Program-made: the position numbers and the translations under genes
The notes under the pieces: model-generated
What the model was told of the DNA's origin: nothing
Database searches by the model: none
The model's input: the letters and a program-made list of their open reading frames with translations, nothing else
Shown: positions 1-61,367 of the stretch, in pieces
How positions within the stretch are numbered: position 1 is the stretch's first letter
How the letters are laid out: each line of letters opens with the position of its first letter
DNA from: an uncultured Gammaproteobacteria bacterium
GTDB lineage: Bacteria > Patescibacteriota > Microgenomatia > UBA10105 > UBA927
Direction: 5' to 3'
Length of the DNA stretch: 61,367 bases
Assembly: GCA_964356315.1 (NCBI GenBank)
Contig: CAYHHA010000007.1
Span: 1 to 61,367 of the forward strand

Positions 1-1
1 C

Positions 2-157
2 ATGCCGCCTCCTTTCGGAGTTGAAAATGGCACGACCCCAGTAAAAGAGACTTTGGTGGATTTCCTCTATTTCTGCATCAGAAAACTCGCGGTTAAACCG
101 TTTCTGAAAATATTCACGTATTTTATGTACTTGTTCTGTATCTGTTGATTGGTTCAC
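2..157 (-). CDS. Small hypothetical protein (partial, runs off the left edge), overlapping the ATG (3..1) of a downstream gene
   Basis: GTG at 157 opens MNQSTDTEQVHKIREYFQKRFNREFSDAEIEEIHQSLFYWGRAIFNSERRRH with no stop before the edge; its 3' end contains GAAAGGAGG 4 nt before ATG at 3..1. Not in the ORF track. Confidence 0.6.
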   Translation of the reverse strand, partial: MNQSTDTEQVHKIREYFQKRFNREFSDAEIEEIHQSLFYWGRAIFNSERRRH

Positions 158-185
158 GGAGAACGTGAACCTCTGGAAGATTTAG

Positions 186-235
186 GCACCAAAAAAACAA
201 CTATATCGTTGTTTTCTAAGTTATTTTTTTGTGCC
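186..235. repeat. Long imperfect inverted repeat upstream of the left-edge operon
   Basis: ggcaccaaaaaaacaact ... agttatttttttgtgcc; further hairpins at 151-171, 313-326 and 393-415. Confidence 0.6.
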
Positions 236-496
236 CGTTTCCGTCGTCTGTTGTGCAGCCAACTGAACTAGTAAACCATTAGGGGGTTATGAGGGAGCCC
301 CTGCTTAAATACGGTATCACGATACCCTCAATCTGCAATATGCATATTCAAAATGGGAATGCATACACTTTGGTGAAAATATAAACGTGCGAAAATCCTA
401 CAAAGGTAAGGATTTATTTACTGTGGTAGTATAATTACAGCACTTAATATTGTCAAACTGGGTTGAATATTTTACCCAAAATATACTACTAAAATT

Positions 497-1108
497 ATGC
501 GTAATGAACCACTTGGTGTACCCTCCATTGAAACACTACCCTTTTTATCCCGCGAAAGTGGATTTATTACATATGATCCAACTAACCAACAAGTTGCAAC
601 ATGGTTAAAAGAAAACTGGACTTTTGGATATAACCCACTTGCTGTTTCAGAAGCAAACAGAACAAGACAGTTGCAACTTATCCACCCTGATGGACACACA
701 TATAATTACTATGAACCAGGTCATTCATTTGAACATTATAGAAAAAATGCTACGGGAAAAGAACCTCATTTTCTCGGGCATATCACACAAGTTGGCTGGG
801 TAGAATTAGCAATACGAAAAAACTCTGGACTAATCGGTAGTGAAGATAAAGGAATTTGGACCGCAGCATGGGATCCGCAACGATGGTTTCCAGGTTCTTT
901 CCCTAAAGATTTTGATTTTATAAATCCTCCAGATCGTTTTATAGAATTAGTATTTGATGCTGAAAAACTAAGACAACAAGGGTTAGTCGGATCAAAAGTT
1001 GAACCAATGGAGTATTACAAATTTAATACTCGAATACCAATGACAGCCCTTGTGGATACATCCTTGATGTATATTAATCAAGTTTTGGGATTAACAGTTC
1101 TAAACTAA
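497..1108 (+). CDS. Hypothetical protein, possible ADP-ribosyltransferase/Tpt1-like fold in the C-terminal half
   Basis: 203 aa; pattern GHIT...I...GL...IW...LVFD..KL...EY...RIP..AL. Confidence 0.55.
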   Translation: MRNEPLGVPSIETLPFLSRESGFITYDPTNQQVATWLKENWTFGYNPLAVSEANRTRQLQLIHPDGHTYNYYEPGHSFEHYRKNATGKEPHFLGHITQVGWVELAIRKNSGLIGSEDKGIWTAAWDPQRWFPGSFPKDFDFINPPDRFIELVFDAEKLRQQGLVGSKVEPMEYYKFNTRIPMTALVDTSLMYINQVLGLTVLN

Positions 1109-1149
1109 CCTAGAATTAGGTATGTTCCGATTTCGTCCCAGCACGTGTA
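1105..1149 (-). repeat. Boundary repeat family A, copy 1 (encodes YTCWDEIGTYLILG*)
   Basis: Homologous to 2445-2477 with mainly third-position differences. Confidence 0.75.
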
Positions 1150-1202
1150 CAAGCAAAGTGCACTCATAAGAAGAATTGATTACATATCAAACTTTATAGA
1201 TA

Positions 1203-2342
1203 TTACTCAAGCGATAAATCTATTACTTTTTCAATTGGAGCAATTACATGATCATTTCCCTGACTCCAACTATACTCAGAATTCGCAGGATTTGAATCCG
1301 GATATTGAGGAAAATCTAAAACAGTATATTCTGCAAATAATTTTTTTAACGTTGTGGCAATGATTGGCAAAGGAATGTCTTGATTTTCAGAGCGAATTTT
1401 CTGAACGACACCATGTATTGATTCTGATAAAAACCTGAACATGCGATCACTTGCTTCAGCTTCTGATTCTCCTTTTAGCTGTGCTGGAAATTCTGCAATT
1501 TTATGAAGATTTCCAAGAACTATCGCTGACGTTTCATTTGGTTTTACATTAGATCGTTTATAGTCAAGCATCGCTAGGCCAATTTTTGCATTTCTCATTG
1601 AAAGTCGTGCTGGATTATAGAGTATTGGTTTAGTAATATCCGCTATCATATTGATTAATGATGGAGCCGATTGTGTCACCTCTGTCTGCAAATTATTATT
1701 AAATATTGGTATTCGCAGTCCACTAACGGCAATTCCTGCTATAGCTGCCAAGCCAAATTTTAGAAATTGGCGTCTGGTCATAGGTACATTAAATAGACTT
1801 CTATTAGGATCATCTTGTGTACGCTCGGACAGAATTTTATACAGGAGTGAACCGGAAAATGCCGCAAGACCTGCTCCAACTGTTTCAATTCCATATGCTC
1901 TATTTAATTCACTACGTGCAAATGCATTCTGATCTATTGGTGGTTTAAATGATAAATCAATCTTCGATAGGATAGAAAAAACTTTATCCCACGACTGATG
2001 ATCGGTCAAAGAATTTCCCGAATCTTCGGTTATTTGTGGAATATCAGCACCTATGAGCCTAACTACTGATTCAGGAGCTTGAAAATGATTACTCTTTTCA
2101 GATGGGAAATATATATCCGCATAATTACTAAAAGATCCAGGACTTAGTGAGTCTGCGGCAATAATATTTGGCCTAGGATTGATTGATGCTATCGCCGATT
2201 GTACTTCGGTAGACCAAATGGTTCTGTTTAACGGAATATCACCTGTTGCATGTTCACCAAAAACTACATGAGTTGAATGAGTACCGTAAACTTCAGTTGT
2301 GCCTAAATTCAAATTCGATTCTTCACTTACTTGATCAAACAT
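1203..2342 (-). CDS. Hypothetical membrane protein with internal twin-arginine-like motif
   Basis: 379 aa; hydrophobic segment then MTRRQFLKFGLAAIAG mid-protein. Confidence 0.7.
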   Translation of the reverse strand: MFDQVSEESNLNLGTTEVYGTHSTHVVFGEHATGDIPLNRTIWSTEVQSAIASINPRPNIIAADSLSPGSFSNYADIYFPSEKSNHFQAPESVVRLIGADIPQITEDSGNSLTDHQSWDKVFSILSKIDLSFKPPIDQNAFARSELNRAYGIETVGAGLAAFSGSLLYKILSERTQDDPNRSLFNVPMTRRQFLKFGLAAIAGIAVSGLRIPIFNNNLQTEVTQSAPSLINMIADITKPILYNPARLSMRNAKIGLAMLDYKRSNVKPNETSAIVLGNLHKIAEFPAQLKGESEAEASDRMFRFLSESIHGVVQKIRSENQDIPLPIIATTLKKLFAEYTVLDFPQYPDSNPANSEYSWSQGNDHVIAPIEKVIDLSLE

Positions 2343-2414
2343 ACGTTCATATTACATTACAGGCATGAAATTTGTAATATATATTTCAGTATAGACATTC
2401 TAGTAATTTTTCTT

Positions 2415-2477
2415 TTAAATACATATTATTGATGTATTTGATGCTAAATACGTTCCAATAGCGTCCCAACAGGTGTA
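2415..2477 (-). repeat. Boundary repeat family A, copy 2 (encodes YTCWDAIGTYLASNTSIICI*)
   Basis: Homologous to 1117-1149. Confidence 0.75.
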
Positions 2478-2546
2478 TCTAAACTGACGCATACCAATTG
2501 AATAGTAATATAGCTTCATTCCAACAAAAACAAGCGTTCGAGATCC

Positions 2547-2577
2547 CATTTAGCCTCAATTTTAACTTGAGGCTAAA
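2547..2577. repeat. Perfect 12-bp inverted repeat with 7-bp spacer
   Basis: atttagcctcaa-ttttaac-ttgaggctaaat; the ttagcctcaa arm recurs near 3631, 4665 (inverted), 6518 and 10323. Confidence 0.8.
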
Positions 2578-2731
2578 TAACGAGACACCCCACCCTGTTT
2601 CGAACTAAAGTACAAAATCCGTCAAGAGTATCCATCGATCACATATGCCTTAATATTCATCTTCTACAAAGCAACCTATATCAGGTTTCAAAATAGTATT
2701 GTGGCGAATTACCATATTATATGGATTTATA

Positions 2732-2760
2732 TTGACTAATGTAGCACATTGTGCTACGAT
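2732..2760 (+). promoter_or_regulatory. Sigma70 promoter with overlapping palindromic operator for TA pair 1
   Basis: TTGACT-17-TACGAT; palindrome gtagcaca-t-tgtgctac at 2741-2757; ATG 7 nt downstream. Confidence 0.75.
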
Positions 2761-2767
2761 TTCTTAA

Positions 2768-3052
2768 ATGATATTTGTACGCAAACTCATTTGGGACACA
2801 TGGAATATACATCATATTGCAAAACATCATATATTACCGGATGAGATTGAAGAAATTTGTCATGGGTCACCATTAATATTACAAGGACAACAAAAGAAAC
2901 GTTTAGTTTTAATCGGCCTAACAGACGAGCAATCTATATTGACAGTTGTGCTTGAATCACAAGGACACGGAGTATACTACCCAATAACAGCATATCCATC
3001 AGATTCACATGACATTACATTATATAAACATTTAAAAGGAGGTAAAAAATGA
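2768..3052 (+). CDS. BrnT-family (DUF497) type II toxin
   Basis: 94 aa, WD..N..HI.KH.I...E.EE and YPITAY motifs. Confidence 0.85.
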   Translation: MIFVRKLIWDTWNIHHIAKHHILPDEIEEICHGSPLILQGQQKKRLVLIGLTDEQSILTVVLESQGHGVYYPITAYPSDSHDITLYKHLKGGKK

Positions 3053-3330
3053 AAACAAAAACTATTCAAAAAAGTAGAATTCCACAATTTGTAAATAGAC
3101 AAGAAGAGGCTAAGTTTTGGGAGAGTCATAGCATATCTGACTTTATAGACGAACTTAAGCCTGTCAATGTGCGTTTTGCTAAAAACCTATCTGAAGGTCT
3201 TCATATTCGATTGAACTCACAAACATTACAGACTCTTCGCGAAAAAGCGAAGAATAAAGGAATTGGCCCTACAACACTTGTTCGCATGTGGATATTGGAA
3301 CAACTCCAATCAGTGCAGCAGCAGATATAG
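3049..3330 (+). CDS. CopG/BrnA-type antitoxin
   Basis: IPQF...EEAKFWESHS and IRL...A..KGIG..TL.RMWI; ATGA overlap and GGAGG SD. Confidence 0.85.
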   Translation: MKTKTIQKSRIPQFVNRQEEAKFWESHSISDFIDELKPVNVRFAKNLSEGLHIRLNSQTLQTLREKAKNKGIGPTTLVRMWILEQLQSVQQQI

Positions 3331-3354
3331 AAATATTTAATGTTCTAACGAGTA

Positions 3355-3448
3355 TCAATCGTTTTCGACGACTTCGCTTTCGTTGTTAGATGCTTCTATT
3401 AACTTAGTTAAAAACTCAAAAACTGGTTCGAAATAAAATGCACTAGGG
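3355..3448 (-). repeat. Boundary repeat family B, copy 1 (24-bp core 3425-3448; encodes PSAFYFEPVFEFLTKLIEASNNESEVVEND*)
   Basis: ggttcgaaataaaatgcactaggg identical at 3425, 4614 and 6307. Confidence 0.85.
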
Positions 3449-3456
3449 GTACATAG

Positions 3457-3487
3457 GAAAAACGCTCAGAAAATCTGAGCGTTTTTC
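3457..3487. terminator. Bidirectional intrinsic terminator-like hairpin
   Basis: gaaaaacgctcaga-aaa-tctgagcgtttttc. Confidence 0.7.
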
Positions 3488-3497
3488 GTATATTCTA

Positions 3498-3602
3498 GTC
3501 GAATTTGGACCGGTCCCCGGTTCGCCGTCCAGCAGTAGACATTTTGATTCATAGAGAAATGTCGTATTGCTGGTGAGTGCCGAGAGTTCTCGGCAATCCG
3601 GC
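3498..3602 (+). ncRNA. Candidate structured RNA/ssDNA, copy 1
   Basis: Stems ccagcagta/tattgctgg, gacattt/aaatgtc, tgccgaga/tctcggca; pairing is conserved in the copy at 6381-6486. Confidence 0.45.
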
Positions 3603-3862
3603 TGGAGATACTAAACTTTGTTGATATGTATTAGCCTCAAGGTTGTGCAAAAACCCTGATGTGACTAGCCCTGCCCCCTGGCAGGCAGGTATTTCACACC
3701 CGGCGTGTGTAAGTGCAGTCATTAATAAATCAAATAAGCTGATATATCAACGAGAATAGGGTTTGATATGATCGAGCGATTTCAATCTATTCAGCCCCAA
3801 ACCCCAACCGGACTCGAACAAATATTTTTAAATACCCTTGATAATTATTCTATATTACTGTA

Positions 3863-3890
3863 TTGACAATCAATGTACAGATGATATTAT
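3863..3890 (+). promoter_or_regulatory. Sigma70 promoter of TA pair 2
   Basis: TTGACA-16-TATTAT with extended TG; ATG 6 nt downstream. Confidence 0.65.
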
Positions 3891-3896
3891 GCAGAT

Positions 3897-4205
3897 ATGG
3901 CTTTTCGTATTAAATTTAACGAGGAAAAAAACCAACTACTAAAAGCCACGAGAGGAGTTAGTTTCGATACTGTGATTATCTCTATCAAGGAAGGCGGATT
4001 GTTAGCTGATATTCATCATCCAAACCTAAAACACTCCAAACAAAAAATATACGTTATTGTGGTTGAAGAGTATGTATACGCTGTTCCATATGTAAAAAAC
4101 AATGAAAGAAAAGAAATTTTTCTAAAGACTGTCTACCCAAGCAGGGCATTAACCAAAAAATATTTGATGAAAGGAGGTAAATATGAAAAAAATAAATCCA
4201 AATGA
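3897..4205 (+). CDS. BrnT-like type II toxin
   Basis: FNEEKN.LLK..RG.SF...HPN...Y.Y.VPYV...IFLKT.YPSR. Confidence 0.85.
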   Translation: MAFRIKFNEEKNQLLKATRGVSFDTVIISIKEGGLLADIHHPNLKHSKQKIYVIVVEEYVYAVPYVKNNERKEIFLKTVYPSRALTKKYLMKGGKYEKNKSK

Positions 4206-4494
4206 TTTATTCACTAATATATATTTAGATGCAGAAGAGAAATCTTTAGAAACAGCATTTGAAAATGATGAATTTGAAGAGGATTCTGATTTTCTTAACA
4301 CGAAGACTATGCTTGAAGAGGCTGCAAAGAATTACTTGGAATTAAATACGGCAAAACCGATTACTATTCGAGTAAATCAATTTGACCTCATTAAGGTAAA
4401 GGCGAGAGCGAAACGGAAACAAATTCCATACCAAACACTACTTGGATCCTTAATTCATCAATATGCTGAAGGAAAACAAGACGTAAGTTTATAA
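4183..4494 (+). CDS. CopG/RHH-type antitoxin
   Basis: ITIRV...DL..VK..A....IPYQTL..S.IHQY; GGAGG SD. Confidence 0.85.
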   Translation: MKKINPNDLFTNIYLDAEEKSLETAFENDEFEEDSDFLNTKTMLEEAAKNYLELNTAKPITIRVNQFDLIKVKARAKRKQIPYQTLLGSLIHQYAEGKQDVSL

Positions 4495-4549
4495 GATTTA
4501 AGTATTTTTTGATCCTAACACTTTTAGTGATAGACGGAGTAAGCAATAA

Positions 4550-4637
4550 TCAATCAGTTTCCAACATAGCTTTTTGGTATTCTTCCATTAATTTACCTAA
4601 CCATTCAAGCACAGGTTCGAAATAAAATGCACTAGGG
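4550..4637 (-). repeat. Boundary repeat family B, copy 2 (encodes PSAFYFEPVLEWLGKLMEEYQKAMLETD*)
   Basis: 24-bp core at 4614-4637; extended match ccatt(c/g)aagcaca to copy 3. Confidence 0.85.
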
Positions 4638-4771
4638 GCACTGAAACTGACGCACACTAATTTATTGAGGCTAATTACATTAGTTTATGGATTCTAATTC
4701 CATAATTTAGTCAATATTTATGCATTTAAAATCTATAACCTATCATCACGGAGTGCAAAAGACTAATTTGG

Positions 4772-5446
4772 ATGACTAAACATGCACTTGACACGTTTCT
4801 AATTACTCCTGATAATAGACAGTATATGGAAACGTATTCGCGTATTGCTTTGAGCAATCTTCTTGTTTCATCCCCGTTGAGATTATTTGACCTCACCACC
4901 TTAAAGCAGACACTCAATATCCGAAGTGAAAGTGCTTTCTACCGTATCCTAAATCAATTTGTATCAGAGAAGGTATTAGCAATCGTGAAGCCTGGCGTCT
5001 ACTACAAAGTGAATACCCCACCTGATCAGTACGAAATTGCCAACTATCTTATCCGACCTTCGTATATCTCATTCGAAACTGCTCTGAATCACCACGGTAT
5101 TTTACCTCAATTCCCTCTCATTACTACATCAGCAACAACGCAAAAAACTCAAAAGAAAACAGTGTTCAATGGCGATTACACCTATACCCATCTCTCTCCA
5201 AAAATGTTTTTTGGCTTCAAAAAATATTCAGAACATCTCTTGGCTGAACCAGAAAAATGCCTGATAGACTACGTATATCTACGGATGAAACTCGGCACGA
5301 AACCAGATATGAATGAGTGGGATTTTGAACACGTTGATACCAAAAAGCTTTCCCTCTATTTAACATACATGGAGGATGTCAAAGGATATCAATCCGTAGT
5401 TAAAATTATTTCAGAACAAACACCATGTTTACCAACGACGAAATAA
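4772..5446 (+). CDS. Type IV TA AbiEi-family antitoxin (true start may be 4826)
   Basis: wHTH N-terminus, PSYISFETAL.HHG and AEPEK.L.DY motifs. Confidence 0.85.
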   Translation: MTKHALDTFLITPDNRQYMETYSRIALSNLLVSSPLRLFDLTTLKQTLNIRSESAFYRILNQFVSEKVLAIVKPGVYYKVNTPPDQYEIANYLIRPSYISFETALNHHGILPQFPLITTSATTQKTQKKTVFNGDYTYTHLSPKMFFGFKKYSEHLLAEPEKCLIDYVYLRMKLGTKPDMNEWDFEHVDTKKLSLYLTYMEDVKGYQSVVKIISEQTPCLPTTK

Positions 5447-6204
5447 CCAAGCGCGCCAATAAAGTGCAGATCAGCCCGGTTGTAATTTACCGTGAATTTG
5501 CACAGTTATTGTTTCTTGAACGCTTATCACAGTCAAAAATGAATGCAAACTTCATTTTTAAAGGCGGTACTGCCATTAGACTTCTCATGAAAGGCGATCG
5601 CTTTTCTGAAGATCTTGATTTTACTGTTACAGACCTCACAAGCGATCAGGTCGTTTATATATGCACATCTCTTGTCAGACAAATGAATTCCGAAGTAACC
5701 GTATCGATGAAATCTACTCCTTCACCATCAGGTCTTTCGCTCAAATTATATATTGCAGCACCATTTCAAAAACAAACCATACCTATCAAGCTAGACTTCT
5801 CATTCCGTGAAATTTCAATTGATGTAATTCATAGCACAATTATTTGCGATTATCCGATCATTTTCCGAAATCTGTGTTATTACTATTCACCTCGTGAAAT
5901 GATTGCTGAAAAAGTTCGTGCCCTTTTACACCGTCAGAAGGGTCGTGATCTCTACGATCTGTGGTTCTTGCTTTCCATGCAGGCGGAATTTGATGAACAG
6001 TTGATCGCGAAAAAATTAGCATACTATTCAGAAACTTTTTCAAAATTAGAATTCATTGAAAAAATACAAAGTTTTCCGAAGAAAGATTTCGTTGCGGATC
6101 TACTTCCCTTCATTGGTAAAAAAGAACGAGATTCTCTTGATACCCTCTACGGGGTCATTCAGTCGTATCTCATGCAAAAATTAAATGAAGTAACTGCAAA
6201 ATAA
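5425..6204 (+). CDS. AbiEii/AbiGii nucleotidyltransferase toxin
   Basis: FKGGTAIRL, RFSEDLDF, AEK.RA, RDLYDL. Confidence 0.9.
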   Translation: MFTNDEITKRANKVQISPVVIYREFAQLLFLERLSQSKMNANFIFKGGTAIRLLMKGDRFSEDLDFTVTDLTSDQVVYICTSLVRQMNSEVTVSMKSTPSPSGLSLKLYIAAPFQKQTIPIKLDFSFREISIDVIHSTIICDYPIIFRNLCYYYSPREMIAEKVRALLHRQKGRDLYDLWFLLSMQAEFDEQLIAKKLAYYSETFSKLEFIEKIQSFPKKDFVADLLPFIGKKERDSLDTLYGVIQSYLMQKLNEVTAK

Positions 6205-6267
6205 GATATAATCATCACAGAGGACTAGCAATCCTTTTTAGATTACATTAACTGCCTCAGATTTGTT

Positions 6268-6330
6268 CTAATATACTTCTATTAACTCATCCACCATTGA
6301 AGCACAGGTTCGAAATAAAATGCACTAGGG
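6268..6330 (-). repeat. Boundary repeat family B, copy 3 (PSAFYFEPVLQW, then after a 1-nt shift DELIEVY*)
   Basis: 24-bp core at 6307-6330. Confidence 0.8.
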
Positions 6331-6588
6331 ATACTGTATAAATAATCTCGCATCATAGCGGGATTTTTTATGCACTCTCGGTGGGATTTGGACAGGCTTA
6401 CCGGTTCGCAGTCCAGCGGTAGATAATTCGATTCCCAGAGAATTGTCGTACTGCTGGTGAGTGCCGAGTGCGCTCGACAATCTGGCTTGGGGGGGGGTAC
6501 AAATTTAGTTGAAACAATTAGCCTCAAATATCCCGATGTTTCTAGCCCTGCCTGCCGACAGGCAGGTATTTCACACACGGTGTGTGTA
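6307..6588. repeat. ~290-bp composite non-coding element, copy 2
   Basis: Colinear with 3425-3712; right part nearly identical to 10320-10391. Confidence 0.85.
6381..6486 (+). ncRNA. Candidate structured RNA/ssDNA, copy 2
   Basis: Stems ccagcggta/tactgctgg, gataattc/gaattgtc, tgccgag/ctcgaca. Confidence 0.45.
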
Positions 6589-6596
6589 ATAATGTA

Positions 6597-8612
6597 TTAC
6601 TTGGAATTAAGCTCACTACTTTTGGATGCAGGTTCTGTAGTTAATAACAGTTTAATATCTTTTATAATCGTCAAAATATCTTCTGAATCCTCATCGGATG
6701 TATAGTATATTTGGTCACCATTTTTCTGAACCTGCTCATAAATACCCTTCCCATATTGCTTAACAAATAAATCTTTAACTATCGACTCCTTCTTATTGAA
6801 ATACGATTCAATTATCTCTTCTTTAGGAAATCGATTAGCTAGCAACGAAACAACTTCTAAAAGCTCTGGATAACCATCATACTTTGGATTTGAAAAGATT
6901 AATGATTGTGATTTTAATAATTTAGCTAGTAGTTCAGAAGTCAAGAAATCCGTAATACCTTCATTTAAAAATTTTGGGTATGATCTTTCTGAGTAATACG
7001 TTCTGAAGTGGAGCATCTCATGTAATAAAGTATGGATATAATAAGACATTCTATATTCCTGTCCGGGATAGAGTTTAATATATATATTGTTTGGTGAATC
7101 AAAGACTCCAGCCTGAATTTCAGGTGTTACAGGATCTTTCAGAAAATTTGAGTATGATCTTTGCCATGCAGCCAAATTCAAATTCCATTTTGGCCTAACG
7201 TCTATGTACTCTTTAAGATAACTTTCGCTTTGGTTCTTATCTGAAATTATCTGGCGTAGGCTGTTTTCAATCGTTTGTTTCCCCTCCCTGCAAATAGATT
7301 CATCCTTTCCTAGGTTTGATTCACAAGCAGATATCCAACCCTTTCCATAGGATTCGTATTTACGATACTCTCCATCAGAAGCGCTAATAGCGTTTTTCAA
7401 ATCTATAATCGAATTATCAATTTCTTTTATAGTGTTGCGTACATCTTGTATTCCATACAACAAACTATTCTCTATTTCTTTTTCTTTCTTCTTTTGCACG
7501 AGGATGTACTCATCGACTGGAAGAAATGATACTATTGGCTTTTTTAAAGATTTGTTTAAATAGTCTTTATAGTTGGAGTCTAGTAACTTACTAGCGAGAA
7601 CTATGGATAATTTTTCAATTGTGATGTTGCTTGGATTATTTGAAATTAAAGTATGCGATGGAAACAATAAGACTTCAAATTTAACTTTTTCTTTTAACGA
7701 AGCTGACTCTGACGCATAAAGTAGGCTTGGAATAATTACAGAACGATATAATGTATCTTTATCCGTATGTGAAATCTTCTTATATTGCAATACGACTTCG
7801 GTAACTGGGTCGTATTCAAAAAATGCCGGAATCGCTAGTTCCTTTTCTATAGCTTCACTAATACCTTGAATCGATTCAATTATACCTACCTTAGATCTTT
7901 CCTCTGAAGAGGATAATATATCAATTGAGGTAATAATTTCTTGATTTGCTTGTTTAGTTAACCCAAATATTACGTAAGTTGGAACGTAAGAATAGAGTGC
8001 AAATATTATAACTGGGTAGGCTTGTTGAATTAGTAAAAATATTAATAAAAATCTTTTTGCTACCACCCTCCGTAATTTGTAAATAACCCACAGAGAAAAA
8101 GCCACACTAAAGACCAGAAGCAGCGCTATAAAAATCCCGTCGTATCCACAAAAGGACCAAGAGCTCGTACTTAATGAACAAGTAAATTTCTGTAATAGCA
8201 AAGAAGTTGGGTTAGTTATGAATGAGTCAGCGACATCAAAAAGTTTACTTGTAATCGCAAAATTCCACTTCTGATTATATGATACCCAGAGTGATCCAGC
8301 CGTGCAAATTGAAAATATAGCCAAATATGCTAAATATCGTAAATTAAAAAACAGTTGCAGCACTGCATTCCTGAGGCTATATTTTTTTGCGTTCTTGACC
8401 TTTTTTTTACGTTTAGAACGTAAAGGGGATGTTGCGTGTTTATGTTTTTTACGTAAAAAATAGTAAATAGTTGATAAACCAAAAAAAGGCAAAAACCAAA
8501 GGAGTGAACTAAATGATTTATTAATAATTGACTGAACAATTCCGCCAAAACCCACACCTATTATAATTGCTACTACCAGTAGAGTAATACCTTTTATAAT
8601 TAGATTAATCAT
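6597..8612 (-). CDS. Polytopic membrane protein with coiled coil and C-terminal zincin metallopeptidase domain
   Basis: Several N-terminal TM segments; HTLLHEMLH...FLNEGITD. Confidence 0.75.
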   Translation of the reverse strand: MINLIIKGITLLVVAIIIGVGFGGIVQSIINKSFSSLLWFLPFFGLSTIYYFLRKKHKHATSPLRSKRKKKVKNAKKYSLRNAVLQLFFNLRYLAYLAIFSICTAGSLWVSYNQKWNFAITSKLFDVADSFITNPTSLLLQKFTCSLSTSSWSFCGYDGIFIALLLVFSVAFSLWVIYKLRRVVAKRFLLIFLLIQQAYPVIIFALYSYVPTYVIFGLTKQANQEIITSIDILSSSEERSKVGIIESIQGISEAIEKELAIPAFFEYDPVTEVVLQYKKISHTDKDTLYRSVIIPSLLYASESASLKEKVKFEVLLFPSHTLISNNPSNITIEKLSIVLASKLLDSNYKDYLNKSLKKPIVSFLPVDEYILVQKKKEKEIENSLLYGIQDVRNTIKEIDNSIIDLKNAISASDGEYRKYESYGKGWISACESNLGKDESICREGKQTIENSLRQIISDKNQSESYLKEYIDVRPKWNLNLAAWQRSYSNFLKDPVTPEIQAGVFDSPNNIYIKLYPGQEYRMSYYIHTLLHEMLHFRTYYSERSYPKFLNEGITDFLTSELLAKLLKSQSLIFSNPKYDGYPELLEVVSLLANRFPKEEIIESYFNKKESIVKDLFVKQYGKGIYEQVQKNGDQIYYTSDEDSEDILTIIKDIKLLLTTEPASKSSELNSK

Positions 8613-8640
8613 ATCGGCTATCTAGATCTGATTTCACAGA

Positions 8641-8916
8641 TTACAATCCTATTCCAACTGGCAAATTCTGTTGATCTGATGAGTTTGTAGGATATTTCTC
8701 ATAAAGAGATGACACGTAACCACTTATATCATCTCTCCATTTGGTGAATTCAGTTTTCCACTGTTCTTGTGATGCATTACTTTTCTCTAAAGTAGCGGTT
8801 TCTGTTCGATGAAGATTACGGAAGTATATGAATGAAGCTATTACTCCGATACAAGAAAGAGTCGATAGTAGAAGGCTAATAAATACCAGCGTTTTTAACA
8901 TGTGCTTAACGATCAA
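8641..8916 (-). CDS. Small membrane-anchored hypothetical protein (start may be 8901)
   Basis: N-terminal hydrophobic helix; co-oriented 28 bp upstream of the zincin gene. Confidence 0.6.
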   Translation of the reverse strand: MIVKHMLKTLVFISLLLSTLSCIGVIASFIYFRNLHRTETATLEKSNASQEQWKTEFTKWRDDISGYVSSLYEKYPTNSSDQQNLPVGIGL

Positions 8917-8986
8917 TCTAGCAATCGAAATACAGTCTCCGATTTGACTTTAATTAGTATTGTACTCCTAATATTGAATCAATGAT

Positions 8987-9027
8987 AATATGTTCTGAAT
9001 ATGTTCTGAATATGTTCTGAATATGTT
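8987..9027. repeat. Tandem 11-mer (aatatgttctg) x3.7
   Basis: Direct reading. Confidence 0.9.
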
Positions 9028-9434
9028 AAATCGAATACATTTGGATGTGTATATATGGATACACATGACGAGATATGCTCATGTTTTCCTACTGTCTCAC
9101 AGCATGCACAAGGCTAATCACTCAAGATGTAGCTTTAGCCGTTTTGTATTGATTCTTACTCTCAGTCTAGATAAGAAACCTCATTTGATTTATGCCATTG
9201 CAATGGCATAAACGAATTACTGAGGATTATAGAGTCTGTACCTGCAAAAGAAGGATGGAGGAAATCAACAGATCAAGAATATAAATTTTGCTTAAGAGAT
9301 AATGGCTTATAAATTTGTTTATCGGTATGAAATATGCTACAGTAAGAGTGTAAGAGGGCCTCAGAAAACTTCAATTCTTCAGTTAATAAATTCCCAAGGT
9401 TTGAGTAGATAATTACGAAAGGAGGTGAACAAAT

Positions 9435-9653
9435 ATGAATGCATTTTCAGAAGCAAAATTTATTCGTTTTGAAGACAAAGTCTTTTTTGTAGACTTAACT
9501 ACATTTAGTAAGCCTGGAGGAAAATCTGTTTTCTTAATAATTTTCCCTGATGGATCAGGCCGTCCAGCTAAAGGGTCAGATGGGCCTATGATGGATATAT
9601 TATTTTCGGGTAGATCCTTTGATACTGCAAAGGAGGCGTTTGATGCTTCCTGA
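9435..9653 (+). CDS. Small hypothetical protein
   Basis: 72 aa with strong SD gaaaggaggtg. Confidence 0.65.
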   Translation: MNAFSEAKFIRFEDKVFFVDLTTFSKPGGKSVFLIIFPDGSGRPAKGSDGPMMDILFSGRSFDTAKEAFDAS

Positions 9654-9727
9654 GTTTTGATTGATGGTCAACCAGACAGTCATGCCATATAAAGAAGTAA
9701 TTGCAGTTACAATAGAAAGATACAAAT

Positions 9728-10441
9728 ATGATATATACAACCCTTATTCATAAGGCAATTCAATTTGCCATAAAAACCCATGAGCTTGACGCTAAGCAGA
9801 GAAGAAAAGGAACAGATGTTCCTTATGTTACTCACCCACTAACGGTCGGAATAATTCTTAGCCGTGTAACGGATGATGAAAATATCATTGCAGCTGGTAT
9901 ACTCCACGACACCATTGAAGACTGCGAACCATATGGGACTACCACAAAAGAGATGATCACAGAGAAGTTTAATAGTGAGATAGCGCAAATGGTTGATGAT
10001 GTGACGGAGCAGGATAAGACCCTCTCATGGATGGAACGAAAATTAGCAGCATTTGAACATATCAAACACATGAATCATGGATCACTACTCGTGAAGTCAG
10101 CTGATGTGCTTCACAATCTGACTGAGCTAAATGATGATGTTGCCACGAATGGAATTAGTGTATTTAGTAAATTTAATGCCTCTCAGGAGGATACGATCCA
10201 AAGATACCAAAAGCTTATTCCTGAAATCCAAAACACTTGGATTGAAAATCCGATATGCGATGATTTGCGCATTGCACTTGAGACGCTTATTAAAGCTACA
10301 TTACCGCCAAAGAATGTATCAATTAGCCTCAAATATCCCGATGTTTCTAGCCCTGCCTGCCGGCAGGCAGGTATTTCACCCCAGGTGTGTACTAGTATTT
10401 GCTTTGCCAAAAACGCCATATTGAGCATAAATATTCTTTGA
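9728..10441 (+). CDS. HD-domain protein, Mesh1/small alarmone hydrolase-like, with repeat-derived C-terminus
   Basis: Q.RKG...PY..HP..V, AGILHDTIED, LVKSAD.LHNL. Confidence 0.85.
   Translation: MIYTTLIHKAIQFAIKTHELDAKQRRKGTDVPYVTHPLTVGIILSRVTDDENIIAAGILHDTIEDCEPYGTTTKEMITEKFNSEIAQMVDDVTEQDKTLSWMERKLAAFEHIKHMNHGSLLVKSADVLHNLTELNDDVATNGISVFSKFNASQEDTIQRYQKLIPEIQNTWIENPICDDLRIALETLIKATLPPKNVSISLKYPDVSSPACRQAGISPQVCTSICFAKNAILSINIL
10320..10391. repeat. Partial composite element, copy 3, with CCTGCCTGCCGGCAGGCAGG palindrome
   Basis: Near-identical to 6515-6587; lies inside the HD ORF. Confidence 0.85.
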
Positions 10442-10636
10442 GGCGACGGCTCAAACAACTCATTCCAGAGCTGTATTGTGCCTAAATATATTGAAAATGA
10501 GCAAAAGATGACAATAAATGCTATAATGCAACTACAGAAAGGAGACATTGTAGGTATCTATACTACGTTGCCTCTCTAGCTTTACAGCAAGAGTGAGTCT
10601 TTGTATTCAAGGAATATTTACAATTTAAAAAATACT

Positions 10637-10834
10637 ATGACAGGTACAGTTAAAACTAAAACCGATCGAGGATTTGGATTTATCAGCCGTGACGGCGAAG
10701 CAAAAGATTTATTCTTTCATTCTAAAGAATTGAATGGAGTAACTTTTGATGAACTTCAGGTTGGCGCAACAGTAACATTTGATGTTGCTGATGGAGAAAA
10801 AGGTCCATTTGCTAAGAACGTAAAACTCGCATAA
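10637..10834 (+). CDS. cspA: Cold-shock protein
   Basis: RGFGFI and LFFHS RNP motifs; ATG at 10637. Confidence 0.95.
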   Translation: MTGTVKTKTDRGFGFISRDGEAKDLFFHSKELNGVTFDELQVGATVTFDVADGEKGPFAKNVKLA

Positions 10835-10851
10835 TATCCAATTGGATATAG

Positions 10852-10885
10852 CGAAAAAAAGCCCCGTGAAAGCGGGGCTTTTTCG
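10852..10885. terminator. Bidirectional intrinsic terminator between csp and glgA
   Basis: aaaaaagccccg-tgaaag-cggggcttttt. Confidence 0.85.
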
Positions 10886-10902
10886 TGGGGTTCAATTGAT
10901 TG

Positions 10903-12378
10903 CTAGGAACTTAGGATTTTCTGATACAACGATAAGTATTGTTTTGCAGATTCCGTCCAGGAAAAATCCCGTTTCATGGCCGACCAAACCATTTTGTTAT
11001 GTTTTTTTGCATTTTCTGATCGCACGGCTAGAGCGCTAATGATGGTTTCTTCTAGATCTATAGACGAAGATTTTGCAAATATATATCCGTTTTTCCCATG
11101 AATAACAGTATCATTGAGGCCCCCTGTCGCTCGCGCAATCGGAAGAGCTCCGTAGCGCATTGCGTTCATTTGAATGAGACAGCATGGCTCAAAATATGAG
11201 GGAATCATCATAAAATCGCTCGCGGCGTAAATAAGAGACGCTAACGCATCGTCATAAACCGTTGTCACGGAAACTCTATCTGGATTAAATGCGCTCAGCA
11301 GATGAAACCGTTCTTCCCATGACTCTTCGCCCTGTCCCATAATGACAAATTGACACTCCTGGAGCGCATCTCTCGCGATCATTCTATGAATAAGATCTAT
11401 CCCCTTTTGTCTCTGATCTAAACGGCCGATATATCCGACGATTGGAATAGCGCTATTCACTGGCAGCTGTAATCGCTCCTGAAGTTTCTTTTTATTTATC
11501 TGCTTTCCTCGGGTAATATCCACAACAGAAGCGTCATCAATCGTGTCTTTTTCTTTTGCAGAATACCGAACATCCAGAAAGCTATTTGTAGCCGGATTTT
11601 TCAACATATAGTCTATACCGTTTAGTATTGCGGTGGTTTTGTACATATGCTCACGGATGACAACATCTAAACCCACACCATGCTCTTCTGTCTGAATCTC
11701 CTTTAGGTAGGTAGGCGATACAGTATTTACCCAATCAGCATTTATGATCCCCTCTTGCAATAAGTTAAATTGATGCGATACAGATTCCCATTTTAACAAC
11801 GATAATGCCTCACGGGGAATATGAAGTTTCTCAGCAATGAGTGGAGAAAATTTCCGTTGATGCGTAATACAATGAATGGTCAGAAGCGATTTTATCGGAA
11901 GTTTGTTTGCTTTTATAAGAAGGGGGATCAGTCCACAATGATTATCATTACAGTGGACAAGATCCGGCACCCATGCCCCAAACAATCCCCGCTTTACTGC
12001 TTCCACGACGGCCAGAGCGAACACAACAAACGTTTCAGCAATCGGCTTATCAAAATATTGTTTATTCCCTAAAAGATACACAGGAATATCTGTATTGAGA
12101 AAAAATATTTTATGAAGCGTAATTTCCAATTTTTGCGTACCATAAAGGATAGTAAAACCAGCTTCTCGCTTTTTTCGCTGACCCAATACCTTGAGCGCTT
12201 TATAATGAGGGATGACTAATCTAATATCTACACCTATTGATTTGAGAGCCCTAGGGAGAGACCGGGCTACTTCTCCTAATCCTCCGACCTTCAAGAAAGG
12301 CTCAACTTCCCATACAGCAAATAAGATTTTCGGCTTGACCGTGACATTCTTTGCTAGTATTGAAGTTCTATAGGACAT
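10903..12378 (-). CDS. glgA: Glycogen/starch synthase (GT5)
   Basis: KVGGLG, HCND, VSPTY, QKG.DL, PSYFEPC. Confidence 0.9.
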   Translation of the reverse strand: MSYRTSILAKNVTVKPKILFAVWEVEPFLKVGGLGEVARSLPRALKSIGVDIRLVIPHYKALKVLGQRKKREAGFTILYGTQKLEITLHKIFFLNTDIPVYLLGNKQYFDKPIAETFVVFALAVVEAVKRGLFGAWVPDLVHCNDNHCGLIPLLIKANKLPIKSLLTIHCITHQRKFSPLIAEKLHIPREALSLLKWESVSHQFNLLQEGIINADWVNTVSPTYLKEIQTEEHGVGLDVVIREHMYKTTAILNGIDYMLKNPATNSFLDVRYSAKEKDTIDDASVVDITRGKQINKKKLQERLQLPVNSAIPIVGYIGRLDQRQKGIDLIHRMIARDALQECQFVIMGQGEESWEERFHLLSAFNPDRVSVTTVYDDALASLIYAASDFMMIPSYFEPCCLIQMNAMRYGALPIARATGGLNDTVIHGKNGYIFAKSSSIDLEETIISALAVRSENAKKHNKMVWSAMKRDFSWTESAKQYLSLYQKILSS

Positions 12379-12441
12379 TACTACTAGTATACCATATCTT
12401 GAGAGCGTAAGTACGCGATAAAAGAAGGATTTGTTACTAAT

Positions 12442-12720
12442 CTATTTGGTGGTTTCCAGAAGCTTTTTGGATAATGCAAGGATAGAATCTGCCCATTTTG
12501 CGCGATCCATATCTCCTGCTTTATATTCCTTCTCTAGTTTTTCATAAGAGGTACAAAATTTTGAAAATTCTGAAGAAAATGCAGGAGGCAATGGGAATGT
12601 CAAAAGCGCATTCACATTTTTTCGGGTAAGCTCTAAAAATAACTCTATCCGTACCTGTTCCTGTGTAAAACACGTGCGAGTCCACTCCCCGATTTGGTTG
12701 AGGTTTTCTGCGGTGTCCAA
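12442..12720 (-). CDS. Hypothetical protein
   Basis: 92 aa ORF filling the intergenic space; start uncertain. Confidence 0.55.
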   Translation of the reverse strand: MDTAENLNQIGEWTRTCFTQEQVRIELFLELTRKNVNALLTFPLPPAFSSEFSKFCTSYEKLEKEYKAGDMDRAKWADSILALSKKLLETTK

Positions 12721-12854
12721 AACCAGATCTCTCTGATTTTTTTCTGAATAATTGCTGATAGAGGGTTGTTGTATTATCTGTCTATTCTACCATTTTTTTA
12801 TAAGATATTCAAACAGACATTAAGATTGATAGAACGTGATATAATATTTCCCAT

Positions 12855-13745
12855 ATGAAAACAAAAGGGACATTTACTATAAAATCTGGACTTGCTCAAA
12901 TGATCAGAGGTGGCGTCATCATGGACGTCGTCAATGCAAAACAAGCCGAAATCGCTGAAAAAGCAGGAGCAGTGGCTGTTATGGCGCTTGAAAGAGTTCC
13001 GTCCGATATTCGTGCAGATGGCGGAGTTGCCCGCATGAGCGACCCTTCTAAGATCAAAGAAATCCAACTAGCCGTCACCATACCCGTCATGGCGAAATGT
13101 CGCATTGGACATTTTGTTGAAGCGCAAATCCTCGAAGCGCTCGGAGTAGATTTCATAGATGAGAGTGAAGTGCTCACTCCTGCTGATGATCAGTTTCATA
13201 TAGACAAATCCCCGTTTACTGTACCATTCGTTTGTGGATGTCGCGATTTGGGCGAGGCGCTGCGACGCATCCATGAGGGAGCGGCGATGATACGAACAAA
13301 AGGTGAAGCCGGCAGTGGAAACATCGTTGAAGCTGTTAGACACATTCGATCTGTAGATGCTGGGATGAAAGAGATCACAGAATTATATGCAAAAAAACAA
13401 ACCGCAAAGCTTAAAGCGATAGCGCTCTCCTACTGTGTTCCATACGAACTTGTGTTGAAAACTGCGCAACTCGGCAGACTTCCTGTCGTCAACTTTGCAG
13501 CAGGAGGCGTCGCAACTCCAGCTGATGCCGCGCTGTGCATGCAACTCGGCGTAGACGGTGTTTTTGTAGGATCCGGTATTTTCAAAAGCAGTAATCCGGA
13601 AAAATACGCAAAAGCAGTCGTGGATGCGGTAGCTCATTTTACCGATGCAAAAGAAATTGCCAGAGTCAGTGAAAATCTTGGTGGAGCGATGAAAGGCTTG
13701 GAAATCGCTGCCCTTGAAACAAAAATGGCATCCAGAGGCATATAA
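12855..13745 (+). CDS. pdxS: Pyridoxal 5'-phosphate synthase lyase subunit
   Basis: [28 protein letters not shown]. Confidence 0.97.
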
Positions 13746-13756
13746 CTTCACGAAGT

Positions 13757-14347
13757 ATGGACTTAACGATCGGCGTTTTATCGTTTCATGGTGATGTATT
13801 GGAACACATACAGGCAACCATGAGAGCTGCGGAAAAACTTCACACACCCGTAACGGTTATCCCTGTCCGGACAAAGGAAGCGCTTTCAAAAGTCGCTGGG
13901 CTAATTTTACCTGGAGGCGAAAGTACAACAATGCATAAATTATGTGTTCGGGAAGGAATGTGGGAGCAAATGAAATCGATCCCGTTTATTTTTGGCACAT
14001 GTGCAGGCGCCATAATGCTCGCAAAAAAAATTCTTCATAAAGCGGAAGGTCAGGAATCACTCGAGAGAATAGGGATAGATATAGATAGAAATGCATATGG
14101 AAGACAAACTGATTCGTTTCAGGAGATACTTTCCACAACGCTCGGAGAAGTAACCGCAGTCTATATCCGCGCCCCAAAAATAGTATCCATCAAACCATCT
14201 ATTACAATTTTTGCAGGCACAAACGAAAACGTTCTCGCTTGCGAAGAAATCTCAGACGGTCTCTATAATCTTGCTACCTGTTTTCACCCAGAACTCACAA
14301 CCACCCTGTTTCATGAATATTTTCTGAAAAAAATTATTAACTCATAA
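13757..14347 (+). CDS. pdxT: PLP synthase glutaminase subunit
   Basis: PGGEST, GTCAG, RNAYGRQ, FHPE. Confidence 0.95.
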   Translation: MDLTIGVLSFHGDVLEHIQATMRAAEKLHTPVTVIPVRTKEALSKVAGLILPGGESTTMHKLCVREGMWEQMKSIPFIFGTCAGAIMLAKKILHKAEGQESLERIGIDIDRNAYGRQTDSFQEILSTTLGEVTAVYIRAPKIVSIKPSITIFAGTNENVLACEEISDGLYNLATCFHPELTTTLFHEYFLKKIINS

Positions 14348-14440
14348 ATATCATCGATTAATCCAGTGCATTTTTCAGGCTAATTCTTCCGTGTATATGG
14401 TATACTCACAGCATCCACAAAATGATTAACTAATTTCGTC

Positions 14441-15382
14441 ATGCACCAAGATTCACGTATTCATAAAAAGCAATCGAGAAAAATACGATATAGTGTGTAC
14501 TCAGTCCTTATTTTATTGATTCTTGTTAGCACAATAACACTATTTTTTTCTCAGGTAAAAATTATATCTCCTATTCCGGACATGCAAACAAAAAAAATAT
14601 CATTTTTGAATTTTTTTAAAAGGGAAAAAAACCCAGAAGATCTCAAAGAGCGGATAAAGAAAGCAGTGAATAGTGAATGGACAAATTATTCTGTACTTGT
14701 AAAAGACTTACACTCTCCATTTACCGCGAGCATTAACGAATCTCTGATATACAATGCAGCGTCGGTAAATAAAGTTCCAATTCTTTCGGCGGTCTATGAT
14801 ATGGCTAAGAAAGGCGAAATAGATTTCGACAAAATCATAACAATCCAGCAGGATGATATTCAGGATTATGGAACGGGAAAAATCCGCTATGATCCTCCTG
14901 GAACCACATACTCCATCAAAACCCTTATACAGCTTATGATTCAAAAAAGTGATAATACCGCAGCATTTATCTTGGGAAATTACATTGTCGGATTGGACGT
15001 TGTTCAGCAATATGTAAATTCCATCGGACTTACTCAAACAGATATTATAGATAACAAAACATCAAACAAAGATATGGCAATTTTATTTGAAAAAATATAT
15101 AAAAAGCAGATAACAACACCTGCACTCTCAGAAGAATTATTAGGACTTCTTACGGATAGTGATTTTGAAGACAGACTACCGGCACAACTGCCAAAAGGAG
15201 CTATCGTGTACCATAAAATTGGAACAGGTACGGGCGTCGTCCATGACGCTGGAATCGTTTTGCATGGAAATACTGCATACTATATAGGAATATTTACAAG
15301 CGATATCACCGATGAAGAACAGGCCTCTGTTTTGCTTTCCAAAGTGTCAAAAACTGTGTACGATTTTATGTACGAAAAATAA
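14441..15382 (+). CDS. Membrane-anchored serine hydrolase, class A beta-lactamase-related
   Basis: SVNK, SDN and HKIG motifs; N-terminal TM. Confidence 0.85.
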   Translation: MHQDSRIHKKQSRKIRYSVYSVLILLILVSTITLFFSQVKIISPIPDMQTKKISFLNFFKREKNPEDLKERIKKAVNSEWTNYSVLVKDLHSPFTASINESLIYNAASVNKVPILSAVYDMAKKGEIDFDKIITIQQDDIQDYGTGKIRYDPPGTTYSIKTLIQLMIQKSDNTAAFILGNYIVGLDVVQQYVNSIGLTQTDIIDNKTSNKDMAILFEKIYKKQITTPALSEELLGLLTDSDFEDRLPAQLPKGAIVYHKIGTGTGVVHDAGIVLHGNTAYYIGIFTSDITDEEQASVLLSKVSKTVYDFMYEK

Positions 15383-15391
15383 TCAGCCACT

Positions 15392-17806
15392 TTAGGAAAG
15401 AGCTTTAAGAGGCTTTACCAAAGCTACTTTTAACACTTCGTCAATATGATCCACAAAATGGAATTCTAGATCATCTTGAACAACCTTTGGAATGTCTTCT
15501 AAATCTTTCTTATTATTTTTTGGCAGTATAATCGTCTTTATACCCGCCCTATGGGCTGCTATTACTTTTTCTTTTACTCCACCGATTTCAAGCACCCTAC
15601 CTCGCAGTGTGATCTCCCCCGTCATTGAAACAGTACGTTTTGCTGGAATCTTTGTAAGTGCTGACACGAGAGCTGTGGCAATTGCAGCTCCAGCAGATGG
15701 ACCATCTTTTGGCACAGCGCCCTCTGGAACATGAACATGGATATCTATCTTCTGGAAAAACTTTTCGGGAAGACCCAACATTTTCCAGCGACTACGAACA
15801 TACGATAACGCTGCTTGCGCAGATTCTTTCATAACATCACCTAACTGGCCTGTTAAGGTTATCCCGCCTCTTCCTGGCATAAGCGCTGCTTCTATAAATA
15901 GAATATCTCCGCCCGCTTCTGTCCACGCCATACCCGTGGTCATACCAACCTCATCCTTTTTTTCAGCGAGATAGGATGTGAATTTATATGGCCCCAAATA
16001 ATCATGCAGAGATGCCTCTGAGATTGTAAACGTTTGTTTTTGATCTTCAGATTCGGCTATCTTTTTTGCAACCTTCCGAAACACCGTTGCGGTTTGTCTT
16101 TCCAGACTTCTGACACCGGCTTCACGAGTATAGCGCCGTATAATCTCATAGATAGCGTCATCATCCAAATGCACTGCATCCTTGGGGATGCCATGAATCT
16201 CCCGCTGTTTTTCGTACAAATAATCTTTTGCTATATGAAATTTTTCATCTTCTGTATACCCGGCAAACCTAATAATTTCAAGCCGATCCCGAAGAGCCGG
16301 AGGAATACTATCTAACACATTGCATGTTGTGACGAAAAATACATCTGATAAATCAAACGGTACTTCTAGATAATGATCAGAGAATGCATAGTTTTGTTCT
16401 GGGTCCAAGGCTTCCAAAAGCGCTGATGATGGATCACCACGGAAATCTGTCCCTACTTTATCTATCTCATCCAACATAAATACTGGGTTTTTCGTCCCCG
16501 CCTGTTTAATTCCTTGAATAATTCTCCCCGGAAGCGCACCAACGTACGTTCGGCGGTGTCCGCGAATCTCTGCTTCATCCCGTATCCCACCCAATGACAT
16601 TTTTACAAATTTTCTTCCCAGTGCTTTTGCTATTGATTTGCCAATAGATGTTTTTCCTACACCTGGAGGTCCTACAAAACAGAGAATCGTCGGAGATCCT
16701 TTTATTTTATGTTTATCCTGGGTATCTTTTACTCCTTTTTCCGGAGCTGTCTTTGCTAGTTCAGCATCTTGGATCGCCCGAAGCTTAATAACAGCTAGAT
16801 ATTCCAAAATACGTTCTTTTATTTTTTTGAGACCGTAATGATCTGTATTTAGCACATCTTCTGCATCTTTGATATTTACCGTATTTGCTGTGGATATAGA
16901 CCAGGGCAGTTCTACTAGGGTATCTAGGTAATTTCGCACATAGGAAGCCTCCGGATTATAGGGAGACATCTGTGAAAGTTTTCTCAGCTCCTTTTCTGCC
17001 TTTTCTTTTACTTCGATCGGCATGACTGCCTTTTTTATCTTTTCTGCAAGCTCTTTTATTTCTTTGTTCTCTTCGTTTTCTCCGAGCTCTTTTTCGATCG
17101 TCTTCATGCGCTCACGGAGCACCTGTTCACGGACGTTTTTATCGAATTTTTCTTGCGTTTTGTTTGCGATCTTTTTTTCGAGATCCAATATTTTTGTTTC
17201 TTTTGATAAATAAGAGATTTCCCTCTCCAGACGATCCTTTACATTTGTCATCTCCAGAAGGTCTTGCCTTTCATTTGGCTTTATGTCCAATACCCCGGCT
17301 ACATGATAAGAAAGTGCCAGAGGGGAAATCCCGGACATAATATTCATAAATGTCAAAAAATCTATCGATTTGCCTAATTTGACGGCAGAACGAAGCTCGC
17401 TCGTCAGATGATTAAAGAGCGCTTTGAGTTCATCTGTGTCCTCTGCACTATCTGTTAATTCAGAAACTTTTGCTATGAAATATGGCTCTACTGATTCGAA
17501 TGATTCAATGGTAATCTTTGAAACTCCGCGAACAAGAGCATTTATCTCTCCCTCATTTTTCATCATCTGGACTATCTCCCCAAGCGTTGCAGTGCTATAC
17601 AGATCAGAGGCGGTTGGATCATTTATATTTGGATTTTTTTGCATGACCAGCACGATCTTTTTTCCCTCTGCATGAGCGGCTTCTATTGCAGAAACACTCC
17701 GCTGTCTACCAAAGGTTAAAATCATTTCTGTGCCTGGAAAAACGATACCATCTCGAATGGGAACTACCGGATACGCTTGGTTTGAATTTTGTTCAATTTC
17801 GTTCAT
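15392..17806 (-). CDS. lon: ATP-dependent Lon protease
   Basis: [21 protein letters not shown]. Confidence 0.98.
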
Positions 17807-17882
17807 AATTTATATAAAAAACGACTACATTAGCACTCCATTTTAACAACTGCTAATATTCCCGTCAACAAGGAAATTTGTA

Positions 17883-18743
17883 TTAAATAAACTCTTCCAA
17901 CACCGAAGAAAGATGCTCTGTATCTATCGGGCTTTTTACAAGTGGCCCATCTAAAAGAGCTGGCTCATATGATTCACATGTTGGTTTATCTTCTTTATAA
18001 AATACGCCGTACGGAATCTTATCTCCCCACTCCATAGCCTTTTCCATCGCTTTGATTTTATTATCAGGGACATACCCCTCTGATTGAAGCGTGTAAAGTC
18101 TCTGTCTGTACCATTGATACGTGTGAACTTTATCGAAGGTGACACATGGCTGCAAAATATCGACCAATGCAAATCCTTTGTGCTCGATAGCCTGACTCAT
18201 AAGGGAAATAAGCCCAGGAGTATCTCCTGCAAATCCCCGAGCCACAAACGTTGCGCCTGCCGCAAGCGCAAAAACTAATGGATTAATAGGCGCATCGACA
18301 ACGCCCCCCGGGGTCGATTTTGTCACAAATCCTGGTTTTGCCGTTGGGGAAGCCTGACCTGTGGTAAGCCCATATACTTGATTATCATGAAGCATGACGG
18401 TAATATCTGGATTTCTCTTGGCGGCATGAAGAAAATGATTCCCACCCTCACCAAGACCATCTCCATCTCCAGAAACGATAATAACCGGCAAAGTATGGTT
18501 TGCCATTTTTACTCCTTGAGCTACTGGGAGCGTCCTACCATGAAGCCCTGAAAACCCATACATATGCATCCAGCTATACATATTGCCATGACATCCCACT
18601 CCATAAATTGCGAGACCATCTTCAGGTCCTATGCCACGAGCCACGAGCGCTTCTTTGAGCGCGGTCCAGATGCCATAATCTCCACACCCAGGGCACCATG
18701 TTGGTAAATGTGATGTTGCAAATGCACTACTGTTTTGAATCAT
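17883..18743 (-). CDS. 2-oxoacid:ferredoxin oxidoreductase beta subunit
   Basis: WCPGCG, GDGD TPP motif, YGLTTGQ. Confidence 0.95.
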   Translation of the reverse strand: MIQNSSAFATSHLPTWCPGCGDYGIWTALKEALVARGIGPEDGLAIYGVGCHGNMYSWMHMYGFSGLHGRTLPVAQGVKMANHTLPVIIVSGDGDGLGEGGNHFLHAAKRNPDITVMLHDNQVYGLTTGQASPTAKPGFVTKSTPGGVVDAPINPLVFALAAGATFVARGFAGDTPGLISLMSQAIEHKGFALVDILQPCVTFDKVHTYQWYRQRLYTLQSEGYVPDNKIKAMEKAMEWGDKIPYGVFYKEDKPTCESYEPALLDGPLVKSPIDTEHLSSVLEEFI

Positions 18744-20482
18744 ACATTCCTCCGAATAGATTCCACAATATCTTCAGGAAAAAATGGTCTTCCATCATAT
18801 TTCAATATTTTTTCTTTTATTTCTATCCCTGTATACTCACGTATAATCGATGCGAGCTGTCCCGTCGCATTTTGCTCAACATCGACAATTCTTTTTGCAG
18901 TACTAAGCAGTGAGGTGACTTGTTCGGAGGCAAATGGAAACATCCACGTAAAATGATACAGATTTGCTTTTATCCCCTGTTCCTTCAGCATAGCGATTGC
19001 ATCGATCACAGGACCGCGTGATGAGCCCCAACTTACAAACGTGATGTCTGCATCCGGCTCCCCGTACAACACAGGGGGCTTACTATCTGCTTGCATTGCT
19101 TTAAGTTTCTTTAATCTTTTTCCTGCCATAAGGACCCTCTCATGAGGAGATTCCGTCACAACACCCTCTTCATCATGCTCATAGGCATTTGATATGTACA
19201 CGCCACCTTTTTGTCCTGGAACACTTCGAAGTGATGCGCCGTTTTCTGTATCCAGCGAGTATCGTTTATATGATCCATCCGTCGGCAAATCAGCGTCTTT
19301 GGCTAATTTCCCTCGATCGATGATCAATTCTTTTTTGAACACTGACTCAGGCACACACCATTGACTCTCATTCATATATTTGTCTGTCAGAACTATTACG
19401 GGAATTTGATATCTATCAGCGAGATTAAATGCATCGAATGTCATCTGGAATGCTTCCCCAGCATCGCTCGGAGCTAAAACTATCTTTGGAAATTCTCCAT
19501 GACCAGAATGAATGGCAAACTGTAAATCTCCCTGTTCGGTCCACGTTGGCATACCCGTTGCAGGTCCTACGCGCATACCAAGATCTATAACGATAGGGAG
19601 CTCCATCATACCTGCTAATGAAATTGCCTCAACCATCAATGCAAATCCGCCACCAGATGAGGCTACCATACTCCGTACCCCTGCAAGAGATGCGCCAAGT
19701 GCCATATTTATACCTGCAATTTCATCTTCTGGCTGTCTGTATACAATCTTTAGCTCTTTCGCATGATCTGCCAAAAATGAAATCAAGGAATTTATTGGAG
19801 TCATGGGGTAAATCGCTGCAAACTTCAGCCCTGCTCTATACGCCCCAATACCAACAGCGTCACTGGCATTGATTATAAGCTTAGGCTCCGACGAAGCTAC
19901 CGGCTCTATATGCATGGAGTTCTCATCGGCAAAATGAGTCTTCACATAATCGTACCCCTGTTTTGCAATGGCAATATTTGCATCTATAACTGCCTGTTTT
20001 TTCTTTTTAAACTGATCCTTAATGACTGACTCCAAAAAGCCGAAGTCAACACCCATAAGGGCGACCGTAGCCCCGAGCGCTATAGTGTTTTTCATAACCG
20101 GGACCCCGTTTGCCTCTACAACCAACTGTGATAACGGAACAGGCAATAGTTTTACGGGTTTTGGAAAATCCGCTTGTGTCCATTCTTTGTCTTTTGGATC
20201 ATAGACCACCAGCGCATTCTCAGAAAGCTCTGATTTGTGAACCTCAACACTGAGATTATGCAGTGCGACAAGAATCTGAACATCGCGATTTAAGGACTCA
20301 AAATATTTTGAAGATATACGAACGGTAATAATATTATGCCCGCCTCGGATCAAAGAAGGATATTCGTTTGTACAGAGAGTGTAATACCCATTTCTGGCAA
20401 ATGCTTTTGAAATCATCGTCCCCGCTGACATAATGCCAAAGCCTGCCTCACCGCTAATTTTCCATGTAACTGAGTGTGTCAT
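18740..20482 (-). CDS. 2-oxoacid:ferredoxin oxidoreductase alpha subunit (gamma-alpha fusion)
   Basis: GEAGFG, YPMTP, EDEIA, GPATGMPT. Confidence 0.95.
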   Translation of the reverse strand: MTHSVTWKISGEAGFGIMSAGTMISKAFARNGYYTLCTNEYPSLIRGGHNIITVRISSKYFESLNRDVQILVALHNLSVEVHKSELSENALVVYDPKDKEWTQADFPKPVKLLPVPLSQLVVEANGVPVMKNTIALGATVALMGVDFGFLESVIKDQFKKKKQAVIDANIAIAKQGYDYVKTHFADENSMHIEPVASSEPKLIINASDAVGIGAYRAGLKFAAIYPMTPINSLISFLADHAKELKIVYRQPEDEIAGINMALGASLAGVRSMVASSGGGFALMVEAISLAGMMELPIVIDLGMRVGPATGMPTWTEQGDLQFAIHSGHGEFPKIVLAPSDAGEAFQMTFDAFNLADRYQIPVIVLTDKYMNESQWCVPESVFKKELIIDRGKLAKDADLPTDGSYKRYSLDTENGASLRSVPGQKGGVYISNAYEHDEEGVVTESPHERVLMAGKRLKKLKAMQADSKPPVLYGEPDADITFVSWGSSRGPVIDAIAMLKEQGIKANLYHFTWMFPFASEQVTSLLSTAKRIVDVEQNATGQLASIIREYTGIEIKEKILKYDGRPFFPEDIVESIRRNV

Positions 20483-20562
20483 AAATTTATCGATTAACAG
20501 AGATGAAATCTATCATGACATGGATTTTCCAGTAAATCAATAACGGGATTGGGGAGAATAGA

Positions 20563-20726
20563 AGCTTAGCGAGCTTAGGAGGTTAGTGGCTTAGAGATTT
20601 GAGACAAGGGACAGGAGACTAGGGGACAGGATTTAAGATTTAAGATTTAGGATTTAAGATTTAGGACTGCTGAAAGCTGAGAGCTGATAGCTGATAGCTG
20701 AGCGCTTTATTCATGATTCGTGATTC
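20563..20726. repeat. Mosaic of 7-8-mer tandem repeat tracts
   Basis: gatttaR x5 (20630-20664), gctgaNa x5 (20669-20702), plus gcttag, gggaca and tgattc units. Confidence 0.85.
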
Positions 20727-20732
20727 AATCGA

Positions 20733-20984
20733 TTATGGAAACAGCTGTTTTCCATCTGCATCTGTAATGAAGATTGCCATAACAGGACAAGCTTTCGCCG
20801 CTTCGATAAGCGTTTCATCTGTTTCTTGATCTGATGTATCCAAGATTATTGCTTTAGCTTCATCGTTTAATGACCAAGCCTTGGGGGCAATTGCAATGCA
20901 CGTTGCAGCACCAATGCAAAGATCCTGGTCGATCCTCATCGTGAGTGTGCGAATAGTACGTTTTTTCGTCAGATCGTCTGCCAT
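20733..20984 (-). CDS. Single-cluster ferredoxin (3Fe-4S/4Fe-4S type)
   Basis: CIGAATC...ACPVMAI. Confidence 0.9.
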   Translation of the reverse strand: MADDLTKKRTIRTLTMRIDQDLCIGAATCIAIAPKAWSLNDEAKAIILDTSDQETDETLIEAAKACPVMAIFITDADGKQLFP

Positions 20985-21004
20985 ACGTTGGTTATACACA
21001 AAAG

Positions 21005-21391
21005 CTATGTATTTTTCAATGACATAATAAGTTTTTGTAACACTTCAAGAGATAATAGTGCGCATTTCATTCGCGATGGTGTCAATGGCGTTCCTAGCAT
21101 TTCTATTATATCTGCGGAGGATAATTTCAACACATCCTGTATCGTCACGCCGATCACTTTTTCCGTCAACATAGATGCACTTGCCTGACTTATGGCACAA
21201 CCTTCTCCGGAAAACCGGATATCTTTGATTTTTCTGACAGCTGACAGCTCACCGCTGACCGCTATTTCCATATTTATTTTATCTCCACAAGTGACATTCC
21301 CCGCTTCCATAACCGCATCGGGATGATCCAGGTGACCAAAATTCCTGGGATGTTTGTAGTGATCTAAAATTATTTCTCTGTAGATATCCAT
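21005..21391 (-). CDS. sufU: SufU/NifU-like Fe-S assembly protein
   Basis: YREIILDHY, CGD, GCAISQAS, RMKCA. Confidence 0.93.
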   Translation of the reverse strand: MDIYREIILDHYKHPRNFGHLDHPDAVMEAGNVTCGDKINMEIAVSGELSAVRKIKDIRFSGEGCAISQASASMLTEKVIGVTIQDVLKLSSADIIEMLGTPLTPSRMKCALLSLEVLQKLIMSLKNT

Positions 21392-21442
21392 ACGAACTGA
21401 AAAATATAATTTTCAATAACCAATTACCAAACTCCAAACACA

Positions 21443-22672
21443 CTATCCAAATATTTGTTTAACTTTTTCTAGGCCTTCGATCAATAGATCTATATCCTTA
21501 GGTGTTGTGTACAGGTAAAAAGACGCCCGAGCAGTGGCTGAAAGACCCATAGAAAGATGAAGTGGCATAGCGCAATGGTTTCCTGAACGAATGCAAATAG
21601 TATCTTCATTTAACACTTGTGCTATATCATGCGCATGGGCACTTTTCATGGTAAAGGCAACGACTCCCCCTTTCACTTCAACATCCGTTGGACCATACAT
21701 AGTCAGACCAGAAACACGAGACAGTTGTTTGATAGCATATGAGGTGATCTCTTTTTCATGCATTCTGATGGCATCCATGCCAATCATCGTCAAATAATCA
21801 ATCGCGGCCCCAAAGCCAATAACCCCGGCAATATGTGGCGTCCCTGCCTCGAATTTATGCGGAGGTTTTTTAAATAATGATTTTTGTTCCGTGACCTCTT
21901 CAATCATTTCTCCTCCATACAGAAACGGAGACAATCGTTCCAAGAGTTCATATTTTGCCCACATAACACCAATACCAGTGGGCCCCAACATTTTATGAGA
22001 TGAGAATACAACTACATCTGCTCCCCACGTATTCACATCTAAAGCCATATGCGGGGCAGATTGTGCTGCATCCACTAGCACTAAACAATCAGGATTTATC
22101 TTTTTTACCATTTCTACGATCTTGGCAATCGGGGTAATTGTTCCAAGTACGTTGGACAGTGCGGTAACTGCCAACACTTTCGTTTTTTTCGTTACGAGCG
22201 TTTCCAGATCTTTGAGATCTAACTGGCCGTCTTGCGTCGCGCGCCAAATATCCAAAATCCATCCCCTATCTTTTCCCAACTGTTGCCAAGGAACAAAATT
22301 CGAATGATGTTCCATGATGCTGACGGCGATATGGTCTCCGGAATGAATTTCTGAAAGTCCATAGCTATAGGCAAATAAATTTATAGATTCCGATGTATTT
22401 CTGGTAAATACTACTTCACTAGGATTTGTTGCTCCGATAAATGAGGCCACTTTAACTCGGGCATCCTCATACTCCTTTGTGGCCTCTTCACTGGTTGTAT
22501 AGATGCCACGGAAAATATTCGCTGTATATTTTGTATAATATTCGTTCTCTTTATCAATAACCGATTGAGGCTTCAACGATGTCGCTGTGGAATCCAAATA
22601 GATAATTTGTTTCCCCTGTATCTTTCTTTGAAATTGAGGAAAATCTTTCTTGCAATCCAAAATTGTAGACAT
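21443..22672 (-). CDS. sufS: Cysteine desulfurase
   Basis: SSHKMLGPTG, EAGTP, RSGNHCA. Confidence 0.95.
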   Translation of the reverse strand: MSTILDCKKDFPQFQRKIQGKQIIYLDSTATSLKPQSVIDKENEYYTKYTANIFRGIYTTSEEATKEYEDARVKVASFIGATNPSEVVFTRNTSESINLFAYSYGLSEIHSGDHIAVSIMEHHSNFVPWQQLGKDRGWILDIWRATQDGQLDLKDLETLVTKKTKVLAVTALSNVLGTITPIAKIVEMVKKINPDCLVLVDAAQSAPHMALDVNTWGADVVVFSSHKMLGPTGIGVMWAKYELLERLSPFLYGGEMIEEVTEQKSLFKKPPHKFEAGTPHIAGVIGFGAAIDYLTMIGMDAIRMHEKEITSYAIKQLSRVSGLTMYGPTDVEVKGGVVAFTMKSAHAHDIAQVLNEDTICIRSGNHCAMPLHLSMGLSATARASFYLYTTPKDIDLLIEGLEKVKQIFG

Positions 22673-22674
22673 AG

Positions 22675-22986
22675 TTATACCCGTATAAAAATATCTTGGC
22701 CTTCTACTTTGGTTTCGTACGTGGCAACATCAACCGTTGCCGGTAGTGTGAGCGCTTTCCCTGTGGCAACATCAAATTGAGCGCCGTGACACCCACAAAC
22801 AATTGCACCGCCGTCTAAAAATCCTGAGGATCCCAGAGAACATGCCTTGTGTGTACATTCATCATCTATTGCAAAAAAATTACCATCGATATTTGCAATC
22901 GCAATTTTTTTCCCTCCCACGGTAACGGTACTTTTTGTCCCTTTTGGAATTTCATCGACGGTTGAAGCTTTTATATATGTTGACAT
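22675..22986 (-). CDS. Rieske-type [2Fe-2S] ferredoxin
   Basis: CTH...CGCHG. Confidence 0.92.
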   Translation of the reverse strand: MSTYIKASTVDEIPKGTKSTVTVGGKKIAIANIDGNFFAIDDECTHKACSLGSSGFLDGGAIVCGCHGAQFDVATGKALTLPATVDVATYETKVEGQDIFIRV

Positions 22987-22995
22987 ATGGCAATA

Positions 22996-23658
22996 TTATA
23001 GCGCGTCGGCAACAGATTGGAAGAGTTTTTGTTTTATAGCCTCGTTGGAAATCATATCTATGCCTTTTTGAAAGAACCCTGAGATAATGAGACTCTCCGC
23101 CCTTTTTCGTGATATTCCTCGAGTAGACAAATACCAAAGTTCCTCCTGTGATATTGGCCCCATGGTCGCTCCATGAGTACATCGAACATCATCTGCAAGT
23201 ATCTCAAGTGATGGCATGCTCGTCGCTTTTGCATTTCTTGAAAGAATTAAATTTTCGTTGCGTTGGTAGGCATTTGTTTTTTGAGCGCCCAATTCAACGC
23301 GAATACCACCTTCTATGCTTGAAGTTGCACTATCCCACAGAGCGGTTTTCACCAACAAATTACTAGTCGTATCCTGAGCCTCATGATATTGCATAGTATG
23401 CAAATTGATCTGCGCCTCTTTCTTAGCTATAACCAGTCCCAAAATAGTTGCACTTGATCCGGGACTTGCCAATCGTACCGCAAATCTTGAAGACACATGT
23501 TTTTGATTAAAAGACACGATCACAATCGTACACTCCGACTCATTTTGCACGATGTACTCATGCGTTGATTCCCCTTCTGGGAGTGGAACGATAATAGTTT
23601 TTGATGTTGAAATAATCATATTTGTCCTTCGATATGCGTAGGATTTCGCTTGGCTCAA
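22996..23658 (-). CDS. sufD: SufD (short form; start may be 23619)
   Basis: [24 protein letters not shown]. Confidence 0.9.
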
Positions 23659-25049
23659 CCCACAGAGCCCTCCATTTGCAATTGGATAAGTCTGTTCATT
23701 TCTACCGCATATTCAAGTGGCAGTTCTTTTACAATTGGTTCAATAAATCCGTTCACAATCATGGATTCTGCCTGCCCTTTTTCTATCCCTCTACTTTGCA
23801 GATAAAATAACTGTTCATCACCGATTTTTGAAACTGTTGCCTCATGCTCTATGGAAACATCCTGCTCATGAATGTTCATAGTGGGGTAGGTATCGGATCT
23901 TGATGCATCATCCAACAGAAGCGCATCACAGACGACTTTACTCTTCACGTTTGTAGCACCTTTTTGAACCTCTACTAATCCCCTATATGATGTACGTCCG
24001 CCTGACTTACTGATAGATTTTGAGATAATCTGGGAAGATGTTTCGGGCGCGACGTGAACCATTTTTCCACCGGCATCCTGATGCTGATTAGCTCCCGCAT
24101 ACGCAATAGATAAAACTTCCCCATGAGCTTTTCTTCCCAATAAATAAACACTCGGGTATTTCATCGTAAGCTTACTCCCCAAGTTCCCATCGACCCACTC
24201 CATGACACCTTCTTCCTCCACCACTGCACGTTTTGTGACGAGGTTGTATACATTGGTGCTCCAATTTTGAATAGTAGAATATCGCACGCGGGCTCCTTTT
24301 TTTACAATAATCTCTACAACGGCGCTATGAAGGGAATCTGTGGTATAAATTGGAGCTGTGCATCCTTCCACGTAATGCACAAAACTCCCTTCATCCGCGA
24401 TAATCAACGTCCGCTCAAACTGTCCCATGTTTGCGGCATTTATACGAAAATATGCCTGAAGCGGTAATTCTACATGCACTCCTTTTGGTACATATATAAA
24501 AGACCCTCCGCTCCACACACTACTATTTAATGCCGAAAATTTATTATCACCCGGAGGAATTACTGTACCGAAATACTTTTTTACCAGCTCAGGATATTCC
24601 CGAAGTCCACTATCCATGTCCAAAAACACCACGCCTTTTTTTGTAAGCATCGCATTCATGCTTTTGTACACGACCTCTGATTCGTACTGCGCACTCACGC
24701 CGGCCAAGTACTTTTTTTCTGCTTCAGGAATTCCAATCCTGTCATAGGTATCTTTTATATGCTTCGGAAGGTCTTCCCATGAAGCAACTTTATCCTGGAT
24801 AGGTTTTAGATAATAAAAAATATTCTCAAACTGTATGGCGGAAAGGTCTCCACCCCATAAAGGCATCGGTTTTGCATTGTATTGCATAAAACTCTTCTGT
24901 CGGAATTGGCGCATCCATTCAGGCTCATTCTTGTGATTGCTTATAGCTGTTATAACGTCAGCGTCTAAACCACGCTTAGATTTAAACACGTATTCTTCAG
25001 GCTTATGGAAGCCATATTTATAGGAGTCATCGATAATCGGCGCTGACAT
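23655..25049 (-). CDS. sufB: Fe-S assembly protein SufB
   Basis: [24 protein letters not shown]. Confidence 0.97.
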
Positions 25050-25056
25050 AGATTTT

Positions 25057-25159
25057 AGTTTATAAAGTTCTGAGTTTATAAAGTCATAAAGTTAGGTCGT
25101 TACGAACTGAGTACTTTATGAACTTTGAGTGTTATGAACTTAGAACTTTATAAACTCAG
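25057..25159. repeat. Inverted arrays of 8-mer repeats between sufC and sufB
   Basis: ctgagtttataaagt (25070-25084) / actttataaactcag (25145-25159) perfect IR, plus degenerate units. Confidence 0.8.
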
Positions 25160-25162
25160 TAC

Positions 25163-25972
25163 TTATTTGAGATATTTCTCGTACCCTTCGTCTTCAATCT
25201 CTTTTGCTAGAGAGGCGTTTCCAGTTTTTACGATGGAACCCTTTACCAATATGTGTACCACATCAGGATTCACATATTTCAAAATCCTTTGATAATGAGT
25301 AACGATGAGTATCCCTGTTCCCCGTTTTGCTAAAATTCCTATTCCCTTTGCAACAAGACGGAGCGCATCTACATCAAGCCCTGTGTCTATTTCATCAAAA
25401 ATTGCGAATTTTGGTTGAAGAACCAGCGCCTGAAGCATTTCTATTTTTTTCTTTTCGCCACCGGAAAATCCATCATGAATTCCTCGACTTAAAAAAGAAT
25501 CATCGATTTTCAATAATGCCGCGTCTTCTTTTATCCGTTTCATGAATTCGCCGATAGTCATGCCACCCGCGTTCCATCTGCGATTTAATACAGGATTTTG
25601 GACCTTCGAGTCATTTTCTGATGTTTTATCACCATATAACTCTTGAAATGCCGTTCGAAGTAAATTAAGCACACTAACCCCTGGCACAGAAACGGGAGAC
25701 TGAAACGCAAGAAAAATCCCAGCCTTCGCTCTCTCTTCTGGTGTTTTTCCGATCATCGATTTCTTATCTATCCTAATTTGGGATTTAGGATTTGAGATTT
25801 GATAGTGTGGATGCCCCATGATCACGCTTGAGAGTGTGGATTTTCCGCTCCCATTTGGACCCATAAGCGCATGGACTTCTCCTGAAGCAATAACGAGAGA
25901 AACATCTGACAATATTTCTTTATCTAAGACAGTCGCTTTGATATGTGATACTTCAAACACGTGATGTTTCAT
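25163..25972 (-). CDS. sufC: Fe-S assembly ATPase SufC
   Basis: GPNGSGKS, FSGGEKK, DEIDTGLDVDAL. Confidence 0.95.
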   Translation of the reverse strand: MKHHVFEVSHIKATVLDKEILSDVSLVIASGEVHALMGPNGSGKSTLSSVIMGHPHYQISNPKSQIRIDKKSMIGKTPEERAKAGIFLAFQSPVSVPGVSVLNLLRTAFQELYGDKTSENDSKVQNPVLNRRWNAGGMTIGEFMKRIKEDAALLKIDDSFLSRGIHDGFSGGEKKKIEMLQALVLQPKFAIFDEIDTGLDVDALRLVAKGIGILAKRGTGILIVTHYQRILKYVNPDVVHILVKGSIVKTGNASLAKEIEDEGYEKYLK

Positions 25973-26002
25973 GAACACCATTATACATAATTGTGAGAAA
26001 TA

Positions 26003-26791
26003 TTACAGTTTCGAAGAAATATGGTCATTTTTTCCCATAAATATCTCTCGAACTCCGTGCATACGAAAAATGTAATACTCTTGTTTTACAAGAGGATTAT
26101 GCTCCAAAGAAAGAAATCGCTCTACATCTTCGGATTGTGAGACGTGACAGCGAAGCGCTCGTTTTTTCAGTTGTTGAAACCCTTCGGCGCTTATAGCCGT
26201 TGTAATAAATTTATCGGGGGTGCCAAGCATTGGTTTTCCAAAGGATTCCTCTGGGAAAATTTTCATTTTCTTCAGATATTCTACGGTTGTTTCAGGAACA
26301 CACGTATAATATAGCTTCGGCGCTGAGTCCTCGGAATAATCTGGGTTATCCTTCAGAGCATTTTGAATCTGGAACGCATATTTTTGGAATGCAAATGTTG
26401 TCGCAAAACTCAGTCGTATATGATCCGGATGATTACTTACGCCAGACGTATCAAATGTTATCACTATGTCTGGAACCAATTCGATCATTTTTTGATAGAG
26501 TATCTCTTCTAATTTACCTGGTGGATCTGACTCAAGTGTGCCATCTACGTATTTCAAAAAAGATATCGTTGAGATTCCTAAATACGATGCTGCGTTTTCC
26601 AGTTCTATTTGCCGAATAAATCCCAACGCCTCTGGCGTCTTTTCTCCATACGATCCCGTTTCTCCTTTTTCGCCACGTGTGGCGCAAACCAGATCTATGG
26701 TCCAACCTAGTTTGGCATATTTGGCGATGGTTGCGGCTGATGAAAACGATTCATCGTCCGGATGGGCAAAAACCAATAACATTCGTTTCAT
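26003..26791 (-). CDS. PIG-L family deacetylase
   Basis: AHPDDE, HPDH, HVSQ. Confidence 0.9.
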   Translation of the reverse strand: MKRMLLVFAHPDDESFSSAATIAKYAKLGWTIDLVCATRGEKGETGSYGEKTPEALGFIRQIELENAASYLGISTISFLKYVDGTLESDPPGKLEEILYQKMIELVPDIVITFDTSGVSNHPDHIRLSFATTFAFQKYAFQIQNALKDNPDYSEDSAPKLYYTCVPETTVEYLKKMKIFPEESFGKPMLGTPDKFITTAISAEGFQQLKKRALRCHVSQSEDVERFLSLEHNPLVKQEYYIFRMHGVREIFMGKNDHISSKL

Positions 26792-26848
26792 GCTCGTATA
26801 GTACCAGACGCGTATGAAGAATCATAGTCAGTTTGCTATAATCAAGTA

Positions 26849-27712
26849 GTGATCATATCTATAGACTACCCAACAGACTGGACTGACTATGAACTTCTAG
26901 ATTCAGGCAGTGGCGAAAAGCTTGAACGATTTGGCTCGTATATCATCGCCCGTCCTGATCCTCGAGCTCTGTGGAAAAAAACAAATATACCCCTTTGGAC
27001 ACGAGCAAATGCAGTATTTACCCGGACTGATCCAAAAACGGGAACATGGGAGATAACGTCACCTCCACCAAATCCATGGCTTTTATCTTATAAATCCCTC
27101 TCATTTACTCTTCGCCCAACAGAATTTAAACATGTCGGAATATTTCCAGAACAAGCGACCAATTGGGACTGGTTAACTACTGTCATAGGCCAAAGACCAC
27201 TCAACATTCTCAATCTTTTTGCCTACACTGGTGGCGCTACTATGGCATGCCTATCCGCAGGAGCAAAAGTGACGCATGTCGATTCAGCAAAAAGCACGAT
27301 TGCATGGGCAAAAGAAAATCTTGAAGCTTCGAAGCTGATGGAAAAACCAATTCGGTGGATTGAAGATGACGCGTCTAAATTTGTGAAACGTGAAGCGAAA
27401 CGGGGAAATATGTACGATGGCATCATCCTTGACCCACCTCGATTTGGCCGAGGATCTAAGGGTGAAGTTTGGAAACTCGAAGACAATCTTCCATTATTAC
27501 TCCAAGAGTGCAAACAAATTCTGTCTCCAAATGCTTCATTTGTGCTCATCAACGCCTATACAGCAGATATATCTCCCATCGTCCTTGAACGACTCATGCA
27601 GGATATGACCCAAGAAAGAGCAGGAGCTATTCAGACTGGAGAACTTACCCTACGAGAATCGGCATCAGGGAAACTGTTACCCAACGGCATATTCAGCCGG
27701 TGGTCTAGATAA
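26849..27712 (+). CDS. SAM-dependent methyltransferase (RlmI/YwbD-like)
   Basis: LNLFAYTGG, ILDPP, GIFPEQ. Confidence 0.88.
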   Translation: MIISIDYPTDWTDYELLDSGSGEKLERFGSYIIARPDPRALWKKTNIPLWTRANAVFTRTDPKTGTWEITSPPPNPWLLSYKSLSFTLRPTEFKHVGIFPEQATNWDWLTTVIGQRPLNILNLFAYTGGATMACLSAGAKVTHVDSAKSTIAWAKENLEASKLMEKPIRWIEDDASKFVKREAKRGNMYDGIILDPPRFGRGSKGEVWKLEDNLPLLLQECKQILSPNASFVLINAYTADISPIVLERLMQDMTQERAGAIQTGELTLRESASGKLLPNGIFSRWSR

Positions 27713-27718
27713 ATTAGC

Positions 27719-28426
27719 TTATCGAAGCGTCGAAAACCTATTGAGTAATAAAATTCTTAACAATTTGTGTACGAGTATAAATCGTACCCATTTAGGGATG
27801 TTCTCTTTTCTATATATACTTTGGCAAAGCTCTATAATAAATATTCTGAATACCTTAACTACTCTCTGAAATGTGTTCGATTTTCCTTTCACACCATATA
27901 TAATTGATCCCACAACGCCTATTTCCCGAAACGAGGAGTCATGAACGATACGTTCAGTTGCCACACAGCCTGCGCCATCCCATCCGCAAAACGCATCATG
28001 CATAGCAATTACTCCTCCATCTATAACAAACGGCGACCAGAGATCAAAATCTTGTTTTGCAAAAGACTCTTCATGCAATCCATCTATAAACAAAAAAGCA
28101 ATTGACTGGTTCCATTTTTTTGATGCTAATTTGGACGTAGTAACTATAGGGGTTACCGTATCAAACACACCTGCTCTTTTGAGATTTTTTATAAAATTGG
28201 CATACGTTGGAGACAACACCCCACCACTTACATTCCCTTCATGAGGATCAATTGCGGTAACATGATTTGAACCAAGGGAGAGAAAAATCGTCGACTTACC
28301 CTCAAAACTCCCAATTTCGACGATGTCTCCAGCCAATCGTGACACGGACGATGCAACTGTATAGAGAAATACTCCTTCATGCTTCGTCAACCAACCGGGG
28401 ATCGAATATATCCAAGGATCTATCAT
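27719..28426 (-). CDS. Class I SAM methyltransferase (Methyltransf_24-like)
   Basis: EIGSFEGKST, FIDGLH, HD. Confidence 0.85.
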   Translation of the reverse strand: MIDPWIYSIPGWLTKHEGVFLYTVASSVSRLAGDIVEIGSFEGKSTIFLSLGSNHVTAIDPHEGNVSGGVLSPTYANFIKNLKRAGVFDTVTPIVTTSKLASKKWNQSIAFLFIDGLHEESFAKQDFDLWSPFVIDGGVIAMHDAFCGWDGAGCVATERIVHDSSFREIGVVGSIIYGVKGKSNTFQRVVKVFRIFIIELCQSIYRKENIPKWVRFILVHKLLRILLLNRFSTLR

Positions 28427-29154
28427 TTTTGAGCTACAATAATAAGTTTTGCGCTCTTTTCAACTGAATAGTCCGAAAAATCGTACTCACCATAATAGGA
28501 AATTTCTTTAAATGGGACAGTCGCAAGTGCACGTGCTATCACCATCTTTTTCATGGCATTATAGGTGGTTGAAGTAAATACATGTTCCATATTCTCAGAG
28601 CCTTTTTTTACATAGAGAATATTAAACGTCATGGTTTTTTCGGAGTACTCGCAGATAAAATAAAATGCATCATTCTGATTTATCCGCGCAGGGATAAACT
28701 TAGGCTTTGTATCCAATAAAAAGTCTGTTATTTCATTTGAGATAACAAGAATTCCGCCTGGCTTTAACTGATCATACATTGATTGTAATGCTATATGGAC
28801 ATCTTCATCCGTCAACATGTATGGCAAGCTTGTGGTAAGGCAAGCCAGCATGTCATATTGATCACCCCAAGACGCTCCTAATTGACGAAAATCCTGTTGC
28901 TTCAGTGGAATGTATGCGCCTTCGAGATTTTTTTTTGCAATCCTGAGCATATCTGGAGAAATATCTGATCCAAAACAGTCAAGCCCCATTTGATGAAAAA
29001 GTGACAAGTGGATTCCGGTTCCACACGCACAATCTAGAACACTTTGGACAGAATATTTTTTTACCAGCTGTTCAAAAAATGGACGCTGAAGAAGAATGTC
29101 TTCTTTTGGATTTAAAATATCGTATATTTCAGCCAATAATTTATACTCTTCCAT
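28423..29154 (-). CDS. Class I SAM methyltransferase
   Basis: LDCACGTG, LKPGG. Confidence 0.88.
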   Translation of the reverse strand: MEEYKLLAEIYDILNPKEDILLQRPFFEQLVKKYSVQSVLDCACGTGIHLSLFHQMGLDCFGSDISPDMLRIAKKNLEGAYIPLKQQDFRQLGASWGDQYDMLACLTTSLPYMLTDEDVHIALQSMYDQLKPGGILVISNEITDFLLDTKPKFIPARINQNDAFYFICEYSEKTMTFNILYVKKGSENMEHVFTSTTYNAMKKMVIARALATVPFKEISYYGEYDFSDYSVEKSAKLIIVAQK

Positions 29155-29161
29155 ACAGTTT

Positions 29162-29428
29162 TTATTTCACATCACCATTTTCTATAATTTTTTCATCTTC
29201 GTATGGACCTATGATGTGACGATATAATTCATGTGCAATCGCAGAGAGAACTCCCAGCGCGCGGTTGTAGTGAAAATATTTTTTGGGATACACAGATTTT
29301 ATAATGCGCGTCACGGCATAATTGAGTGCTCCGTCTTGATCCTCCATCGGGAGTGATTGGATATGTTTAAGTAATGGCTCAATGCTTGCATCCGCCTGTG
29401 GTCGTTGATCCTGTTTTATATATGGCAT
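29162..29428 (-). CDS. Conserved hypothetical protein (DUF6899-like)
   Basis: MPYIK...GALNY...GVL...ELYR...PYED.KI.ENGDV. Confidence 0.75.
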   Translation of the reverse strand: MPYIKQDQRPQADASIEPLLKHIQSLPMEDQDGALNYAVTRIIKSVYPKKYFHYNRALGVLSAIAHELYRHIIGPYEDEKIIENGDVK

Positions 29429-29452
29429 AAGTCACCTCTTCTTACTAGACTA

Positions 29453-30325
29453 TCATGAACGCTTTGAAATCGCATCTATAATCTGTGAGTAATCACAGCC
29501 TGATAACTCTGATTCATCAGCTTGATCATACACCTTGGTCACGAGAGAGAGAACATTATACAATTCCGAATTATTTCCTTCGGAAGATGCGAGATTCAGG
29601 TCTTTGCGCATATTTTTTATTGTAAAATTCATAGGATATTGTTTCAAAACAAAATTTTGGATTTTACGTGCCATGGCAACAGAGATGGCTGGTGTTGTGA
29701 CGAGCGCTCTTGCAAGCACATCACGTGGCAACCCCATGTCATCTGCAAGGAGCATGCCTTCTGATAAAGAAACAAGAGAACTTGCTATCAAGAAGTTGTT
29801 TATCATTTTTATGGCCTGACCGGAACCGATTTCACCCATGTACTGCAAATTATTTCCCATAGATTCAAAAACGGGCTTCATTGCGTCATATGTGTGTTTG
29901 TGACCTCCTACGAATATTGTCAGCTCCCCAGTTTTGGCTCCGTATGTACCGCCGGTTACTGGGGCATCCAAAAACTCTATTCCATTTTCTTCCAGCCGTT
30001 TTCCTATTTGCTTTGCAGCGGTGGGACCAATAGTACTCATATCTATAACTGTTTTGATCTTTTTCTCGGCGGAGATCACCCCATGTTGTCCAAATAAAAC
30101 ATCCTCCACATCCCGAGCCTGGGTGACCATGGTGATAATACTATCCGAATGATTCACCAGGTCTTTTGGCTCAAAGACTACTGGAATACCTAGTTTTTCG
30201 AATTCATCTGTCTTTGACTTTGAGCGATTGTAAACGGTCAATGGATACCCCGATTTAAAAATATTTTTCGCCATCAGACTTCCCATAAGCCCAAGACCAA
30301 TAAATCCGACTCGAATCTTTTTCAT
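29453..30325 (-). CDS. NAD(P)-dependent beta-hydroxyacid dehydrogenase (GarR/HIBADH family)
   Basis: GFIGLGLMG, DAPVTGG, KMINN. Confidence 0.92.
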   Translation of the reverse strand: MKKIRVGFIGLGLMGSLMAKNIFKSGYPLTVYNRSKSKTDEFEKLGIPVVFEPKDLVNHSDSIITMVTQARDVEDVLFGQHGVISAEKKIKTVIDMSTIGPTAAKQIGKRLEENGIEFLDAPVTGGTYGAKTGELTIFVGGHKHTYDAMKPVFESMGNNLQYMGEIGSGQAIKMINNFLIASSLVSLSEGMLLADDMGLPRDVLARALVTTPAISVAMARKIQNFVLKQYPMNFTIKNMRKDLNLASSEGNNSELYNVLSLVTKVYDQADESELSGCDYSQIIDAISKRS

Positions 30326-31152
30326 AAAGTAAATTCCTTTCGATTTTTTATTTCATATATTATTTTTTTGAGTATCTCTGGGTATAAATAGACGGGGAGA
30401 TGAAATCTCCTCAGTTGAGACTGATCATCTGATAAAACTAATCCTTTGTCTTTTTTATCAATAGGAGAAACTTTTTTAGCAAACGCGGATAAGATATCTC
30501 GAGCTATATCAAATCTTGAAACGAGATCAGGACAGGAAATAGGAATTGTCTCATTCCAAATTCCTTTATTTACCATGCTTAGCAAAACCTCACTGATATG
30601 CCCAATATAGGTAGGTTGAAATTTCCAAGATGTATCGTACAGAGCTTCTGTTCCATCATCGAGATTTTTCAGAATTCTATTAAAAGGACGGTCATTTGTC
30701 GTGTTCGGACTATATCCGAGAATTAGAGATGGGCGCAGAATACTATATCCATTTCTTGAATAGGAAATATTTTTTTCAGCAACTAACTTCATTCTTCCAT
30801 ATAGGGTTGCCGAATCATTTGCAGACAACGATGAGATATATATAATTTTTGAGCTTACGGCATTTACCGCATCTACAAGATATTCAGAAGATTTCTGATT
30901 TAGTAGAGTTGCTTTTTGAGGATTTTCCTCACACCATGATGCGCTCGCGTTATTTGCAACATGAACTACTATGTCCGGCTTATTTTCGGCAATGATCTTT
31001 TGAACATCGCTAGGATTCGTGATATCCAAAAAAATGAAATCCTTTGATAACTTATTTGTAGAATACGTTCCGATCACCTCATTCGTTTTTTTTAAATCTA
31101 TGTATAAACGCGCCCCTAGATAACTACTTGCCCCTATAAGTAAAATTTTCAT
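30322..31152 (-). CDS. RmlD-like extended SDR oxidoreductase
   Basis: GASSYLG, YGRMK. Confidence 0.82.
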   Translation of the reverse strand: MKILLIGASSYLGARLYIDLKKTNEVIGTYSTNKLSKDFIFLDITNPSDVQKIIAENKPDIVVHVANNASASWCEENPQKATLLNQKSSEYLVDAVNAVSSKIIYISSLSANDSATLYGRMKLVAEKNISYSRNGYSILRPSLILGYSPNTTNDRPFNRILKNLDDGTEALYDTSWKFQPTYIGHISEVLLSMVNKGIWNETIPISCPDLVSRFDIARDILSAFAKKVSPIDKKDKGLVLSDDQSQLRRFHLPVYLYPEILKKIIYEIKNRKEFTL

Positions 31153-31209
31153 ATGGATGTAATGGCATAATAGTACTACATCTCAAGACCGAGGTGTATA
31201 ATTTCCTTC

Positions 31210-31770
31210 ATGATTATGAAAGCGTTATCAATATTGGTCGGAATACTTGGAGTATTGTTAGTTTTTACTATCATATTTTCGCGAAGTACTCTGAAGCAAC
31301 CCCAGTCTCCGTTATCATTATATGATGGAAAGAACATCGTTCTCGATTTTAATTCCCCAACTCCAACGATAAGCCCATCTCCGACTCCCACTCCTACTCC
31401 ACCCCCAAAAAACACTCCGACCCCGATACAATCGGGGCTGACCCCAAGCCCATCTCCGGCTCCCACCTCATTCCCCGTCACAAGTGAACAATTAGATACA
31501 TGGTTCACGAAATATGCAAATCATTACAGTGTAGACAGATCAAAGCTTTGGAAGATAGCAGAGTGCGAGACAGGTCTAAGACCCAACGCAACAAATTGGA
31601 TTTATGGCGGAATGTTCCAATTTTCTCCAAATACGTGGGCCTCCAATCGGAAACTTATGGGAATGGATCCAAATGCTGATTTACGATTTAATCCCGAAGA
31701 ATCCATACGGACCGCAGCATTTGTTTTTTCCACTCGCGGACCAAGCGCATGGCCAAATTGCGCCAAATAG
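31210..31770 (+). CDS. Secreted lysozyme-like (SLT/Rpf-type) protein with Pro/Thr linker
   Basis: IAECE.G, GGMFQF...TW, AWPNC. Confidence 0.85.
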   Translation: MIMKALSILVGILGVLLVFTIIFSRSTLKQPQSPLSLYDGKNIVLDFNSPTPTISPSPTPTPTPPPKNTPTPIQSGLTPSPSPAPTSFPVTSEQLDTWFTKYANHYSVDRSKLWKIAECETGLRPNATNWIYGGMFQFSPNTWASNRKLMGMDPNADLRFNPEESIRTAAFVFSTRGPSAWPNCAK

Positions 31771-31794
31771 AACAAAGTGCGATACAATACATGT

Positions 31795-32322
31795 ATGAAT
31801 ATAGAAGCAATCGCTGTGACATCATCAGACGGATTCATAGCAGATATTCATGGGGACACTTCACGGCTCCATTCCCAAGAAGACTCGAAATTATTTGAAG
31901 AAGTAAAGTCGAAGTTTCCACTATTGGTCATGGGACGAAAAACATATGAATCAGTAAAGGGTGTGCTAAAACTCTCTCCTGATTTGTTGAGAGTCGTTCT
32001 TACACACTGCCCTCAGGATTATGCATCAGAAACAGTGCCCAATGTATTAACCTTTAGTTCAGCTGAACCTCACGAGCTTAAAACACGAATGGAGCATCAG
32101 GGATTTACTTCTATGCTTGTCGTAGGGGGATCCCAAGTATATTCAGAATTTATTCGAGCAGGATTACTAAACAGATTTCATATCACAACTGAACCGGTCA
32201 CTCTTGGAAACGGAATACCATTAACAAACGCGACTGAGTTTCTCAAAAATACAAAACTAATTAAACACACTCTATTAAATGAACGAAAAACATCGTATAC
32301 GCTATACGAATACAATAGTTAA
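31795..32322 (+). CDS. Dihydrofolate reductase / RibD C-terminal family protein
   Basis: S.DGFIA, MGRKTY, VGGS. Confidence 0.85.
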   Translation: MNIEAIAVTSSDGFIADIHGDTSRLHSQEDSKLFEEVKSKFPLLVMGRKTYESVKGVLKLSPDLLRVVLTHCPQDYASETVPNVLTFSSAEPHELKTRMEHQGFTSMLVVGGSQVYSEFIRAGLLNRFHITTEPVTLGNGIPLTNATEFLKNTKLIKHTLLNERKTSYTLYEYNS

Positions 32323-32323
32323 T

Positions 32324-33097
32324 ATGATCATACAGACAATTAGAACTGAAAAAATAACCCCAAACACATTATCGGTAACGGACTTGATAGAACAATATAT
32401 CCCGAAGTTTGAAGAAAATTCAATACTTGTTATCACATCAAAAGTAGTATCAATGTGCGAAGGATCTCTGGTTAAAAAAAGCACTCAATCAAAAAATGAA
32501 TTGGCTACCAAAGAGGCGGACTTTTACCTGCCACCATCTCAAAGCAAATATAATGTCACACTAACAATAAAAAATAATCAATTGATCCCTTCAGCCGGCA
32601 TTGATGAATCCAATAGCGACGGAAACTTTATTTTTTGGCCGAAAGATCCGCAACAAACAGCAAATAACTGTAGAGATTTTTTGGCAAAGAAATTCAATCT
32701 GACACAGGTTGGAGTAATACTTTCTGACAGCAAAACGACACCCCTGCGGTGGGGTACGACGGGGACTTCCATTACACATAGTGGGTTTTTTGCAATAAAC
32801 GATTTTATTGGAAAACCTGACATCTTCGGACGCCCCTTAACTATGACAAAAGTAAATGTTGTCGACGCACTTGCCTGTGCGGCGGTATTACAAATGGGAG
32901 AATCAAATGAACAGACTCCGCTTGCCATCATCACCGATGTTCCTTTTGTGCAGTTTCAAAACAGAAACCCAACGAGAGAGGAAATTGAAGCGCTTCATAT
33001 TTCCATCGATGATGATGTGTATGCCCCATTATTGAAACCGGCACCTTGGAAAAAATCTCAGCAAAGCCAAGATTCGTTGAAGAAAATACGGCACTAA
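32324..33097 (+). CDS. CofE-like gamma-glutamyl ligase (CT611-type, putative folate polyglutamylation)
   Basis: ITSKVVS.CEG, AGIDESN, DS..TPLR.G, MGE..EQTP. Confidence 0.85.
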   Translation: MIIQTIRTEKITPNTLSVTDLIEQYIPKFEENSILVITSKVVSMCEGSLVKKSTQSKNELATKEADFYLPPSQSKYNVTLTIKNNQLIPSAGIDESNSDGNFIFWPKDPQQTANNCRDFLAKKFNLTQVGVILSDSKTTPLRWGTTGTSITHSGFFAINDFIGKPDIFGRPLTMTKVNVVDALACAAVLQMGESNEQTPLAIITDVPFVQFQNRNPTREEIEALHISIDDDVYAPLLKPAPWKKSQQSQDSLKKIRH

Positions 33098-33143
33098 ATA
33101 TATCTGAAAATATTCTATACTAGAAATAGCACTGGTAATTTTC

Positions 33144-35528
33144 ATGAACACAAACGCTCATTCCACCTCAAGAGATACTTCTATAGACTCACTCCGTGGC
33201 ATCGCCGTGATTCTAATGATTGTGGCGCATGCTATATTTTTTTTCCATGACGAAACTATTGGAGGACTTAATGTTGTTGAGCGAATACTTAACACAATTA
33301 CTCTTACTGTATTTATATTTGTTTCCGGCATGTCAGCTGCAAGATCAGCAAAACAGTCAATTTATATATCCCCACTCAGGAAAATACAATCAACACTTCT
33401 TTACATAGGAATACTCTACCTGGTGTATATTTGCGCTTCCTTCGTCAGCATTTTTACCGCTACAAAAACCCTGTCTGATTCACACCTTTTTTCACAGGTA
33501 TTTCAAGCGATATTTTTTCTTCATTCACCAAATTTTACTGAATATATGCCGTTATTTCTATTTTTCCCACTGGTGTCACTTGGTATCGGTCACCTATCAA
33601 AAGAAGCGAGACCTTCGATATATCTTTTGACAATCATTGGACTCTCTAGCTATCTGATTGGCTTAGTTCTGTATCCAATTACGGGCAATAGCGCATTTAT
33701 GTATATAAAAGAACTGCTTGCGGGAGGCAAACAACTCCTGCAATTTCCAATATTATTTTATACTCCAGTCTATATAATCGGAATGTGGTGGGAGTCTAAA
33801 AGAGCTCCTGTGTTGTTGATCGCATCACTGGGAATCGCATTCCTTTGCCATATCCTTACCAACCTCTATTCCCTACAGTTTTTATCAATCGACGTCAGAT
33901 GGCCACCGTCGATCGGATTTTTATCTATAGGCATATCCAGCGCATGTTTTCTGTATTATGCTTTATCCTACAGCGTTGGATATTCGTTAGCTCAAAGAGC
34001 ATATTCTTTTTTCGCATACATCGGAAAAGATGCCTTAGATTTTTGGTTATCTCACCTCATTCTTTTATTTACCTATAGGTATTTGTTTTCATATCAAAGT
34101 GGAAATATCTTTACCGTTTTTTCTCTTACCATACTGGTCATACTTCTCTCCTTCGGTGTTTCTTCTATCGGACTTACGAATGCAATTTCAATGAAAAATT
34201 TTGGGCCAATTTCATTTATCCCGCTTGAACGAAGACGATTCAGGAAACGATATATCGCACTATATTTGTTCGTAGGAGTAGCAATCATAACAACACTCCT
34301 TTCGATTAAATCGACAACTATCTATGGATCTAAAATGTCAAATATTTCATTTTCAAATCTATTACAGCAAAAAACCGCTTCAAAGATACTTCTTTCTTCT
34401 GAAAAAAAATGGCATATCCGAAGCGGGAAAAGCATATCCCCTATCCGTCTTATTCTTTCTGTCGTAGATGAAAATAACGTCACTATCCCAACGGAAAACT
34501 CAAAACTAACGATATATTCAGGAAATAGCCTTATCCCCATCCAGTATATTTCTTCAACAGATTCAAAAACTGTGATCACGATAGATCCAAAACAATTTCC
34601 TACTGGAAATATTGAACTTACTGCGAAACAGCAACATGATGGGACGCTCTTAGCGTCCAATACAATCGCGATAATTATCTCAGAACCTCTCATGGTATCG
34701 TGGACATTCGATTGGGAAGGATGGAATCCACAAGAGCATGCTATAGAATCACTTGAATCTCTTCAGAAAATATATCCAGCCCTACCGTTTACCCATTTTG
34801 TAAACCCAAGAACATTTATTACTAATGCAATCGCATCATCTCAAAAAGAAAGTATCCTGAAGTATTTACACAATCAGCAGGCGACAGGAAATGAAATCGC
34901 GCTTCACCTCCACATGCACTATGACTTGGTGTCTCTGGCGGGAGTTACACCAAAAACAACAAGACATTGGGGACTGCGCTCCCAAGAAGGATACGATGTG
35001 CCAACTACCGAGTATTCCCTCGAGGAATTTTTGAAGATTGTATCGTTTGCAAAAAACATACTAATAGAAAATGGGTTTTCAGATATCCACGGGTACCGAG
35101 CAGGCGGATGGTTTATTTCAGAGGAACAATTAAACGCTCTCTCAACAGTCGGAATAACGTATGATTCTTCTGGACGAGATAAGCCTTTAGGGGGTACTTT
35201 TTCAAGTATTCCTTGGAATCTCCCCAAAGGAGCTCAACCATATGCAATACAACCTGCTTCAAAACAGGTATTACTAGAAGTTCCGAACAATGGCGCGTCA
35301 ACGTACGAACAATCTACGGAAGAGCTACTCAAGAGAATTACGGATGTGTACAAAGAAGGACCTCTAGAAAAACCAAAATCCCTAGTATTTGTATCTCATC
35401 CTCAATTCTCAGATAGAGAATTTTCAAAAATACCAGTTATTCTAAAAGCACTTATGGAAAAATCTATCCTACAGGATTCGGGACCAGTAGTATTTATGAC
35501 CACAGCAGATATTGCATCAATATGGTGA
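33144..35528 (+). CDS. Fusion of a multi-TM acyltransferase-like domain (DUF1624/OpgC-like) and a polysaccharide deacetylase-like domain
   Basis: RD..ID.LRG.A...M..AH; TFDWEG, EIALHLH, YRAGGW, YDSS. Confidence 0.8.
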   Translation: MNTNAHSTSRDTSIDSLRGIAVILMIVAHAIFFFHDETIGGLNVVERILNTITLTVFIFVSGMSAARSAKQSIYISPLRKIQSTLLYIGILYLVYICASFVSIFTATKTLSDSHLFSQVFQAIFFLHSPNFTEYMPLFLFFPLVSLGIGHLSKEARPSIYLLTIIGLSSYLIGLVLYPITGNSAFMYIKELLAGGKQLLQFPILFYTPVYIIGMWWESKRAPVLLIASLGIAFLCHILTNLYSLQFLSIDVRWPPSIGFLSIGISSACFLYYALSYSVGYSLAQRAYSFFAYIGKDALDFWLSHLILLFTYRYLFSYQSGNIFTVFSLTILVILLSFGVSSIGLTNAISMKNFGPISFIPLERRRFRKRYIALYLFVGVAIITTLLSIKSTTIYGSKMSNISFSNLLQQKTASKILLSSEKKWHIRSGKSISPIRLILSVVDENNVTIPTENSKLTIYSGNSLIPIQYISSTDSKTVITIDPKQFPTGNIELTAKQQHDGTLLASNTIAIIISEPLMVSWTFDWEGWNPQEHAIESLESLQKIYPALPFTHFVNPRTFITNAIASSQKESILKYLHNQQATGNEIALHLHMHYDLVSLAGVTPKTTRHWGLRSQEGYDVPTTEYSLEEFLKIVSFAKNILIENGFSDIHGYRAGGWFISEEQLNALSTVGITYDSSGRDKPLGGTFSSIPWNLPKGAQPYAIQPASKQVLLEVPNNGASTYEQSTEELLKRITDVYKEGPLEKPKSLVFVSHPQFSDREFSKIPVILKALMEKSILQDSGPVVFMTTADIASIW

Positions 35529-37486
35529 TTCCATCAATTTTATTTACCTTTGAAGCGCTCCTATTAATATATGCCGTTACCTTTATCGTGGCATCAGTTG
35601 CATCTTTTATTTGCATCCGTGCAATTACTACACACAACATAGCGCATCATATCTTTATTACAATTATTCTGCTTGCGGTCATCATCGGATCAAATATTTC
35701 TATCGGAATTTTGCTCTCTAAACGAGTGTCTCAGGTGCCAAAAATTTCCCAAAGTATCCCTGCCAATAATCAAATACTTCCGGTTCATTCATCTACTATT
35801 CATTTGGAATTTTCTGAGCCGATTGTATATTCTGCTTTGCAAATCCATACATTCCCTGAAAATGAAATAACAATAACACCAGAAAGATATTTCTATCCTA
35901 ACTCGACAATCGGAAGAAAACTTATCATATCTCCTAAAAAGCCATTCACTCCCGGAACTCAAGTCATGATATATATCTCTAATATTAAAGGACCGCTTAC
36001 TCATGGATTTGGAGGAGAACAGCTCATAGAACTAAACGCAGAAACACTTCCAAAGATTGTATCTCTGTTATCTCCGACACTATTTTCGGATGTGCCAACT
36101 TCTCAAGATATTCGATTGCTTTTGGATAAACCTTCGGAAACTTACAGCACTTGGAACATACAATCTACGCCTTTGGCTTCATTTGCTATACACTATGAAA
36201 AAAATGAATTATTGATTCAACCAACCACACCACTCAAACAGGGTACGACCTATACAGTTTCTTTATCCCAAATCCCACTCGCTGAAAACCAAATAGATTC
36301 ACCAGTATCGACCGTCCCGCCTTCAATTCCGGATCGTTCAATCACATTTTCGACTATTAGTCCTCCATTTATTCAAACTATTTCCCCGTCGGGACAAACC
36401 ATATATCCCGATGAGGATATCATCATCGATTTCAAACAAGCTATGAATATACTAGATTCGAAAATATTTCTTTCAATTGTTCCACAAACTGAACACAAAG
36501 TAATTTGGGAAAGAAAAAATATGAGAATGCGAATATCTCATAATTCGTTTCCAAAAAATTCCTCTATCTCTGTAACACTTTCGAAAGGATTTCGCACTGA
36601 GTCCGGGGGAGTTCTCGAACAGGATATTCGATATGATTTCATAACTCCAGGGCAACTGAACATACTCGCATCCTCACCGGAAAATCTACAGAAAGAATCG
36701 CCCGTTGATTCATCCATTCAAATACAATTTAACCAACCTATTTCTGATTCGACGATACAAAAATATATCACGGTGAATCCTATTTTTCCATTTACACTCT
36801 CTGCGAGCGAATCGTCAGTAATTATATCCCCAACAAAACCACTCAACACAAACACTATCTATACTGTAACTATCTCACCTAATGCTCAGCCAGTACATGG
36901 ATTTCCTCCTGAAAATGCGCTCACCTTGTCCTTCTCAACAATCGGTGATCGCGTCGTATTGCCAGTGCCATATTTCAAACAAGAGTCACCATTCACTTGT
37001 AATATCGCAGCGGTGAGAATGCTACTTGCTTACAAAAATATTACCGTATCAGAGCGCGATATCATACAAAGAATTGGCACTTCGGATGTTCGTGGCAAAG
37101 GAAATCCTTATCTGGGGTACATTATCGACTATGGAACATATTGGGACGCTATTTCTAAAGGGATATCTGGATATTCCGCGAATACCGTTATCAAAAATGG
37201 CACACTTAAACAACTAACATCAATCATAGCAACGGGAAAGCCAGTAATGGTCTGGGGACAAAATGGATGGAGTGATCCACATGATATATCGTGGACCACC
37301 CCTGATGGTAAATACATAAAAGCGATAAATGGCATGCATTCTTCTGTCATTCGGGGATTCAGAGGAACCGCTGATAATCCGACCGAAATATATCTCAATG
37401 ATCCATGGAGAGGACAATATTCTATATCAACAAAAGAATTTTTGCGTCGTTGGGGATATTTTAGCGTGGCATTAGTACTGCAATAA
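35522..37486 (+). CDS. Membrane protein with Ig-like (Big_5) repeats and C39-like peptidase
   Basis: Repeated P..I...F..P units; Q....TC..AA.RM, H, DP. Confidence 0.8.
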   Translation: MVIPSILFTFEALLLIYAVTFIVASVASFICIRAITTHNIAHHIFITIILLAVIIGSNISIGILLSKRVSQVPKISQSIPANNQILPVHSSTIHLEFSEPIVYSALQIHTFPENEITITPERYFYPNSTIGRKLIISPKKPFTPGTQVMIYISNIKGPLTHGFGGEQLIELNAETLPKIVSLLSPTLFSDVPTSQDIRLLLDKPSETYSTWNIQSTPLASFAIHYEKNELLIQPTTPLKQGTTYTVSLSQIPLAENQIDSPVSTVPPSIPDRSITFSTISPPFIQTISPSGQTIYPDEDIIIDFKQAMNILDSKIFLSIVPQTEHKVIWERKNMRMRISHNSFPKNSSISVTLSKGFRTESGGVLEQDIRYDFITPGQLNILASSPENLQKESPVDSSIQIQFNQPISDSTIQKYITVNPIFPFTLSASESSVIISPTKPLNTNTIYTVTISPNAQPVHGFPPENALTLSFSTIGDRVVLPVPYFKQESPFTCNIAAVRMLLAYKNITVSERDIIQRIGTSDVRGKGNPYLGYIIDYGTYWDAISKGISGYSANTVIKNGTLKQLTSIIATGKPVMVWGQNGWSDPHDISWTTPDGKYIKAINGMHSSVIRGFRGTADNPTEIYLNDPWRGQYSISTKEFLRRWGYFSVALVLQ

Positions 37487-37489
37487 CAG

Positions 37490-38557
37490 ATGACTTATAT
37501 AAAGCGTAGTATTCTTTTTTTGATGTGTGCTATAACGGTATATCGATGCTTTTATTTTGACTGGAATAGACCTGCCGAAAGATGGGATGAGCAAACAAAT
37601 ATTGATGTTATCAACAAGTCATCAAAAATAAAACAATTTCCCCAGCTTTTTTATGGAAATAAACCATTTTTTGAAAAACCACCTATTTGGTATATGCTTT
37701 CTGTGATTGTTTCTCGAGCAATTCATGCACCGACACTCCAGATTATCAGATTGTTTAGTGCCACATGCGGATTTATTACCATTTTAGTAGTTTGGTATAT
37801 TTCTGTGCGCTGGTGGGGATTTACGTCAGGAGTATTGTCTTGGGTAATCCTACTATCTACAAATCATTTATTTTTAACTAATCCAGCAGGGGTATTTTCG
37901 ACACATACACTTCGCTCTGCGGACTCTGAGGGATTTTTTATACTGTGTATTGTTCTTTCTAGTATTGTGTCAACAAAAATAGGATATTCAAACATCTCTG
38001 CTATAGCGTCTGGGATTTTAACTGGACTGGCTATTCTTTCAAAAAGTCCCATTGGAATCATTCCTTTGCTCTGCGCTACGTGCTATATCCTTTTCCAAAG
38101 AAATAACTCCACAGCAATAAAACAGGCTATCATAGCTTGGTGTTTTGCTCTTTGTATGTATGCGTTATGGGTTCTCTATATGTCTAAAATATACGGGTTT
38201 ACGTTTCTAAATACCTTTTTTTACTATCATTTATTTCTTCGGGCTTCCACCCCGCTTGAGTCTCATAATCAATCATTGTTTTATTATTTCAGACTTCTTT
38301 TTTCCAAAGAATTATTTGTATTTATGGAACTCTATATTTTATCTCTCGTGATATACATGCGATCGAGCTCACTTCGATCAAATATTCAACTTGCAAATAT
38401 TTTCAGTATTTCAATATGTTTTATAGTCATCCCAACACTTGTACAAACAAAGCTTGCCTGGTATATATTTCCGTTCTACCCATTTGCTGCACTTCTGATA
38501 GCCGGTACAGTCACTCCATACCTATCATTCAGGGCATTTTCAGGAAAGCGCGTATAA
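37490..38557 (+). CDS. ArnT/PMT-family (GT-C) glycosyltransferase
   Basis: WDE, FEKPP, LSK, TKLAWY..P.YP. Confidence 0.85.
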   Translation: MTYIKRSILFLMCAITVYRCFYFDWNRPAERWDEQTNIDVINKSSKIKQFPQLFYGNKPFFEKPPIWYMLSVIVSRAIHAPTLQIIRLFSATCGFITILVVWYISVRWWGFTSGVLSWVILLSTNHLFLTNPAGVFSTHTLRSADSEGFFILCIVLSSIVSTKIGYSNISAIASGILTGLAILSKSPIGIIPLLCATCYILFQRNNSTAIKQAIIAWCFALCMYALWVLYMSKIYGFTFLNTFFYYHLFLRASTPLESHNQSLFYYFRLLFSKELFVFMELYILSLVIYMRSSSLRSNIQLANIFSISICFIVIPTLVQTKLAWYIFPFYPFAALLIAGTVTPYLSFRAFSGKRV

Positions 38558-38565
38558 TTGGAAGT

Positions 38566-39240
38566 ATGAGAATTCTTATTGTTGAAGATGAACATCGGAT
38601 AGCTACTTCAATAAAAAAGGGCCTGGAACTTGAAAAATATACCGTTGATGTCGCATATACTGGGCCTGACGGCTATGACCTGGCGTCTTCAGAAGAATAT
38701 GATGTTATTGTACTTGATGTCATGTTACCTGGAATGGATGGTTTCTCAATCTGTAAACAGCTTCGATCGAATTCTATACATATTCCGATAATCATGCTGA
38801 CTGCGAAGGGGCAACTTCAAGATAAACTAACTGGACTTAACTCTGGAGCAGATGACTATCTCACAAAACCTTTTGCATTTGAGGAACTTATTGCCCGAAT
38901 TCGTGCGCTTAGCAGGCGTCCAAAAAAGACGTCTTCAGATTCTCTCACAGTCGGATCTTTGAGTCTAAACGCGATAACGTTTGAAGTAAAAAGAGGAAAT
39001 ACTCCGATACAGTTATCCAGTAAAGAATTTTCGTTGCTCGAATATTTGCTTCGACACAAAGAAACGGTTGTGTCAAAAAATCAAATAATATCGCATGTCT
39101 GGAATTATGATTCAGATATCCTGCCAAATACGGTAGAGGTGTATATAAAAAATTTACGAAATAAAATAGACGCGCCCTTTACTAAAGATGCGCCATTGTT
39201 GAAAACAGTGAGAGGATTTGGGTATAAAATTTCTTTATAA
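38566..39240 (+). CDS. OmpR-family response regulator
   Basis: MRILIVEDE, LDVMLP, GADDYLTKPF, TVRGFGY. Confidence 0.95.
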   Translation: MRILIVEDEHRIATSIKKGLELEKYTVDVAYTGPDGYDLASSEEYDVIVLDVMLPGMDGFSICKQLRSNSIHIPIIMLTAKGQLQDKLTGLNSGADDYLTKPFAFEELIARIRALSRRPKKTSSDSLTVGSLSLNAITFEVKRGNTPIQLSSKEFSLLEYLLRHKETVVSKNQIISHVWNYDSDILPNTVEVYIKNLRNKIDAPFTKDAPLLKTVRGFGYKISL

Positions 39241-39248
39241 AATATACT

Positions 39249-40262
39249 ATGTTTCATTCAGCGCGACTCAAACTTACTGCATGGTATCTTCTCATTATAA
39301 TGAGTATAAGCTTTGCGTTTAGTGCTGTGCTATATACGTTTCTATCCCATGAAGTTGAACGATTCGCCAGAGCTCAAAGAAGTCGGATTGAACGACAAAG
39401 AACTTCTATTGAGACGCTTCGGGAAACAGAAAATACTGCATTTATCAGAGACCCCGATCTTGTAGCTGAAACAAAACATAGGGTTCTATTTACCCTTTTC
39501 TCAATAAACGGATTTATTTTTATCATCGCAGGGGGCCTCGGATACATCCTCGCAGGAAGGACGCTAAGACCGATTCAGAAAATGGTAGACGAGCAACACC
39601 GATTTATTCAGGACGCTTCACATGAACTGCGTACTCCTCTGACTTCTCTTAAAAGCTCTCTTGAGGTGAGCCTGAGAGATAAACACGCCACTACACAAGA
39701 ACTCAAGAAGGTCATAGAAGAAGGCATTGAAGACACGAACAGATTACAGTCTCTCACAGATGCACTTCTGCAACTGGCGCAATACGAAAGACCGGAAAAT
39801 CAGATCATGATGACACAAATAGATGTCAACGACATCATACAACATGCTAAAGCAACCGTTTTATCAATCGCAAAGAAAAAACAAATATCTATTACCTATG
39901 TGAAAAATTCATATACGCTTAAAGGAGATCGAGGTAGTGTAATTGAGATAGTTGAAATTCTGCTGGAAAATGCAATTAAATATAGTCCTAAAAATAGCAC
40001 TATCACGATCAAAGTTGAACACACAGACCGAACCATACAAATAAAAATATCCGACTCCGGCATCGGCATAGAAGCTCGAGATCTGCCTTTTATCTTTGAC
40101 AGATTTTATCGCGCTGATGCGGCTCGGACAAATAACGAAACATCTGGATACGGTTTGGGTTTATCTATTGCGAAACACCTAGTAACGAAGCACAATGGGA
40201 CAATAAGCGCATCAAGCATACTCGGACACGGAACAACATTTTTAGTTAAATTGCCCGCGTAA
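39249..40262 (+). CDS. Sensor histidine kinase
   Basis: SHELRTP, NAIKY, GYGLGL. Confidence 0.95.
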   Translation: MFHSARLKLTAWYLLIIMSISFAFSAVLYTFLSHEVERFARAQRSRIERQRTSIETLRETENTAFIRDPDLVAETKHRVLFTLFSINGFIFIIAGGLGYILAGRTLRPIQKMVDEQHRFIQDASHELRTPLTSLKSSLEVSLRDKHATTQELKKVIEEGIEDTNRLQSLTDALLQLAQYERPENQIMMTQIDVNDIIQHAKATVLSIAKKKQISITYVKNSYTLKGDRGSVIEIVEILLENAIKYSPKNSTITIKVEHTDRTIQIKISDSGIGIEARDLPFIFDRFYRADAARTNNETSGYGLGLSIAKHLVTKHNGTISASSILGHGTTFLVKLPA

Positions 40263-40263
40263 A

Positions 40264-40295
40264 TTCAGTCAGCTTTCAGATTTCAAATTTACTAT
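40264..40295 (+). promoter_or_regulatory. TTCAG-N6-TTCAG-N10-(-10) box 1
   Basis: ttcag-tcagct-ttcag-10 nt-tactat; ATG 6 nt later. Confidence 0.7.
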
Positions 40296-40301
40296 ATATC
40301 C

Positions 40302-41621
40302 ATGAACATCGCCAACACAGCAAAAGAGATGACTATCAAAGCTAAAGATCGCTTTATTTCATTTCCACCACTTATAAAATTGATTTTAGTGATAGTGATT
40401 GTTGGACTAGGCTGGTATGGGTATACCAAGATATCTTCTGCAACCTCCCAAAAAATTCAATACACTACAGAAACAGCACAAAAAGGCACACTTATTGTGA
40501 CAGTTTCTGCTTCAGGTCAGATATCCGCTGCAAATAGCGCTTCGGTAACAACTCAAACTTCCGGTGTTGTAAGTAAAATTTTTGTTACTAATGGTCAAAA
40601 AGTAAAAGCGGGAGACTCTATAGCTCAGGTGGATTTGGATCTTGATGGAAAGCAACGCTCTAATCAGGCATATGCAAATTACCTGGGAGCAAAGAATTCA
40701 CTTGATAGCGCGAACGCAAATTATTATTCTCTCCAATCGACATTGTTTACCCAATGGAATACATATATGTTGAAAGCTGAGAATTCCACTTTCACGAATC
40801 CTGACGGATCTCCAAATAAAGATCAACGAAACCTCCCTGGATTTGCAAGCACTCAAGATGACTGGTTTGCTGCTGAAGCAAAATTTAAAGTTCAACAAGG
40901 AACAATTTTACAAGCACAAACTGCCCTTAGTAGTGCATGGTCTACGTATCAACAATCATCACCAATCATTTATGCGCCAATACCGGGAACAGTGACAGGA
41001 TTGGCACTTCAAATAGGGTCGGTATTAAATTCTCAAACTAGCTCGACCGGAAATTCTACTTCACAGCGTATTGCCAATATTGTCACTGAAGCCAGTCCAC
41101 AGGTTACTGTACAACTTGCTCAAACAGATGCTCCGAAAGTAAAAATCGGAAACAAAGTCACGATCACGCTTGATGCATTTCCAGATAAAACATATACAGG
41201 AACAGTTATTAGCATCGATACTGTTGGGTCAATTTCATCTAACGTAACAGCCTATCCTGCGATTATAAAGCTCGATTCAGCTTCGAGCGATATTTATTCG
41301 AATATGACCGCAACAGCAAATATCATCACAGAGACTAAAGATGATATTGTCCTAATACCCTCTGCTGCTATACAAAGTCTAAATGGCGAAACGTCGGTAC
41401 GAGTTATGAAGAATGGATCAGTCTCATCAGTGTCAGTGGAAATTGGACTATCAAATGATACTGAAACGGAAATTATATCTGGAATAAATGAAGGAGATTC
41501 TATAGTAACTGCATCTACCAGCACATCAAAGACAACAAGCTCTACAACAACTGCGTCACCATTTAGTGCGATTGGTGGAAGAGGTGGCATGAGTGGCGCA
41601 ACGCGTGTTGTCGGACATTAA
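40302..41621 (+). CDS. MacA-like membrane fusion/adaptor protein
   Basis: Lipoyl-like halves (SGVV...GQKVKAGD; APIPGTV), beta-barrel, GLSND...EI.SG. Confidence 0.88.
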   Translation: MNIANTAKEMTIKAKDRFISFPPLIKLILVIVIVGLGWYGYTKISSATSQKIQYTTETAQKGTLIVTVSASGQISAANSASVTTQTSGVVSKIFVTNGQKVKAGDSIAQVDLDLDGKQRSNQAYANYLGAKNSLDSANANYYSLQSTLFTQWNTYMLKAENSTFTNPDGSPNKDQRNLPGFASTQDDWFAAEAKFKVQQGTILQAQTALSSAWSTYQQSSPIIYAPIPGTVTGLALQIGSVLNSQTSSTGNSTSQRIANIVTEASPQVTVQLAQTDAPKVKIGNKVTITLDAFPDKTYTGTVISIDTVGSISSNVTAYPAIIKLDSASSDIYSNMTATANIITETKDDIVLIPSAAIQSLNGETSVRVMKNGSVSSVSVEIGLSNDTETEIISGINEGDSIVTASTSTSKTTSSTTTASPFSAIGGRGGMSGATRVVGH

Positions 41622-41626
41622 ATTAC

Positions 41627-42328
41627 ATGAAACCACATGCAATTATCGAAACACACCATCTCTATAAAATATACAACATGGATGGGTTGGAAACCGTTGC
41701 TCTTTCTGACATCTCTTTCAAAATAGATCAGGGTGAATTTGTAGCAATTATGGGACCATCGGGAAGTGGTAAATCAACCCTTATGCATATCCTCGGAGGC
41801 TTAGATCAACCAACAAGTGGCCAATATATATTAGATGGAGAAAGTGTTGAAAAGCTATCTGATGATGAGCTTGCGGATATTCGGAATAAAAAAATAGGAT
41901 TTGTTTTTCAGGCGTTTAATCTTCTTCCTCGAACAACCACCTTAAAAAACGTTATGTTGCCGATGATGTATGCAGGAATTCCGAAGTCAGAAAGACTCAA
42001 GAAAGCGACAGAACTTCTGATTATGGTAGGACTTGGGGACAGGCTTGAGCACACAACAAATCAAATCTCTGGTGGACAACAACAGCGCGTTGCAATTGCG
42101 AGAGCTCTCTCTTTGAACCCAGCTATGATTCTCGCAGATGAACCAACGGGAAATATTGCTTCTGCCCAGGCTGAAGAAATTATGGCGATTTTTCAAAAAC
42201 TTAATAATGAAGGTCATACTATTGTCATGATTACTCATGAACCAGATATCGCCCATCATGCCAAGCGCATCATACACATAAAAGACGGAAAACTCATCGA
42301 GGATACTTCAAACGGAAAGAAAAAATAA
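41627..42328 (+). CDS. ABC transporter ATP-binding protein (LolD/MacB type)
   Basis: GPSGSGKS, SGGQQQR, ADEPTG. Confidence 0.95.
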   Translation: MKPHAIIETHHLYKIYNMDGLETVALSDISFKIDQGEFVAIMGPSGSGKSTLMHILGGLDQPTSGQYILDGESVEKLSDDELADIRNKKIGFVFQAFNLLPRTTTLKNVMLPMMYAGIPKSERLKKATELLIMVGLGDRLEHTTNQISGGQQQRVAIARALSLNPAMILADEPTGNIASAQAEEIMAIFQKLNNEGHTIVMITHEPDIAHHAKRIIHIKDGKLIEDTSNGKKK

Positions 42329-42334
42329 AACACT

Positions 42335-43558
42335 ATGGATTATCAAGAACTAATCATCGAGGGGTTTCAAACCCTCACAAATAATAAAATGCGGACAGGA
42401 CTTGCGATATTAGGCATTGTCATTGGCATTGGAAGCGTCATAGCGCTTGTTTCTTTGGGTCAAGCCACTCAACAATCAATTCAAACACAGATCCAATCGT
42501 TAGGATCAAATCTATTGACCGTAAATCCGAGCGGGCAACAAAATGGAGCTGTACGTGGAGCTGCTGGGGGGAGCACGTCTTTGACTCTTGAAGATGCAAG
42601 AGCGATCGAAACATCTCCACAGATTACTACCGTTAAATATGTATCTCCTGAATACCAACGAAGAGCACAGGTTACCACGGGAAAAAATAATACAAATACT
42701 CAAATTATTGGAGCGGTTCCCGTCTATGCAAATGTACATAAAGTCACTATCGCATCCGGAAATTTTATAACAGAGCGTGATGTGGATAGCATGTCGAAAG
42801 TTGTAATTATCGGACCTCAAGTTGTTATAGATTTATTTGGAGAAGGATCAAATCCAATAGGACAAACGATAAAAATTGCAGGACAGACATTTAGAGTTGT
42901 AGGAGTCACAGAATCTAAAGGTGGATCTGGATTTATGAATCAGGATGATATGATTTTTGTCCCTCTCACTACAGCACAAAAACAATTATTTGGTGCTTCA
43001 AATGTCTCTTCTATCGCTCTTGAGGCGAAATCCTCCGATGTAATGACACAGGCCCAAAATGAAGTTGGATATCTCCTTCTGGCCCGCCATAAATTTAATA
43101 CCCCTAGTCAAGCTGACTTTGCGATATTCTCCCAAGCGGATATTATGAACGCTGCGTCGTCTACTACGGGAACTTTTACGGCGCTCCTGTCTGGAATCGC
43201 GGCAATTTCTCTTCTCGTAGGGGGCATCGGTATTATGAATATAATGTTGGTAACTGTAACAGAGAGAACCCGAGAAATAGGCCTTCGCAAAGCACTTGGA
43301 GCAAAAAAGAAAACGATCATCACCCAATTTTTGATTGAAGCAATCATGCTTACATTCACGGGTGGAATAATTGGAATCTTTTTAGGAATAGCCATTTCTT
43401 ATGTCGTTACGAAACTTATGAATGCTCCTTTTGTAATCTCCCCAAGCTCAGTATTGTTAGCCTTTGCAGTATCCGCAGGAATCGGCGTTCTGTTTGGCTG
43501 GTACCCTGCAAGAAAAGCATCTAATCTGCAACCAATTGAAGCCTTGAGATATGAGTAG
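42335..43558 (+). CDS. MacB-like ABC permease
   Basis: GIMNIMLVTVTERTREIG, PIEALRYE. Confidence 0.95.
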   Translation: MDYQELIIEGFQTLTNNKMRTGLAILGIVIGIGSVIALVSLGQATQQSIQTQIQSLGSNLLTVNPSGQQNGAVRGAAGGSTSLTLEDARAIETSPQITTVKYVSPEYQRRAQVTTGKNNTNTQIIGAVPVYANVHKVTIASGNFITERDVDSMSKVVIIGPQVVIDLFGEGSNPIGQTIKIAGQTFRVVGVTESKGGSGFMNQDDMIFVPLTTAQKQLFGASNVSSIALEAKSSDVMTQAQNEVGYLLLARHKFNTPSQADFAIFSQADIMNAASSTTGTFTALLSGIAAISLLVGGIGIMNIMLVTVTERTREIGLRKALGAKKKTIITQFLIEAIMLTFTGGIIGIFLGIAISYVVTKLMNAPFVISPSSVLLAFAVSAGIGVLFGWYPARKASNLQPIEALRYE

Positions 43559-43581
43559 TGGTGATAATTAATTATTACTAC

Positions 43582-43613
43582 TTCAGCAAGGATTCAGATA
43601 CGCAGAGTATAGT
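43582..43613 (+). promoter_or_regulatory. TTCAG-N6-TTCAG-N10-(-10) box 2
   Basis: ttcag-caagga-ttcag-10 nt-tatagt. Confidence 0.7.
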
Positions 43614-43640
43614 GGAAACATATAAACATTAGGAGGATCT

Positions 43641-44117
43641 ATGAAACAACAATCAAATCAGATATCAACAGTAGCAATCGCCATCATCATTGTGGTGGGA
43701 GTATTGGGATTTTTAGGGGGAATGAAGTATCAATCCATTAAACAACCTACACCAAATAGACAATTTACAGGAGCAAGAGATGGCAGTGGAATGCAAAATG
43801 GAGGGATGAGAAATGGCGCAGGGGGAAGAGGTGGGATGAATAGACCAGTCACAGGAGAAGTTATTTCATCTGACGAAAAGTCCATAACGGTAAAACTTCC
43901 TGATGGAAGTTCAAAAATTGTATTGGTGACAACGACAACTGCGATAAATAAAGCAACGCAGGCCACAAAAACAGATATTATAACTGGATCAAAAGTTGCA
44001 GTATTTGGCCAAACAAATTCGGATGGAAGTGTCACAGCTCAAAATATTCAATTGAATCCAATAACAAACATGAGAGGTGAGACTGGAGCGAAAGATCCAA
44101 AAAATAGCACCCAGTAA
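43641..44117 (+). CDS. Membrane-anchored OB-fold-like protein (DUF5666-like)
   Basis: TM, Gly-rich linker, GEVIS.D...ITVKL.DG...DGSVTA..IQ. Confidence 0.75.
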   Translation: MKQQSNQISTVAIAIIIVVGVLGFLGGMKYQSIKQPTPNRQFTGARDGSGMQNGGMRNGAGGRGGMNRPVTGEVISSDEKSITVKLPDGSSKIVLVTTTTAINKATQATKTDIITGSKVAVFGQTNSDGSVTAQNIQLNPITNMRGETGAKDPKNSTQ

Positions 44118-44206
44118 AAATTATATTTGGTTAAAAAAATACTAACACGGAATTTTGCTACCACTCTTCTTTTGTATTCGAATGGTCATGATACAATCTA
44201 TCAACA

Positions 44207-45661
44207 ATGAGAAAGATAATTCCAACGTTCATCATTCGACATTGGGAAATAATTATTTTATTCCTGCTGATTTTCGGATACATTGGAACATTTTGCACAC
44301 TCTCACTTCAGCGACACAATGCATTTGCATCAAGATATGATTTATCTAACATGGACCAAACCATATGGTATACGCTCCACAATCACTTCTTCCAATTTCG
44401 ACATCCAGATAATTTCGTATCGCGCTTCTCTATACATGCAGATTTAATACTCGTCTTGCTTTCACCTGTTTACTTACTCTGGAATGATGTTCGCGCAATT
44501 CTGGTCATTCAGACAGTGATGCTCGCTATTGGAGCAATACCGGTTTATTTTATTTCGATGCGCTTGTTAAAAAATAAAATTATTTCATTAACAATTGTGA
44601 TCTCATATCTCCTCAATCCTACCATGCAGTGGACGAATATATATGATTTTCATGGAGTATCTTTTGCTATTCCGTTTATTCTTTCAGCTTTTTACTTCGC
44701 GCTGATAAAACGATGGGGATGGTATAGTATTTTTGTCTTTCTCGCTCTTATCACAAAAGAAGAAATATCTCTCAATATTGCCATGATGGGTATCGCAATT
44801 ATATTCTACATGAAAAACTGGAAGATGGGATTTGTGACAGTGCTTATAGGATTTGGGTGGTTCTTTACGATGGTTTTTGGAGTGATGCCGTACTTTACGC
44901 CGGGTGGAGTACATTGGGCATTAGAAAAAATGGGAACTGAAAACTCTAACCAACTCCCACAATACATATTACAACTCCTCAAAGCGAAACAACTTGTGCA
45001 GACATTTATATTTAATCCAACAACTATTGAATATTATCAACTATTATTAAAACCATTTGCTTATTTACCTATTTTAGGAATTCCATGGATATTTCTTTCT
45101 GCTCCGGAAATCGCCATAAATATCATTAGAAAAACCGATATGATAACATTCCATTATGGAAGTGGAATAACACCAGCGCTTGTAATCGCAACTATTTTTG
45201 GGATTTATGCTATCAGTTACACCCTGCGAAGAATAACCTTCCTTAGACAATATTACCTTCCGATACTTTACAGCATCACTGCAATACTTTTGTTTATCGC
45301 AATCAGAGTAAACTATCATTACAGCCCCCTACCGACAACACCCTCTTGTTCTTGCTATATCTACAATGTCACTCAGGAAGATAAAGACTTTGAAAAAATC
45401 CTTCAAAATATACCGAAAGATGCTTCTATCACATCATCTATAGAAATCAGACCACATGTGAGCCACAGAGAGTTTGCATTTACCGTTCCAAGCGCAACAC
45501 AGTCAGCCACATATATAGCACTTATTACTGAAAATAGGATTATCAGCAATTATAATCCGAAAGACTATGAGCTGACATTGATATCACAATTACTTAAAGA
45601 TACAGATCATCATTCCCTCGTATATAAGAGTGAACATTTTTATTTATTCCAAAAAATATAG
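44207..45661 (+). CDS. DUF2079 membrane protein (GT-C-like)
   Basis: DLSNMDQ, H.D.IL, DFH, KEE. Confidence 0.85.
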   Translation: MRKIIPTFIIRHWEIIILFLLIFGYIGTFCTLSLQRHNAFASRYDLSNMDQTIWYTLHNHFFQFRHPDNFVSRFSIHADLILVLLSPVYLLWNDVRAILVIQTVMLAIGAIPVYFISMRLLKNKIISLTIVISYLLNPTMQWTNIYDFHGVSFAIPFILSAFYFALIKRWGWYSIFVFLALITKEEISLNIAMMGIAIIFYMKNWKMGFVTVLIGFGWFFTMVFGVMPYFTPGGVHWALEKMGTENSNQLPQYILQLLKAKQLVQTFIFNPTTIEYYQLLLKPFAYLPILGIPWIFLSAPEIAINIIRKTDMITFHYGSGITPALVIATIFGIYAISYTLRRITFLRQYYLPILYSITAILLFIAIRVNYHYSPLPTTPSCSCYIYNVTQEDKDFEKILQNIPKDASITSSIEIRPHVSHREFAFTVPSATQSATYIALITENRIISNYNPKDYELTLISQLLKDTDHHSLVYKSEHFYLFQKI

Positions 45662-45670
45662 AATCTGAAT

Positions 45671-46264
45671 TTATGATTTCTTTGCCAGTATGATTGTCCA
45701 TGCAAATGGTGTAGACACATGAATAATTTTGCAATTCATTCCTACTAGGAGTGAAGCCACACCACTACTTGACCAATGATTGATATGTTCAGGATGATTT
45801 CCTAAAGAATGAATATATTTCCCTCGTAGAAAATTTGCTATTTGAAAAAACGGTTCGTTTGGTACTGATATAAGAACATATCGCTTAGATACTCTGATAA
45901 GTTCACAAAGCGCCTTTTGAGGATCCTCCAAGTGTTCCAATACCTCTAAGCATGTTACCAGATCGAATGTATTTTTTGCATATGGAATATCATAAACTGA
46001 ACCCTTTGATATTCGAAGATCTGGATTAATCTTCCTTGCTATACGCAGCGCGACAGTTGATGTATCGATCCCGTTGACCTCAGCGCAAATTCCAGATTCC
46101 GAAATCAACTTCATAATAAATCCTTCTCCACATCCCGCATCGAGCAATGAATGAGGTTGCACTGAATTAATGTCATCAAGAATTTGACTATTAAAATTTC
46201 TGATTAGATAATTCTGTATTCTATTTGAGCTGGTATGTTTCTGAAAATTTGTAGTAGTTTCCAT
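45671..46264 (-). CDS. Class I SAM methyltransferase
   Basis: LDAGCGEG, EVLEHL, HPEHINHW. Confidence 0.9.
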   Translation of the reverse strand: METTTNFQKHTSSNRIQNYLIRNFNSQILDDINSVQPHSLLDAGCGEGFIMKLISESGICAEVNGIDTSTVALRIARKINPDLRISKGSVYDIPYAKNTFDLVTCLEVLEHLEDPQKALCELIRVSKRYVLISVPNEPFFQIANFLRGKYIHSLGNHPEHINHWSSSGVASLLVGMNCKIIHVSTPFAWTIILAKKS

Positions 46265-46541
46265 AGTGCAACTTTACAGTCGTATAACTAAAATTCTTTA
46301 ATCCTTAAAATATTTTACGAAGCGTTCACTTATTGATATAACATCGAAAGAATTGACATTCCATATACATAGACCAAATCTTCTATTCGCTACATCATAA
46401 TTAATATGCACCATGTTTTAATCCACTAAAAAGCTCAATGGGAAAACATTATTTCCTTACCTCGATAAATTCATTGATGCAGGAGCTATAAGAAAATTTC
46501 CGAGCAAGAATTACAAATATGACACGTACTCTATTTCATAA

Positions 46542-47483
46542 TTATGAAATAATTTTTTCTGCAGGATACTCATCATTTTTTCCATGCAAATTTACCAATA
46601 ATTCAGCGAGTAACCCTGTCGAAAATAATTGAACTGCACACAATACCATCATTACTCCAAATAATAACAGAGGGCGCCTGCCAATCGATATTCCTAAAAA
46701 ATGCAAAATTGTCAAGTAAATCAATGGTAGCATCCCACCAAGTCCAACTATCACACTTGCCAACCCAAACATATGCATCGGACGGCTTTTAAATGAGGTT
46801 ATAAATAATGTCGTAACTAAATCAAACGCAGCTCGAACTATCCTCTCGCTACCAAACTTAGAGGATCCAAATTTTCGCCCATGGTGGGAAACGACTACCT
46901 CGCCCACCCTAAAACCACGAGATGCAGCGAGAACGGGGATATATCTATGCAATTCTCCATACAAATCCATCTCTTTGGCCACTTCCTTTTTCATAACTTT
47001 CAGTCCACAGTTCATATCATGAAGGGAAACATGAAAAAAATTTGAAACTACAGCATTAAAAATATGTGACAAACGGATCTTTCCTTTTATATCACTTCGA
47101 TTTTTTCTCCAACCGACAACAAAATCTAATTCGTTTTTTTTGATTTTTTCGATCGCACTTTCTAATTCATTTGGATCATCCTGTAAATCCGCATCTATCG
47201 TTATGATAATGGAGCCAGATGCATGTAAAAAACCAGCACTGAGTGCCGCTGATTTACCAAGATTTTTTCGGAATTTAATTATCACCATTCGGGAAGATAT
47301 TTGTTTCTTTATTTGACACAACGCTTCAAATGAGCCATCTGTACTCCCATCATCTATACACACATACTCGACGGGTTCCCCTCTTTTTGAAAAGAATTTT
47401 TCACTTATCAAAAAGAGCTCTTGTAAACTTTCTTTTTCGTTAAATATCGGGATAATGACGCTTACAGATGCAGTTTTTTTCAT
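46542..47483 (-). CDS. GT2 polyprenol-phosphate glycosyltransferase (ArnC-like)
   Basis: DDGSTD, DADLQDDP, two C-terminal TMs. Confidence 0.92.
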   Translation of the reverse strand: MKKTASVSVIIPIFNEKESLQELFLISEKFFSKRGEPVEYVCIDDGSTDGSFEALCQIKKQISSRMVIIKFRKNLGKSAALSAGFLHASGSIIITIDADLQDDPNELESAIEKIKKNELDFVVGWRKNRSDIKGKIRLSHIFNAVVSNFFHVSLHDMNCGLKVMKKEVAKEMDLYGELHRYIPVLAASRGFRVGEVVVSHHGRKFGSSKFGSERIVRAAFDLVTTLFITSFKSRPMHMFGLASVIVGLGGMLPLIYLTILHFLGISIGRRPLLLFGVMMVLCAVQLFSTGLLAELLVNLHGKNDEYPAEKIIS

Positions 47484-48916
47484 AATGATATTTTCTTGAA
47501 AGCGAAAAAATTACCTTCCTGAGCAATAAGCCAATACGCATGATTTTGAAGCATATCTACTACCACTTTACGTTGCTCTTCTCCACTCGGCCACGCATAC
47601 GTGTCGCCTAAATATACCACAGTATAGTCAGCTTTGTCTGCATTTATTGGGAAATTATAGATATATTTTCTTTGAGAAAAATGTGCACCAATATTATTGG
47701 TAACAGACACCGAATATTTACCGTCGATTGAATCGGCTATACTCTGCATGGCTTGCCGTTCTGGCACTGAGGTAATAAAATGCCAAAACCATTGTGATTT
47801 CCCTACAGGAAATTCTCCCCAAAAATAGATTGAGCTAACGAGACATGCGCATATATAGATAGTCGGAATGATGTTGGATATTTTACCCCTCAAATGCTTT
47901 TGTAAAGTAGAAAATCCGAAGATTCCAGAGATCATCACAAAAGGAAATATCGTACTGGCGTACTGATAATCTATTGATCTCATATGTGCATTACTGCTCA
48001 TTGAGTTTATTACTAAACCTTCTAGAGAGAATATCAACGGAAAGGGAAATAATAAAGATAAAAAACCCAAGGGAAATAATAATTGATAGTAATAATATAA
48101 ACGATCACCACGAAGAAACGTTGAAAACAAACTCATTGGCTGGGTAAGCATATTCGATATGATTTCATTCAAACTGCTCCCATACTGCGAAAGATATGAT
48201 AACGCGAAATGCTGTTTTGCTGGCGTAACTGCTGGTATAGCTATCCAAAAAAGCATGTAAAATACTACACTACTAATAGTAGCTGTGGATAATCCAATCG
48301 CAAATGATTTTTTCCAGAATGCGATATACATACCCATCATCGCAATGATCAGCCACACCTGCTCTTTTCCAAGAGCTGCAAGAATTGCAAAAATCATAAA
48401 GTACACATACCTCTTTTTTTCTATATACCAATACGCAAACAAAAGAAATGTCGAGGTCAGGGCAACCGCGTGAAAATCATGCAACATCATTCGACCCATA
48501 GGGGGATACCAAAGATAAATATTTGCAAAAAGTATTCCAAGTCTTTTTGAACCAAGTGAGTCGTGCGCAATCCAATACACAGGCAGAGCACCAAGCCCTG
48601 CAACAATCACTTGAACAAGAAGCAACATTTTAGGATCAGACCATACCAGATATAAGGGAGCGAGCAAAACGAGCAAGAAATCTGCATGCACGGCAAGGCG
48701 CGATTGCTGTCCAGTTCCCATTGGATCCGTTAAAGAAAATCCATTGCCATTTACTACATTCCAGACTGTTTGATCCATATTCCCTAGATCAAGACGACGC
48801 GAACGGAAATTATCGTGCCTCAGAAACGACACGATCGAAAAAAAGAAAATAAACGCGGCAATACTCAACACCAATATGATCTCTGGCTCGATGAGATGTT
48901 TTAAAAGTTTTTGCAT
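47480..48916 (-). CDS. DUF2079 membrane protein, paralogue of 44207..45661
   Basis: DLGNMDQ, HADF, DFH, KEQ. Confidence 0.85.
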   Translation of the reverse strand: MQKLLKHLIEPEIILVLSIAAFIFFFSIVSFLRHDNFRSRRLDLGNMDQTVWNVVNGNGFSLTDPMGTGQQSRLAVHADFLLVLLAPLYLVWSDPKMLLLVQVIVAGLGALPVYWIAHDSLGSKRLGILFANIYLWYPPMGRMMLHDFHAVALTSTFLLFAYWYIEKKRYVYFMIFAILAALGKEQVWLIIAMMGMYIAFWKKSFAIGLSTATISSVVFYMLFWIAIPAVTPAKQHFALSYLSQYGSSLNEIISNMLTQPMSLFSTFLRGDRLYYYYQLLFPLGFLSLLFPFPLIFSLEGLVINSMSSNAHMRSIDYQYASTIFPFVMISGIFGFSTLQKHLRGKISNIIPTIYICACLVSSIYFWGEFPVGKSQWFWHFITSVPERQAMQSIADSIDGKYSVSVTNNIGAHFSQRKYIYNFPINADKADYTVVYLGDTYAWPSGEEQRKVVVDMLQNHAYWLIAQEGNFFAFKKISL

Positions 48917-48946
48917 GTGATACATTATACCAATAGTGTACTAGGG

Positions 48947-48978
48947 ATGGTATCAAAAATTACTGAATGTACACTGAA
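48947..48978 (-). promoter_or_regulatory. TTCAG-N6-TTCAG-N10-(-10) box 3
   Basis: Minus strand: ttcag-tgtaca-ttcag-10 nt-taccat. Confidence 0.65.
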
Positions 48979-49000
48979 ATATAGGTATATTGTCAATATA

Positions 49001-49032
49001 CTCAGGTATTTTTCAGATTTAGATCAGATAAT
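49001..49032 (+). promoter_or_regulatory. Degenerate TTCAG box 4
   Basis: ctcag-gtattt-ttcag-10 nt-gataat. Confidence 0.5.
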
Positions 49033-49079
49033 TATCGAATTGAGAAGATAGCCACACATTGATATACTCTAAGAACTGT

Positions 49080-50501
49080 ATGAAACTGAACATTATTATC
49101 AAACTCTTTGTTGTCACCATAGCTATCGCAATACTGTATATTTTTTTTCAGTTTCGATCCATTGCAAACAAAACAATTATTAAAACCCAAAACAGTAAGG
49201 AAGAAGCATATACTACCCTTGAACAAAAATTATCTCACAAAAAACCATTCACCTTATTGCTACTCGGATATGCAGGAGGAAAACATGACGGTACGTACCT
49301 GACTGATTCAATGATCGCGGCCAGAATTGATCCTGCCACAAAGAATGCATATCTCATATCGATCCCTAGGGACACTTGGATATCCATACCTGGCAATGAT
49401 GGAACACAGAACCACTGGAAAATAAATGCAGCCTACCAAATAGGACTGGATGATAAAGGATTCCCAAATAAATCTCAGGAATTTACTGGACAATCAGGTG
49501 GAGCAAATCTAGTGAAATACGTGGCCAAACAAGTTATTGGACAACCTATAGATTACTTTTTCGCGATAGATTTTGCGGGATTCAAAAATACCATTGATGT
49601 ATTGGGGGGTGTCGACGTAAATGTAGAGACAACGTTTGATGATTATGCCTATCCCCTAGATACAATCCTCGACGAATCCTGCGGACATAGCAGTGAAGAA
49701 ATAGAAAAGTTTACCGCAACAGTATCTGCAGAACCGGTAATTTGGGAATATTTTTCTTGTCGATATAAGCATTTACACTTTGACAAAGGAATTACCCATA
49801 TGAATGGCACTACAGCTTTGGAATACGTGAGATCTAGACATAGTGCTGTGGATGGCTCAGATTTCGGTAGAGCAAAGAGACAAAGAAACCTCCTACTGGC
49901 AGTGAAACAAAAGATTTTATCAGCGGAGTTTATTCCTAAGATTTTGCCTTTTATGGAAAGCCTTGGGAATAATGTGAAAACTGATATCAGCATTTCAGAC
50001 ATTCAAGCTATTTTAAAGCACATAAATGAATTTGATGCGTACCAAATTCATACATTCGCCCTTACTGATAAAAATTATCTCAATATCACGACAGCATCGA
50101 ACGGAGCCTCGATACTAGCGTCAAAAGAAGGTATCGATAATTGGTCAAAAATTCATTCTTGGGTATCGGATATATTTGCAGGAAAACCAGAGCAAACACC
50201 GATGATAGTACGGGTGGAAAATGGTACCAAAAAATCAGGCTTGGCGATAAAAGTGACGGAGGCATTACAAAATGCCTCTATTCAAACCGTTGATCCCGTC
50301 AACAGTAAGGAAAAATCCGAAACAACGACGATAACAGTCTATAACAAGTCTCTAAAACCAACGGATCTTGCAATCTTGCTCAAGATGTTCAATGTGAAAT
50401 CCGTATCTTATGAGACCCAAATCAGTGATGAATACAATGTAAAAGTAGTGATTGGCGCAAACTATATTCAGGAAACGACCACAGACGCACAGCCACAATA
50501 A
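49080..50501 (+). CDS. LCP (LytR-CpsA-Psr) family protein with LytR C-terminal domain
   Basis: TDS, SIPRD, KINAAY, YVRSR, DFGR..RQ, NGT...GLA. Confidence 0.92.
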   Translation: MKLNIIIKLFVVTIAIAILYIFFQFRSIANKTIIKTQNSKEEAYTTLEQKLSHKKPFTLLLLGYAGGKHDGTYLTDSMIAARIDPATKNAYLISIPRDTWISIPGNDGTQNHWKINAAYQIGLDDKGFPNKSQEFTGQSGGANLVKYVAKQVIGQPIDYFFAIDFAGFKNTIDVLGGVDVNVETTFDDYAYPLDTILDESCGHSSEEIEKFTATVSAEPVIWEYFSCRYKHLHFDKGITHMNGTTALEYVRSRHSAVDGSDFGRAKRQRNLLLAVKQKILSAEFIPKILPFMESLGNNVKTDISISDIQAILKHINEFDAYQIHTFALTDKNYLNITTASNGASILASKEGIDNWSKIHSWVSDIFAGKPEQTPMIVRVENGTKKSGLAIKVTEALQNASIQTVDPVNSKEKSETTTITVYNKSLKPTDLAILLKMFNVKSVSYETQISDEYNVKVVIGANYIQETTTDAQPQ

Positions 50502-50536
50502 TTCGAGCAATAACGATTGTATGGTAAATCAGTTCA

Positions 50537-50566
50537 TTGACAAACGCAACTAAGTTGCGTTAGTAT
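50537..50566 (+). promoter_or_regulatory. Promoter with 9-1-9 palindromic operator (candidate Zur/Fur box)
   Basis: TTGACA, then aacgcaact-a-agttgcgtt (50543-50561), then TAGTAT. Confidence 0.8.
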
Positions 50567-50572
50567 ACCTAC

Positions 50573-50983
50573 ATGGTTACGAATGAGACTGAACTGATTG
50601 TAAAAAAAGCCGGACTGAGAAACACAAAGGTCCGGAAGCTATGCATATCTCAGTTCCTATCTGCCACGGGTCCGATAGACGCGACGCTTCTCATAGACAA
50701 ATTGCAGGTAAATAAAACTACGGTGTATCGGGAGCTTGCAACTCTTGTGTCCAAAGGTATACTGTCAGAAATTGATTTTGGTGATGGTAAAAAACGGTAT
50801 GAACTTTCAACGTTATCACACCATCATCATTTGGTTTGTGTAAAGTGCAAATCTGTCTCTGAATATAAGGTTGAGACAGACTTGAGTCTTGAAGAAAAGA
50901 ATATTCAACGAAATTTCTCATTTACAGTTCAAAAACATACACTGGAGTTTTTTGGAATCTGCAGATCATGTACAGCACTATGA
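50573..50983 (+). CDS. Fur-family regulator, probably Zur
   Basis: TTVYR.L, HHHHLVC..C, C-terminal CxxC; ZIP gene downstream. Confidence 0.9.
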   Translation: MVTNETELIVKKAGLRNTKVRKLCISQFLSATGPIDATLLIDKLQVNKTTVYRELATLVSKGILSEIDFGDGKKRYELSTLSHHHHLVCVKCKSVSEYKVETDLSLEEKNIQRNFSFTVQKHTLEFFGICRSCTAL

Positions 50984-51720
50984 ATATAGTATTTGCACTC
51001 ATGGCAGTTTTTATTGTAAGTCTTTTATCCCTATTAGGCGCTGGGTTATTGGTATTTGGCAGAATAAAATTGCAAAAAATTATGAGTCCACTGATCGCAC
51101 TATCTTCAGGGGTGCTACTCGGAAGTACATTTTTTGACCTTATTCCTGAAAGCATTGAACAAATACCAAAAGAAACATTTAGTATTATTCTACTGGGAAT
51201 AATCGCTTTTTTTTCACTGGAAAAATTATTAAATTGGCATCATCATATAGATGGAGACCACGCTGGAGATACAAAAATTGCGGGATATCTTTCCCTTATA
51301 GGTGATGGGATTCATAATTTTATTGATGGCGTTGTCATTGGTGGAGCATTTCTAACATCTATCCCTTTGGGCATATCCGTCACACTTGCTGTTATAGCTC
51401 ACGAAATCCCTCACGAACTAGCTGATTTCACTATACTTCTCCATAGCGGTTTCTCAAATAAAAAAGCTTTACTATTTAATTTTTTATCGGCGACAACTGC
51501 CATACTCGGAACATGCATAACACTTGCGCTAGGATCATTTGCTCACACAATAATTCCCTATCTTATTCCCTTTGCAGCGGGAAATTTTCTCTATATTGCG
51601 ATGAGTGATTTGATTCCGGAATTGCATCATAAAAAATCTAAAGGAGAATCGTTATTCCAGATATTTGCTCTTATCCTAGGAACAGTGCTTATTAAATATC
51701 TCTCTGGAAGCAGTCATTGA
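50980..51720 (+). CDS. ZIP-family metal (zinc) transporter
   Basis: HNFIDG, HEIPHE. Confidence 0.92.
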   Translation: MNIVFALMAVFIVSLLSLLGAGLLVFGRIKLQKIMSPLIALSSGVLLGSTFFDLIPESIEQIPKETFSIILLGIIAFFSLEKLLNWHHHIDGDHAGDTKIAGYLSLIGDGIHNFIDGVVIGGAFLTSIPLGISVTLAVIAHEIPHELADFTILLHSGFSNKKALLFNFLSATTAILGTCITLALGSFAHTIIPYLIPFAAGNFLYIAMSDLIPELHHKKSKGESLFQIFALILGTVLIKYLSGSSH

Positions 51721-51729
51721 TTGACCAGT

Positions 51730-52905
51730 CTATTGGCTGTAACCGAATATATACAATTCCTCTTGGGCTCGGGTAACAGCGGTATACAACCATCTACACC
51801 AATCATCGTCTGTCATTTTTGGGAATCGTTCCTCCATAAGAATTACTCTTTTGGCTTGACTTCCCTGGGCTTTATGAACTGTAAGAGCATACCCGAAATC
51901 AAACAAATCTCCTTGTTTTGAAAGGGCGCGGTTGGAAGTGAAATTGAGTGATTCCTGTGCATTAAATTGCTCCTTATATATACGTCCTGTGTACATAATT
52001 TCATCTCCATCCATTTGGATTTCTGCATCATACCAAAGAGGATCCGACTGACTGATACGAACTATTGTTCCTAGCATACCGTTATAAATCTTTTTTTTAT
52101 GATTATTTCTAAGACATATCACCCTGTCCCCGCTCATAGGTTCAGGAGAATCAAAACCAGCTAGTGATCTCATATGGGCATTTAATTTTTTCCGAGTGGA
52201 ATTAAATCCGCACAAAAGCAACGTTTCTGAAGCATTCGATGATAATAATTCACCCAAGGCTTCCTGTGAATCAGATTCTGATCTATTGTATTTTATGACT
52301 GTTTTTCCGTATCTCCCTAAAGGAATAAACCCTTTTGTGCGAGCATGTATAGATACGTCTATAATTGGATTACCTTTTGACTGCCTGTGAATTTCTTCCA
52401 ATTTTAAATCTGTTTTTTGCATGAGATTGAAGTTCCCTGCGATAGGAGGCAATTGACCATGGTCTCCAACAACGACCATTGGTTTCCCAAATTTTTTTAA
52501 ATGTTCCCAAATGACCCCATCTACCATTGAAGCCTCATCGATAATGATGAGATCACATTCAATTTCATCTTTTTGACTCCAACCGATAATTTCCTCGTTA
52601 CTGTTAACTACCGGTGAATATATGAGTGAGTGAATAGTGCCAACAGAGTCATTTTTATATATCGCGACTGTTTGAGCAAGCGTAATTGCAAGCACTCTAG
52701 CGGCCTTCCCAGTGAAACTCACAAATGCGACTCGAATTCCTTTATTTTTCTTTTCTAGTTCCTGACGAAAGTAGGATATAAGAGTTGTCTTCCCGCTCCC
52801 CGCATACCCTCCTAAGGTCACATACTGCATCGAGGTTCTGTCTTTCTCATGCCATTCTAGGAGAGCGTCCAATGCAATTTTCTGATCTTGTGAGAGTTCT
52901 TCCAT
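51730..52905 (-). CDS. Compact RecD/Dda-like SF1B helicase
   Basis: GYAGSGKT, DEASM, GDHGQLPP, HKAQGS, YTAVTRA. Confidence 0.88.
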   Translation of the reverse strand: MEELSQDQKIALDALLEWHEKDRTSMQYVTLGGYAGSGKTTLISYFRQELEKKNKGIRVAFVSFTGKAARVLAITLAQTVAIYKNDSVGTIHSLIYSPVVNSNEEIIGWSQKDEIECDLIIIDEASMVDGVIWEHLKKFGKPMVVVGDHGQLPPIAGNFNLMQKTDLKLEEIHRQSKGNPIIDVSIHARTKGFIPLGRYGKTVIKYNRSESDSQEALGELLSSNASETLLLCGFNSTRKKLNAHMRSLAGFDSPEPMSGDRVICLRNNHKKKIYNGMLGTIVRISQSDPLWYDAEIQMDGDEIMYTGRIYKEQFNAQESLNFTSNRALSKQGDLFDFGYALTVHKAQGSQAKRVILMEERFPKMTDDDWCRWLYTAVTRAQEELYIFGYSQ

Positions 52906-52967
52906 AACAGTTAACTATACTACAAACGATATGGTAATTTATTGGTTTATTGTATAGTATCGATAGA

Positions 52968-53273
52968 ATGATAACTATTCCTGTAAAACATCTTTCAACG
53001 TTCAAAGAGGCAACCATAGGATTGATTCACTCTAAAGTCGCTTACCCAGTATATTTTCAAACTAGATACGGCATTCATACATTTGGCATGAAGTTTCCGA
53101 TAGATGTACTGATCCTCAATGATGATTTTATCGTTACGCGAATAAAAAAATTATCTTGCAATGCGATATTTTTTTGGCCACCTATATATCGCCATGTGAT
53201 TGAACTTCCAGAAAATTATATTCAATCAAATACGATCGCAATAGGAGATAAAGTCACGGTTTTATGTGTATAA
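52968..53273 (+). CDS. DUF192-like protein
   Basis: IHTFGMKFPIDV, VIELP. Confidence 0.8.
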   Translation: MITIPVKHLSTFKEATIGLIHSKVAYPVYFQTRYGIHTFGMKFPIDVLILNDDFIVTRIKKLSCNAIFFWPPIYRHVIELPENYIQSNTIAIGDKVTVLCV

Positions 53274-53276
53274 TAC

Positions 53277-53636
53277 TCACTGCGTAAGCATTCGCATGCT
53301 AACGAGAAATAGCGCTGCACCAAATATCCTCGTGATAAGTTTTGTAGGCAATTGTGTTCCAATTTGACCCCCGATGAGCCCTCCAATAATAAAGCCTATA
53401 CATATTAGACCTGCGATTTTGACATCAACATAGCCTTGTTTATAATATGCCCAAGCAGCAAATATGCCGACTGGGGGTATCAACAAGGCAAGAGTGGTTC
53501 CCTGAGCGGTTTGTTGTGATAGTCCAAATATATACACCAAAGCTGGGATGATGATAATCCCTCCACCAATGCCGATAATTCCGCTCAGAATACCGGCGAT
53601 CAACCCTAAAATAATAAAACCAATAATATACACCAT
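53277..53636 (-). CDS. Half-size TauE/SafE (TSUP) family membrane protein
   Basis: GIGGG...IPAL, AQGTTL. Confidence 0.85.
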   Translation of the reverse strand: MVYIIGFIILGLIAGILSGIIGIGGGIIIIPALVYIFGLSQQTAQGTTLALLIPPVGIFAAWAYYKQGYVDVKIAGLICIGFIIGGLIGGQIGTQLPTKLITRIFGAALFLVSMRMLTQ

Positions 53637-53650
53637 TGTGAATTTACCCG

Positions 53651-53848
53651 TTACTCTGTATAACTTTCTAAATATCCACACGCCTTACACCTATATGTGG
53701 TCACAGGAAGAGCATTGTCCAAACCAATACCAAGTATATGAATTCCTGTCCCCCAGTTTTGTCGTGTTTGATGGCCAAAATTTTCCTTATCTCCTATGAA
53801 TCCCTTTTGCATAAGACCCTGACACTTTGGACAAATTTTTTCCTTCAT
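53651..53848 (-). CDS. Small zinc-ribbon protein
   Basis: CPKC...M..G and C..CGY.E.Y. Confidence 0.75.
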   Translation of the reverse strand: MKEKICPKCQGLMQKGFIGDKENFGHQTRQNWGTGIHILGIGLDNALPVTTYRCKACGYLESYTE

Positions 53849-53876
53849 AAAGACATGATATCATACAATAATATAT

Positions 53877-53910
53877 CTTAACCTAGAGTTAATCTTTCCT
53901 ATGCTAGTCT
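53877..53910 (+). promoter_or_regulatory. CTTAA-N6-(G/C)TT(A/C)A-N12-(-10) box, copy 1
   Basis: cttaa-cctaga-gttaa-12 nt-tagtct. Confidence 0.55.
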
Positions 53911-53932
53911 ACTAGAAAGAAATGGAGAACTC

Positions 53933-54628
53933 ATGAATCCTATGTTCATAGAATTACTTAAACAAGTTATTATTGCATTTGCTGGCATTTCCATCATCGG
54001 GGCTACCGTCGCAACTGGAACAATTGGAGCTTCGAATCTCGTATCTTCATTTACCAAAAATGAGCATAAAATTGCACAGGTTCAAGCTGACAATTCTGAA
54101 AACTCTAATAACGAGATTGCAAACTCACCAGAAGGCGCAGTTGCAGTGAAAATAACATCACCTGGAACCATAAAACCAACAGCTCCTACAATTGCAAAAA
54201 AAACAACACTAGTCATTACTGCTCCCACAACCAATCCTTCACCAACCAAAGCACCACAACCAGCTTCAGGGTGTATTATTACCCTATCTGGACAACAGTA
54301 CGATGTAACATCCCTTCAACAGTCCCACAGTGGTGGAAATATTTTTTCTTGCGGAACTGACATGTCAAGTATGTACCAGGGAAAACATGGATCCAGTTTG
54401 TCTCGAATGCAAAAATACCTTGTTACATCTGGTGGAACAAATCCTAGTGCAACAGGAGCAAACACGACCGGAAATAATCCACCACAATCTGGAGCCACAG
54501 GAACCAGTGGAACATCTACTGTCTCATCAAGAGATTCAGAGCATGAGAGTGAACATGAGTCAAGGGAGCATGAAATGGAAAAGGTACTTGAAGCCGCAAA
54601 AAAAGAACTAGAAAACGAAGATGACTAG
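53933..54628 (+). CDS. Membrane-anchored cytochrome b5-like heme-binding protein
   Basis: C.I...G..YDVT....HSGG....CGTD......H. Confidence 0.8.
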   Translation: MNPMFIELLKQVIIAFAGISIIGATVATGTIGASNLVSSFTKNEHKIAQVQADNSENSNNEIANSPEGAVAVKITSPGTIKPTAPTIAKKTTLVITAPTTNPSPTKAPQPASGCIITLSGQQYDVTSLQQSHSGGNIFSCGTDMSSMYQGKHGSSLSRMQKYLVTSGGTNPSATGANTTGNNPPQSGATGTSGTSTVSSRDSEHESEHESREHEMEKVLEAAKKELENEDD

Positions 54629-54653
54629 CTTTTAATCATGATACAATATCTCC

Positions 54654-55325
54654 ATGCGAATACTTCTTATTGAAGATGAAAAAACGATTGCGGAAAATAT
54701 TCAAAAATTCTTTTCTAAATCGTCAATATCTGTAGACATAGAATCTTCTATCGAAGATGGGAGATTCCAAGCAGAATCAGAAAATTACGACGCGTATATC
54801 ATAGATTGGATGCTTCCTGATGGAGATGGAGTGAAACTAGCATCTGAAATTCGAAAAATTAAATCCACTCCAATTCTCATATTGACCGCGAAAAATCAAA
54901 CTGAAGATACGATTCATGCATTAAATTCAGGCGCAGACGACTATGTGACTAAACCATTTTCCCTGGCAGAATTACTTGCACGAATACATGCTCTCATAAG
55001 AAGAAAGAATGGTCCGAGCATTGCTCCGAAGATAGAAATTAATGAAGTAGAAATAGATACAAATGCGAGAATTGTTAAGGTTAACAGTAAGGAAATTTCT
55101 TTTGCCCCGAGAGAATATTTATTGTTAGAATATCTTGCACTGCATCCGAATATTGCCATAGATCGAATGGATCTTTTGTCTCATGTCTGGGGAGATGCGA
55201 TAGACCCACTTTCAAATACCGTTGATGTGCATATCAGATACATTCGTTCTAAATTAGGAGAAGATATTGCAAAAAGACTTATCCAAACGGTAAAGGGAAA
55301 AGGGTATATGTTATGCACAAATTAA
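54654..55325 (+). CDS. OmpR-family response regulator
   Basis: MRILLIEDE, DWMLP, GADDYVTKPF. Confidence 0.95.
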   Translation: MRILLIEDEKTIAENIQKFFSKSSISVDIESSIEDGRFQAESENYDAYIIDWMLPDGDGVKLASEIRKIKSTPILILTAKNQTEDTIHALNSGADDYVTKPFSLAELLARIHALIRRKNGPSIAPKIEINEVEIDTNARIVKVNSKEISFAPREYLLLEYLALHPNIAIDRMDLLSHVWGDAIDPLSNTVDVHIRYIRSKLGEDIAKRLIQTVKGKGYMLCTN

Positions 55326-56725
55326 CGACAAAGCAGAGATTATCTGTACAATTTGGCTCGTATGTATTCGGCTTTATCGTCATCATGGCGATAGCAGTAT
55401 ATTATTTTTTCCAAGCGGTTATCATATCGGAAATAAAGAACCAATCTATATATATCGCAAACGAAATAATTAAAAATTTTATCTCGATTAATTCAGAAGC
55501 TCTTTCCCTTCGGCAAAAAGAGCAAACAAATTTAGAAGAAGAGCTTGCGGAAACAAATACGTCTGCACTCCTTTTTGATACCAGCCTAAAGGTATTATTT
55601 GGACACGGAAACTTCAGTTTTTTCACCGGACAGGATACCGAATCGGCGAAAAAGATTATTTCTCTCGCAAAAAAAACATTAGAATCATCTCAACTCACAA
55701 GCTCAAAATTATTGTGGAGAAATCAGGAAATGTTCATCACCGCTGTGCCTGTGTTAAATGGATCAACTCTGTATGGAGTAATTATCATAGGTAAGCCTAT
55801 TGCCTCTATCACGAAATTAAATAATACTCTTTTACTTTCGTTTATCCTTTTTTCTGTATCAAGCTTTATAGGAAGTGTGATTCTGGGAAATATCATTGTA
55901 CGAAACGCCTTAAAGCCAATTCAAGACCTCACAAAAACTATTCATTCAATAAATTTAGAAACATTAACTTCTGCCAAACAAATTCCCGGCCCCGCTAATG
56001 ATGAAATTGTACAGTTGGTCAATAAATTCAACACAATGGTCGAACGTATACGCGGAATGTCTCAGCAACAAAAAGATTTTATTTCCAATGCATCGCACGA
56101 ACTTAAAACACCGATATCTTCTATAATTTCTTCTTTAGAATTATTATCTCTGGATGCCCCAAGCCACGTCGAAAAACTGAATGAGTTGCAGGAAAAATTA
56201 TTTTCTATCAGTACGCTTTTGGATCAATTGATGCAACTAAGCAAGCTACAAAGTGGAATTGTCCCTATTTCGGAAAATATACCAATTGAAAGTACAATTT
56301 CTCATATCTTAAAGCAATATCATAAAGAGATTGAAAAAAAACAACTACTTGTTCAACAGCAGATTTCACAATCCGAAACGATACCTTTGCCGAAGGAGTA
56401 CGCAGTATTATTATTTTCGAATATAATCTCAAATGGCATTAAATATTCATACCCAAAGACCACTCTATCTATTTCTTTATCTGACTCTAACAATCATATA
56501 CATATAGCCATCACGAATCACGGTCCAGGAATGACGGAAAACGAAATATCACATATATTCGATAAATTTTATCGAGGTCATGAGGCAAAGCGCCAAGCGA
56601 AAGGATATGGAATTGGTCTTTCTATCGTAGAGCGAATCTGTGAAATATACAATATAAAAATTTCGATTTCGTCGGTAAAAGATTCTCACACAACGGTACA
56701 ACTGTCATTTAAGAAATCGGTCTAA
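55313..56725 (+). CDS. HAMP-containing sensor histidine kinase
   Basis: Two TMs, SHELKTP, NGIKY, GYGIGL. Confidence 0.93.
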   Translation: MHKLTTKQRLSVQFGSYVFGFIVIMAIAVYYFFQAVIISEIKNQSIYIANEIIKNFISINSEALSLRQKEQTNLEEELAETNTSALLFDTSLKVLFGHGNFSFFTGQDTESAKKIISLAKKTLESSQLTSSKLLWRNQEMFITAVPVLNGSTLYGVIIIGKPIASITKLNNTLLLSFILFSVSSFIGSVILGNIIVRNALKPIQDLTKTIHSINLETLTSAKQIPGPANDEIVQLVNKFNTMVERIRGMSQQQKDFISNASHELKTPISSIISSLELLSLDAPSHVEKLNELQEKLFSISTLLDQLMQLSKLQSGIVPISENIPIESTISHILKQYHKEIEKKQLLVQQQISQSETIPLPKEYAVLLFSNIISNGIKYSYPKTTLSISLSDSNNHIHIAITNHGPGMTENEISHIFDKFYRGHEAKRQAKGYGIGLSIVERICEIYNIKISISSVKDSHTTVQLSFKKSV

Positions 56726-57165
56726 ATTTGGTAGCGACTCATTTTTTTTAACATTTCTGCATTGTGTTGACCATAAAAAATTGCAGTCATATCTGACCCA
56801 CAATTGAAGACATCTCCCCCGCTATGAGTTGATTTGAATTGAGACACATCGTATGAAACACTGTCGACAGCAACAATACACCGCGTATCTACCACAGGGG
56901 CCTGTGTAATCGTAGGCTCTACTAGGATAGGAGCTGAGATTATTTGAGACTGAGCTTCTTTGTTCTTTATGACTGAGGGGGTACTAACTACTTGAATATT
57001 TTTTTCACTATTTTTTGTTAGCTGAATAGATTCTACAGGAATAGTTGAAGGATTTTTTGGCATTTGGACATATATATACACAGAATATCCGGCCATACCA
57101 TAGACAAAAACATAGCATACCGTTGTAAACACTTTTAAAAGTGAATCAGTAGGAAAATTCTTCAT
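56722..57165 (-). CDS. Membrane-anchored cytochrome b5-like protein
   Basis: CIV.....YDVS....HSGG....CGSD......H. Confidence 0.8.
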   Translation of the reverse strand: MKNFPTDSLLKVFTTVCYVFVYGMAGYSVYIYVQMPKNPSTIPVESIQLTKNSEKNIQVVSTPSVIKNKEAQSQIISAPILVEPTITQAPVVDTRCIVAVDSVSYDVSQFKSTHSGGDVFNCGSDMTAIFYGQHNAEMLKKMSRYQI

Positions 57166-58432
57166 AAAATATCATACGAGGGTGAATCCCTGCAGCATGT
57201 AATTGCTGCTTTATAGTTTTCATCATGGCAGATGGTCCGCAAAGCAAATACATAGTATTTTTTGTATTTCCTGTACTTTTTAAAATATCTTGACCTGTTA
57301 GTCTAGGCGAAGTTTCTGTGACCGTAAGATGATATGTCATGTTTTCTTTAGAGACAGGGAGGACAGATTCCAGTGTTAAATCTTCGATATCTGAATTTGA
57401 CCGCACACTATAGAACAAGTGAAAAGATGTAGATGGTAATTTATGCACAAACTCTCGAAGCATACCTAGAAATGGAGTAACTCCGATTCCACCTGCAATA
57501 CATACCACAGAATCTTTGACAAAAATTTTCTCATGCAATAAACCGTATGGTCCATACACAAGCGCCTTATCCCCTTCTTTGAGATCTATAAGATCGGTAG
57601 TAAAGTCGCCAACTGGCTTAATCCACAACTCTATATGATCATCACTAGGAACCGAAACGATAGAAAATGGATGTGTTTCTTTTTTATATCCATCCCTTTG
57701 AAACCCGATATACACAAATTGGCCAGGAACATAAGACAATTTTCTACCATTTGTGATGAGCTTCAATAATACCCATCCGTTTTTAGAACGTTTTATAGAA
57801 GAAATGTTGTATACATGTTTTGGACCCACAAGGGAATAGAGAAGTTGTCTATAGATAAACGAAAAAATGCCCAATCCAAAAAACGATAATATATACACCC
57901 TCAATGGAAGATATCTGGAGATATCGCTTTCTATAAACAACGAATGCAACAACCCAAACATAAACGAAATGATAAAAAATGTTTGAACTCTAACAAAAAG
58001 TTGATATTCGAGCTTAGCAAATATCACGAGTGCTAAGATAAAAGCTAAAGACCAAAAAGATAATATTCCCGCTGTATACGCAAGAGTATTTGAAGGAAAG
58101 AGAATATTTGATAACATAACTGGAACATTTATGTACTGAACCAATAGACACATAAAGTGAATTGAGAAAAGCATAAATGAAATCCTGCCCAAACGCTGAT
58201 GAGTGCGATATACCTGATCAAGACTTCCAAACATATACTCCAATATTCCAAGCCTACTTGATAAGAAGAACGTAATAGAATATACGACAACCCCAAGAAG
58301 CCCGCTCAACTGAGATATGGACACTAAAGGCCTTGTCAAAATTGATGAAATATCCGACTTCGAAAGTAAAAATAGCTCTATACAAAACAATAGAGACATC
58401 CCAATGAACATTGATCCATATCGAGATTTCAT
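57146..58432 (-). CDS. Ferric-reductase-like membrane flavocytochrome
   Basis: TM His residues; PGQF, HPFSI, GPYG, AGGIGVTP, CGP, EEF. Confidence 0.88.
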   Translation of the reverse strand: MKSRYGSMFIGMSLLFCIELFLLSKSDISSILTRPLVSISQLSGLLGVVVYSITFFLSSRLGILEYMFGSLDQVYRTHQRLGRISFMLFSIHFMCLLVQYINVPVMLSNILFPSNTLAYTAGILSFWSLAFILALVIFAKLEYQLFVRVQTFFIISFMFGLLHSLFIESDISRYLPLRVYILSFFGLGIFSFIYRQLLYSLVGPKHVYNISSIKRSKNGWVLLKLITNGRKLSYVPGQFVYIGFQRDGYKKETHPFSIVSVPSDDHIELWIKPVGDFTTDLIDLKEGDKALVYGPYGLLHEKIFVKDSVVCIAGGIGVTPFLGMLREFVHKLPSTSFHLFYSVRSNSDIEDLTLESVLPVSKENMTYHLTVTETSPRLTGQDILKSTGNTKNTMYLLCGPSAMMKTIKQQLHAAGIHPRMIFYEEFSY

Positions 58433-58791
58433 AATAGTAATTTTCCTATGATCGGGTATTTTTTCTTAACAATAGATCCCCCTGCTATGCGTAGCATGGC
58501 TGTAGCATCTGAACCAGCCAAAAAATGATACGGTTTTTCAGGTGCGTAAAATTCACTACCTGAAGTAATATCATATACGTCACCTTCATAGGCTAACAAT
58601 ATTTGCTGATGTTTTCCTGAACCGTCATACTGTGATAATTCCTCTTTTGTAAATATTCTCTGCGATTTTTGAGTCGTCGACACTGGCTGAACCTTCTTTG
58701 CCATGAGTACAGTGGTAGTTCTCCATACACTAACAATCGCTATAGTAATTAGAAGTAGTGGAATAAGTATATGAATATTGAGCTTTTTCAT
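58429..58791 (-). CDS. Cytochrome b5-like (MAPR-type) heme/steroid-binding protein
   Basis: FT.EEL..YDG, G.VYDIT, FY....PY. Confidence 0.82.
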   Translation of the reverse strand: MKKLNIHILIPLLLITIAIVSVWRTTTVLMAKKVQPVSTTQKSQRIFTKEELSQYDGSGKHQQILLAYEGDVYDITSGSEFYAPEKPYHFLAGSDATAMLRIAGGSIVKKKYPIIGKLLL

Positions 58792-58804
58792 ATGAATACT
58801 AATT

Positions 58805-58838
58805 ATCTTACACCATAGAAGATGAAGAATCGCTTAAG
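58805..58838 (-). promoter_or_regulatory. CTTAA-N6-(G/C)TT(A/C)A-N12-(-10) box, copy 2
   Basis: Minus strand: cttaa-gcgatt-cttca-12 nt-taagat. Confidence 0.55.
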
Positions 58839-59008
58839 AAATATCATTTTTTGGAAGCTTCTGAGAGGCACTCGACAAGGAGAAAAAGACAGCCATAAAC
58901 CAGCTCCCGATCAACGAAAGAAGTTCACTAACGACGTACATAAACAGGAAATCCTAAAAATACCTACAACTAGCTTACCCTCCCCATGCTATATCTTAAA
59001 CCCACTGA

Positions 59009-59593
59009 TCATGTTACCGGACCCAAAGGAAGAACAACTTTTTTATGAACATCATTGGCAACCTGAGCTACGGCCGTGTAAAACGCGAGCATGCCACAAA
59101 TAATTCCTTCAAATCCAGCAATCTTTGTGATCATGGCATTGCCCGTATAATCTCCTAGAGACAACAACATGAATAGCATGGTCAATGAGCCAAATACCAG
59201 CTGAAGTGCCCGATTAATTTTCAGTGTGCCGATAAAAAATGTAAATGTAAGAATTCCCCATAAGAACAGATAGTAACTCATAGATATGGGATCTGCCTCT
59301 ATGGAAAGACCAAGCTTCGGAAGTAGCCAGATTGCCACTAGACTAAGCCAGAAAAAACCATACGAGAGAAATGCTGTGGTGCCAAACGTATTTCCTTTTT
59401 TCCATTCCATACACCCTGCGACAATCTGCGCCATACCACCATAAAACAAACCCATGCCGATAATCATGGAATTTATCGGAAAAAATCCTGCATTGTGAAG
59501 GTTTAAAAGAATTGTGGTAAGGCCAAATCCCAAAAGCCCAAGTGGGGCCGGATTTGCGGTTGTATCTTTTATAATAGTTGTAGTTTCAGCCAT
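59009..59593 (-). CDS. satP: Acetate/succinate transporter (GPR1/FUN34/YaaH family)
   Basis: [27 protein letters not shown]. Confidence 0.93.
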
Positions 59594-59659
59594 AGGCAGG
59601 TCTATATCTAGTAAGACATATATGAGGGTACGATGTCAACGATAGAACCCTTAAATAGA

Positions 59660-60022
59660 TCACGTGGTAAGTTCCCAAATGTGGTTATCGGGATCTTTGA
59701 AATATGCGACGGTCTGTCCCCACGACATTGTGGAGGGTCCAGAAAATATCTCTACCCCCTTATCTTTCATCTCTTTACAGCTTTTTGCTATGTCCTCTAC
59801 CTGATATGCATACACCGCCCCACCACCGGTATTCATGTGACCAGAAGGAAACATCGATACCGCCTGATCTTTTTGAAAAATAGCTAAGAGTGTATCTCCG
59901 ATTTTGAAATCTGCATATTTACCATCAACAGAGTTCACAACTAATCCTAGTCCATCTCGATAAAATATCATCGATTTTTCAAAATCTGAAACAAGTAAAC
60001 AGACTGCGTAAAGCTTTTTCAT
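59660..60022 (-). CDS. VOC/glyoxalase family protein
   Basis: V.D......FY...LG and WG....YFKDPD. Confidence 0.9.
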   Translation of the reverse strand: MKKLYAVCLLVSDFEKSMIFYRDGLGLVVNSVDGKYADFKIGDTLLAIFQKDQAVSMFPSGHMNTGGGAVYAYQVEDIAKSCKEMKDKGVEIFSGPSTMSWGQTVAYFKDPDNHIWELTT

Positions 60023-60107
60023 AAATAAAGTATACACCGCCCAAAAACTATTGCACAATTCCCTACTACGGATGATTTGCGGTATAATAAACTCCTGTAT
60101 ATGATCT

Positions 60108-60476
60108 TGCGGGATCGTATTTCATACTGAGCAAAGCTGCGAGATCGTACTGTGTCCCTCGAAGCCCGAAGGGCGAAGTGGGATAATGGTAGACGTCCCG
60201 CTGAGCGGGATTATCTAGGTTCATTGAAAATATACATATGTTAGCAAAGTTGCGGGATCGTATAATGGTAGTACGCATCCCTCTGGAGGATGTTATCTAG
60301 GTTCGAGTCCTAGTCCCGCAGCTTTGCCAATATTTTGGTGCCGATAGCAGTACATCGTCCTAGTCCCGCAGCTTTGCTCAGTAATAATAGTAGTACGTCC
60401 CGCTAAGCGGGATTATCTAGGTTCGCCCGCCTGCATCGCTTTGCGAAGCAAATCGGGAAGGAGTCCTAGTCCCGCA
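60108..60476 (+). pseudogene. Two split, degenerate tRNA-Gln copies nested around the intact gene
   Basis: Fragments at 60108-60120, 60138-60222, 60357-60370 and 60384-60476 match parts of 60251-60321. Confidence 0.8.
60251..60321 (+). tRNA. tRNA-Gln (anticodon CTG), no encoded CCA
   Basis: Acceptor TGCGGGA/TCCCGCA, anticodon arm CATCC-ctCTGga-GGATG, T arm CTAGG-TTCGAGT-CCTAG. Confidence 0.95.
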
Positions 60477-60589
60477 AAAATTCTAATTGAGATTTTGATA
60501 TCTATGCATCATTTCCAATCTATTTTGGGGATGCCAAGTTCAACGAGATATGCATTACATAAACTAAAATAATAGTTTCCATAAAATTT

Positions 60590-61270
60590 TGTTACAGAAA
60601 ATGGAATATAAACAACAAGCTCGGAGAAAGGGTCGGGAATGCAAAGGGCGTTAGCGCTATCTATTATTCAGGTTTAGGCAGATATGACGTCTGGCGGTAA
60701 AGAAGATGTTTCAAAACCATTAATATTCTTAATTGATTAGCCTGAAACTTTTCTACATCCACAGACACAAAATAGATTGCTTGATTCACTTGAGAAAATA
60801 TCCAAAAAAGTCCCTGGTCTTTGTTGTTACACATTCACCATATTCACTAAAAAAATATAGAAGAAACACATTCAATGAGTGTTTTTTCGATAGAAGATGG
60901 GTATAACAGGGTTGACGCGAGAATCGAATTTGATTTGTTTGACACTTCGAGTCCAACTTGGGGTGAAATCAATTATTATGCTTTTAGGATCCAATTGTTG
61001 AATTTCATAACGAACTTTATGGATTTATCCAAGCAAAGACAACAGATGAAAATTCAAATAATAAGAAAGAAAAATGTTTTGATAATTATATTGTCTCAAA
61101 AAGCATTTCAAAAATAAAAAAATGAAAAATGCTAAAAGGAGGTATTTTACAGACTGAAAATGACAGAACTTTAGCGAGATATATTAGGATTTTATTCATC
61201 ATACAGAAAATATTGAAATGATTAGATACACGAAGGATAAATTGGAAATATCAACAGATATGTTGATTAA
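60590..61270 (+). pseudogene. Decayed ABC/OLD-type ATPase with probable C-terminal HEPN-like motif (boundaries approximate)
   Basis: EKGSGMQRALAL..Q V*AD, LID*PETFLHPQ, THSPY, SPTWGEINYYAF, YIR../IHHTEN; several stops and frameshifts. Confidence 0.75.
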
Positions 61271-61367
61271 GTAGTTGTGTAAATGATCTTTTTTTTGGTG
61301 ATATATGTGATCGAGTTAAGTGACGTTTTGTGTTGGTAAAAGTGGAAGTTTAGATCATTAAAACGCC

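Follow-up and report, generated by a model that had tools for sequence, protein, structure and literature searches.

At the left end of the window, the whole stretch of DNA analysed here (C7:1-61367, 61,367 nt, position 1 being a contig end), cargo genes alternate with five short repeats, or tails. The locus raises the question of what these repeats are, and whether they belong to a recombinase that changes its own C-terminus when its element integrates. The reading that we favour, at a probability of roughly 0.75, is that the five tails are the outer, P-arm halves of attR-type junctions of small large serine recombinase (LSR) elements inserting at the 3′ end of tRNA-Glu genes, and that the region makes up the right part of an island at tRNA-Glu(CTC).

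Five tails and the units between them

The original prediction had placed five boundary repeats here, and their junction bases do fall within 3 nt of the five points it gave. All five read, as it had proposed, as short minus-strand peptides ending in a stop (Table 1). They form two classes, A (n=2; 1117-1149 and 2445-2477) and B (n=3; 3390-3452, 4579-4641 and 6272-6334), the latter with a 24-nt core identical in all copies. In every tail copy homology stops exactly at a GTA, the A of which is the junction base. Variation is 3-periodic among the seven A-like copies of this genome, and differences among B-type tails (n=6) are distributed as 40/46/108 per codon position.

Table 1. Features of the left part of the window, in order of position
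Feature	Coordinates	Strand	Basis or remark
First small ORF (5′ part) of the element's minus-strand operon (small ORF, Rep, LSR)	2..157	-	truncated by contig start; peptide 79% identical to C15 small ORF
Cargo ORF, 203 aa (cassette a)	497..1108	+	ORF list; no Pfam family
A1 tail: candidate P-type half-site of attR-type junction; codes LSR C-terminal motif and stop	1105..1149	-	junction A 1149
Cargo ORF, 379 aa (cassette b)	1203..2342	-	weak TAT-signal match only
A2 tail: candidate P-type half-site	2415..2477	-	junction A 2477
Right-flank motif, common to 4644-4662, same register after junction	2481..2499	+	family D17
TA pair 1: BrnT-like toxin 2768-3052, CopG-type antitoxin 3049-3330	2768..3330	+	Pfam
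B1 tail: candidate P-type half-site like tRNA-Glu(CTC) acceptor end, then conserved 30-codon peptide, frame f2	3355..3451	-	junction A 3451
Probable native-type flank, copy 1: terminator hairpin 3453-3491, X 3517-3610, REP-like Y 3648-3712	3453..3712	+	
TA pair 2: 102-aa ORF and weak CopG-type antitoxin 4183-4494	3897..4494	+	ORF list, Pfam
B2 tail: candidate P-type half-site and 28-codon peptide	4550..4640	-	junction A 4640
AbiE-type pair: 224-aa ORF 4772-5446, AbiEii toxin 5425-6204	4772..6204	+	PF08843, E 8e-31
B3 tail: candidate P-type half-site, 15-codon shortened peptide	6282..6333	-	junction A 6333
Probable native-type flank, copy 2: terminator 6335-6375, X 6401-6499, Y 6525-6589	6335..6589	+	
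Remainder of variable island: 671-aa and 91-aa minus-strand ORFs, 1-kb repeat with HD-domain gene, third Y copy 10320-10390	6597..10505	.	

The cargo labels first given held, with AbiEii, a BrnT-like toxin and two CopG-type antitoxins, the toxin of TA pair 1 matching PF04365 below cut-off (E 5e-4) and its antitoxin PF12441 (E 1.2e-12). The 224-aa ORF, a putative AbiEi-type partner upstream of AbiEii and overlapping it, has no Pfam match. The motif to the right of the A2 and B2 junctions has no other copy in the genome. B1 and B3 each lie in a repeat of about 320 nt, made of the tail, the terminator hairpin, module X and the REP-like module Y, the two copies being 72% alike over 344 nt. This repeat had been overlooked, as had the contig-end start, the tRNA-Glu target and the native terminator and X flank. 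The array had been delimited to 1105-6588; the repeats are there, but the variable island continues to about 10505, and synteny with a genome of the same genus (G020) is regained at 10514.

The tails are always orphan. Upstream of them, 0-84 codons are open in 28/28 A-like tails of the order and 3-35 in 16/16 B-like loci; we found no parent gene in this genome and no long protein ending in a B tail, no protein of at least 78 aa sharing words with two B-tail versions. These observations bear on the idea that the tails derive from a protein-coding host target gene whose 3′ end was displaced, or are short peptide genes in their own right. Codon-periodic conservation would fit it, as would the ATG or GTG with which some copies start, but we give it almost no credence: start codons are not consistent, open frames upstream are short or absent, no parent gene was found, and the A motif is the own C-terminus of three LSR homologues (see below). 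Furthermore, the tails recur at several loci. The A motif is present in 18/87 genomes of the order (0 for the reversed control pattern), and all five A-like loci with examined surroundings (C15, G021, G019, G080 and G002) are near a tRNA-Glu gene. A-like tails with no tRNA nearby are three on contig C24 and one at window 38414-38452, and these count against the LSR reading.

The recombinase and its attachment site

The original prediction called for a minus-strand serine or tyrosine recombinase left of the window, and one of the serine type was found: contig C12 ends in its 3′ part, and C15 carries a paralogous element in full. The first 189 nt of the window are 90% identical to C15:31402-31590, which belongs to an element carrying an LSR and a rolling-circle Rep, in the order tRNA-Glu(TTC), LSR (499 aa, minus strand), Rep, small ORF, cargo, A tail, terminator, X. 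Over 34 nt, the A1 tail and the attR tail of this element share 97% identity. The C15 enzyme is a large serine recombinase, with resolvase catalytic domain (PF00239, E 3.5e-14), recombinase domain (PF07508, E 9e-11) and zinc beta-ribbon (PF13408 Zn_ribbon_recom, E 4e-4, below cut-off) in that order; the LSR of G020 matches the same three families. Its Rep matches REP_ORF2-G2P in Pfam, and the small ORF upstream of Rep, the sole candidate examined for a directionality factor, has no Pfam family. At the end of C12, tRNA-Glu(CTC) precedes a second LSR copy, represented by its 3′ end. Over 38 aa this end matches the 489-aa LSR P0001 at 100% identity, and P0001 in turn shares 95% identity with the C15 enzyme. 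We infer the adjacency of C12 to C7 from homology to C15, no assembled join linking them. The names of LSR homologues point to CPR-type bacteria.

Within the element the LSR frame meets no stop, and it continues into the antisense strand of the tRNA. Both LSR copies have the same P′ arm, and read-through of the tRNA ends after Y-P in one and 12 codons after W in the other. Empty sites at tRNA-Glu(TTC) in G020 and tRNA-Glu(CTC) in G021 consist of the tRNA up to GTA|C, an A-rich stretch and a terminator, and are homologous to the right flank of the C15 attR. When attL and attR of C15 are compared with these attB sites, only GTA(C) is common at the junction; the same-genus empty sites thus probably set the crossover at or beside GTAC. 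The order terminator, X is also present after the empty tRNA-Glu(CTC) site of G021, and this flank appears to be native chromosome.

At the junction, the codon TAC (Y) occurs both in the LSR (…R-D-W-Y) and in the A tails (L-Y-T-C-W-D…), which places the A tail in phase. In G068:C4, a second complete element with a 53% identical LSR, the TAC codon phase matches likewise. Among the 120 best LSR homologues, three (P0021, P0026 and P0040) carry an A-like tail directly after W as their C-terminus and 77 an antisense T-loop signature within their last 45 residues, while 41 fall in neither class by these crude patterns. We also examined 30 LSR loci of the family, of which 3 run off the contig; in 20 of the 27 with a complete 3′ end the stop lies within, or at most 60 nt from, an antisense tRNA (ten tRNA kinds), and the other seven have their own stop and no tRNA within 60 nt. 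The stop-less reading frame, the phase of the A tail and the three homologues together support the proposal that each tail marks an attR-like end and that integration alters the C-terminus of the LSR.

The B tails relate to the tRNA in another way. Their core holds two blocks identical to the T-loop and acceptor end of tRNA-Glu(CTC), spaced in all copies 5 bp wider than in the tRNA. In a comparison that covered left arms only, the motif GTTC starts 21 nt from the junction in the 2 tRNA arms and 26 nt from it in 6/6 A and B tails tabulated. According to the passages of Rutherford et al. 2013 (PMC3783163) on site geometry, the zinc-ribbon-domain motif of attB lies 5 bp nearer the centre than that of attP. 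The 5-bp offset between tails and tRNA would hence correspond to the published attP versus attB geometry. No clear mirror motif was found in the P′ arm.

In the metagenome locus L065, on a contig with no tRNA, a B arm adjoins the identical P′ arm of a 489-aa LSR (78% identical) beside its Rep; this junction is the only attP seen directly. The B arm therefore seems to be part of the same recombinase system as A. There, the conserved B peptide is in the +1 frame relative to the LSR, and a B tail joined to the LSR gives a stop after two codons (Y-P). Of the prediction that the tails are recombinase C-termini, the part on A stands, in phase and with proteins ending in the motif, and the part on B fails, out of frame and with no long protein to match.

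Likeness to a tRNA also underlies the reading of the tails as ordinary tRNA 3′-end direct repeats of tyrosine-integrase genomic islands, the peptides being incidental. The islands do lie at a tRNA gene and the B blocks are identical to parts of one, but no tyrosine recombinase (PF00589, IntI-type included) is present on C7 or the C12 end, the five of this genome lying elsewhere. The wider block spacing, the A tail, which is no tRNA copy, the codon-periodic variation and the B arm next to an LSR 3′ end in L065 also argue against this reading, which we regard as very improbable.

Assembly of the array

Under the LSR reading, the island would have been built by small integrative elements comprising an LSR, a rolling-circle Rep, a small ORF and 1-3 cargo genes, with attP inside the last codons of an LSR gene that has no stop within the element. 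The crossover at or beside GTAC would lie next to the conserved LSR Trp codon TGG, the antisense of the tRNA CCA end. Upon integration the LSR frame would enter the antisense tRNA and stop after a few tRNA-encoded residues, and the remaining half of attP, the P arm, would be left as the attR of the opposite element end, where it forms a tail. A-class P arms would carry the in-frame native C-terminus, with the motif Y-T-C-W-D-x-I-G-T-Y, and this C-terminus would come back only once the P arm rejoins the LSR 3′ end, in an excised circle or next to the tail of another element. B-class P arms would mimic the acceptor end of tRNA-Glu(CTC), and with them the same LSR would stop after Y-P. Each of the five stacked tails closes a cargo cassette (ORFs, two TA pairs, AbiE), and the stack may reflect serial integrations or captures at this site. 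In favour of this reading, such arrays recur, with four A-like tails in G019:C3 and one short cassette each in G080 and G021. The resident LSR with a putative directionality factor could pair attL with several attR-like ends and excise circles of differing cargo, excision at an inner tail leaving LSR-less cassettes.

How the internal tails arose is where two other histories compete. In the first, tandem complete LSR-Rep elements lost their recombinase modules by ordinary deletion, leaving the tails as dead scars, with function kept at the innermost junction (A1) alone. This history is doubtful, though it deserves real weight. Just one LSR copy is tied to the island of the window, the B3 tail is shortened, and arrays free of LSR exist, as in G019:C3, where four A-like tails beside tRNA-Glu(CTC) have no LSR or Rep by tblastn. 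Moreover, the two copies of terminator, X and Y are so diverged that the events must be old. On the other hand, the 24-nt B core stayed identical in three copies though the flanks diverged, and homology ending exactly at GTA in every copy is unexpected from random deletions. No LSR or Rep remnant was found right of internal tails.

The second history invokes LSR-less mini-elements, made of cargo and a complete attP, which the resident LSR would mobilise in trans and insert singly like integron cassettes. G021 and G080 do have a short LSR-less unit, one cassette of about 330 and about 650 nt respectively, between tRNA-Glu and an A tail; the A2 and B2 cassettes have a left-end motif in common in the same register, and A and B arms have the same half-site geometry. 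We nevertheless hold this history unlikely: no P′-arm-like sequence was seen at any cassette left end, no circular cassette turned up (0 matches in viral contigs for two patterns), and inserting beside an occupied tRNA would require attP × attL, which published LSR rules, as set out in the relevant part of PMC3783163, exclude. This exclusion, together with right flanks of the internal junctions that are not LSR 3′ remnants, also means that simple tandem accretion is not explained under the LSR reading.

Evidence of change at the tails comes from contigs of run X5, which have only 2445-2476 in common with the window and diverge on both sides. Population variation therefore falls at a tail, A2. 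No circular junction or empty-site read was observed among assembled contigs, the sole large joint, 1157 to 6419, being the C15 paralogue; the several excision end points that had been predicted were likewise not observed there.

Comparison with known systems

The recombinase resembles serine integrases (phiC31, Bxb1, A118/LI family) in its Resolvase, Recombinase and zinc-ribbon architecture, in short attP and attB sites with few bases common at the crossover, and in the 5-bp outward shift of a distal half-site motif in attP relative to attB, which the geometry passages of PMC3783163 describe. Contrary to phiC31, Bxb1 and A118/LI, the ORF runs through the element without a stop and its final codons contain attP; integration therefore replaces the C-terminal residues by ones read from the antisense tRNA. 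These elements target the 3′ ends of tRNA genes and pair the LSR with a rolling-circle Rep, and orphan P arms accumulate in arrays with defence and TA cargo. No published description of such LSR elements was found in the literature searched, which leaves out most subscription journals.

[quoted passage not shown] In these enzymes of archaeal viruses and plasmids the site inside the recombinase gene means that integration changes the gene, and the review passages on them call them exclusive to archaea (PMC8371274). Unlike these tyrosine recombinases, whose gene is split into two large parts, the present enzyme is a bacterial serine recombinase that loses only its last roughly 11-30 codons. An SSV1-type identity was rejected on the class of the enzyme and on the lack of PF00589 on C7 or the C12 end.

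Integration-dependent immunity in mycobacteriophage BPs, whose integrase is a tyrosine recombinase, offers a second likeness, with attP within a gene and a C-terminus that depends on integration. As the part of PMC4557955 on this phage reports, integrated and free forms of the gene product differ in C-terminus and behaviour. In BPs, however, the gene is the repressor and the lost tail an ssrA-like degron, whereas in the LSR elements it is the recombinase gene that is altered.

Tandem islands at tRNA genes stack cargo units at one chromosomal site. Like them and like integrons, the array has stacked units, each closed by a copy of a recombination site, and cargo rich in TA and abortive-infection genes. 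The term "integron-like" holds as an analogy only. An integron identity was rejected: unlike in integrons, there is no IntI-type recombinase on C7 or the C12 end, and neither attI nor attC hairpin sites were seen. Among the 25 longest pairs listed, no inverted repeat lies within the tails and palindromes occur only in the terminators beside B1 and B3; Rfam gave no match in 1000-6800. Unlike tandem tRNA islands, the repeated sites of this array would be serine recombinase half-sites rather than tRNA duplications.

Coding tails at the cassette boundaries

The original prediction placed five short peptide-coding repeats between the cargo units, and all five were recovered at the positions it named: a repeat search of the window returned three B copies sharing an identical 24-nt core, and tblastn with the minus-strand peptides returned two A copies. 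On the minus strand, the frame of each tail runs leftward until it meets a stop. The cargo labels also stand, with AbiEii (E 8e-31), a BrnT-like toxin and two CopG-type antitoxins. B1 and B3 are embedded in a longer repeat, whose two copies are 72% alike over 344 nt; besides the tail it comprises a terminator hairpin, module X of ~90 nt and module Y, a REP-like hairpin element.

The source genome holds seven A-like copies (A1, A2, one more in the window, one on contig C15 and three on C24), which vary chiefly at third codon positions, with Thr using all four ACN codons. Among six B-type tails (three from the window and three from metagenome loci), differences at codon positions 1, 2 and 3 amount to 40, 46 and 108 over 15 non-independent pairs. 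As read from sequence, the tails are, or were, coding. None of those checked follows a long open frame: upstream of 28 A-like tails in the order it spans 0-84 codons, and at 16 B-like loci 3-35 codons. We also considered the tails as attC-like hairpins, as RiPP precursors and as orphan modules of polymorphic toxins; all three were rejected, the last because cargo converges on the tails rather than following them.

The A-like tails on C24 and in the right half of the window (for example L-Y-K-C-W-D-D-Y-K-T-Y-stop) have no tRNA gene nearby, there being none in 15 kb of C24 and a single distant one in the window. Possibly they are old scars, or else secondary sites.

Coordinates of the features discussed (window positions unless a contig or locus is named)
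Feature	Position	Strand	Remark
Tail A1	1117-1149	minus	
Tail A2	2445-2477	minus	run X5 contigs match 2445-2476
Tail B1	3390-3452	minus	
Tail B2	4579-4641	minus	
Tail B3	6272-6334	minus	
A-like tail	38414-38452	minus	
A-like tails	C24:15556-15588, 17052-17084, 17250-17282		
Match to window start	C15:31402-31590		
tRNA-Glu(CTC) gene	L034 10002-10078		C12
tRNA-Glu(TTC) gene	L031 8984-9060		C15
Empty sites	L043, L045		
109-aa ORF	L034 9687-10016		C12
Complete element	G068:C4, tail 158077, LSR 161285-162769		three cargo ORFs and Rep between
520-aa LSR	L047 120-1682		G020:C1
Third LSR paralogue	C22:~12488-13915	minus	
Four-tail array	L106 3253-11360		G019:C3
Module X	3517-3610, 6401-6499, L031 12997-13085 (C15)		~90 nt
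Module Y	3648-3712, 6525-6589, 10320-10390, C10:46089-46152		
Y1 transposase gene	L031 13114-13794		C15, PF01797
1-kb repeat	9333-10323	inverted	90% identity to C6:14137-15125
HD-domain gene	9728-10441		
Return of G020 synteny	10514		
tRNA-Gln	60251		

A recombinase frame that enters tRNA-Glu

The window opens at the start of contig C7. Over the first 189 bases it shows 90% identity to a stretch of C15 where a minus-strand operon begins; the genes of this operon are a small ORF, a rolling-circle Rep (PF23343) and a large serine recombinase (LSR) of 499 aa with Resolvase, Recombinase and zinc-ribbon domains. The final 42 bases of this LSR gene lie inside tRNA-Glu(TTC), antisense to it. About 3.9 kb rightward, past one cargo gene, stands an A tail (97% identity to A1 over 34 nt), followed by a terminator and module X. 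The extreme end of contig C12 carries tRNA-Glu(CTC) and, running up to it, the 3' end of a second LSR copy; the 38 residues encoded there are identical to P0001, a 489-aa protein with 95% identity to the C15 LSR. By comparison with the C15 paralogue, the end of C12, about 2.5 kb of collapsed LSR and Rep sequence and the start of C7 are likely to form a single locus.

Both LSR copies share the final element-borne codons …G-E-F-R-D-W before running into the tRNA, where one stops after Y-P and the other 12 codons past W. Two same-genus genomes provide empty sites, G020 at tRNA-Glu(TTC) and G021 at tRNA-Glu(CTC). In both, …GGGGTA|C gives way to an A-rich stretch and then a terminator, homologous to the sequence right of the C15 A tail. 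This places the crossover at or beside GTAC. In relatives, the empty tRNA-Glu genes lack an encoded CCA (…GTAC-AA…), which the inserted element provides. The antisense of CCA, TGG, is the conserved Trp codon of the LSR; the TAC that follows is a Tyr codon of the LSR, and the same TAC (or TAT) is the Tyr codon of Y-T-C-W-D-x-I-G-T-Y in every A tail. Because of this shared phase, the LSR frame would run on into the tail if the P arm (the tail half of attP) rejoined the LSR 3' end. The idea of a minus-strand recombinase to the left, whose C-terminus is completed by a tail, holds for the A tails. Taken as a whole, we give roughly three chances in four to the explanation that the tails are attR-type ends of LSR elements inserted at tRNA-Glu.

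A second complete element is found in another genome (G068), its LSR, 53% identical, running into tRNA-Glu(TTC) with the same codon phase at the junction as on C15. LSR matches occur in 33 of 81 genomes of the family, and the best 120 homologues include the CPR names Gottesman-, Woese-, Dojka- and Moranbacteria. Within the last 45 residues, 77 of these 120 carry the antisense T-loop signature D[SL][ND], and three (P0021, P0026, P0040) have an A-like C-terminus straight after W (W-x3-[WV]-[DN]-x-[IVY]-[GRK]-T-Y); 41 show neither of these crude patterns, many of them stopping a few codons past W. At the DNA level, 27 of 30 LSR loci from family genomes were complete, the other three running off the contig. 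At 20 of the 27 the stop falls inside an antisense tRNA or no more than 60 nt away from one, the tRNAs being Glu, Ser, Gly, Gln, Trp, Leu, Lys, Thr, Val and Pro; at the other seven it falls elsewhere. The LSR at locus L123 has a long tail of its own with no tRNA within 1.2 kb, and gives no information on array formation.

Several further features touch these tRNA sites. The 520-aa LSR of G020 occupies the same tRNA-Glu(CTC) and enters it in another frame (…V-P-L-A-G-F-E-P…). The third LSR paralogue of the source genome, 27-28% identical, also runs into an antisense tRNA and is followed by a masked N run. On C12, tRNA-Glu(CTC) is preceded by a 109-aa ORF that extends into the 5' end of the tRNA gene and is missing at the equivalent G020 and G021 loci (query positions 743-1100 unmatched); by eye, we take it to resemble a GIY-YIG-type nuclease.

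Half-site geometry and the B peptide

With the arms right-aligned at the junction, GTTC, part of a T-loop-like motif, begins 21 nt from it in both tRNA-Glu arms, and 26 nt from it in A1, A2, the C15 tail, B1, B2 and B3. According to Rutherford et al. (2013, PMC3783163), the zinc-ribbon-domain motif of the LI/A118 integrase lies 5 bp nearer the centre in attB than in attP, with the same shift in most other LSR systems. By this measure the geometry of both tail classes is of attP type. Inspection of the P' arm (the LSR-3'-end half of attP) by eye gave no convincing mirror of the GTTC motif. The B arm duplicates ten bases of the tRNA-Glu(CTC) acceptor end beside the junction. Furthermore, on a 13-kb metagenome contig without a tRNA (L065), a 489-aa LSR (78% identical) and its Rep are followed by a B arm set directly against a P' arm identical to that at both attL sites of the source genome. 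This junction and the shared geometry assign the B arms to the same recombinase system as the A arms. In four genomes (G115, G385, G016, G057) the LSRs and the B-like tails are on different contigs.

The B tails, although P arms of this system, are out of frame with the recombinase. At L065 the LSR frame ends as Y-P-stop (TAC CCC TAG), and it is the +1 frame, closed by a stop nine codons further upstream, that holds the conserved B peptide. One reading is that the peptide is added by a +1 slip on CCC before TAG, a known kind of shifty site. Another is that it is in frame with an LSR lineage of different codon phase outside our sample, and lineages of other phase do exist, as the GFEP frame of G020 at the same tRNA illustrates. 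No protein of at least 78 aa carrying B-tail words scored among the 3 and 2 candidates from a set of 5.8 billion proteins, and no consistent start codon is found across 16 B-like loci. Searching 87 genomes of the order with the B2 peptide gave weak matches only (E 0.006-0.04); the exact B core had no match in genome contigs, and with up to three mismatches it occurs in 3 of 401 genomes of the class, the source genome among them. A tmRNA or pseudo-tRNA was ruled out for B, as it has no T-stem.

Array structure and possible excision

All five tails end exactly at the GTA junction, and what follows varies from tail to tail: an eight-base match to the tRNA-Glu(TTC) flank at A1, a common 19-nt motif found nowhere else in the genome at A2 and B2, and at B1 and B3 the terminator, X and Y, matching the native layout past tRNA-Glu (compare the G021 empty site and C15). 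None of the five right flanks contains LSR remnants. Synteny with G020 returns only well to the right of B3, so the variable island is larger than the array first described; at the same tRNA, G020 carries a different island, of 18 kb, headed by its own LSR and with other cargo. In a further genome (G019), four A-like tails lie on a single strand within 8 kb next to tRNA-Glu(CTC); tblastn detected neither an LSR nor a Rep homologue, and this LSR-less array resembles that of the window. G021 and G080 each have one short LSR-less unit between tRNA-Glu and tail.

Contigs of sequencing run X5, from another study, match the window only in the A2 tail and differ on both sides, which fits tails as portable junctions, although these contigs may stem from other organisms. 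The four runs compared were Logan contigs, from which starts, ends and rare junctions are not recoverable, and uncovered parts in X5 and X6 were not read as absence. A joint from 1157 to 6419 was rejected as an excision, being the C15 paralogue, with loose ends that match C15 sequence; another from 3402 to 5899 was disregarded, having 22 letters on one side. In viral contigs, neither the B core pattern nor the pattern of W codon plus A tail gave a match.

We infer that the stack of tails records serial integration and capture at the site. An LSR unit excised at an inner tail would leave LSR-less cassettes behind, and excision at an outer tail would move neighbouring sequence, captured chromosomal flank among it, into a new host. 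LSR rules as published exclude attP × attL (PMC3783163). Multiple excision points and integron-like accretion are put forward here as hypotheses.

As to the modules themselves, Rfam at the gathering threshold found only the tRNA-Gln in the whole window, and at E up to 10 only chance-level matches in 1000-6800, which sets X and Y outside described RNA families. The consensus fold of X (three copies from the source genome and the G021 flank) predicts two hairpins, with double changes at only 2 of 22 pairs and the G021 row badly aligned. X is native flank downstream of tRNA-Glu and ends in a second tRNA-Glu 3'-end-like stretch plus GTAC, like an unoccupied secondary attB. Y, a GC-rich hairpin pair, is scattered over the genome, with short pieces on C38, C60, C11 and C17. 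On C15 an IS200-like transposase gene adjoins X and a partial Y; in the window, an HD-domain gene overlaps the 1-kb stretch that recurs, inverted, on C6 and enters the third Y copy at its 3' end.

The explanation by LSR elements accounts for short 'orphan peptide' repeats beside tRNA-Glu and for the contig breaks at these elements. It also offers natural attP/attB pairs with readable half-site geometry and a simple sequence rule for finding both element ends in MAGs: an orphan tail, together with an LSR frame that stays open into an antisense tRNA. Should the tail govern activity or stability of the enzyme, it would act as an intrinsic switch of directionality or state; should the stacked tails be in use, they would give small genomes a route for shuffling defence and TA cargo. 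A far bolder proposal, which we consider unlikely, is that the LSR senses its integration state through its C-terminus, with two ways of completion and variable circles, as a serine-recombinase counterpart of the integron in CPR. A-type arms would complete the LSR by in-frame read-through across attP, and B-type arms by a programmed +1 frameshift at CCC-TAG, a mimic of the tRNA-Glu(CTC) acceptor end, which would append a conserved helical peptide of 28-30 residues. Stacked attR-like ends would permit circles of differing length that gain or leave neighbouring defence and TA cassettes.

The enzyme belongs to the large serine recombinases. A literature search covering few subscription journals turned up no account of an LSR whose frame spans attP, or of such elements in CPR bacteria. 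According to a 2021 review (PMC8371274), recombinases with the site in their own gene are known from archaea only and are tyrosine recombinases only. The widespread bacterial serine recombinase family described here shows this logic in a milder form, the last LSR residues being encoded across attP and swapped on integration. SSV1-type integrases and the integration-dependent immunity of phage BPs likewise have the att site within a coding gene, but the system described here is a member of neither.

Follow-up and report, generated by a model that had tools for sequence, protein, structure and literature searches.

Two short repeats (motif A) in a 61,367-nucleotide stretch of DNA from a CPR (Gottesmanbacteria) genome of 1.7 Mb (the window, that is, the whole stretch analysed, on contig C7) are most likely not free-standing peptide genes. 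Motif A is very likely the element-side (P) half of an attR, a remnant of integration by a large serine recombinase (LSR) at the 3' end of a tRNA-Glu gene. This reading is based on the anatomy of the loci, the continuity of the reading frame, homologous tails on full-length LSRs, and a 5-bp offset between the half-sites. The coordinates of the features are given in Table 1.

Table 1. Features in the window and on contig C15 (window positions unless C15 is named)
Feature	Position	Strand	Remarks
Putative distal part of second LSR/rolling-circle Rep element	1..1116	.	
Motif A, copy A	1117..1149	-	TAC ACG TGC TGG GAC GAA ATC GGA ACA TAC CTA = YTCWDEIGTYL
Reading frame of copy A	stop TAG at 1107..1105	-	frame extends to this stop
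GTAC junction core	1147..1150	.	likeness to other copies and to the C15 LSR/tRNA junction stops here
379-aa ORF	1203..2342	-	between copies A and B
Motif A, copy B	2445..2477	-	TAC ACC TGT TGG GAC GCT ATT GGA ACG TAT TTA = YTCWDAIGTYL
Reading frame of copy B	stop TAA at 2417..2415	-	frame extends to this stop
Family C, copy 1	3425..3452	-	followed on the plus strand by hairpin and ~220-nt conserved flank (3419-3639)
Family C, copy 2	4614..4641	-	without conserved flank
Family C, copy 3	6307..6334	-	followed by hairpin and conserved flank (6302-6526)
tRNA-Glu(ttc)	C15:28983-29059	+	
LSR ORF	C15:30517->29018	-	Resolvase, Recombinase and Zn_ribbon_recom domains; runs antisense into tRNA-Glu
Rolling-circle Rep, then 246-aa gene	C15, after LSR ORF		
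Motif A	C15:32928->32896	-	other end of the element, 3.8 kb away; followed by hairpin and conserved flank

Motif A in the window and in related genomes

Copies A and B are identical at 25 of 33 bases, and the NG86 method gave dN = 0.059 with dS saturated. The synonymous-substitution signal claimed in the original prediction is real, with six synonymous differences and one non-synonymous difference (GAA/GCT) over 11 codons, and the suggestion that selection acts on the peptide agrees with the substitution pattern: among the five good copies of the genome, eight of the 11 third codon positions vary versus five of the 22 first and second positions (Fisher one-sided p = 0.008). The abrupt stop of similarity at the Tyr codon was likewise seen, copies A and B having no obvious likeness 5' of TAC by eye. 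Copy A and the copy on contig C15 were 94.7% identical over 38 nt.

In addition to the five good copies, the genome has four decayed ones, in which a stop or the loss of 1 nt breaks the frame. A codon-degenerate pattern gave five matches in the 1.7-Mb genome versus none for the reversed control, and a genome-wide, position-blind Hamming scan recovered the same five copies at 29-33/33; the decayed copies scored 21-26/33, with a background of up to 22 (19 windows) and 23 (2 windows). The match of the motif exceeds chance. A putative third copy in the window (38443..38411) was rejected, as its 23/33 is within the background and it lies antisense inside a membrane-protein ORF. A looser collection pattern with about 120 matches, mostly unrelated, was dropped. 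Motif A was present in six of the 61 relatives searched and is a lineage-restricted family; in a synteny comparison of window positions 1-8000 with same-genus genomes, no DNA match was found.

The period-3 substitutions would also be expected of independent small genes for peptides of 14-25 aa that function alone (micropeptide, leader peptide, or RiPP precursor). ATG, GTG or TTG stands directly before the TAC codon in 13 of 28 instances, and in genome G028 a radical-SAM-like gene lies 126 nt downstream of one copy. Independent peptides of ~20-25 aa had been proposed as an alternative; the ATGs from which they would start (1167 and 2492, both in frame) are present, but they sit in non-homologous host-side DNA. 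Moreover, going upstream, 10 of the 28 instances meet a stop before any in-frame start, one is immediately preceded by TAG, and no Shine-Dalgarno-like sequence was seen by eye. Some copies sit where two genes converge (window copy A; C24:15556) and some immediately follow terminator hairpins, the neighbour genes are mutually unrelated, the frame is broken in the decayed copies, and the same tail occurs on full-length recombinases (see below). Small peptide genes are therefore an extremely improbable explanation.

A non-coding regulatory site, either a response-regulator box (two TTGGRAC direct repeats 11 bp apart) or a promoter element of a cassette regulon, was considered on account of the direct repeat TTGGGAC-N4-TTGGAAC within the motif and of the position of about nine of 13 good copies, 22-126 nt upstream of a same-strand gene. 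However, window copy A, L134:6995 and L136:5773 have no downstream same-strand gene, the orientation of the motif on contig C24 is constant whatever the gene strand, and the spacing to -10-like boxes was variable on inspection. Such a site would leave unexplained the third-position variation, the in-frame link to the LSR, and the position opposite tRNA-Glu, and we consider it very improbable. A promoter or sigma-factor site was rejected for the inconsistent spacing of the motif to -10-like sequences (by eye) and for the copies between convergent genes.

Several further candidates were tried and rejected. For a structured RNA, Rfam gave no match at E<=1 in window positions 1-8000, the RNAalifold energy for six copies of the ~220-nt flank was no better than -1.95 kcal/mol, and the wobble and mismatch patterns favoured different strands in different stems (inspection). 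For a tmRNA-like tag, the tmRNA gene is located elsewhere (C1:109103-109533). For an association with IS200/RAYT, six Y1_Tnp genes were found, of which only the one on C15 is near a copy; TnpB was not found in the same check.

The C15 element and its recombinase

On contig C15, motif A closes an element whose first gene is an LSR. Pfam matches of the C15 LSR were PF00239 (3.5e-14), PF07508 (9.1e-11) and PF13408 (4.1e-4, under the curated cut-off); its resolvase catalytic domain (N-terminal), recombinase domain and zinc ribbon are those of large serine recombinases, and Y7, R9, K10 and S11 are near-invariant among 30 LSR homologues. The LSR reads TGG TAC at the tRNA junction ((30517-29056) mod 3 = 0) and, as integrated, stops at TGA (29020-29018). 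The same TAC opens the frame of the motif at the other end, so that the frames of LSR and motif match across the recombination junction and the LSR of the circular (attP) form would end ...W-YTCWDEIGTY...stop. Between attL (...GGGGGTACCAATC...) and attR (...CACGTGTACAAGC...) GTAC alone is common, a short core.

Two related genomes provide comparisons at tRNA-Glu. Both appear to have empty or near-empty sites. G002 has, 212 nt after tRNA-Glu, the reverse-complement motif, the hairpin and the flank, without the LSR element (3.8 kb on C15). In G028, the hairpin and flank that come after a motif copy also stand immediately after the native tRNA-Glu(ctc); the flank of the native tRNA-Glu equals the attR flank up to ...GTAC and is divergent beyond. 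A comparison of the C15 element with the contigs of four public runs gave no joint of tRNA junction and motif, hence neither a circle nor an empty site, which has no weight either way as contigs drop rare forms. A related-locus search with the C15 LSR alone gave no match.

Tails and tRNA targets of the recombinase family

The LSR family was found in 40 of the 61 relatives searched, and in 21 of 30 fetched loci a long ORF ends within 150 nt of an opposite-strand tRNA gene. After a conserved W, the tails of the 120 best LSR homologues were mostly translations of antisense tRNA. In three of these 120, a motif-A-like tail stands on the full ORF: P0040 (...W, then LRVWNDVGTYFVNL), P0021 (...W, then RWLVDYVGTYYKYI) and P0026 (...W, then RRVWDNYRTYSVYPV). 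The tail DNA of P0021 reads ...GAC TAT GTT GGA ACT TAC..., and no tRNA was found in its 12-kb locus. Thus, the proposal that homologues fused to a long ORF be sought was answered, the tail being the C-terminus of a large serine recombinase (P0021, P0026 and P0040; L219 at the DNA level). Of the original interpretation, selection on the peptide and fusion to a long ORF were borne out; the alternative that the repeats themselves are translated as genes was not. In locus L222, an LSR runs into tRNA-Ser, and 3.6 kb upstream of where this LSR starts the same strand carries a scar (RGAWNDVGTFINLITI, then stop), probably an independent attL/attR pair.

An intact attP, with an LSR ORF ending in exact motif A, was not found, so the examples of the tail on an ORF belong to sister subfamilies with other tRNAs as targets. 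No long upstream ORF was found at the motif stretches in genome contigs (7) and metagenome contigs (18), and viral contigs had no such stretch (0). The pattern W-xxx-W[DN]x[IV]GT gave six matches in five genomes among 401 of the class; the four examined were short scars of 30-47 aa and none was an intact LSR end, and two matches in the unpublished genome G108 were left out. A word search for long proteins with the window peptide gave three candidates, none of which scored, and is weak evidence. Pfam search of the ORFs crossing the flank or the motif gave no family, and a literature search on integrons or serine recombinases in Patescibacteria gave nothing relevant.

Half-site geometry

Half-site positions were counted from TA. 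The GTTCGAAT box is located at positions 12-19 in tRNA-Glu and the GTTCCGAT box at 17-24 in motif A, that is, 5 bp further from the junction; in the tRNA-Ser subfamily the values were 18 versus 23 nt. In the family C motif (copy at 3425..3452), positions 1-7 match tRNA-Glu(ctc) and GTTCGAAA occupies positions 17-24; this motif would be a second type of P half-site. The element half-site is thus ~5 bp longer in both motif A and family C, one half of each site being compared. In the part of the integrase model of Rutherford et al. (2013, PMC3783163) that concerns the zinc-ribbon-domain motif, the motif is placed at 16-24 in attP and 5 bp nearer the centre in attB, and the shift between motif and tRNA equals this attP-versus-attB offset. 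The P' arm (the LSR 3' end beside the tRNA) does not mirror motif A and has an ATTCG-like box at the host-type distance (by eye); hence, dyad symmetry of attP is not evident.

A tRNA-Glu gene lies 0.2-2.5 kb from the motif in eight of 12 motif-bearing loci scanned, convergent in seven of these; in L165 it lies on the wrong side of the motif, which counts against the LSR model. The copies near tRNA-Glu, together with same-orientation arrays at cassette boundaries with toxin-antitoxin cargo, would suit att-core repeats of tyrosine-integrase islands (duplicated tRNA 3' fragments) or attC-like cassette sites of integrons. The genome has five tyrosine recombinases, and a separate 13.5-kb island on C15 carries a tyrosine integrase and a 45-nt tRNA-Glu repeat (15381-15425). 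The motif, however, is not a copy of a tRNA: GTAC alone is common at the junction, the T-loop-like box is 5 nt further out, and an alignment of motif A to the tRNA-Glu 3' end requires a 5-nt insertion and has few identities. Nor is the motif palindromic, and by eye the attC core consensus does not fit. No tyrosine recombinase was found on C7, on C24 or beside the arrays, and the motif-bounded C15 element has a serine recombinase at its tRNA-proximal end. We therefore regard both origins as very improbable and favour the P half of an LSR attR.

Proposed mechanism and comparison with known systems

In the mechanism proposed here, an LSR family common in Microgenomatia would insert small elements at tRNA 3' ends, with the LSR gene running antisense into the tRNA and attP lying inside the last 12-20 codons of that gene. 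The ORF of the circular element would read ...W-YTCWD(E/A)IGTY...stop. Integration, presumably catalysed by the LSR, would cut this ORF at the GTAC core, in which the crossover dinucleotide is tentatively placed; the integrated LSR would gain a substitute tail from the antisense tRNA (...W, then YPQPDSDRRFTG, then stop), and the original tail codons would end up at the far end of the element. The repeats would look protein-coding because the stretch encodes the last amino acids of the recombinase in the free circle. With attP within the LSR ORF, the 33 bases would be under two constraints, coding and recombinase binding, and this would lead to synonymous-looking differences between copies from diverged elements; the similarity would end abruptly at the Tyr codon because that codon is the crossover. 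Tandem scars, which would have accumulated from successive insertions, are not predicted by simple attP x attB integration, and this counts against the mechanism. It is possible, though doubtful, that the tail swap is a built-in switch, with the native YTCWD.IGTY tail in the circle only and the antisense-tRNA tail once integrated. If so, the circular and integrated forms of the LSR could differ in activity, stability or directionality, integration would alter the very enzyme that catalysed it, and the family would also offer serine integrases whose tRNA targets could be predicted and whose attP sites are self-annotated.

The targets usually described for serine integrases are protein genes or sites between genes. 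SSV1-type archaeal integrases are tyrosine recombinases whose gene, on integration into a tRNA gene, is divided into two large parts, both inactive. The present elements are like the SSV1 type in having attP within the integrase gene, a tRNA target and an ORF piece at the other end of the element, and unlike it in that the enzyme belongs to the serine recombinases, no more than the last 12-20 codons are displaced, and the antisense-tRNA tail supplies the stop. They share with tandem islands of tyrosine integrases at tRNA and tmRNA genes the same-orientation boundary repeats beside a tRNA, variable cargo including toxin-antitoxin modules, and the decay of old copies; they differ in that the repeat is the element's own half-site rather than a duplicated tRNA segment, and in the serine recombinase. 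As far as the account of the Listeria A118-family integrase (PMC3783163) deals with these points, the Resolvase, Recombinase and zinc-ribbon architecture, short sites with few identical bases at the crossover, hybrid attL and attR products (here read from sequence), and a distal box 5 bp further out in the element than in the host half-site are all alike. Unlike in A118-type LSRs, the host site is the antisense-read tRNA 3' end, the scars are tandem, the hosts belong to the ultra-small CPR bacteria, and attP is inside the recombinase ORF, so that the C-terminal tail would be exchanged on integration.

An isolated stretch of 11 codons under apparent purifying selection, with no surrounding gene, would thereby be explained as a footprint of site-specific recombination. 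A widespread CPR family of serine recombinases would target tRNA 3' ends from the antisense side, with attP in its own frame, and would leave dated scars that mark successive insertions. Annotators should not record short frames of the motif A kind near tRNA genes as genes for peptides. The attP, attB and crossover of the LSR family, readable straight from genomes, are candidates that can be tested, and the published 5-bp attP/attB rule becomes checkable on many natural site pairs.

Older elements and arrays

Only ORF 1203..2342 lies between copies A and B, as had been stated, but the two copies would not be the two ends of one cassette; they are probably the distal ends (attR) of separate integration events. 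Positions 1-189 of the window are 90% identical (blastn) to the interior of the C15 element (C15:31402-31590), and copy A would thus be the attR of a second element. Positions 190-1116 hold different cargo, including a plus-strand ORF of 203 aa (497..1108) with no Pfam match. Contigs of runs X1 and X3 depart from the C15 element at L139:6590 or 6525, beyond which they carry letters found in window positions ~120-225. Copy A would close an LSR/Rep element of ~4 kb, with positions 1-1116 as its interior. The end of contig C12 has tRNA-Glu(ctc) and, after it, the same 3' end of the LSR, and we infer that C12 links to C7, with the element of copy A sited at this tRNA.

The sole Pfam match of the 379-aa ORF was a Tat-signal-like stretch (residues 188-206). 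We read this ORF as cargo that has outlasted the decay of an older element, of which copy B would very likely be the attR-type scar after the rest had been gutted. Arrays of this kind occur elsewhere: contig C24 has six copies of motif A in a single orientation within 4 kb, with neither a tRNA nor an LSR match on the contig. The hairpin and the flank are duplicated inside arrays, both in G028 and in the window (3419-3639 and 6302-6526).

Boundary repeats and their distribution

Both copies of the 33-nt boundary repeat (motif A) were confirmed, with 25 of 33 bases identical, and the 379-aa ORF is the only one that they bracket. In the frame starting at TAC, copy A reads YTCWDEIGTYL and copy B YTCWDAIGTYL; the codons differ by the six synonymous changes and one non-synonymous change of the original prediction (dN = 0.059, dS saturated; NG86). 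A codon-degenerate pattern gave five matches in the 1.7-Mb source genome (G000) and none in a reversed control. The same five copies were recovered at 29-33 of 33 matches by a position-blind Hamming scan (background, 22-23 matches), together with decayed copies on contig C24. Variation in the five good copies affected 8 of 11 third positions versus 5 of 22 other positions (p = 0.008); copies from relatives were left out of this test because the collection patterns tolerate any third-position base. Motif A was present in six of 61 relatives, in 18 metagenome stretches, in none of the viral contigs searched, and in seven stretches among 185,579 species genomes (five from Candidatus Gottesmanbacteria, and two being contigs from the relatives G041 and G002). 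Motif A is confined to one lineage.

Positions of the features discussed (C, contigs of G000; L, collected loci)
Feature	Sequence	Position	Strand or remark
Motif A, copy A	window	1149..1117	-
Motif A, copy B	window	2477..2445	-
379-aa ORF	window	1203..2342	-
ATGs upstream of copies A and B	window	1167, 2492
Motif A, decayed	C24	15556, 17641, 18643, 19607
LSR ORF	C15	30517->29018	-; runs into tRNA-Glu gene on opposite strand
tRNA-Glu(ttc)	C15	28983-29059	opposite strand to LSR
45-nt copy of tRNA 5' part	C15	15381-15425
Tyrosine integrase	C15	15992-16414
Family C	window	3425-3452, 4614-4641, 6307-6334
BrnT-like/CopG-antitoxin pair	window	2768-3330
Second pair with CopG-like antitoxin	window	3897-4494
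AbiEi-like/AbiEii	window	4772-6204
~220-nt segment	window	3419-3639, 6302-6526
~220-nt segment	C15	32897-33115
~220-nt segment	L134	12790-12967, 14165-14331, 15250-15389
~220-nt segment	L136	~5600-5770
~220-nt segment	L137	~5540-5730
TTTAGCCTCAA word (examples)	window	2548-2578, 3631, 4666, 6519, 10324
TTTAGCCTCAA word	C13	16276-16934	cluster
TTACACACACCGGGTGTGAAATAG module	window	3690-3712, 6570-6590
TTACACACACCGGGTGTGAAATAG module	C60	5581-5629	three in tandem
TTACACACACCGGGTGTGAAATAG module	C10	46090-46163
TTACACACACCGGGTGTGAAATAG module	C24	21665
TTACACACACCGGGTGTGAAATAG module	C17	24757

Proposed integration at tRNA-Glu

On contig C15 motif A is found close to tdk and dinB, and it has these same neighbours in the relatives G002 and G031. 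G002 has, in order, tRNA-Glu, 212 nt, the motif in reverse complement, a hairpin, and a conserved flank of ~220 nt. C15 has 3.8 kb in place of the 212 nt, and this insert carries a large serine recombinase (LSR), a rolling-circle Rep, and a 246-aa gene. The final 14 LSR codons are antisense tRNA (TGG TAC CCC ... TGA), and motif A stands on the LSR strand at the opposite end of the element, with the same TAC as its first codon. In another relative (G028), a native tRNA-Glu(ctc) directly precedes the hairpin and flank that are also found after a motif copy 1 kb away; the tRNA and motif-copy flanks are identical up to ...GTAC and divergent beyond. From the C15/G002 synteny and the G028 comparison, motif A takes the exact place of the tRNA 3' end in the unoccupied site, as in an attR junction. 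Because 30517-29056 is divisible by 3, the C15 ends joined at the common GTAC stay in frame, and by this arithmetic the LSR of the circular element would end in ...GEFRDW followed by YTCWDEIGTYISTVF and a stop. A tRNA-Glu was located 0.2-2.5 kb from the motif in 8 of the 12 motif-bearing loci scanned, convergently in 7.

A 13.5-kb stretch of C15, bounded by tRNA-Glu(ttc) and the 45-nt copy of its 5' part and containing the tyrosine integrase, would represent an island of the classical tRNA-targeted kind, separate from the LSR element that it adjoins.

Recombinase tails

In most of the best 120 homologues of the C15 LSR, the tail past the conserved W is an antisense-tRNA translation (W followed by RRGRDSNPR..., for example, and YPQPDSNRRFTG in the nearest relatives). 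Motif-A-like tails end three homologues (P0040, LRVWNDVGTYFVNL; P0021, RWLVDYVGTYYKYI; P0026, RRVWDNYRTYSVYPV), so the fusion to a long ORF that had been proposed for examination does occur, and the homologues confirm the motif A stretch as a recombinase tail. The P0021 tail DNA (...GAC TAT GTT GGA ACT TAC...) is close to motif A; its 12-kb locus (L219) contains no tRNA, and P0021 relatives at 50-74% identity run into tRNA-Ser. L222 is an independent attL/attR pair, in which the LSR enters tRNA-Ser and the scar (RGAWNDVGTFINLITI, then a stop) lies on the LSR strand, 3.6 kb upstream of the LSR start. The LSR family is common, being present in 40 of the 61 relatives; of 30 fetched loci, 21 have the end of the long ORF no more than 150 nt from an opposite-strand tRNA, with twelve tRNA species represented. 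An intact attP (element site) with exact motif A was found neither in the genome, metagenome, or viral collections nor among long proteins.

Scars of sister LSR subfamilies were seen in other Microgenomatia (L225 (G001:C1:640042), L223, L226, and L227), with W followed by RRAWDEIGT..., LRVWDDVGTY..., or RRRWDDVGTF...; the distal WD.[IV]GT is common and the three codons nearest the junction differ, as if they track the target tRNA.

Half-site geometry

With positions numbered from the TA of GTAC towards the outside, the T-loop box GTTCGAAT falls at 12-19 in the tRNA-Glu half-site and GTTCCGAT at 17-24 in motif A; the corresponding lengths in the tRNA-Ser subfamily are 18 and 23 nt. According to Rutherford et al. 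(2013; PMC3783163), the zinc-ribbon-domain motif lies at positions 16-24 of attP half-sites and 5 bp closer to the centre in attB (the host site), which the geometry of motif A and the tRNA fits. The second boundary repeat of the window (family C, plus strand GGTTCGAAATAAAATGCACTAGGGGTAC) follows the same 5-bp rule: positions 1-7 are those of tRNA-Glu(ctc), followed by five extra bases and by GTTCGAAA at 17-24. Family C looks like the P arm (element-side half-site) of another LSR type aimed at tRNA-Glu(ctc); in the LSR frame it reads only Y-P-stop. No mirroring of the P arm was visible in the P' arm, beside the LSR 3' end.

Alternative readings of motif A

The ATGs upstream of copies A and B are present, in sequence unrelated to each other, and independent peptides of ~20-25 aa had been offered as an alternative. 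The upstream start is not conserved: an in-frame ATG, GTG, or TTG precedes any stop in 18 of 28 non-redundant instances and is absent in 10, a count that includes an apparently unrelated set with conserved flanks of its own (L150, L153, L156, L157, and L163). TAG is immediately 5' of the TAC codon in one instance; NTG is directly 5' in 13 of 28 and is taken to belong to the junction sequence. An in-frame TAG or a 1-nt deletion interrupts the frame in decayed copies. A free-standing peptide gene was rejected from the inconsistent starts, the decayed frames, and the intergenic placement. TTGGRAC occurs twice in motif A, 11 bp apart, which suggested a promoter or operator; this is disfavoured since on C24 motif A fills six successive intergenic gaps in a single orientation regardless of gene strand, some copies sitting between convergent gene ends. 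A terminator-like hairpin is often found 5-7 nt before motif A copies.

Several genes 3' of motif copies in relatives, at L137 (5760-5792), L164, and L142, have TATAAT ~7 nt before ATG and no visible ribosome-binding site, which suggests leaderless mRNAs in this lineage.

Inferred history of the window

Window 1-189 matches C15:31402-31590, a part of the LSR/Rep element interior, at 90% identity; contigs of two public runs depart from the C15 element there and continue with the letters of window ~120-225. The cargo beyond 189, with ORF 497..1108, differs from that of C15; each element terminates in motif A and then CAAGCAAA. The same LSR 3' end follows a second tRNA-Glu (ctc) at the extreme end of contig C12. 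The arrangement that we infer is tRNA-Glu(ctc), then LSR-Rep (which the assembly collapsed), then window 1-1116, then copy A; this makes copy A the attR of the element. Copy B, 1.3 kb beyond, would be a scar of greater age, with the 379-aa gene left over between the two. With A and B as attR scars of separate elements, their synonymous differences would reflect divergence of the source elements during the coding phase. The selection on the peptide originally proposed would hold for the source elements while the stretch was coding, and not for the chromosomal copies. Past copy B, three family C scars separate toxin-antitoxin modules, namely two BrnT/CopG-like pairs and AbiEi/AbiEii.

Midway along the 379-aa ORF (residues 188-206) is a stretch resembling a twin-arginine signal, slightly under the Pfam cut-off; translation may really begin inside the ORF, or the ORF may represent a fusion. 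Three defence/addiction modules stand in a row among the scars at 2768-6204.

Tandem scars, least of all the six on C24, where neither a tRNA nor an LSR match was found, are not predicted by a single attP x attB event, nor are the repeated hairpin-plus-flank units. An attL could serve as a weak target for further integration, yielding tandem scars. At L219 another scar precedes the LSR with its intact tail by 3.7 kb, an arrangement that would possibly fit a P-P' junction from integration at attL.

Serine integrases are usually described with protein-coding or intergenic sites. In the abstracts searched, we found neither serine recombinases targeting tRNA genes in Patescibacteria nor an attP inside a recombinase ORF. 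A split integrase gene has its nearest precedent in the SSV1-type integrase of archaeal viruses, which is a tyrosine integrase, whereas the enzyme here is a serine recombinase.

Other repeats beside the scars

The GC-rich ~220-nt segment, with a terminal terminator-like hairpin, natively follows tRNA-Glu genes and accompanies attR scars. Rfam gave no match to this conserved segment, and one stem in it, CCAGCAG...CTGCTGG, has compensatory changes between genera; the segment might be transcribed together with the tRNA as an RNA, or might serve as a flank bound by protein. Throughout G000 there are repeated occurrences of the word TTTAGCCTCAA and its complement (TAGCCTCAA, 38 copies versus ~13 expected), often as hairpins or tandem pairs immediately beside motif A copies; in the C13 cluster, 700 nt hold five copies, with a tyrosine recombinase ~2 kb away. 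Intergenic DNA also contains scattered copies of a short hairpin module, TTACACACACCGGGTGTGAAATAG, often then ACACATCAGGA, which is a candidate REP-like element; G000 has six Y1 (IS200/RAYT-like) transposase genes.

Follow-up and report, generated by a model that had tools for sequence, protein, structure and literature searches.

Core repeats beside toxin-antitoxin operons as probable remnants of serine-integrase elements at tRNA-Glu(CUC)

What kind of element keeps its DNA unchanged on one side and only an encoded peptide on the other? This question is raised by family B, a repeat with three copies in a 61,367-nt stretch of a Microgenomatia genome (contig CAYHHA010000007.1 of assembly GCA_964356315.1; the whole stretch is referred to here as the window). 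Each copy combines a 24-bp core with adjoining DNA that has diverged while still encoding a recognizable peptide, and each lies beside a small toxin-antitoxin (TA) operon (Table 1). We consider it probable that the repeats are left-over attP P' arms of large serine recombinase (LSR; serine-integrase) elements that inserted at the 3' end of tRNA-Glu(CUC), with the peptide being the LSR tail.

The family B core and its peptide

Exact matches to the 24-mer occur on the + strand of the window at 3425-3448, 4614-4637, and 6307-6330, compared with matches in 0 of 100 shuffles and 0 chance occurrences expected. No fourth match was found in the window with up to 3 mismatches allowed, and these three were the only exact copies in the 1.7-Mb assembly, where the earlier note had proposed to look for more. 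A 3-mismatch match on contig C71 lies inside an HlyD-like gene in another reading frame and was dismissed as chance. The exact 24-mer was absent from the viral contigs and from the species-representative genomes searched, and a degenerate search recovered one further orphan copy of the peptide-coding tail, adjoining a PLD-like gene. Three core copies from metagenomes were retrieved by exact match and thus cannot demonstrate that the core is invariant.

To the right of the 24-mer, sequence identity stops sharply a few bases on, and copies 2 and 3 have a common stretch of 31 nt in total. Each copy directly follows the stop codon of an operon on the + strand, and the two are convergent. The locus is therefore as the earlier note had described it, with a 24-mer identical at 3425, 4614, and 6307, abrupt divergence on the right, and the 3' end of a TA operon adjoining each copy. 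At gathering thresholds, tRNA-Gln was the sole Rfam match in the whole window; because positions 2300 to 6700 gave zero matches at E values up to 1, no known RNA family is present there. ARAGORN called no tRNA at the core sites.

Minus-strand translation of the three copies gives PSAFYFEPVFEFLTKLIEAS..., PSAFYFEPVLEWLGKLMEEY..., and PSAFYFEPVLQWWMS*. In copy 3, the ending ..DELIEVY* is recovered only via a 1-nt shift, the same shift that had been noticed at first reading. The three tails had no consistent start codon and no long frame upstream, and no start codon was found upstream of tail 1. Across codons 9 to 22 of five family B tails, third-position changes predominate and pS exceeds pN in 10 of 10 pairs, which upholds the original claim that the DNA diverges leftward while the peptide pattern is kept. 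The tail peptide is under purifying selection, and its coding constraint is real. Because three of these five tails were retrieved by exact core match, the invariance of the core among them is partly a search artefact. A tblastn search of the tails against their own genome found no full-length gene with such a C terminus.

Table 1. Features at the left end of the window
Feature	Position	Strand	Remarks
C15-like LSR+Rep element interior	1..189	+	90% identical to C15:31402-31590
Site -1, C15-type P' arm	1105..1150	-	tail YTCWDEIGTYLILG*
Site 0, C15-type P' arm (second type)	2415..2478	-	tail YTCWDAIGTY...*, in C15-type LSR frame
Cargo of putative relic 1: BrnT-like/CopG-antitoxin operon	2768..3330	+	Pfam
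Orphan LSR tail 1	3355..3447	-	30 codons + stop; tail profile E=3.3e-14
Family B copy 1, P' half-site	3425..3452	+	24-mer 3425-3448 + GTAC; predicted crossover AC 3451-3452
tRNA-Glu trailer copy (B-side host flank)	3453..3620	+	terminator 3457-3487 + 'A-left' element
Cargo of putative relic 2: second two-gene toxin-antitoxin-like operon	3897..4494	+	weak CopG match only
Orphan LSR tail 2	4550..4636	-	28 codons + stop; tail profile E=2.5e-15
Family B copy 2, P' half-site	4614..4641	+	predicted crossover AC 4640-4641
Cargo of putative relic 3: AbiEi-like/AbiEii operon	4772..6204	+	AbiEii 108 bits
Orphan LSR tail 3	6282..6329	-	decayed, 1-nt frameshift after ..FEPVLQW; E=0.0018
Family B copy 3, P' half-site	6307..6334	+	predicted crossover AC 6333-6334
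tRNA-Glu trailer copy (B-side host flank)	6335..6505	+	terminator 6344-6365 + 'A-left'

Mimicry of tRNA-Glu and the source of the tail

The search of tRNA 3' ends for ctagggg that the earlier note had suggested returned only tRNA-Glu(CUC) (C12:36001-36077), which alone among the 45 tRNAs of the genome has CTAGGGGTAC as its 3' end. Between this tRNA and the core, the T-loop box matches at 8 of 8 positions and the acceptor end, in copy 1, at 10 of 10. When the two are anchored at the dinucleotide AC, both contain the boxes GGTTCGAA and CTAGGGGTAC, with 20 nt after the first box in the core versus 15 nt in the tRNA, giving sites of 28 nt and 23 nt, respectively; the middle segment between the boxes differs. 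The only genome-wide matches to a loose pattern were the three 28-nt sites of the window and the 23-nt sites of the two tRNA-Glu genes. The same +5 spacing separates tRNA-Glu(ttc) from the right junction of the element on contig C15, tRNA-Leu(cag) from an orphan tail on contig C33, and tRNA-Glu(ctc) of another genome, G399, from the orphan tail of that genome, such that four independent tRNA/P' pairs display the rule.

For serine integrases, Rutherford et al. (2013, PMC3783163) describe a zinc-ribbon motif that in attB is shifted 5 bp towards the centre relative to attP, and the 5-bp offset between the boxes is this published offset. The core thus imitates the 3' end of tRNA-Glu(CUC) as an attP-type half-site with 5 extra bp, and it has the displaced motif of an LSR attP P' half-site (28 versus 23 nt). 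AC is the final shared base pair step in the three copies, at three tRNA-Glu(ctc) loci, and at the C15 junctions; judged from these alignments, it is likely the crossover, and the sites would then share a central dinucleotide at which homology ends. These results sharpen three proposals of the earlier note: the core does begin like a tRNA T-loop, it is probably the arm of an attachment site whose identity stops at the predicted crossover, and the tRNA-targeting integrase it hinted at is supported but appears to be an LSR rather than the usual tyrosine integrase.

The tails themselves lead to the same class of enzyme. A tail-profile search gave 15 matches at E<0.01 outside the source genome, 1 of which is the C terminus of a 550-amino-acid protein with Resolvase, Recombinase, and Zn_ribbon_recom domains; an 82%-identical homologue ends in a tRNA-antisense-like tail instead. 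The one split tail/LSR pair traced end to end is that of G399, where 28 kb separates an LSR reading through tRNA-Glu(ctc) from the orphan tail and a PLD-like gene upstream of it; in genome G193, LSR, tail, and PLD-like gene directly adjoin one another. Both tRNA-linked LSRs of the source genome and an LSR of genome G001 are read antisense into the tRNA, and the recombinases at the tRNAs examined are serine recombinases. The conserved peptide is probably the native, detachable C-terminal tail of an LSR.

In the source assembly, no LSR was found whose frame leads into a family B tail. Three LSR genes came to light there, on C15 (a second copy starts at the end of C12), C22, and C27, all with other ends, and the C15-type frame gives the tail YTCWDEIGTY... 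On a metagenome contig (L110), an exact core abuts a C15-type LSR, so that two types of element join in tandem at the family B core; because the tail there is out of frame with the LSR, only the G193/G399 type points to the cognate enzyme of family B.

An array beside tRNA-Glu(CUC)

The preferred explanation links these observations as follows. In the LSR elements concerned, the 3' end of the LSR gene would contain attP. The recombinase would bind a half-site of ~28 bp that extends between the crossover (AC in tRNA sense) and box GGTTCGAA, and this half-site would for that reason be constant as DNA; the 20-odd codons past the half-site would encode the amphipathic, acidic C terminus native to the LSR and for that reason be kept only as peptide. 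Integration would sever the tail from the LSR gene, such that the integrated LSR closes with a stretch read from the tRNA in antisense, the tail being left behind at the opposite end of the element. Each family B repeat would then be what an integrated element left in the chromosome at its tRNA-distal junction.

Five putative P'-arm junctions in the same orientation, two of the C15 type and three of family B, are parted by small cargo in the window, for the most part TA operons. The region is probably a tandem array of decayed elements beside tRNA-Glu(CUC), each reduced to a TA operon and a junction, and the family B copies here look like relics. In Pfam searches of 56 window ORFs (16 within 2-12378 and 40 of ≥150 amino acids between 12855 and 59593), there were zero recombinase-family matches. 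Among the cargo genes, Pfam cut-offs were passed only by CopG of the first operon and by AbiEii; the BrnT match (20.7 bits versus a threshold of 34.5) and the CopG match in the second operon (22.7 versus 28) fall below them.

Two of the right flanks carry host sequence. To the right of copy 1, the sequence can be aligned both to the right flank of the C15 element and to the trailer of tRNA-Glu(ctc) in genome G002, where the site is unoccupied; the alignment to the G002 trailer also holds for copy 3 but not for copy 2, whose right flank opens with the motif AAACTGACGCA... common to site 0. By alignment, the 'A-left' element is the tRNA-Glu trailer. Two trailer copies within one array count against a simple push-outward model, which predicts one. 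In addition, serine integrases were reported, in the source cited above (PMC3783163), not to recombine pairings besides attP x attB, and tandem accretion is harder to explain because of this. The order of events sketched here, like the history and any present-day activity of the array, is provisional; the crossover and tRNA ideas of the earlier note are supported.

Several observations bear on the position of the array. Site -1 is 94.7% identical to C15:32899-32936 and is probably the distal end of an LSR+Rep element that has its start on C12, at tRNA-Glu(ctc). That contig terminates 105 nt past the tRNA, within an LSR 3' end 98% identical to that of C15, and the window contig (C7) begins within a repeat, with variant contigs and raised depth over positions 1 to 300. 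In G002, tRNA-Glu(ctc) lies 6.5 kb upstream of a csp gene that is found at 10.6 kb in the window. Contig ends, repeats, and synteny together suggest that the window adjoins tRNA-Glu(CUC) through a join of C12 to C7, which no contig spans. Contigs of one sequencing run (X4) part from the window at 2445 and 2476, within site 0. The 'A-right' element holds a palindrome common across family and order, and the fold of the 'A' element is only mildly better than that of shuffles (z = -2.4).

Alternative readings, related systems, and significance

It could be argued that the units between cores (TA operon, tail, and core) are still-mobile cassettes, moved in trans by an LSR encoded elsewhere in the manner of integrons. 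Orphan same-strand tail arrays do recur (three tails within 1.8 kb in G313:C16 and two in G440:C43), a 1.35-kb unit of a tail and an AbiEii-type operon abuts tRNA-Leu directly on C33 without an LSR, metagenome contig L112 has a near copy of the BrnT-like/CopG operon with a family B tail and core, and the cores are intact although the tail of copy 3 has decayed. The Logan contigs of four lake or freshwater runs (three may be the source sample; rare variants are dropped in contigs) nevertheless contain no core-to-core join with a unit removed, which is weak evidence because the contigs break at the 31-nt repeat common to copies 2 and 3; the joints listed are those of the paralogous C15 locus (1157 to 6419) or have only 22 nt on one side. 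Moreover, a cognate LSR was not found in the genome, the units would need a P-type arm on their other side where the flanks are tRNA trailer or an unrelated motif, and TA addiction by itself would be reason enough for these pieces to persist longer than other parts of a decaying element. We therefore regard mobile cassettes as unlikely. Chromosomal integrons have cassette arrays that carry TA genes, and the likeness to the window consists of small TA units bounded by recombination sites in the same orientation. Unlike in integrons, no IntI was found among the 56 window ORFs scanned, the sites derive from a serine-integrase attP, and no hairpin common to the repeats was apparent by eye. An integron attC identity was rejected, since no ORF of this set had a recombinase-family Pfam match.

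The tyrosine-integrase type is the commonest kind of tRNA-linked island, and the T-loop-like start and acceptor-like end of the core would suit classical direct repeats, that is, partial tRNA 3' copies left by such an enzyme. This reading is very improbable, as the core is not a colinear tRNA copy (5 extra bp, a differing middle, and no tRNA called by ARAGORN), the 56 window ORFs scanned had zero recombinase-family Pfam matches, and the recombinases at these tRNAs are of the serine type. Equally improbable is a small free-standing gene, or a core acting as an operator or RNA element of the adjoining TA operons: the core does adjoin every operon and the peptide is under purifying selection, but the copies lack a common start codon, the core lies past the operon stops in convergent orientation and away from promoters, the same tails stand beside PLD-like rather than TA genes in other genomes, and Rfam gave no match at E up to 1.

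The preferred reading, relics of LSR elements at tRNA-Glu(CUC), has partial parallels elsewhere. In the model of the Listeria phage A118/LI integrases, sites are short and attP has its zinc-ribbon motif 5 bp further out from the crossover than attB does (PMC3783163), as in our sites, and the recombinases here have the same three-domain architecture. Unlike in that model, attP here lies inside the integrase's own coding end, and a tRNA gene is targeted at its 3' end and imitated by the P' arm. Because attP is within the coding end, integration alters the last 15 to 30 residues of the LSR.

A site inside the integrase gene is also a feature of SSV1-type archaeal integrases, in which integration splits the gene. 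Those enzymes are tyrosine recombinases and the split yields two large fragments, whereas in the present elements the exchange affects a short tail only, with the frame running on into the antisense strand of the tRNA. In mycobacteriophage BPs, which uses a tyrosine integrase, attP lies in the repressor gene and the protein C termini of the integrated and free states differ. Mycobacteriophages such as BPs have integration-dependent immunity (PMC4557955). The locus resembles BPs-type phages in having attP in a coding region with a state-dependent C terminus; unlike in BPs, it is the integrase gene itself that is affected here, the integrase is of the serine type, and any regulatory effect of the tail swap is hypothetical.

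In tycheposons, serial integration at one tRNA pushes older elements outward and leaves degenerate remnants and repeated junctions (Hackl et al., 10.1101/2020.12.28.424599), and such remnants in tycheposons and other tRNA-linked islands resemble the array described here. Tyrosine recombinases are present in 910 of the 937 elements of the tycheposon set, and its relics are true partial tRNAs (10.1101/2020.12.28.424599), unlike the +5 mimics of our locus, which also encode an integrase tail.

We speculate, with considerable doubt, that in these Microgenomates-group bacteria the tail swap acts as an integration switch throughout a clade of serine integrases: the free element would encode an integrase with the conserved amphipathic, acidic tail and the integrated one an enzyme with an arbitrary tRNA-antisense end, altering its activity, stability, or direction. 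If so, orphan tails would persist because they have to be put back at excision, and C-terminus exchange on integration would represent a new coupling of enzyme form to element state. A bolder corollary would be that units of tail, core, and TA genes at tRNA genes are the serine-recombinase counterpart of integron cassette arrays. A literature search found no description of such an arrangement, which does not prove its absence.

Other implications do not depend on a switch. The pattern of invariant DNA followed by an invariant peptide offers a natural, readable case of the attP/attB spacing rule of serine integrases, and the paired sites are attB/attP predictions for integrases of uncultured organisms, possibly of use as genome-engineering tools. 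The finding also accounts for the breaks between contigs and the structure of islands in small genomes such as these. Serine rather than tyrosine integrases often stand tail to tail with tRNA genes in this candidate-phyla lineage, with 12 of the 20 LSRs sampled in the class being read antisense into a tRNA.

Core and tail of the Family B repeats

As the earlier note had described, the three Family B cores are identical over 24 nt; they are on the + strand (0 expected by chance), and each lies just past the stop of a two-gene + strand operon, in convergent orientation. Leftward, each is accompanied by a minus-strand short frame with PSAFYFEP, then an amphipathic stretch and a stop; the frame shift in copy 3 was confirmed, and no start codon consistent across all copies was found. 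A search of the 1.7-Mb, 82-contig assembly (G000) for the 24-mer returned no further copies except one 3-mismatch match, inside an HlyD-like gene in another frame, which was rejected as chance. When two window tails and three Family B tails from metagenome contigs were compared, pS exceeded pN over codons 9 to 22 in 10 of 10 pairs, showing that the tail peptide is under coding constraint. The 24 nt preceding it are invariant; this invariance rests on the window copies only, since the metagenome copies were retrieved by exact match to the core.

A tail profile searched across 401 same-class genomes gave matches at E up to 1 in 64 genomes, mostly weak, with 15 matches at E < 0.01 outside G000. 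Fourteen of the latter lie in open frames of 32 to 83 residues, and the other is the C terminus of a 550-residue protein in genome G193, whose Resolvase, Recombinase, and zinc-ribbon recombinase domains identify it as a large serine recombinase (LSR); this protein is recorded under a Microgenomates-group MAG, Candidatus Woykebacteria. Nineteen tails, drawn from 18 genomes, were aligned (row L018 comes from the unpublished G132, and no conclusion depends on it); F, E, and L are invariant, and acidic residues follow the consensus P-x-A-x-Y-F-E-P-x-L-x-W-x-x-K-L-M-x-x-Y. A homologue of the G193 LSR, 82% identical over the searched C-terminal region, has the same body, with a tRNA-antisense-like peptide replacing the tail after ..YGEP.

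G193 has the LSR, the tail, and the PLD-like gene in one uninterrupted stretch, and its unrecombined site is located within a 107-kb contig. G399, a genome assembled as one contig, has an orphan tail at 1329028, followed directly by a PLD-like gene, then ~28 kb with conjugation-type and restriction genes by appearance (the Pfam scan covered the PLD-like and LSR genes only), an LSR, and greA. The final residues of this LSR are an antisense read through tRNA-Glu(ctc), and both junctions share GTGACCCC and, by eye, the same frame relative to it. The G399 split and the G193 contiguity argue that the tail is, judged from sequence, the native LSR end in the unintegrated form, from which integration parts it.

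LSR genes reading antisense into tRNAs are common. Both tRNA-linked G000 LSRs do so, on contigs C15 (tRNA-Glu(ttc)) and C22 (tRNA-Trp), as does that of the same-genus genome G001 (tRNA-Glu(ctc)). So do 12 of 20 further loci picked by best score (241 of the 401 genomes bear LSRs): nine are flagged at the stop and three read straight through the tRNA. Of the remaining eight, two continue beyond the end of the locus, whereas one is masked.

The core as a probable tRNA-mimicking half-site

Only 1 of 45 G000 tRNAs, tRNA-Glu(ctc), ends in CTAGGGGTAC. Anchored on the dinucleotide AC, copy 1 and this tRNA have both GGTTCGAA and CTAGGGGTAC in common, and copies 2 and 3 differ from the tRNA by 1 to 2 bases near the end. 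The first box is followed by 20 nt in the window copies versus 15 in the tRNA. A genome-wide search with a loose pattern (3 to 12 nt between boxes) gave five matches only: the two tRNA-Glu genes, spanning 23 nt, and the three sites in the window, spanning 28 nt. The same +5 bp is found for tRNA-Glu(ttc) versus the right junction of the C15 element, tRNA-Leu(cag) versus an orphan tail on C33, and tRNA-Glu(ctc) versus the orphan tail in G399.

For a Listeria-phage integrase, Rutherford et al. 2013 (PMC3783163) placed the zinc-ribbon motif at 16-24 of the attP half-site and at 11-19 of the attB half-site, 5 bp nearer the center. Counting by hand from AC puts the GGTTCGAA box within the 16-24 range in the core and the 11-19 range in the tRNA; FEP is this box read in frame. 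The two shared boxes, the +5 spacing, and the agreement with the published ranges argue that the core is, as far as sequence can tell, a P'-type half-site (attP arm) imitating the B'-type half-site (attB arm) of tRNA-Glu(ctc), with AC as the likely crossover. This bears out the crossover site and tRNA-like start that the earlier note had suggested.

Family B sites and serine-integrase attachment sites appear to work alike, and the island resembles tRNA-linked islands formed by serial integration, as outlined in the tycheposon preprint (10.1101/2020.12.28.424599). The proposed combination is unusual in bringing together a tRNA-targeting serine integrase, an attP within the coding end of that integrase, a tRNA-mimicking arm at +5 spacing, and a conserved tail exchanged upon integration; a full-text literature search found no published description of it.

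A probable junction array beside tRNA-Glu(ctc)

Right of copies 1 and 3 lie a terminator and a further element, partly covered by the earlier note's "Family A". These flanks align with the DNA after tRNA-Glu(ctc) in the element-free locus of genome G002 and also with the right flank of the C15 element (mean column identity, 62%); BLAST at E up to 0.001 gave no match between them and G002. The alignment with the unoccupied G002 site indicates that copies 1 and 3 are P'-crossover-host junctions. Contig C12 ends 105 nt past tRNA-Glu(ctc), within an LSR 3' end 98% identical to the C15 LSR; the first 189 nt of the window are 90% identical to the C15 element interior, in the same orientation, and window 1120-1157 matches its distal junction. 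Together these suggest that the window lies beside tRNA-Glu(ctc), most likely as the continuation of C12 on the far side of a collapsed LSR+Rep repeat. The csp gene, at 10.6 kb of the window, has tRNA-Glu(ctc) 6.5 kb upstream of it in G002; neither G001 nor G002 has DNA corresponding to window 1-10500.

At tRNA-Glu(ttc), the 3.9-kb integrated C15 element carries small ORFs besides an LSR and a rolling-circle Rep (PF23343). The contig break at the end of C12 is explained by a second, nearly identical copy that begins at tRNA-Glu(ctc).

Five junctions, all oriented alike, lie within 5.3 kb of the window, with small cargo between. Contigs from one Logan lake/freshwater run diverge from the window at 2445 and 2476, at most 2 nt from the predicted site 0 crossover. 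Orphan tails are likewise arrayed on one strand in G313:C16 (three tails within 1.8 kb) and in G440:C43 (two tails). Metagenome contig L110 has the exact core between a Family B tail with a PLD-like gene and a C15-type LSR with Rep; there the tail does not continue the reading frame of the LSR, which fits a junction of two different elements in tandem. On C33, a tail and an AbiEii-type operon lie against tRNA-Leu without an LSR, and the toxin-antitoxin operons may be parts simply surviving decay. The flanks just past the crossover at site 0 (2479-2497) and copy 2 (4642-4660) have AAACTGACGCAYACYAATT in common, a motif absent from the rest of the genome and perhaps left over from the other arm of a single lost type of element.

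The array holds two tRNA trailers instead of one, and neither G000 nor the DNA next to any exact core yielded an LSR whose frame runs into a Family B tail. Serine integrases are reported (PMC3783163) to be strict for attP x attB pairing, which sits badly with tandem accretion.

Coordinates of features in the window and other G000 contigs
Feature	Location	Detail
Family B core, copy 1	window 3425	after BrnT-like/CopG operon, + strand
Family B core, copy 2	window 4614	after second, weakly CopG-like pair, + strand
Family B core, copy 3	window 6307	after AbiEi/AbiEii operon, + strand
Second-type junction, site -1	window 1123-1150	YTCWDEIGTY.. in C15-type LSR frame
Second-type junction, site 0	window 2447-2478	YTCWDAIGTY.. 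in C15-type LSR frame
tRNA-Glu(ctc)	C12:36001-36077	
C15 element	C15:29057-32929	locus L084
A-left	window 3500-3607, 6401-6487; C15:32997-33085	
A-right	window 3640-3712, 6515-6590, 10320-10390; C10 contig end; C33 ~11748-11887	
Tandem repeat AATATGTTCTG	window 8987-9027	11 nt, 3 copies
GIY-YIG-type genes	C12 ~35730-36000; C33:11958-12200; C22 (L038 1022-1411)	
tRNA-Gln(ctg)	window 60251-60322	partial tRNA pieces around, 60180-60485
tRNA-Gln(ctg) 3'-end 21-mer, repeated	window 60357, 60463	76% identity at 60463
tRNA-like 5' parts	window 60180-60222, 60385-60424	

Other repeats and tRNA-side features

A-left is a ~90-nt hairpin-rich stretch in tRNA-Glu gene trailers (39 nt shorter in G002), with a fold z-score of -2.4 and no Rfam match. 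A-right is a GC-rich palindrome (CCTGCC..GGCAGG) repeated in G000 and in many genomes across its family and order; one such element on C33, ~100 nt long, is bordered by a duplicated 20-nt stretch of the tRNA-Leu 3' end. The AATATGTTCTG repeat has one extra unit in two of four runs compared. Small GIY-YIG-type genes, judged by eye from their translations, directly adjoin tRNA genes. The tRNA-Gln(ctg) region, with its partial tRNA pieces, may be another tRNA-linked insertion hotspot.

Follow-up and report, generated by a model that had tools for sequence, protein, structure and literature searches.

A tRNA-derived module split by two hairpins is a candidate folded attachment site of small cassettes in a Patescibacteria family

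Introduction

In integrons each cassette ends in a folded imperfect palindrome, the attC site, whose structure is preserved by compensatory change. Small cassettes, with or without a promoter and often encoding toxin–antitoxin pairs, form arrays that grow at one anchor, the attI site beside the intI gene, and gene-less, empty cassettes occur too. The attC consensus is RYYYAAC for R'' and GTTRRRY for R'. The CTX phage, an enzyme-less element, offers the host XerCD recombinase a folded single-stranded attP that is built of two dif-like sites in inverted orientation and mimics its target, dif. A T-loop sublocation class of integrases was reportedly recognised by Williams in 2002. CIMEs are several-kb deletion derivatives with ordinary att sites; these att-flanked, integrase-less units arise as tandem arrays at the 3' end of a gene or at a tRNA and are mobilised in trans. 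Tycheposon-type and other tRNA-integrating elements build islands by repeated insertion; they integrate into tRNA genes with partial tRNAs on both sides, newcomers displace older elements outward, degenerate remnants and partial tRNAs pile up, and besides accessory and defence cargo the elements bring a tyrosine or serine recombinase of their own and genes for replication (bioRxiv 10.1101/2020.12.28.424599).

Here we describe module A, found twice in a stretch of 61,367 nucleotides (CAYHHA010000007.1:1-61367, the window) from a genome of the Patescibacteria. The genomes of these bacteria are tiny and contain few recognisable mobile elements but differ widely in accessory and defence genes. Module A resembles integron attC in being a folded imperfect palindrome that ends each cassette and keeps its structure by compensatory change, and in the kind of arrays that it bounds, gene-less units included. 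It differs in that its anchor is a tRNA gene, its outer arms copy the target tRNA, its unpaired joining strands have a conserved sequence and its arrays have no adjoining integrase. With the CTX attP it shares the enzyme-less element, the hairpin-folded mimic of the target, the proposed use of a resident recombinase and the strand dependence; its target, however, is a tRNA gene, and it has no linked ssDNA phage or replication module. Tycheposons also pile up remnants at tRNA genes, whereas module A units carry neither recombinase nor replication genes and many are only ~150 nt long; in every case a conserved hairpin core interrupts the displaced tRNA fragment, a feature absent from the part of the tycheposon description consulted. 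The integrase-less arrays of CIMEs are likewise similar, but module A is a 150-nt hairpin module with a conserved structured core. A limited full-text search of the literature returned no account of tRNA fragments split by hairpins, or of mini-cassettes of this kind, in Patescibacteria, and we regard a tRNA fragment split by conserved hairpins as a new anatomy.

Results and Discussion

The duplicated element in the window

An earlier note on this DNA had pointed to a duplicated multi-stem element. The duplication is real and its stems are kept through sequence changes (Table 1), but its length, given as ~105 nt, is ~215 nt by a repeat search of the window, which returned the pairs 3517-3603/6401-6487 (87 nt, 84% identity) and 3648-3712/6525-6589 (65 nt, 83% identity). 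Module B, a REP-like repeat of a family distinct from module A, makes up the 3' half of the duplication; this and the tRNA origin of the flanks had been missed. Copy 2 was recovered by BLAST within its own genome at E 8e-36.

The outer stem of P2 reads CCAGCAGTA/TATTGCTGG in copy 1 and CCAGCGGTA/TACTGCTGG in copy 2, with two one-sided wobble changes, and GACATTT/AAATGTC against GATAATT/AATTGTC differ by one true T-A to A-T flip and one wobble. Hairpins P1 and P3 are present as described, and each copy is preceded by the repeat that the note called B core (D1 here) and a terminator-like hairpin; the proposed closing stem GCCG/CGGC of copy 1, in contrast, has no conservation across the family. 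The plus strand is the better-folding one in both copies. For copy 1 its fold reached z -6.8 as DNA and -6.1 as RNA, a value equalled by 0 of 200 shuffles, and for copy 2 z -1.1 and -1.4, equalled by 29 and 18 of 200 shuffles, respectively. Copy 2 is decayed. A coding reading was rejected: the overlapping open reading frames (3549-3722 and 6282-6578 on the minus strand, 6457-6705 on the plus strand) are without Pfam match and not common to both copies.

Table 1. Positions of module A, its parts and the neighbouring features in the window
Feature	Position	Strand	Remarks
DR-x junction	1118-1157	+	GTTCCGATTTCGTCCCAGCACGTGTAC AAGC
Second DR-x-like junction	2445-2477	+	GTTCCAATAGCGTCCCAACAGGTGTA
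Cassette	2768-3330	+	BrnT-like toxin (weak match) and CopG antitoxin
D1a	3390-3452	+	63-nt repeat
Terminator-like hairpin, 5' of copy 1	3457-3487	+	intrinsic type; belongs to repeated unit
Module A copy 1	3490-3615	+	covariance-model match, 115 bits, E 2.8e-35
P0 hairpin, copy 1	3492-3504	+
P1 hairpin (ggac..gtcc)	3507-3523 (copy 1), 6390-6407 (copy 2)	+
X, copy 1	3517-3524	+	CCGGTTCG; T-stem 5' strand and T-loop first half
70-nt core, copy 1	3525-3594	+	J1 3525-3528, P2 3529-3573, J2 (TGAGT) 3574-3578, P3 3579-3594
Y, copy 1	3595-3611	+	AATCCGGCTGGAGATAC; decayed; compared with tRNA-Glu ends
Module B copy 1	3630-3712	+	REP-like; ATTAGCCTCAA.., CCTGATGTGACTAGC; palindrome 3670-3689; hairpin CACACCCGGCGTGTG 3695-3709
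Cassette between module A copies	3897-4494	+	102-aa protein without assigned function and CopG-type antitoxin
D1b	4579-4641	+	repeat as D1a; without terminator or module A
Cassette	4772-6204	+	224-aa protein and AbiEii nucleotidyltransferase toxin
D1c	6272-6334	+	repeat as D1a; precedes module A copy 2
Terminator-like hairpin, 5' of copy 2	6344-6365	+	intrinsic type
Module A copy 2	6373-6504	+	covariance-model match, 107 bits, E 1.4e-32
X, copy 2	6401-6408	+
Core, copy 2	6409-6478	+	P2 6413-6457, J2 6458-6462, P3 6463-6478 with C.A mismatch
Y, copy 2	6479-6500	+	AATCTGGCTTGGGGGGGGGTAC; decayed, G-run
Module B copy 2	6517-6589	+	palindrome 6547-6566; hairpin 6572-6586
Module B copy 3	10320-10390	+	94% identity to copy 2; without module A

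Module A is a multi-copy family with covarying stems

The element had been thought to belong to no known family, and Rfam 15 agrees. At gathering thresholds the only match in the whole window was a tRNA-Gln (60251-60321), and in the region 3300-6800, searched up to E 10, the six matches all had E of at least 1.5 and none lay over the core of the element. A hammerhead-like reading of CUGGUGAG was dropped, Rfam having no match to it. The covariance-model search suggested in the note, on the other hand, found many homologues. Model R1 detected module A in 33 of 81 genomes of the host's family, spread over 12 of 35 genera with 1-9 copies each, and a covariance model detected it in 1 of 143 sampled genomes from other families of the same class. 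Module A is thus a multi-copy family of one lineage of ultra-small bacteria (Patescibacteria) and not a private duplication. It is missing from 48 of the 81 family genomes, both congeners of the window's genome (G000) included.

Covariation was judged by counting structure pairs on an alignment of 42 distinct sequences. Paired letters filled 95.2% of the cells, and 14 of 20 pairs had changed on both sides; no shuffle among 500 matched this, a count that is not a probability because the alignment was fitted to the model and the sequences are related, and slid controls paired 31-47%. G.U cells outnumbered A.C cells on the tRNA-sense strand by 29 to 19 (26 to 11 without one doubtful pair), a modest asymmetry, and the cells are non-independent.

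Two readings bear on these data. Module A could be an undescribed structured, tRNA-linked ncRNA, transcribed in the tRNA sense by terminator read-through or from a weak T-tract promoter, with a tRNA-like 3' segment by which it would act, for instance serving as a decoy or partner of a tRNA-binding factor. The two strongly covarying helices, the conserved sequence of the joining strands (TGAGT) and of the P3 loop (GUAMYC), the wobble asymmetry, the more stable RNA fold of the plus strand and the lack of an Rfam match all suit an RNA, but a distribution of 1-9 copies with mixed subtypes in tandem, patchy within the family, does not, and we consider this reading unlikely also on the transcriptional grounds given below. 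Alternatively, the copies could be inert scars, attachment arms left by extinct integrative islands and similar only by descent, with the two window copies arising by local segmental duplication. The decay of copy 2 (P3 mismatch, G-run in Y, fold z of about -1) is in keeping with this, as are the three copies in G000, which are mutual nearest relatives with 0.78-0.85 identity, and the failure to find an enzyme. Neutral decay would not, however, yield pairs changed on both sides across genera. Subtypes are moreover common to different genera, different subtypes stand in tandem, and units differ between close relatives. The tandem copies of G074 are each nearest to a copy in another genus (0.88-0.93 identity), and the nearest relatives of a G091 copy are in G071 and G000. 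That the copies are inert scars is accordingly very improbable.

The core splits a copied tRNA fragment

In all 39 copies examined, the 70-nt two-hairpin core lay inside a copied tRNA fragment, after GTTCG, GTTCA or GTCCG; no copy was found outside a tRNA-derived context. The fragment is of two types. Behind tRNA-Glu, tRNA-Asn or tRNA-Cys it consists of the T-loop and 3' end, and in front of tRNA-Glu of the first 20 nt, so that the core stands 3' of a GTYCR-type motif at two different places in tRNA-Glu. A tRNA gene was present within 400 nt of 26 of the 39 copies, on the same strand in 25 of the 26. The last 17 nt of the tRNA were matched with at most two mismatches by 11 of 20 downstream copies, and its first 10 nt with at most one mismatch by 4 of 5 upstream copies. 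Module A therefore carries a direct repeat of the adjacent tRNA segment reaching its end, as att remnants do. The flanks track tRNA identity down to the T-loop letters (Glu TTCG/AAT, Cys TTCA/ATT, Asn TCCG/AGT). In copy 1 of the window, Y corresponds to the T-loop second half, the T-stem 3' strand and the acceptor 3' strand of tRNA-Glu. In module A such acceptor strands lack a 5' counterpart and cannot form a tRNA-like minihelix, a further point against an RNA acting through its tRNA-like part.

The preference for GTYCR would also be compatible with a MITE moved by an HUH-type (single-strand-cutting) transposase, IS200/IS605-like or IS91-like, in which the 70-nt core alone is mobile, with P2 and P3 as end hairpins, and inserts after that motif in T-loop-like DNA. 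IS91 targets GTTC. The core follows such motifs at both tRNA-Glu places, has a hairpin at each end, and in G000 a RAYT-like Y1 transposase gene (PF01797, E 2.8e-8), one of six PF01797 genes in that genome, directly adjoins the copy on contig C15. A mobile core should nevertheless leave targets without it, and uninterrupted 22-mers of tRNA-Glu from T-loop to 3' end numbered at most three per genome in the 81 genomes; the absence of empty pseudo-T-arms indicates that core and tRNA duplication arrive together. The same transposase was rejected as a mover of module A: PF01797 occurs in 60 of the 81 family genomes, but Y1_Tnp matches at E <=0.001 are missing from 10 of the 33 genomes with module A, including G091 (7 copies), G095 (5) and G084 (5). 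Module B hairpins on both sides of the C15 RAYT account for it without module A. We thus hold an HUH-type MITE to be improbable. Module B itself resembles REP/BIME sequences with their RAYT, being made of short GC-rich palindromes, with about eight occurrences in this genome, and having a hairpin that flanks a Y1_Tnp gene on both sides; module A stands outside that family and is present in genomes without a Y1_Tnp match.

Arrays, turnover and transcription context

Copies of module A bound accessory-gene cassettes. G028 and G031 have the array tRNA-Glu - A - gene - A - gene - A, in which, as for attC, structure is kept while sequence varies and the site lies at the cassette 3' end. Turnover was seen between G095 and G091, which are alike (flank identity uncomputed) and differ by a 129-nt upstream unit edged by a 10-nt tRNA 5' end and containing the promoter-like TTGATA-17-TTTAAT; the downstream site of the two genomes is the same but holds different subtypes. 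The congeners G001 and G002 show conservation with G000 in the upstream flanks only. G001 shares the tRNA terminator of G000 yet lacks module A, so that any unit boundaries proposed for this genus are tentative. G002 carries two mini-cores of other kinds.

A terminator-like hairpin was present upstream of 26 of the 39 copies and downstream of 4, and no sigma-70-like promoter was found 5' of either window copy, while the neighbouring cassettes have clear ones. Since terminators stand upstream and rarely downstream, and promoter-like sites are lacking before the window copies, module A does not look like a transcription unit. These observations weigh against an ncRNA, and for module A a recombination site is more probable than an RNA gene. 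They also leave unsupported the guide RNA and RNA antitoxin that the earlier note had considered; the toxin–antitoxin pairs beside the window copies are ordinary protein pairs of type II/IV, and a search for RNA runs containing the region 2700-6700 gave none.

A proposed folded attachment module

We favour, with moderate confidence, the view that module A serves non-autonomous cassettes as a folded attachment module for their insertion into tRNA genes, with a logic like that of attC. Among the three functions proposed earlier an attC-like substrate fits best because of the cassette bounds at tRNAs, the copies of T-arm and 3' end, the patchy multi-copy occurrence and the terminator in front. 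It is not a classical attC: the module ends in CCGGTTCG and (C)AATCCGG on the plus strand and in CCGGATTG and CGAACCGG on the minus strand, and neither pair fits the R''/R' consensus.

Small recombinase-less cassettes would accumulate beside tRNA-Glu, and also tRNA-Asn and tRNA-Cys, by means of a mimic of the tRNA target site that the 70-nt two-hairpin core splits into X and Y. Behind a tRNA, X comprises the T-stem with TTCG, and Y comprises AAT with the T-stem and acceptor 3' end; upstream of tRNA-Glu, the first 10 nt form X and the D-loop forms Y. A circular or otherwise excised unit [X-core-Y-rest] is proposed to recombine with the tRNA gene. A crossover at Y would give the tRNA a fresh 3' end and a terminator and displace [X-core-Y] downstream, and a crossover at X would be the mirror image upstream, supplying a promoter and a new 5' end. 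The tRNA would stay intact in either case, and repetition would build arrays. The hairpins are probably read single-stranded or extruded, on the tRNA-sense strand, by an enzyme acting in trans, by the same logic as integron attC or the folded CTX attP. X follows the tRNA even in unpaired loop letters, however, which a crossover at Y by itself would not explain. A circular form or excision junction was not seen in the contigs from three DNA runs, which are fragmentary. The RNA run examined alongside them gave a contig that overlaps the window by ~20 nt, by chance, and the sole joint in the run contigs, 1157 to 6419, is cross-mapping of the C15 copy.

More tentatively, and with considerable doubt, module A may represent an undescribed, integron-like route of gene gain in ultra-small bacteria, in which a split target mimic, as folded ssDNA or RNA, programs insertion and rebuilds the tRNA, with a resident housekeeping recombinase or a yet-unrecognised enzyme. 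If the favoured reading holds, a self-folding module without a recombinase, by targeting tRNA genes and restoring them as it inserts, would explain how toxin–antitoxin and other cassettes collect at fixed hot spots. If read folded, it would follow integron attC and CTX attP as a second natural example of structure-specific, as opposed to sequence-specific, integration. The 70-nt core with its defined arms is a concrete, testable candidate for a recombination substrate. For annotation, conserved 'RNA-like' structures beside tRNA genes should not be taken as ncRNA genes by default.

Search for a mover or carrier

No site-specific recombinase was found among 72 neighbouring open reading frames at 29 loci or among 31 at 12 metagenome loci, where one DDE transposase of an IS was present. 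No protein is common to the neighbourhoods of module A copies, no integrase gene was found within the elements that module A bounds, and the region of the window array had no PF00589 match. G000 has five tyrosine recombinase genes, on other contigs or 13 kb off on C15. Two tyrosine recombinases, of about 320 and 289 aa, are conserved across the five copy-rich genomes. Recombinase islands do stand at the same tRNA as module A in G000, with a large serine recombinase (C15:29018-30517) and a tyrosine recombinase match (C15:15992-16414), and end in other junctions, not in module A. Large serine recombinases were rejected as the mover: of 10 such loci, 6 with a tRNA gene in the 10.5-kb stretch, none had a match to the module A model at E <0.01, and the junction left by these islands is of the 28-nt GGTTC-N16-GGGGTAC type. 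IS110 with its bridge RNA was also rejected: of the five genomes with most copies of module A, two have PF01548, and nowhere does it adjoin a copy. Phage and plasmid collections contained no copy, and IMG/VR gave no match to a specific pattern; a loose pattern gave at least 115 loci there, and the 80 of them to which the model was applied gave no match.

The rest of the window array

The two window copies are best read as terminating two old units of an array that has decayed, in the order A1 - toxin–antitoxin cassettes - A2, most likely behind tRNA-Glu(CUC). The cassette between D1a and D1b has its own promoter-like site (3863-3890), and so does the AbiEii cassette (4788-4816). A 24-mer of D1 has three exact copies against none expected. 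D1a terminates in a 28-nt pseudo tRNA 3' end, GGTTC-N16-GGGGTAC, whose final 10 nt are the end of tRNA-Glu(CUC); we interpret this as an att-type junction that belongs to another class of element and is separate from module A. The first DR-x junction shares 95% identity with the right end of an island on contig C15, the serine-recombinase island at tRNA-Glu(UUC).

The duplication is a composite of two modules

A repeat search resolved the duplication into two blocks, 3517-3603/6401-6487 (87 nt, 84%) and 3648-3712/6525-6589 (65 nt, 83%), and BLAST of copy 2 within the window's genome (G000) gave an E value of 8e-36. The earlier note had proposed one duplicated structured element; the duplication was upheld and proved to be a composite of modules A and B (see the table), of which module A is that element. 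The stems that had been named were present in both structured copies, and the compensatory changes claimed between them came down to one true T-A to A-T flip, the rest being mostly one-sided wobbles. Copy 1 folded far better than its shuffles (z of -6.8 for DNA and -6.1 for RNA; none of 200 shuffles was equally good); the z of copy 2 was about -1.1 to -1.4, and this copy is decayed. The Rfam search suggested for the element returned no match, whether gathering thresholds or a cut-off as lax as E 10 were applied.

Location of modules and junction repeats
Feature	Window	Other G000 contigs	Remark
Module A	3490-3615; 6373-6504	C15:32968-33096	earlier note's element; C15 holds the third G000 copy
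Module B	3630-3712; 6517-6589		3' half of duplication
Module B without module A	10320-10390	C10:46089-46163	
Module B family sites		C15: 33090 and 33928	
Junction repeats	1118-1157 and 2445-2477 (DR-x); 3425-3452, 4614-4641 and 6307-6334 (D1)		five, one form

Module B consists of a conserved CCTGATGTGTCTAGC box, the 20-nt palindrome CCTGCCTGCCGGCAGGCAGG, with 8 occurrences in G000, and the hairpin CACACCNGGNGTGTG, with at least 7 copies in G000, two of them in tandem on contig C60. Because of the palindrome and of the CACACCNGGNGTGTG hairpins found on either side of a Y1_Tnp (RAYT-like) gene (C15:33113-33793), we regard module B as a REP-like family separate from module A. Module B copy 2 is followed after 8 nt by the end of the gene of a 671-aa protein (window 6597-8612, minus strand); the protein belongs to no Pfam family, and its Ist1 and MscL matches were weak.

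Module A is a split copy of a tRNA end

In other genomes module A was located 32-51 nt behind a tRNA-Glu gene, immediately past the terminator, and its 3' end was the same 17 nt as the tRNA-Glu end. The module runs from hairpins P0 and P1 through arm X (the T-stem 5' strand and TTCG) and a 70-nt core (joining strand J1, hairpin P2, TGAGT and hairpin P3) to arm Y (AAT and the 3' strands of T-stem and acceptor). This anatomy identifies it as a copy of the tRNA from T-arm to 3' end, split by the core between loop positions 4 and 5. A tRNA lay within 400 nt of 26 of the 39 copies examined, on the same strand in 25 of the 26. Downstream copies matched the last 17 nt of the tRNA with at most 2 mismatches in 11 of 20 cases; four of the five upstream copies among the 39 were opened by the first 10 nt of the tRNA, and the upstream cores stood between GCCCCGTTCG and CTAGCGGCC, the latter being the D-loop. 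Where the neighbouring gene was tRNA-Cys or tRNA-Asn, the copies following it bore the loop and stem letters of that tRNA (TTCA/ATT and TCCG/AGT, respectively), and the Y arms of G000 read CCGGCTGG.., as do its own tRNA-Glu ends; those of other genera read CCGGCACGG.

At locus L069 (G082:C29) a single core was situated between two adjacent tRNA-Glu genes, with a left arm of T-loop type and a right arm of D-loop type; recombination of a downstream with an upstream unit through their cores would give this arrangement. The congener G002, which is without module A, carried two other mini-units (L092 on G002:C4 and L088 on G002:C5) just behind both of its tRNA-Glu genes. Their architecture was like that of module A, and their cores were different ones and shorter, as in GCGGTTCG, a 26-nt hairpin and ATTCATCCGGCCAGGGGGGTAC; the covariance model of module A thus covers only part of the split-T-arm design.

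Distribution, covariation and strand

The wider search that had been recommended, with a covariance model built on 12 sequences, detected module A in 33 of the 81 genomes belonging to the window's family (12 of 35 genera, 1-9 copies per genome) and in neither same-genus relative; when the class was sampled evenly, one of the 143 genomes from other families had it. A pattern scan of species-representative genomes gave copies in records titled Gottesmanbacteria or Patescibacteria, and none turned up in the viral, phage and plasmid records searched. Covariation was strong: across 42 distinct sequences 95.2% of cells were paired and 14 of 20 pairs had changed on both sides, whereas slid controls paired at 31-47% and 0 of 500 shuffles reached these values, figures that are strong indications and not probabilities because the alignment was fitted to the model and its rows are related. 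G.U cells exceeded A.C cells (29 versus 19, or 26 versus 11 without one doubtful pair) and the plus strand gave the better fold in both window copies, which moderately favours the tRNA-sense strand as the one that folds. Terminator-like hairpins preceded 26 of 39 copies (and followed 4), and no promoter-like site was found before the window copies; module A does not look like a typical RNA gene. Cassettes adjoining the window copies had promoter-like sites of the TTGACA-16/17-TATTAT type.

The window array and its junctions

Directly behind tRNA-Glu(UUC) on C15 lies a 3.9-kb island (L076, C15:29018-32936) encoding a rolling-circle Rep (PF23343) and a large serine recombinase, the 3' end of which overlaps that of the tRNA gene. 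Another copy of the island, 90-98% similar, begins at the end of C12, behind tRNA-Glu(CUC), and would continue into the beginning of the window. Since the first 189 nt of the window share 90% identity with the interior of the C15 island, and C12 ends in tRNA-Glu(CUC) and, behind it, the initial 105 nt of an L076-type island, the window array most likely lies behind tRNA-Glu(CUC). Its order would be island, DR-x, 379-aa gene, second DR-x and BrnT/CopG, then D1a, terminator, A1, B1, TA pair, D1b, AbiE pair, D1c, terminator, A2 and B2.

Each structured copy had been said to follow a 'B core' and a terminator-like hairpin; the order held, and the 'B core' (repeat D1) contains a pseudo tRNA end. 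D1 and DR-x are 28-nt pseudo ends of the form GGTTC-N16-GGGGTAC/GTGTAC (a real tRNA end has 23 nt), and each of the five in the window lies at the end of a cassette of one or two genes. The 28-nt form before a terminator and module A was also present in G007, G146 and locus L014, and a shorter 17-nt form in G028. We infer that these repeats are junctions left by serine-recombinase islands crossing over at the tRNA-terminal GTAC.

Large serine recombinase genes were also seen within ~1 kb of tRNA-Asn genes at L234 and L235 (G084, G031), as they are near tRNA-Glu in G000, which suggests that islands of this class, throughout the family, target tRNA genes at their extreme 3' end. On C15, a 48-nt copy of the tRNA-Glu(UUC) 5' part (15378-15425), 13.5 kb upstream of the complete gene, adjoins a tyrosine recombinase match (15992-16414), which suggests that a 13.5-kb island replaced the 5' part of this tRNA gene.

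Arrays, insertion and candidate enzymes

Arrays of the order tRNA-Glu(CUC)-A-gene-A-gene-A, with accessory genes in between, were found in G028 and G031. The same downstream site held different module A subtypes in G095 and G091. Two tandem copies of G074 were each nearest to copies of other genera (0.88-0.93 identity, <0.77 to each other), and the three G000 copies clustered (0.78-0.85), followed by copies from two other genera. Tycheposons, as outlined in bioRxiv 10.1101/2020.12.28.424599, share with these arrays the logic of tRNA-anchored island growth, which module A combines with a folded cassette end like that of integron attC. Module A matches the defining features of neither such islands, as outlined there, nor attC; of the functions proposed earlier, the attC-like substrate fits best.

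Were the core a small transposon that inserts into pseudo-T-arms already present, some of these should be found empty; none of the 81 genomes had more than 3 occurrences of the uninterrupted T-loop-to-3'-end 22-mer, about the number of tRNA-Glu genes. Core and tRNA-fragment duplication arrive together. Judging from the anatomy, the upstream and downstream arrangements may be circular permutations of one order, X-core-Y-rest. Opening in Y would give tRNA / Y-terminator-P0-P1-X-core / Y, opening in X would give X / core-Y-promoter-X / rest of tRNA, and either would leave the tRNA intact. The alignment of G095 with G091 supports this scheme, as the two differ by a 129-nt upstream unit of exactly this kind, bounded by the 10-nt tRNA 5' end and containing TTGATA-17-TTTAAT.

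No site-specific recombinase was found among 72 ORFs neighbouring module A at 29 loci or among 31 at 12 metagenome loci (one IS transposase), no protein family was common to the neighbours, and none of 10 large-serine-recombinase loci had module A nearby. Y1 transposases were missing in 10 of 33 carrier genomes, and IS110-type genes were present in two of the five genomes richest in module A. Two conserved tyrosine recombinases were common to all five of these genomes and are candidates only for the enzyme.
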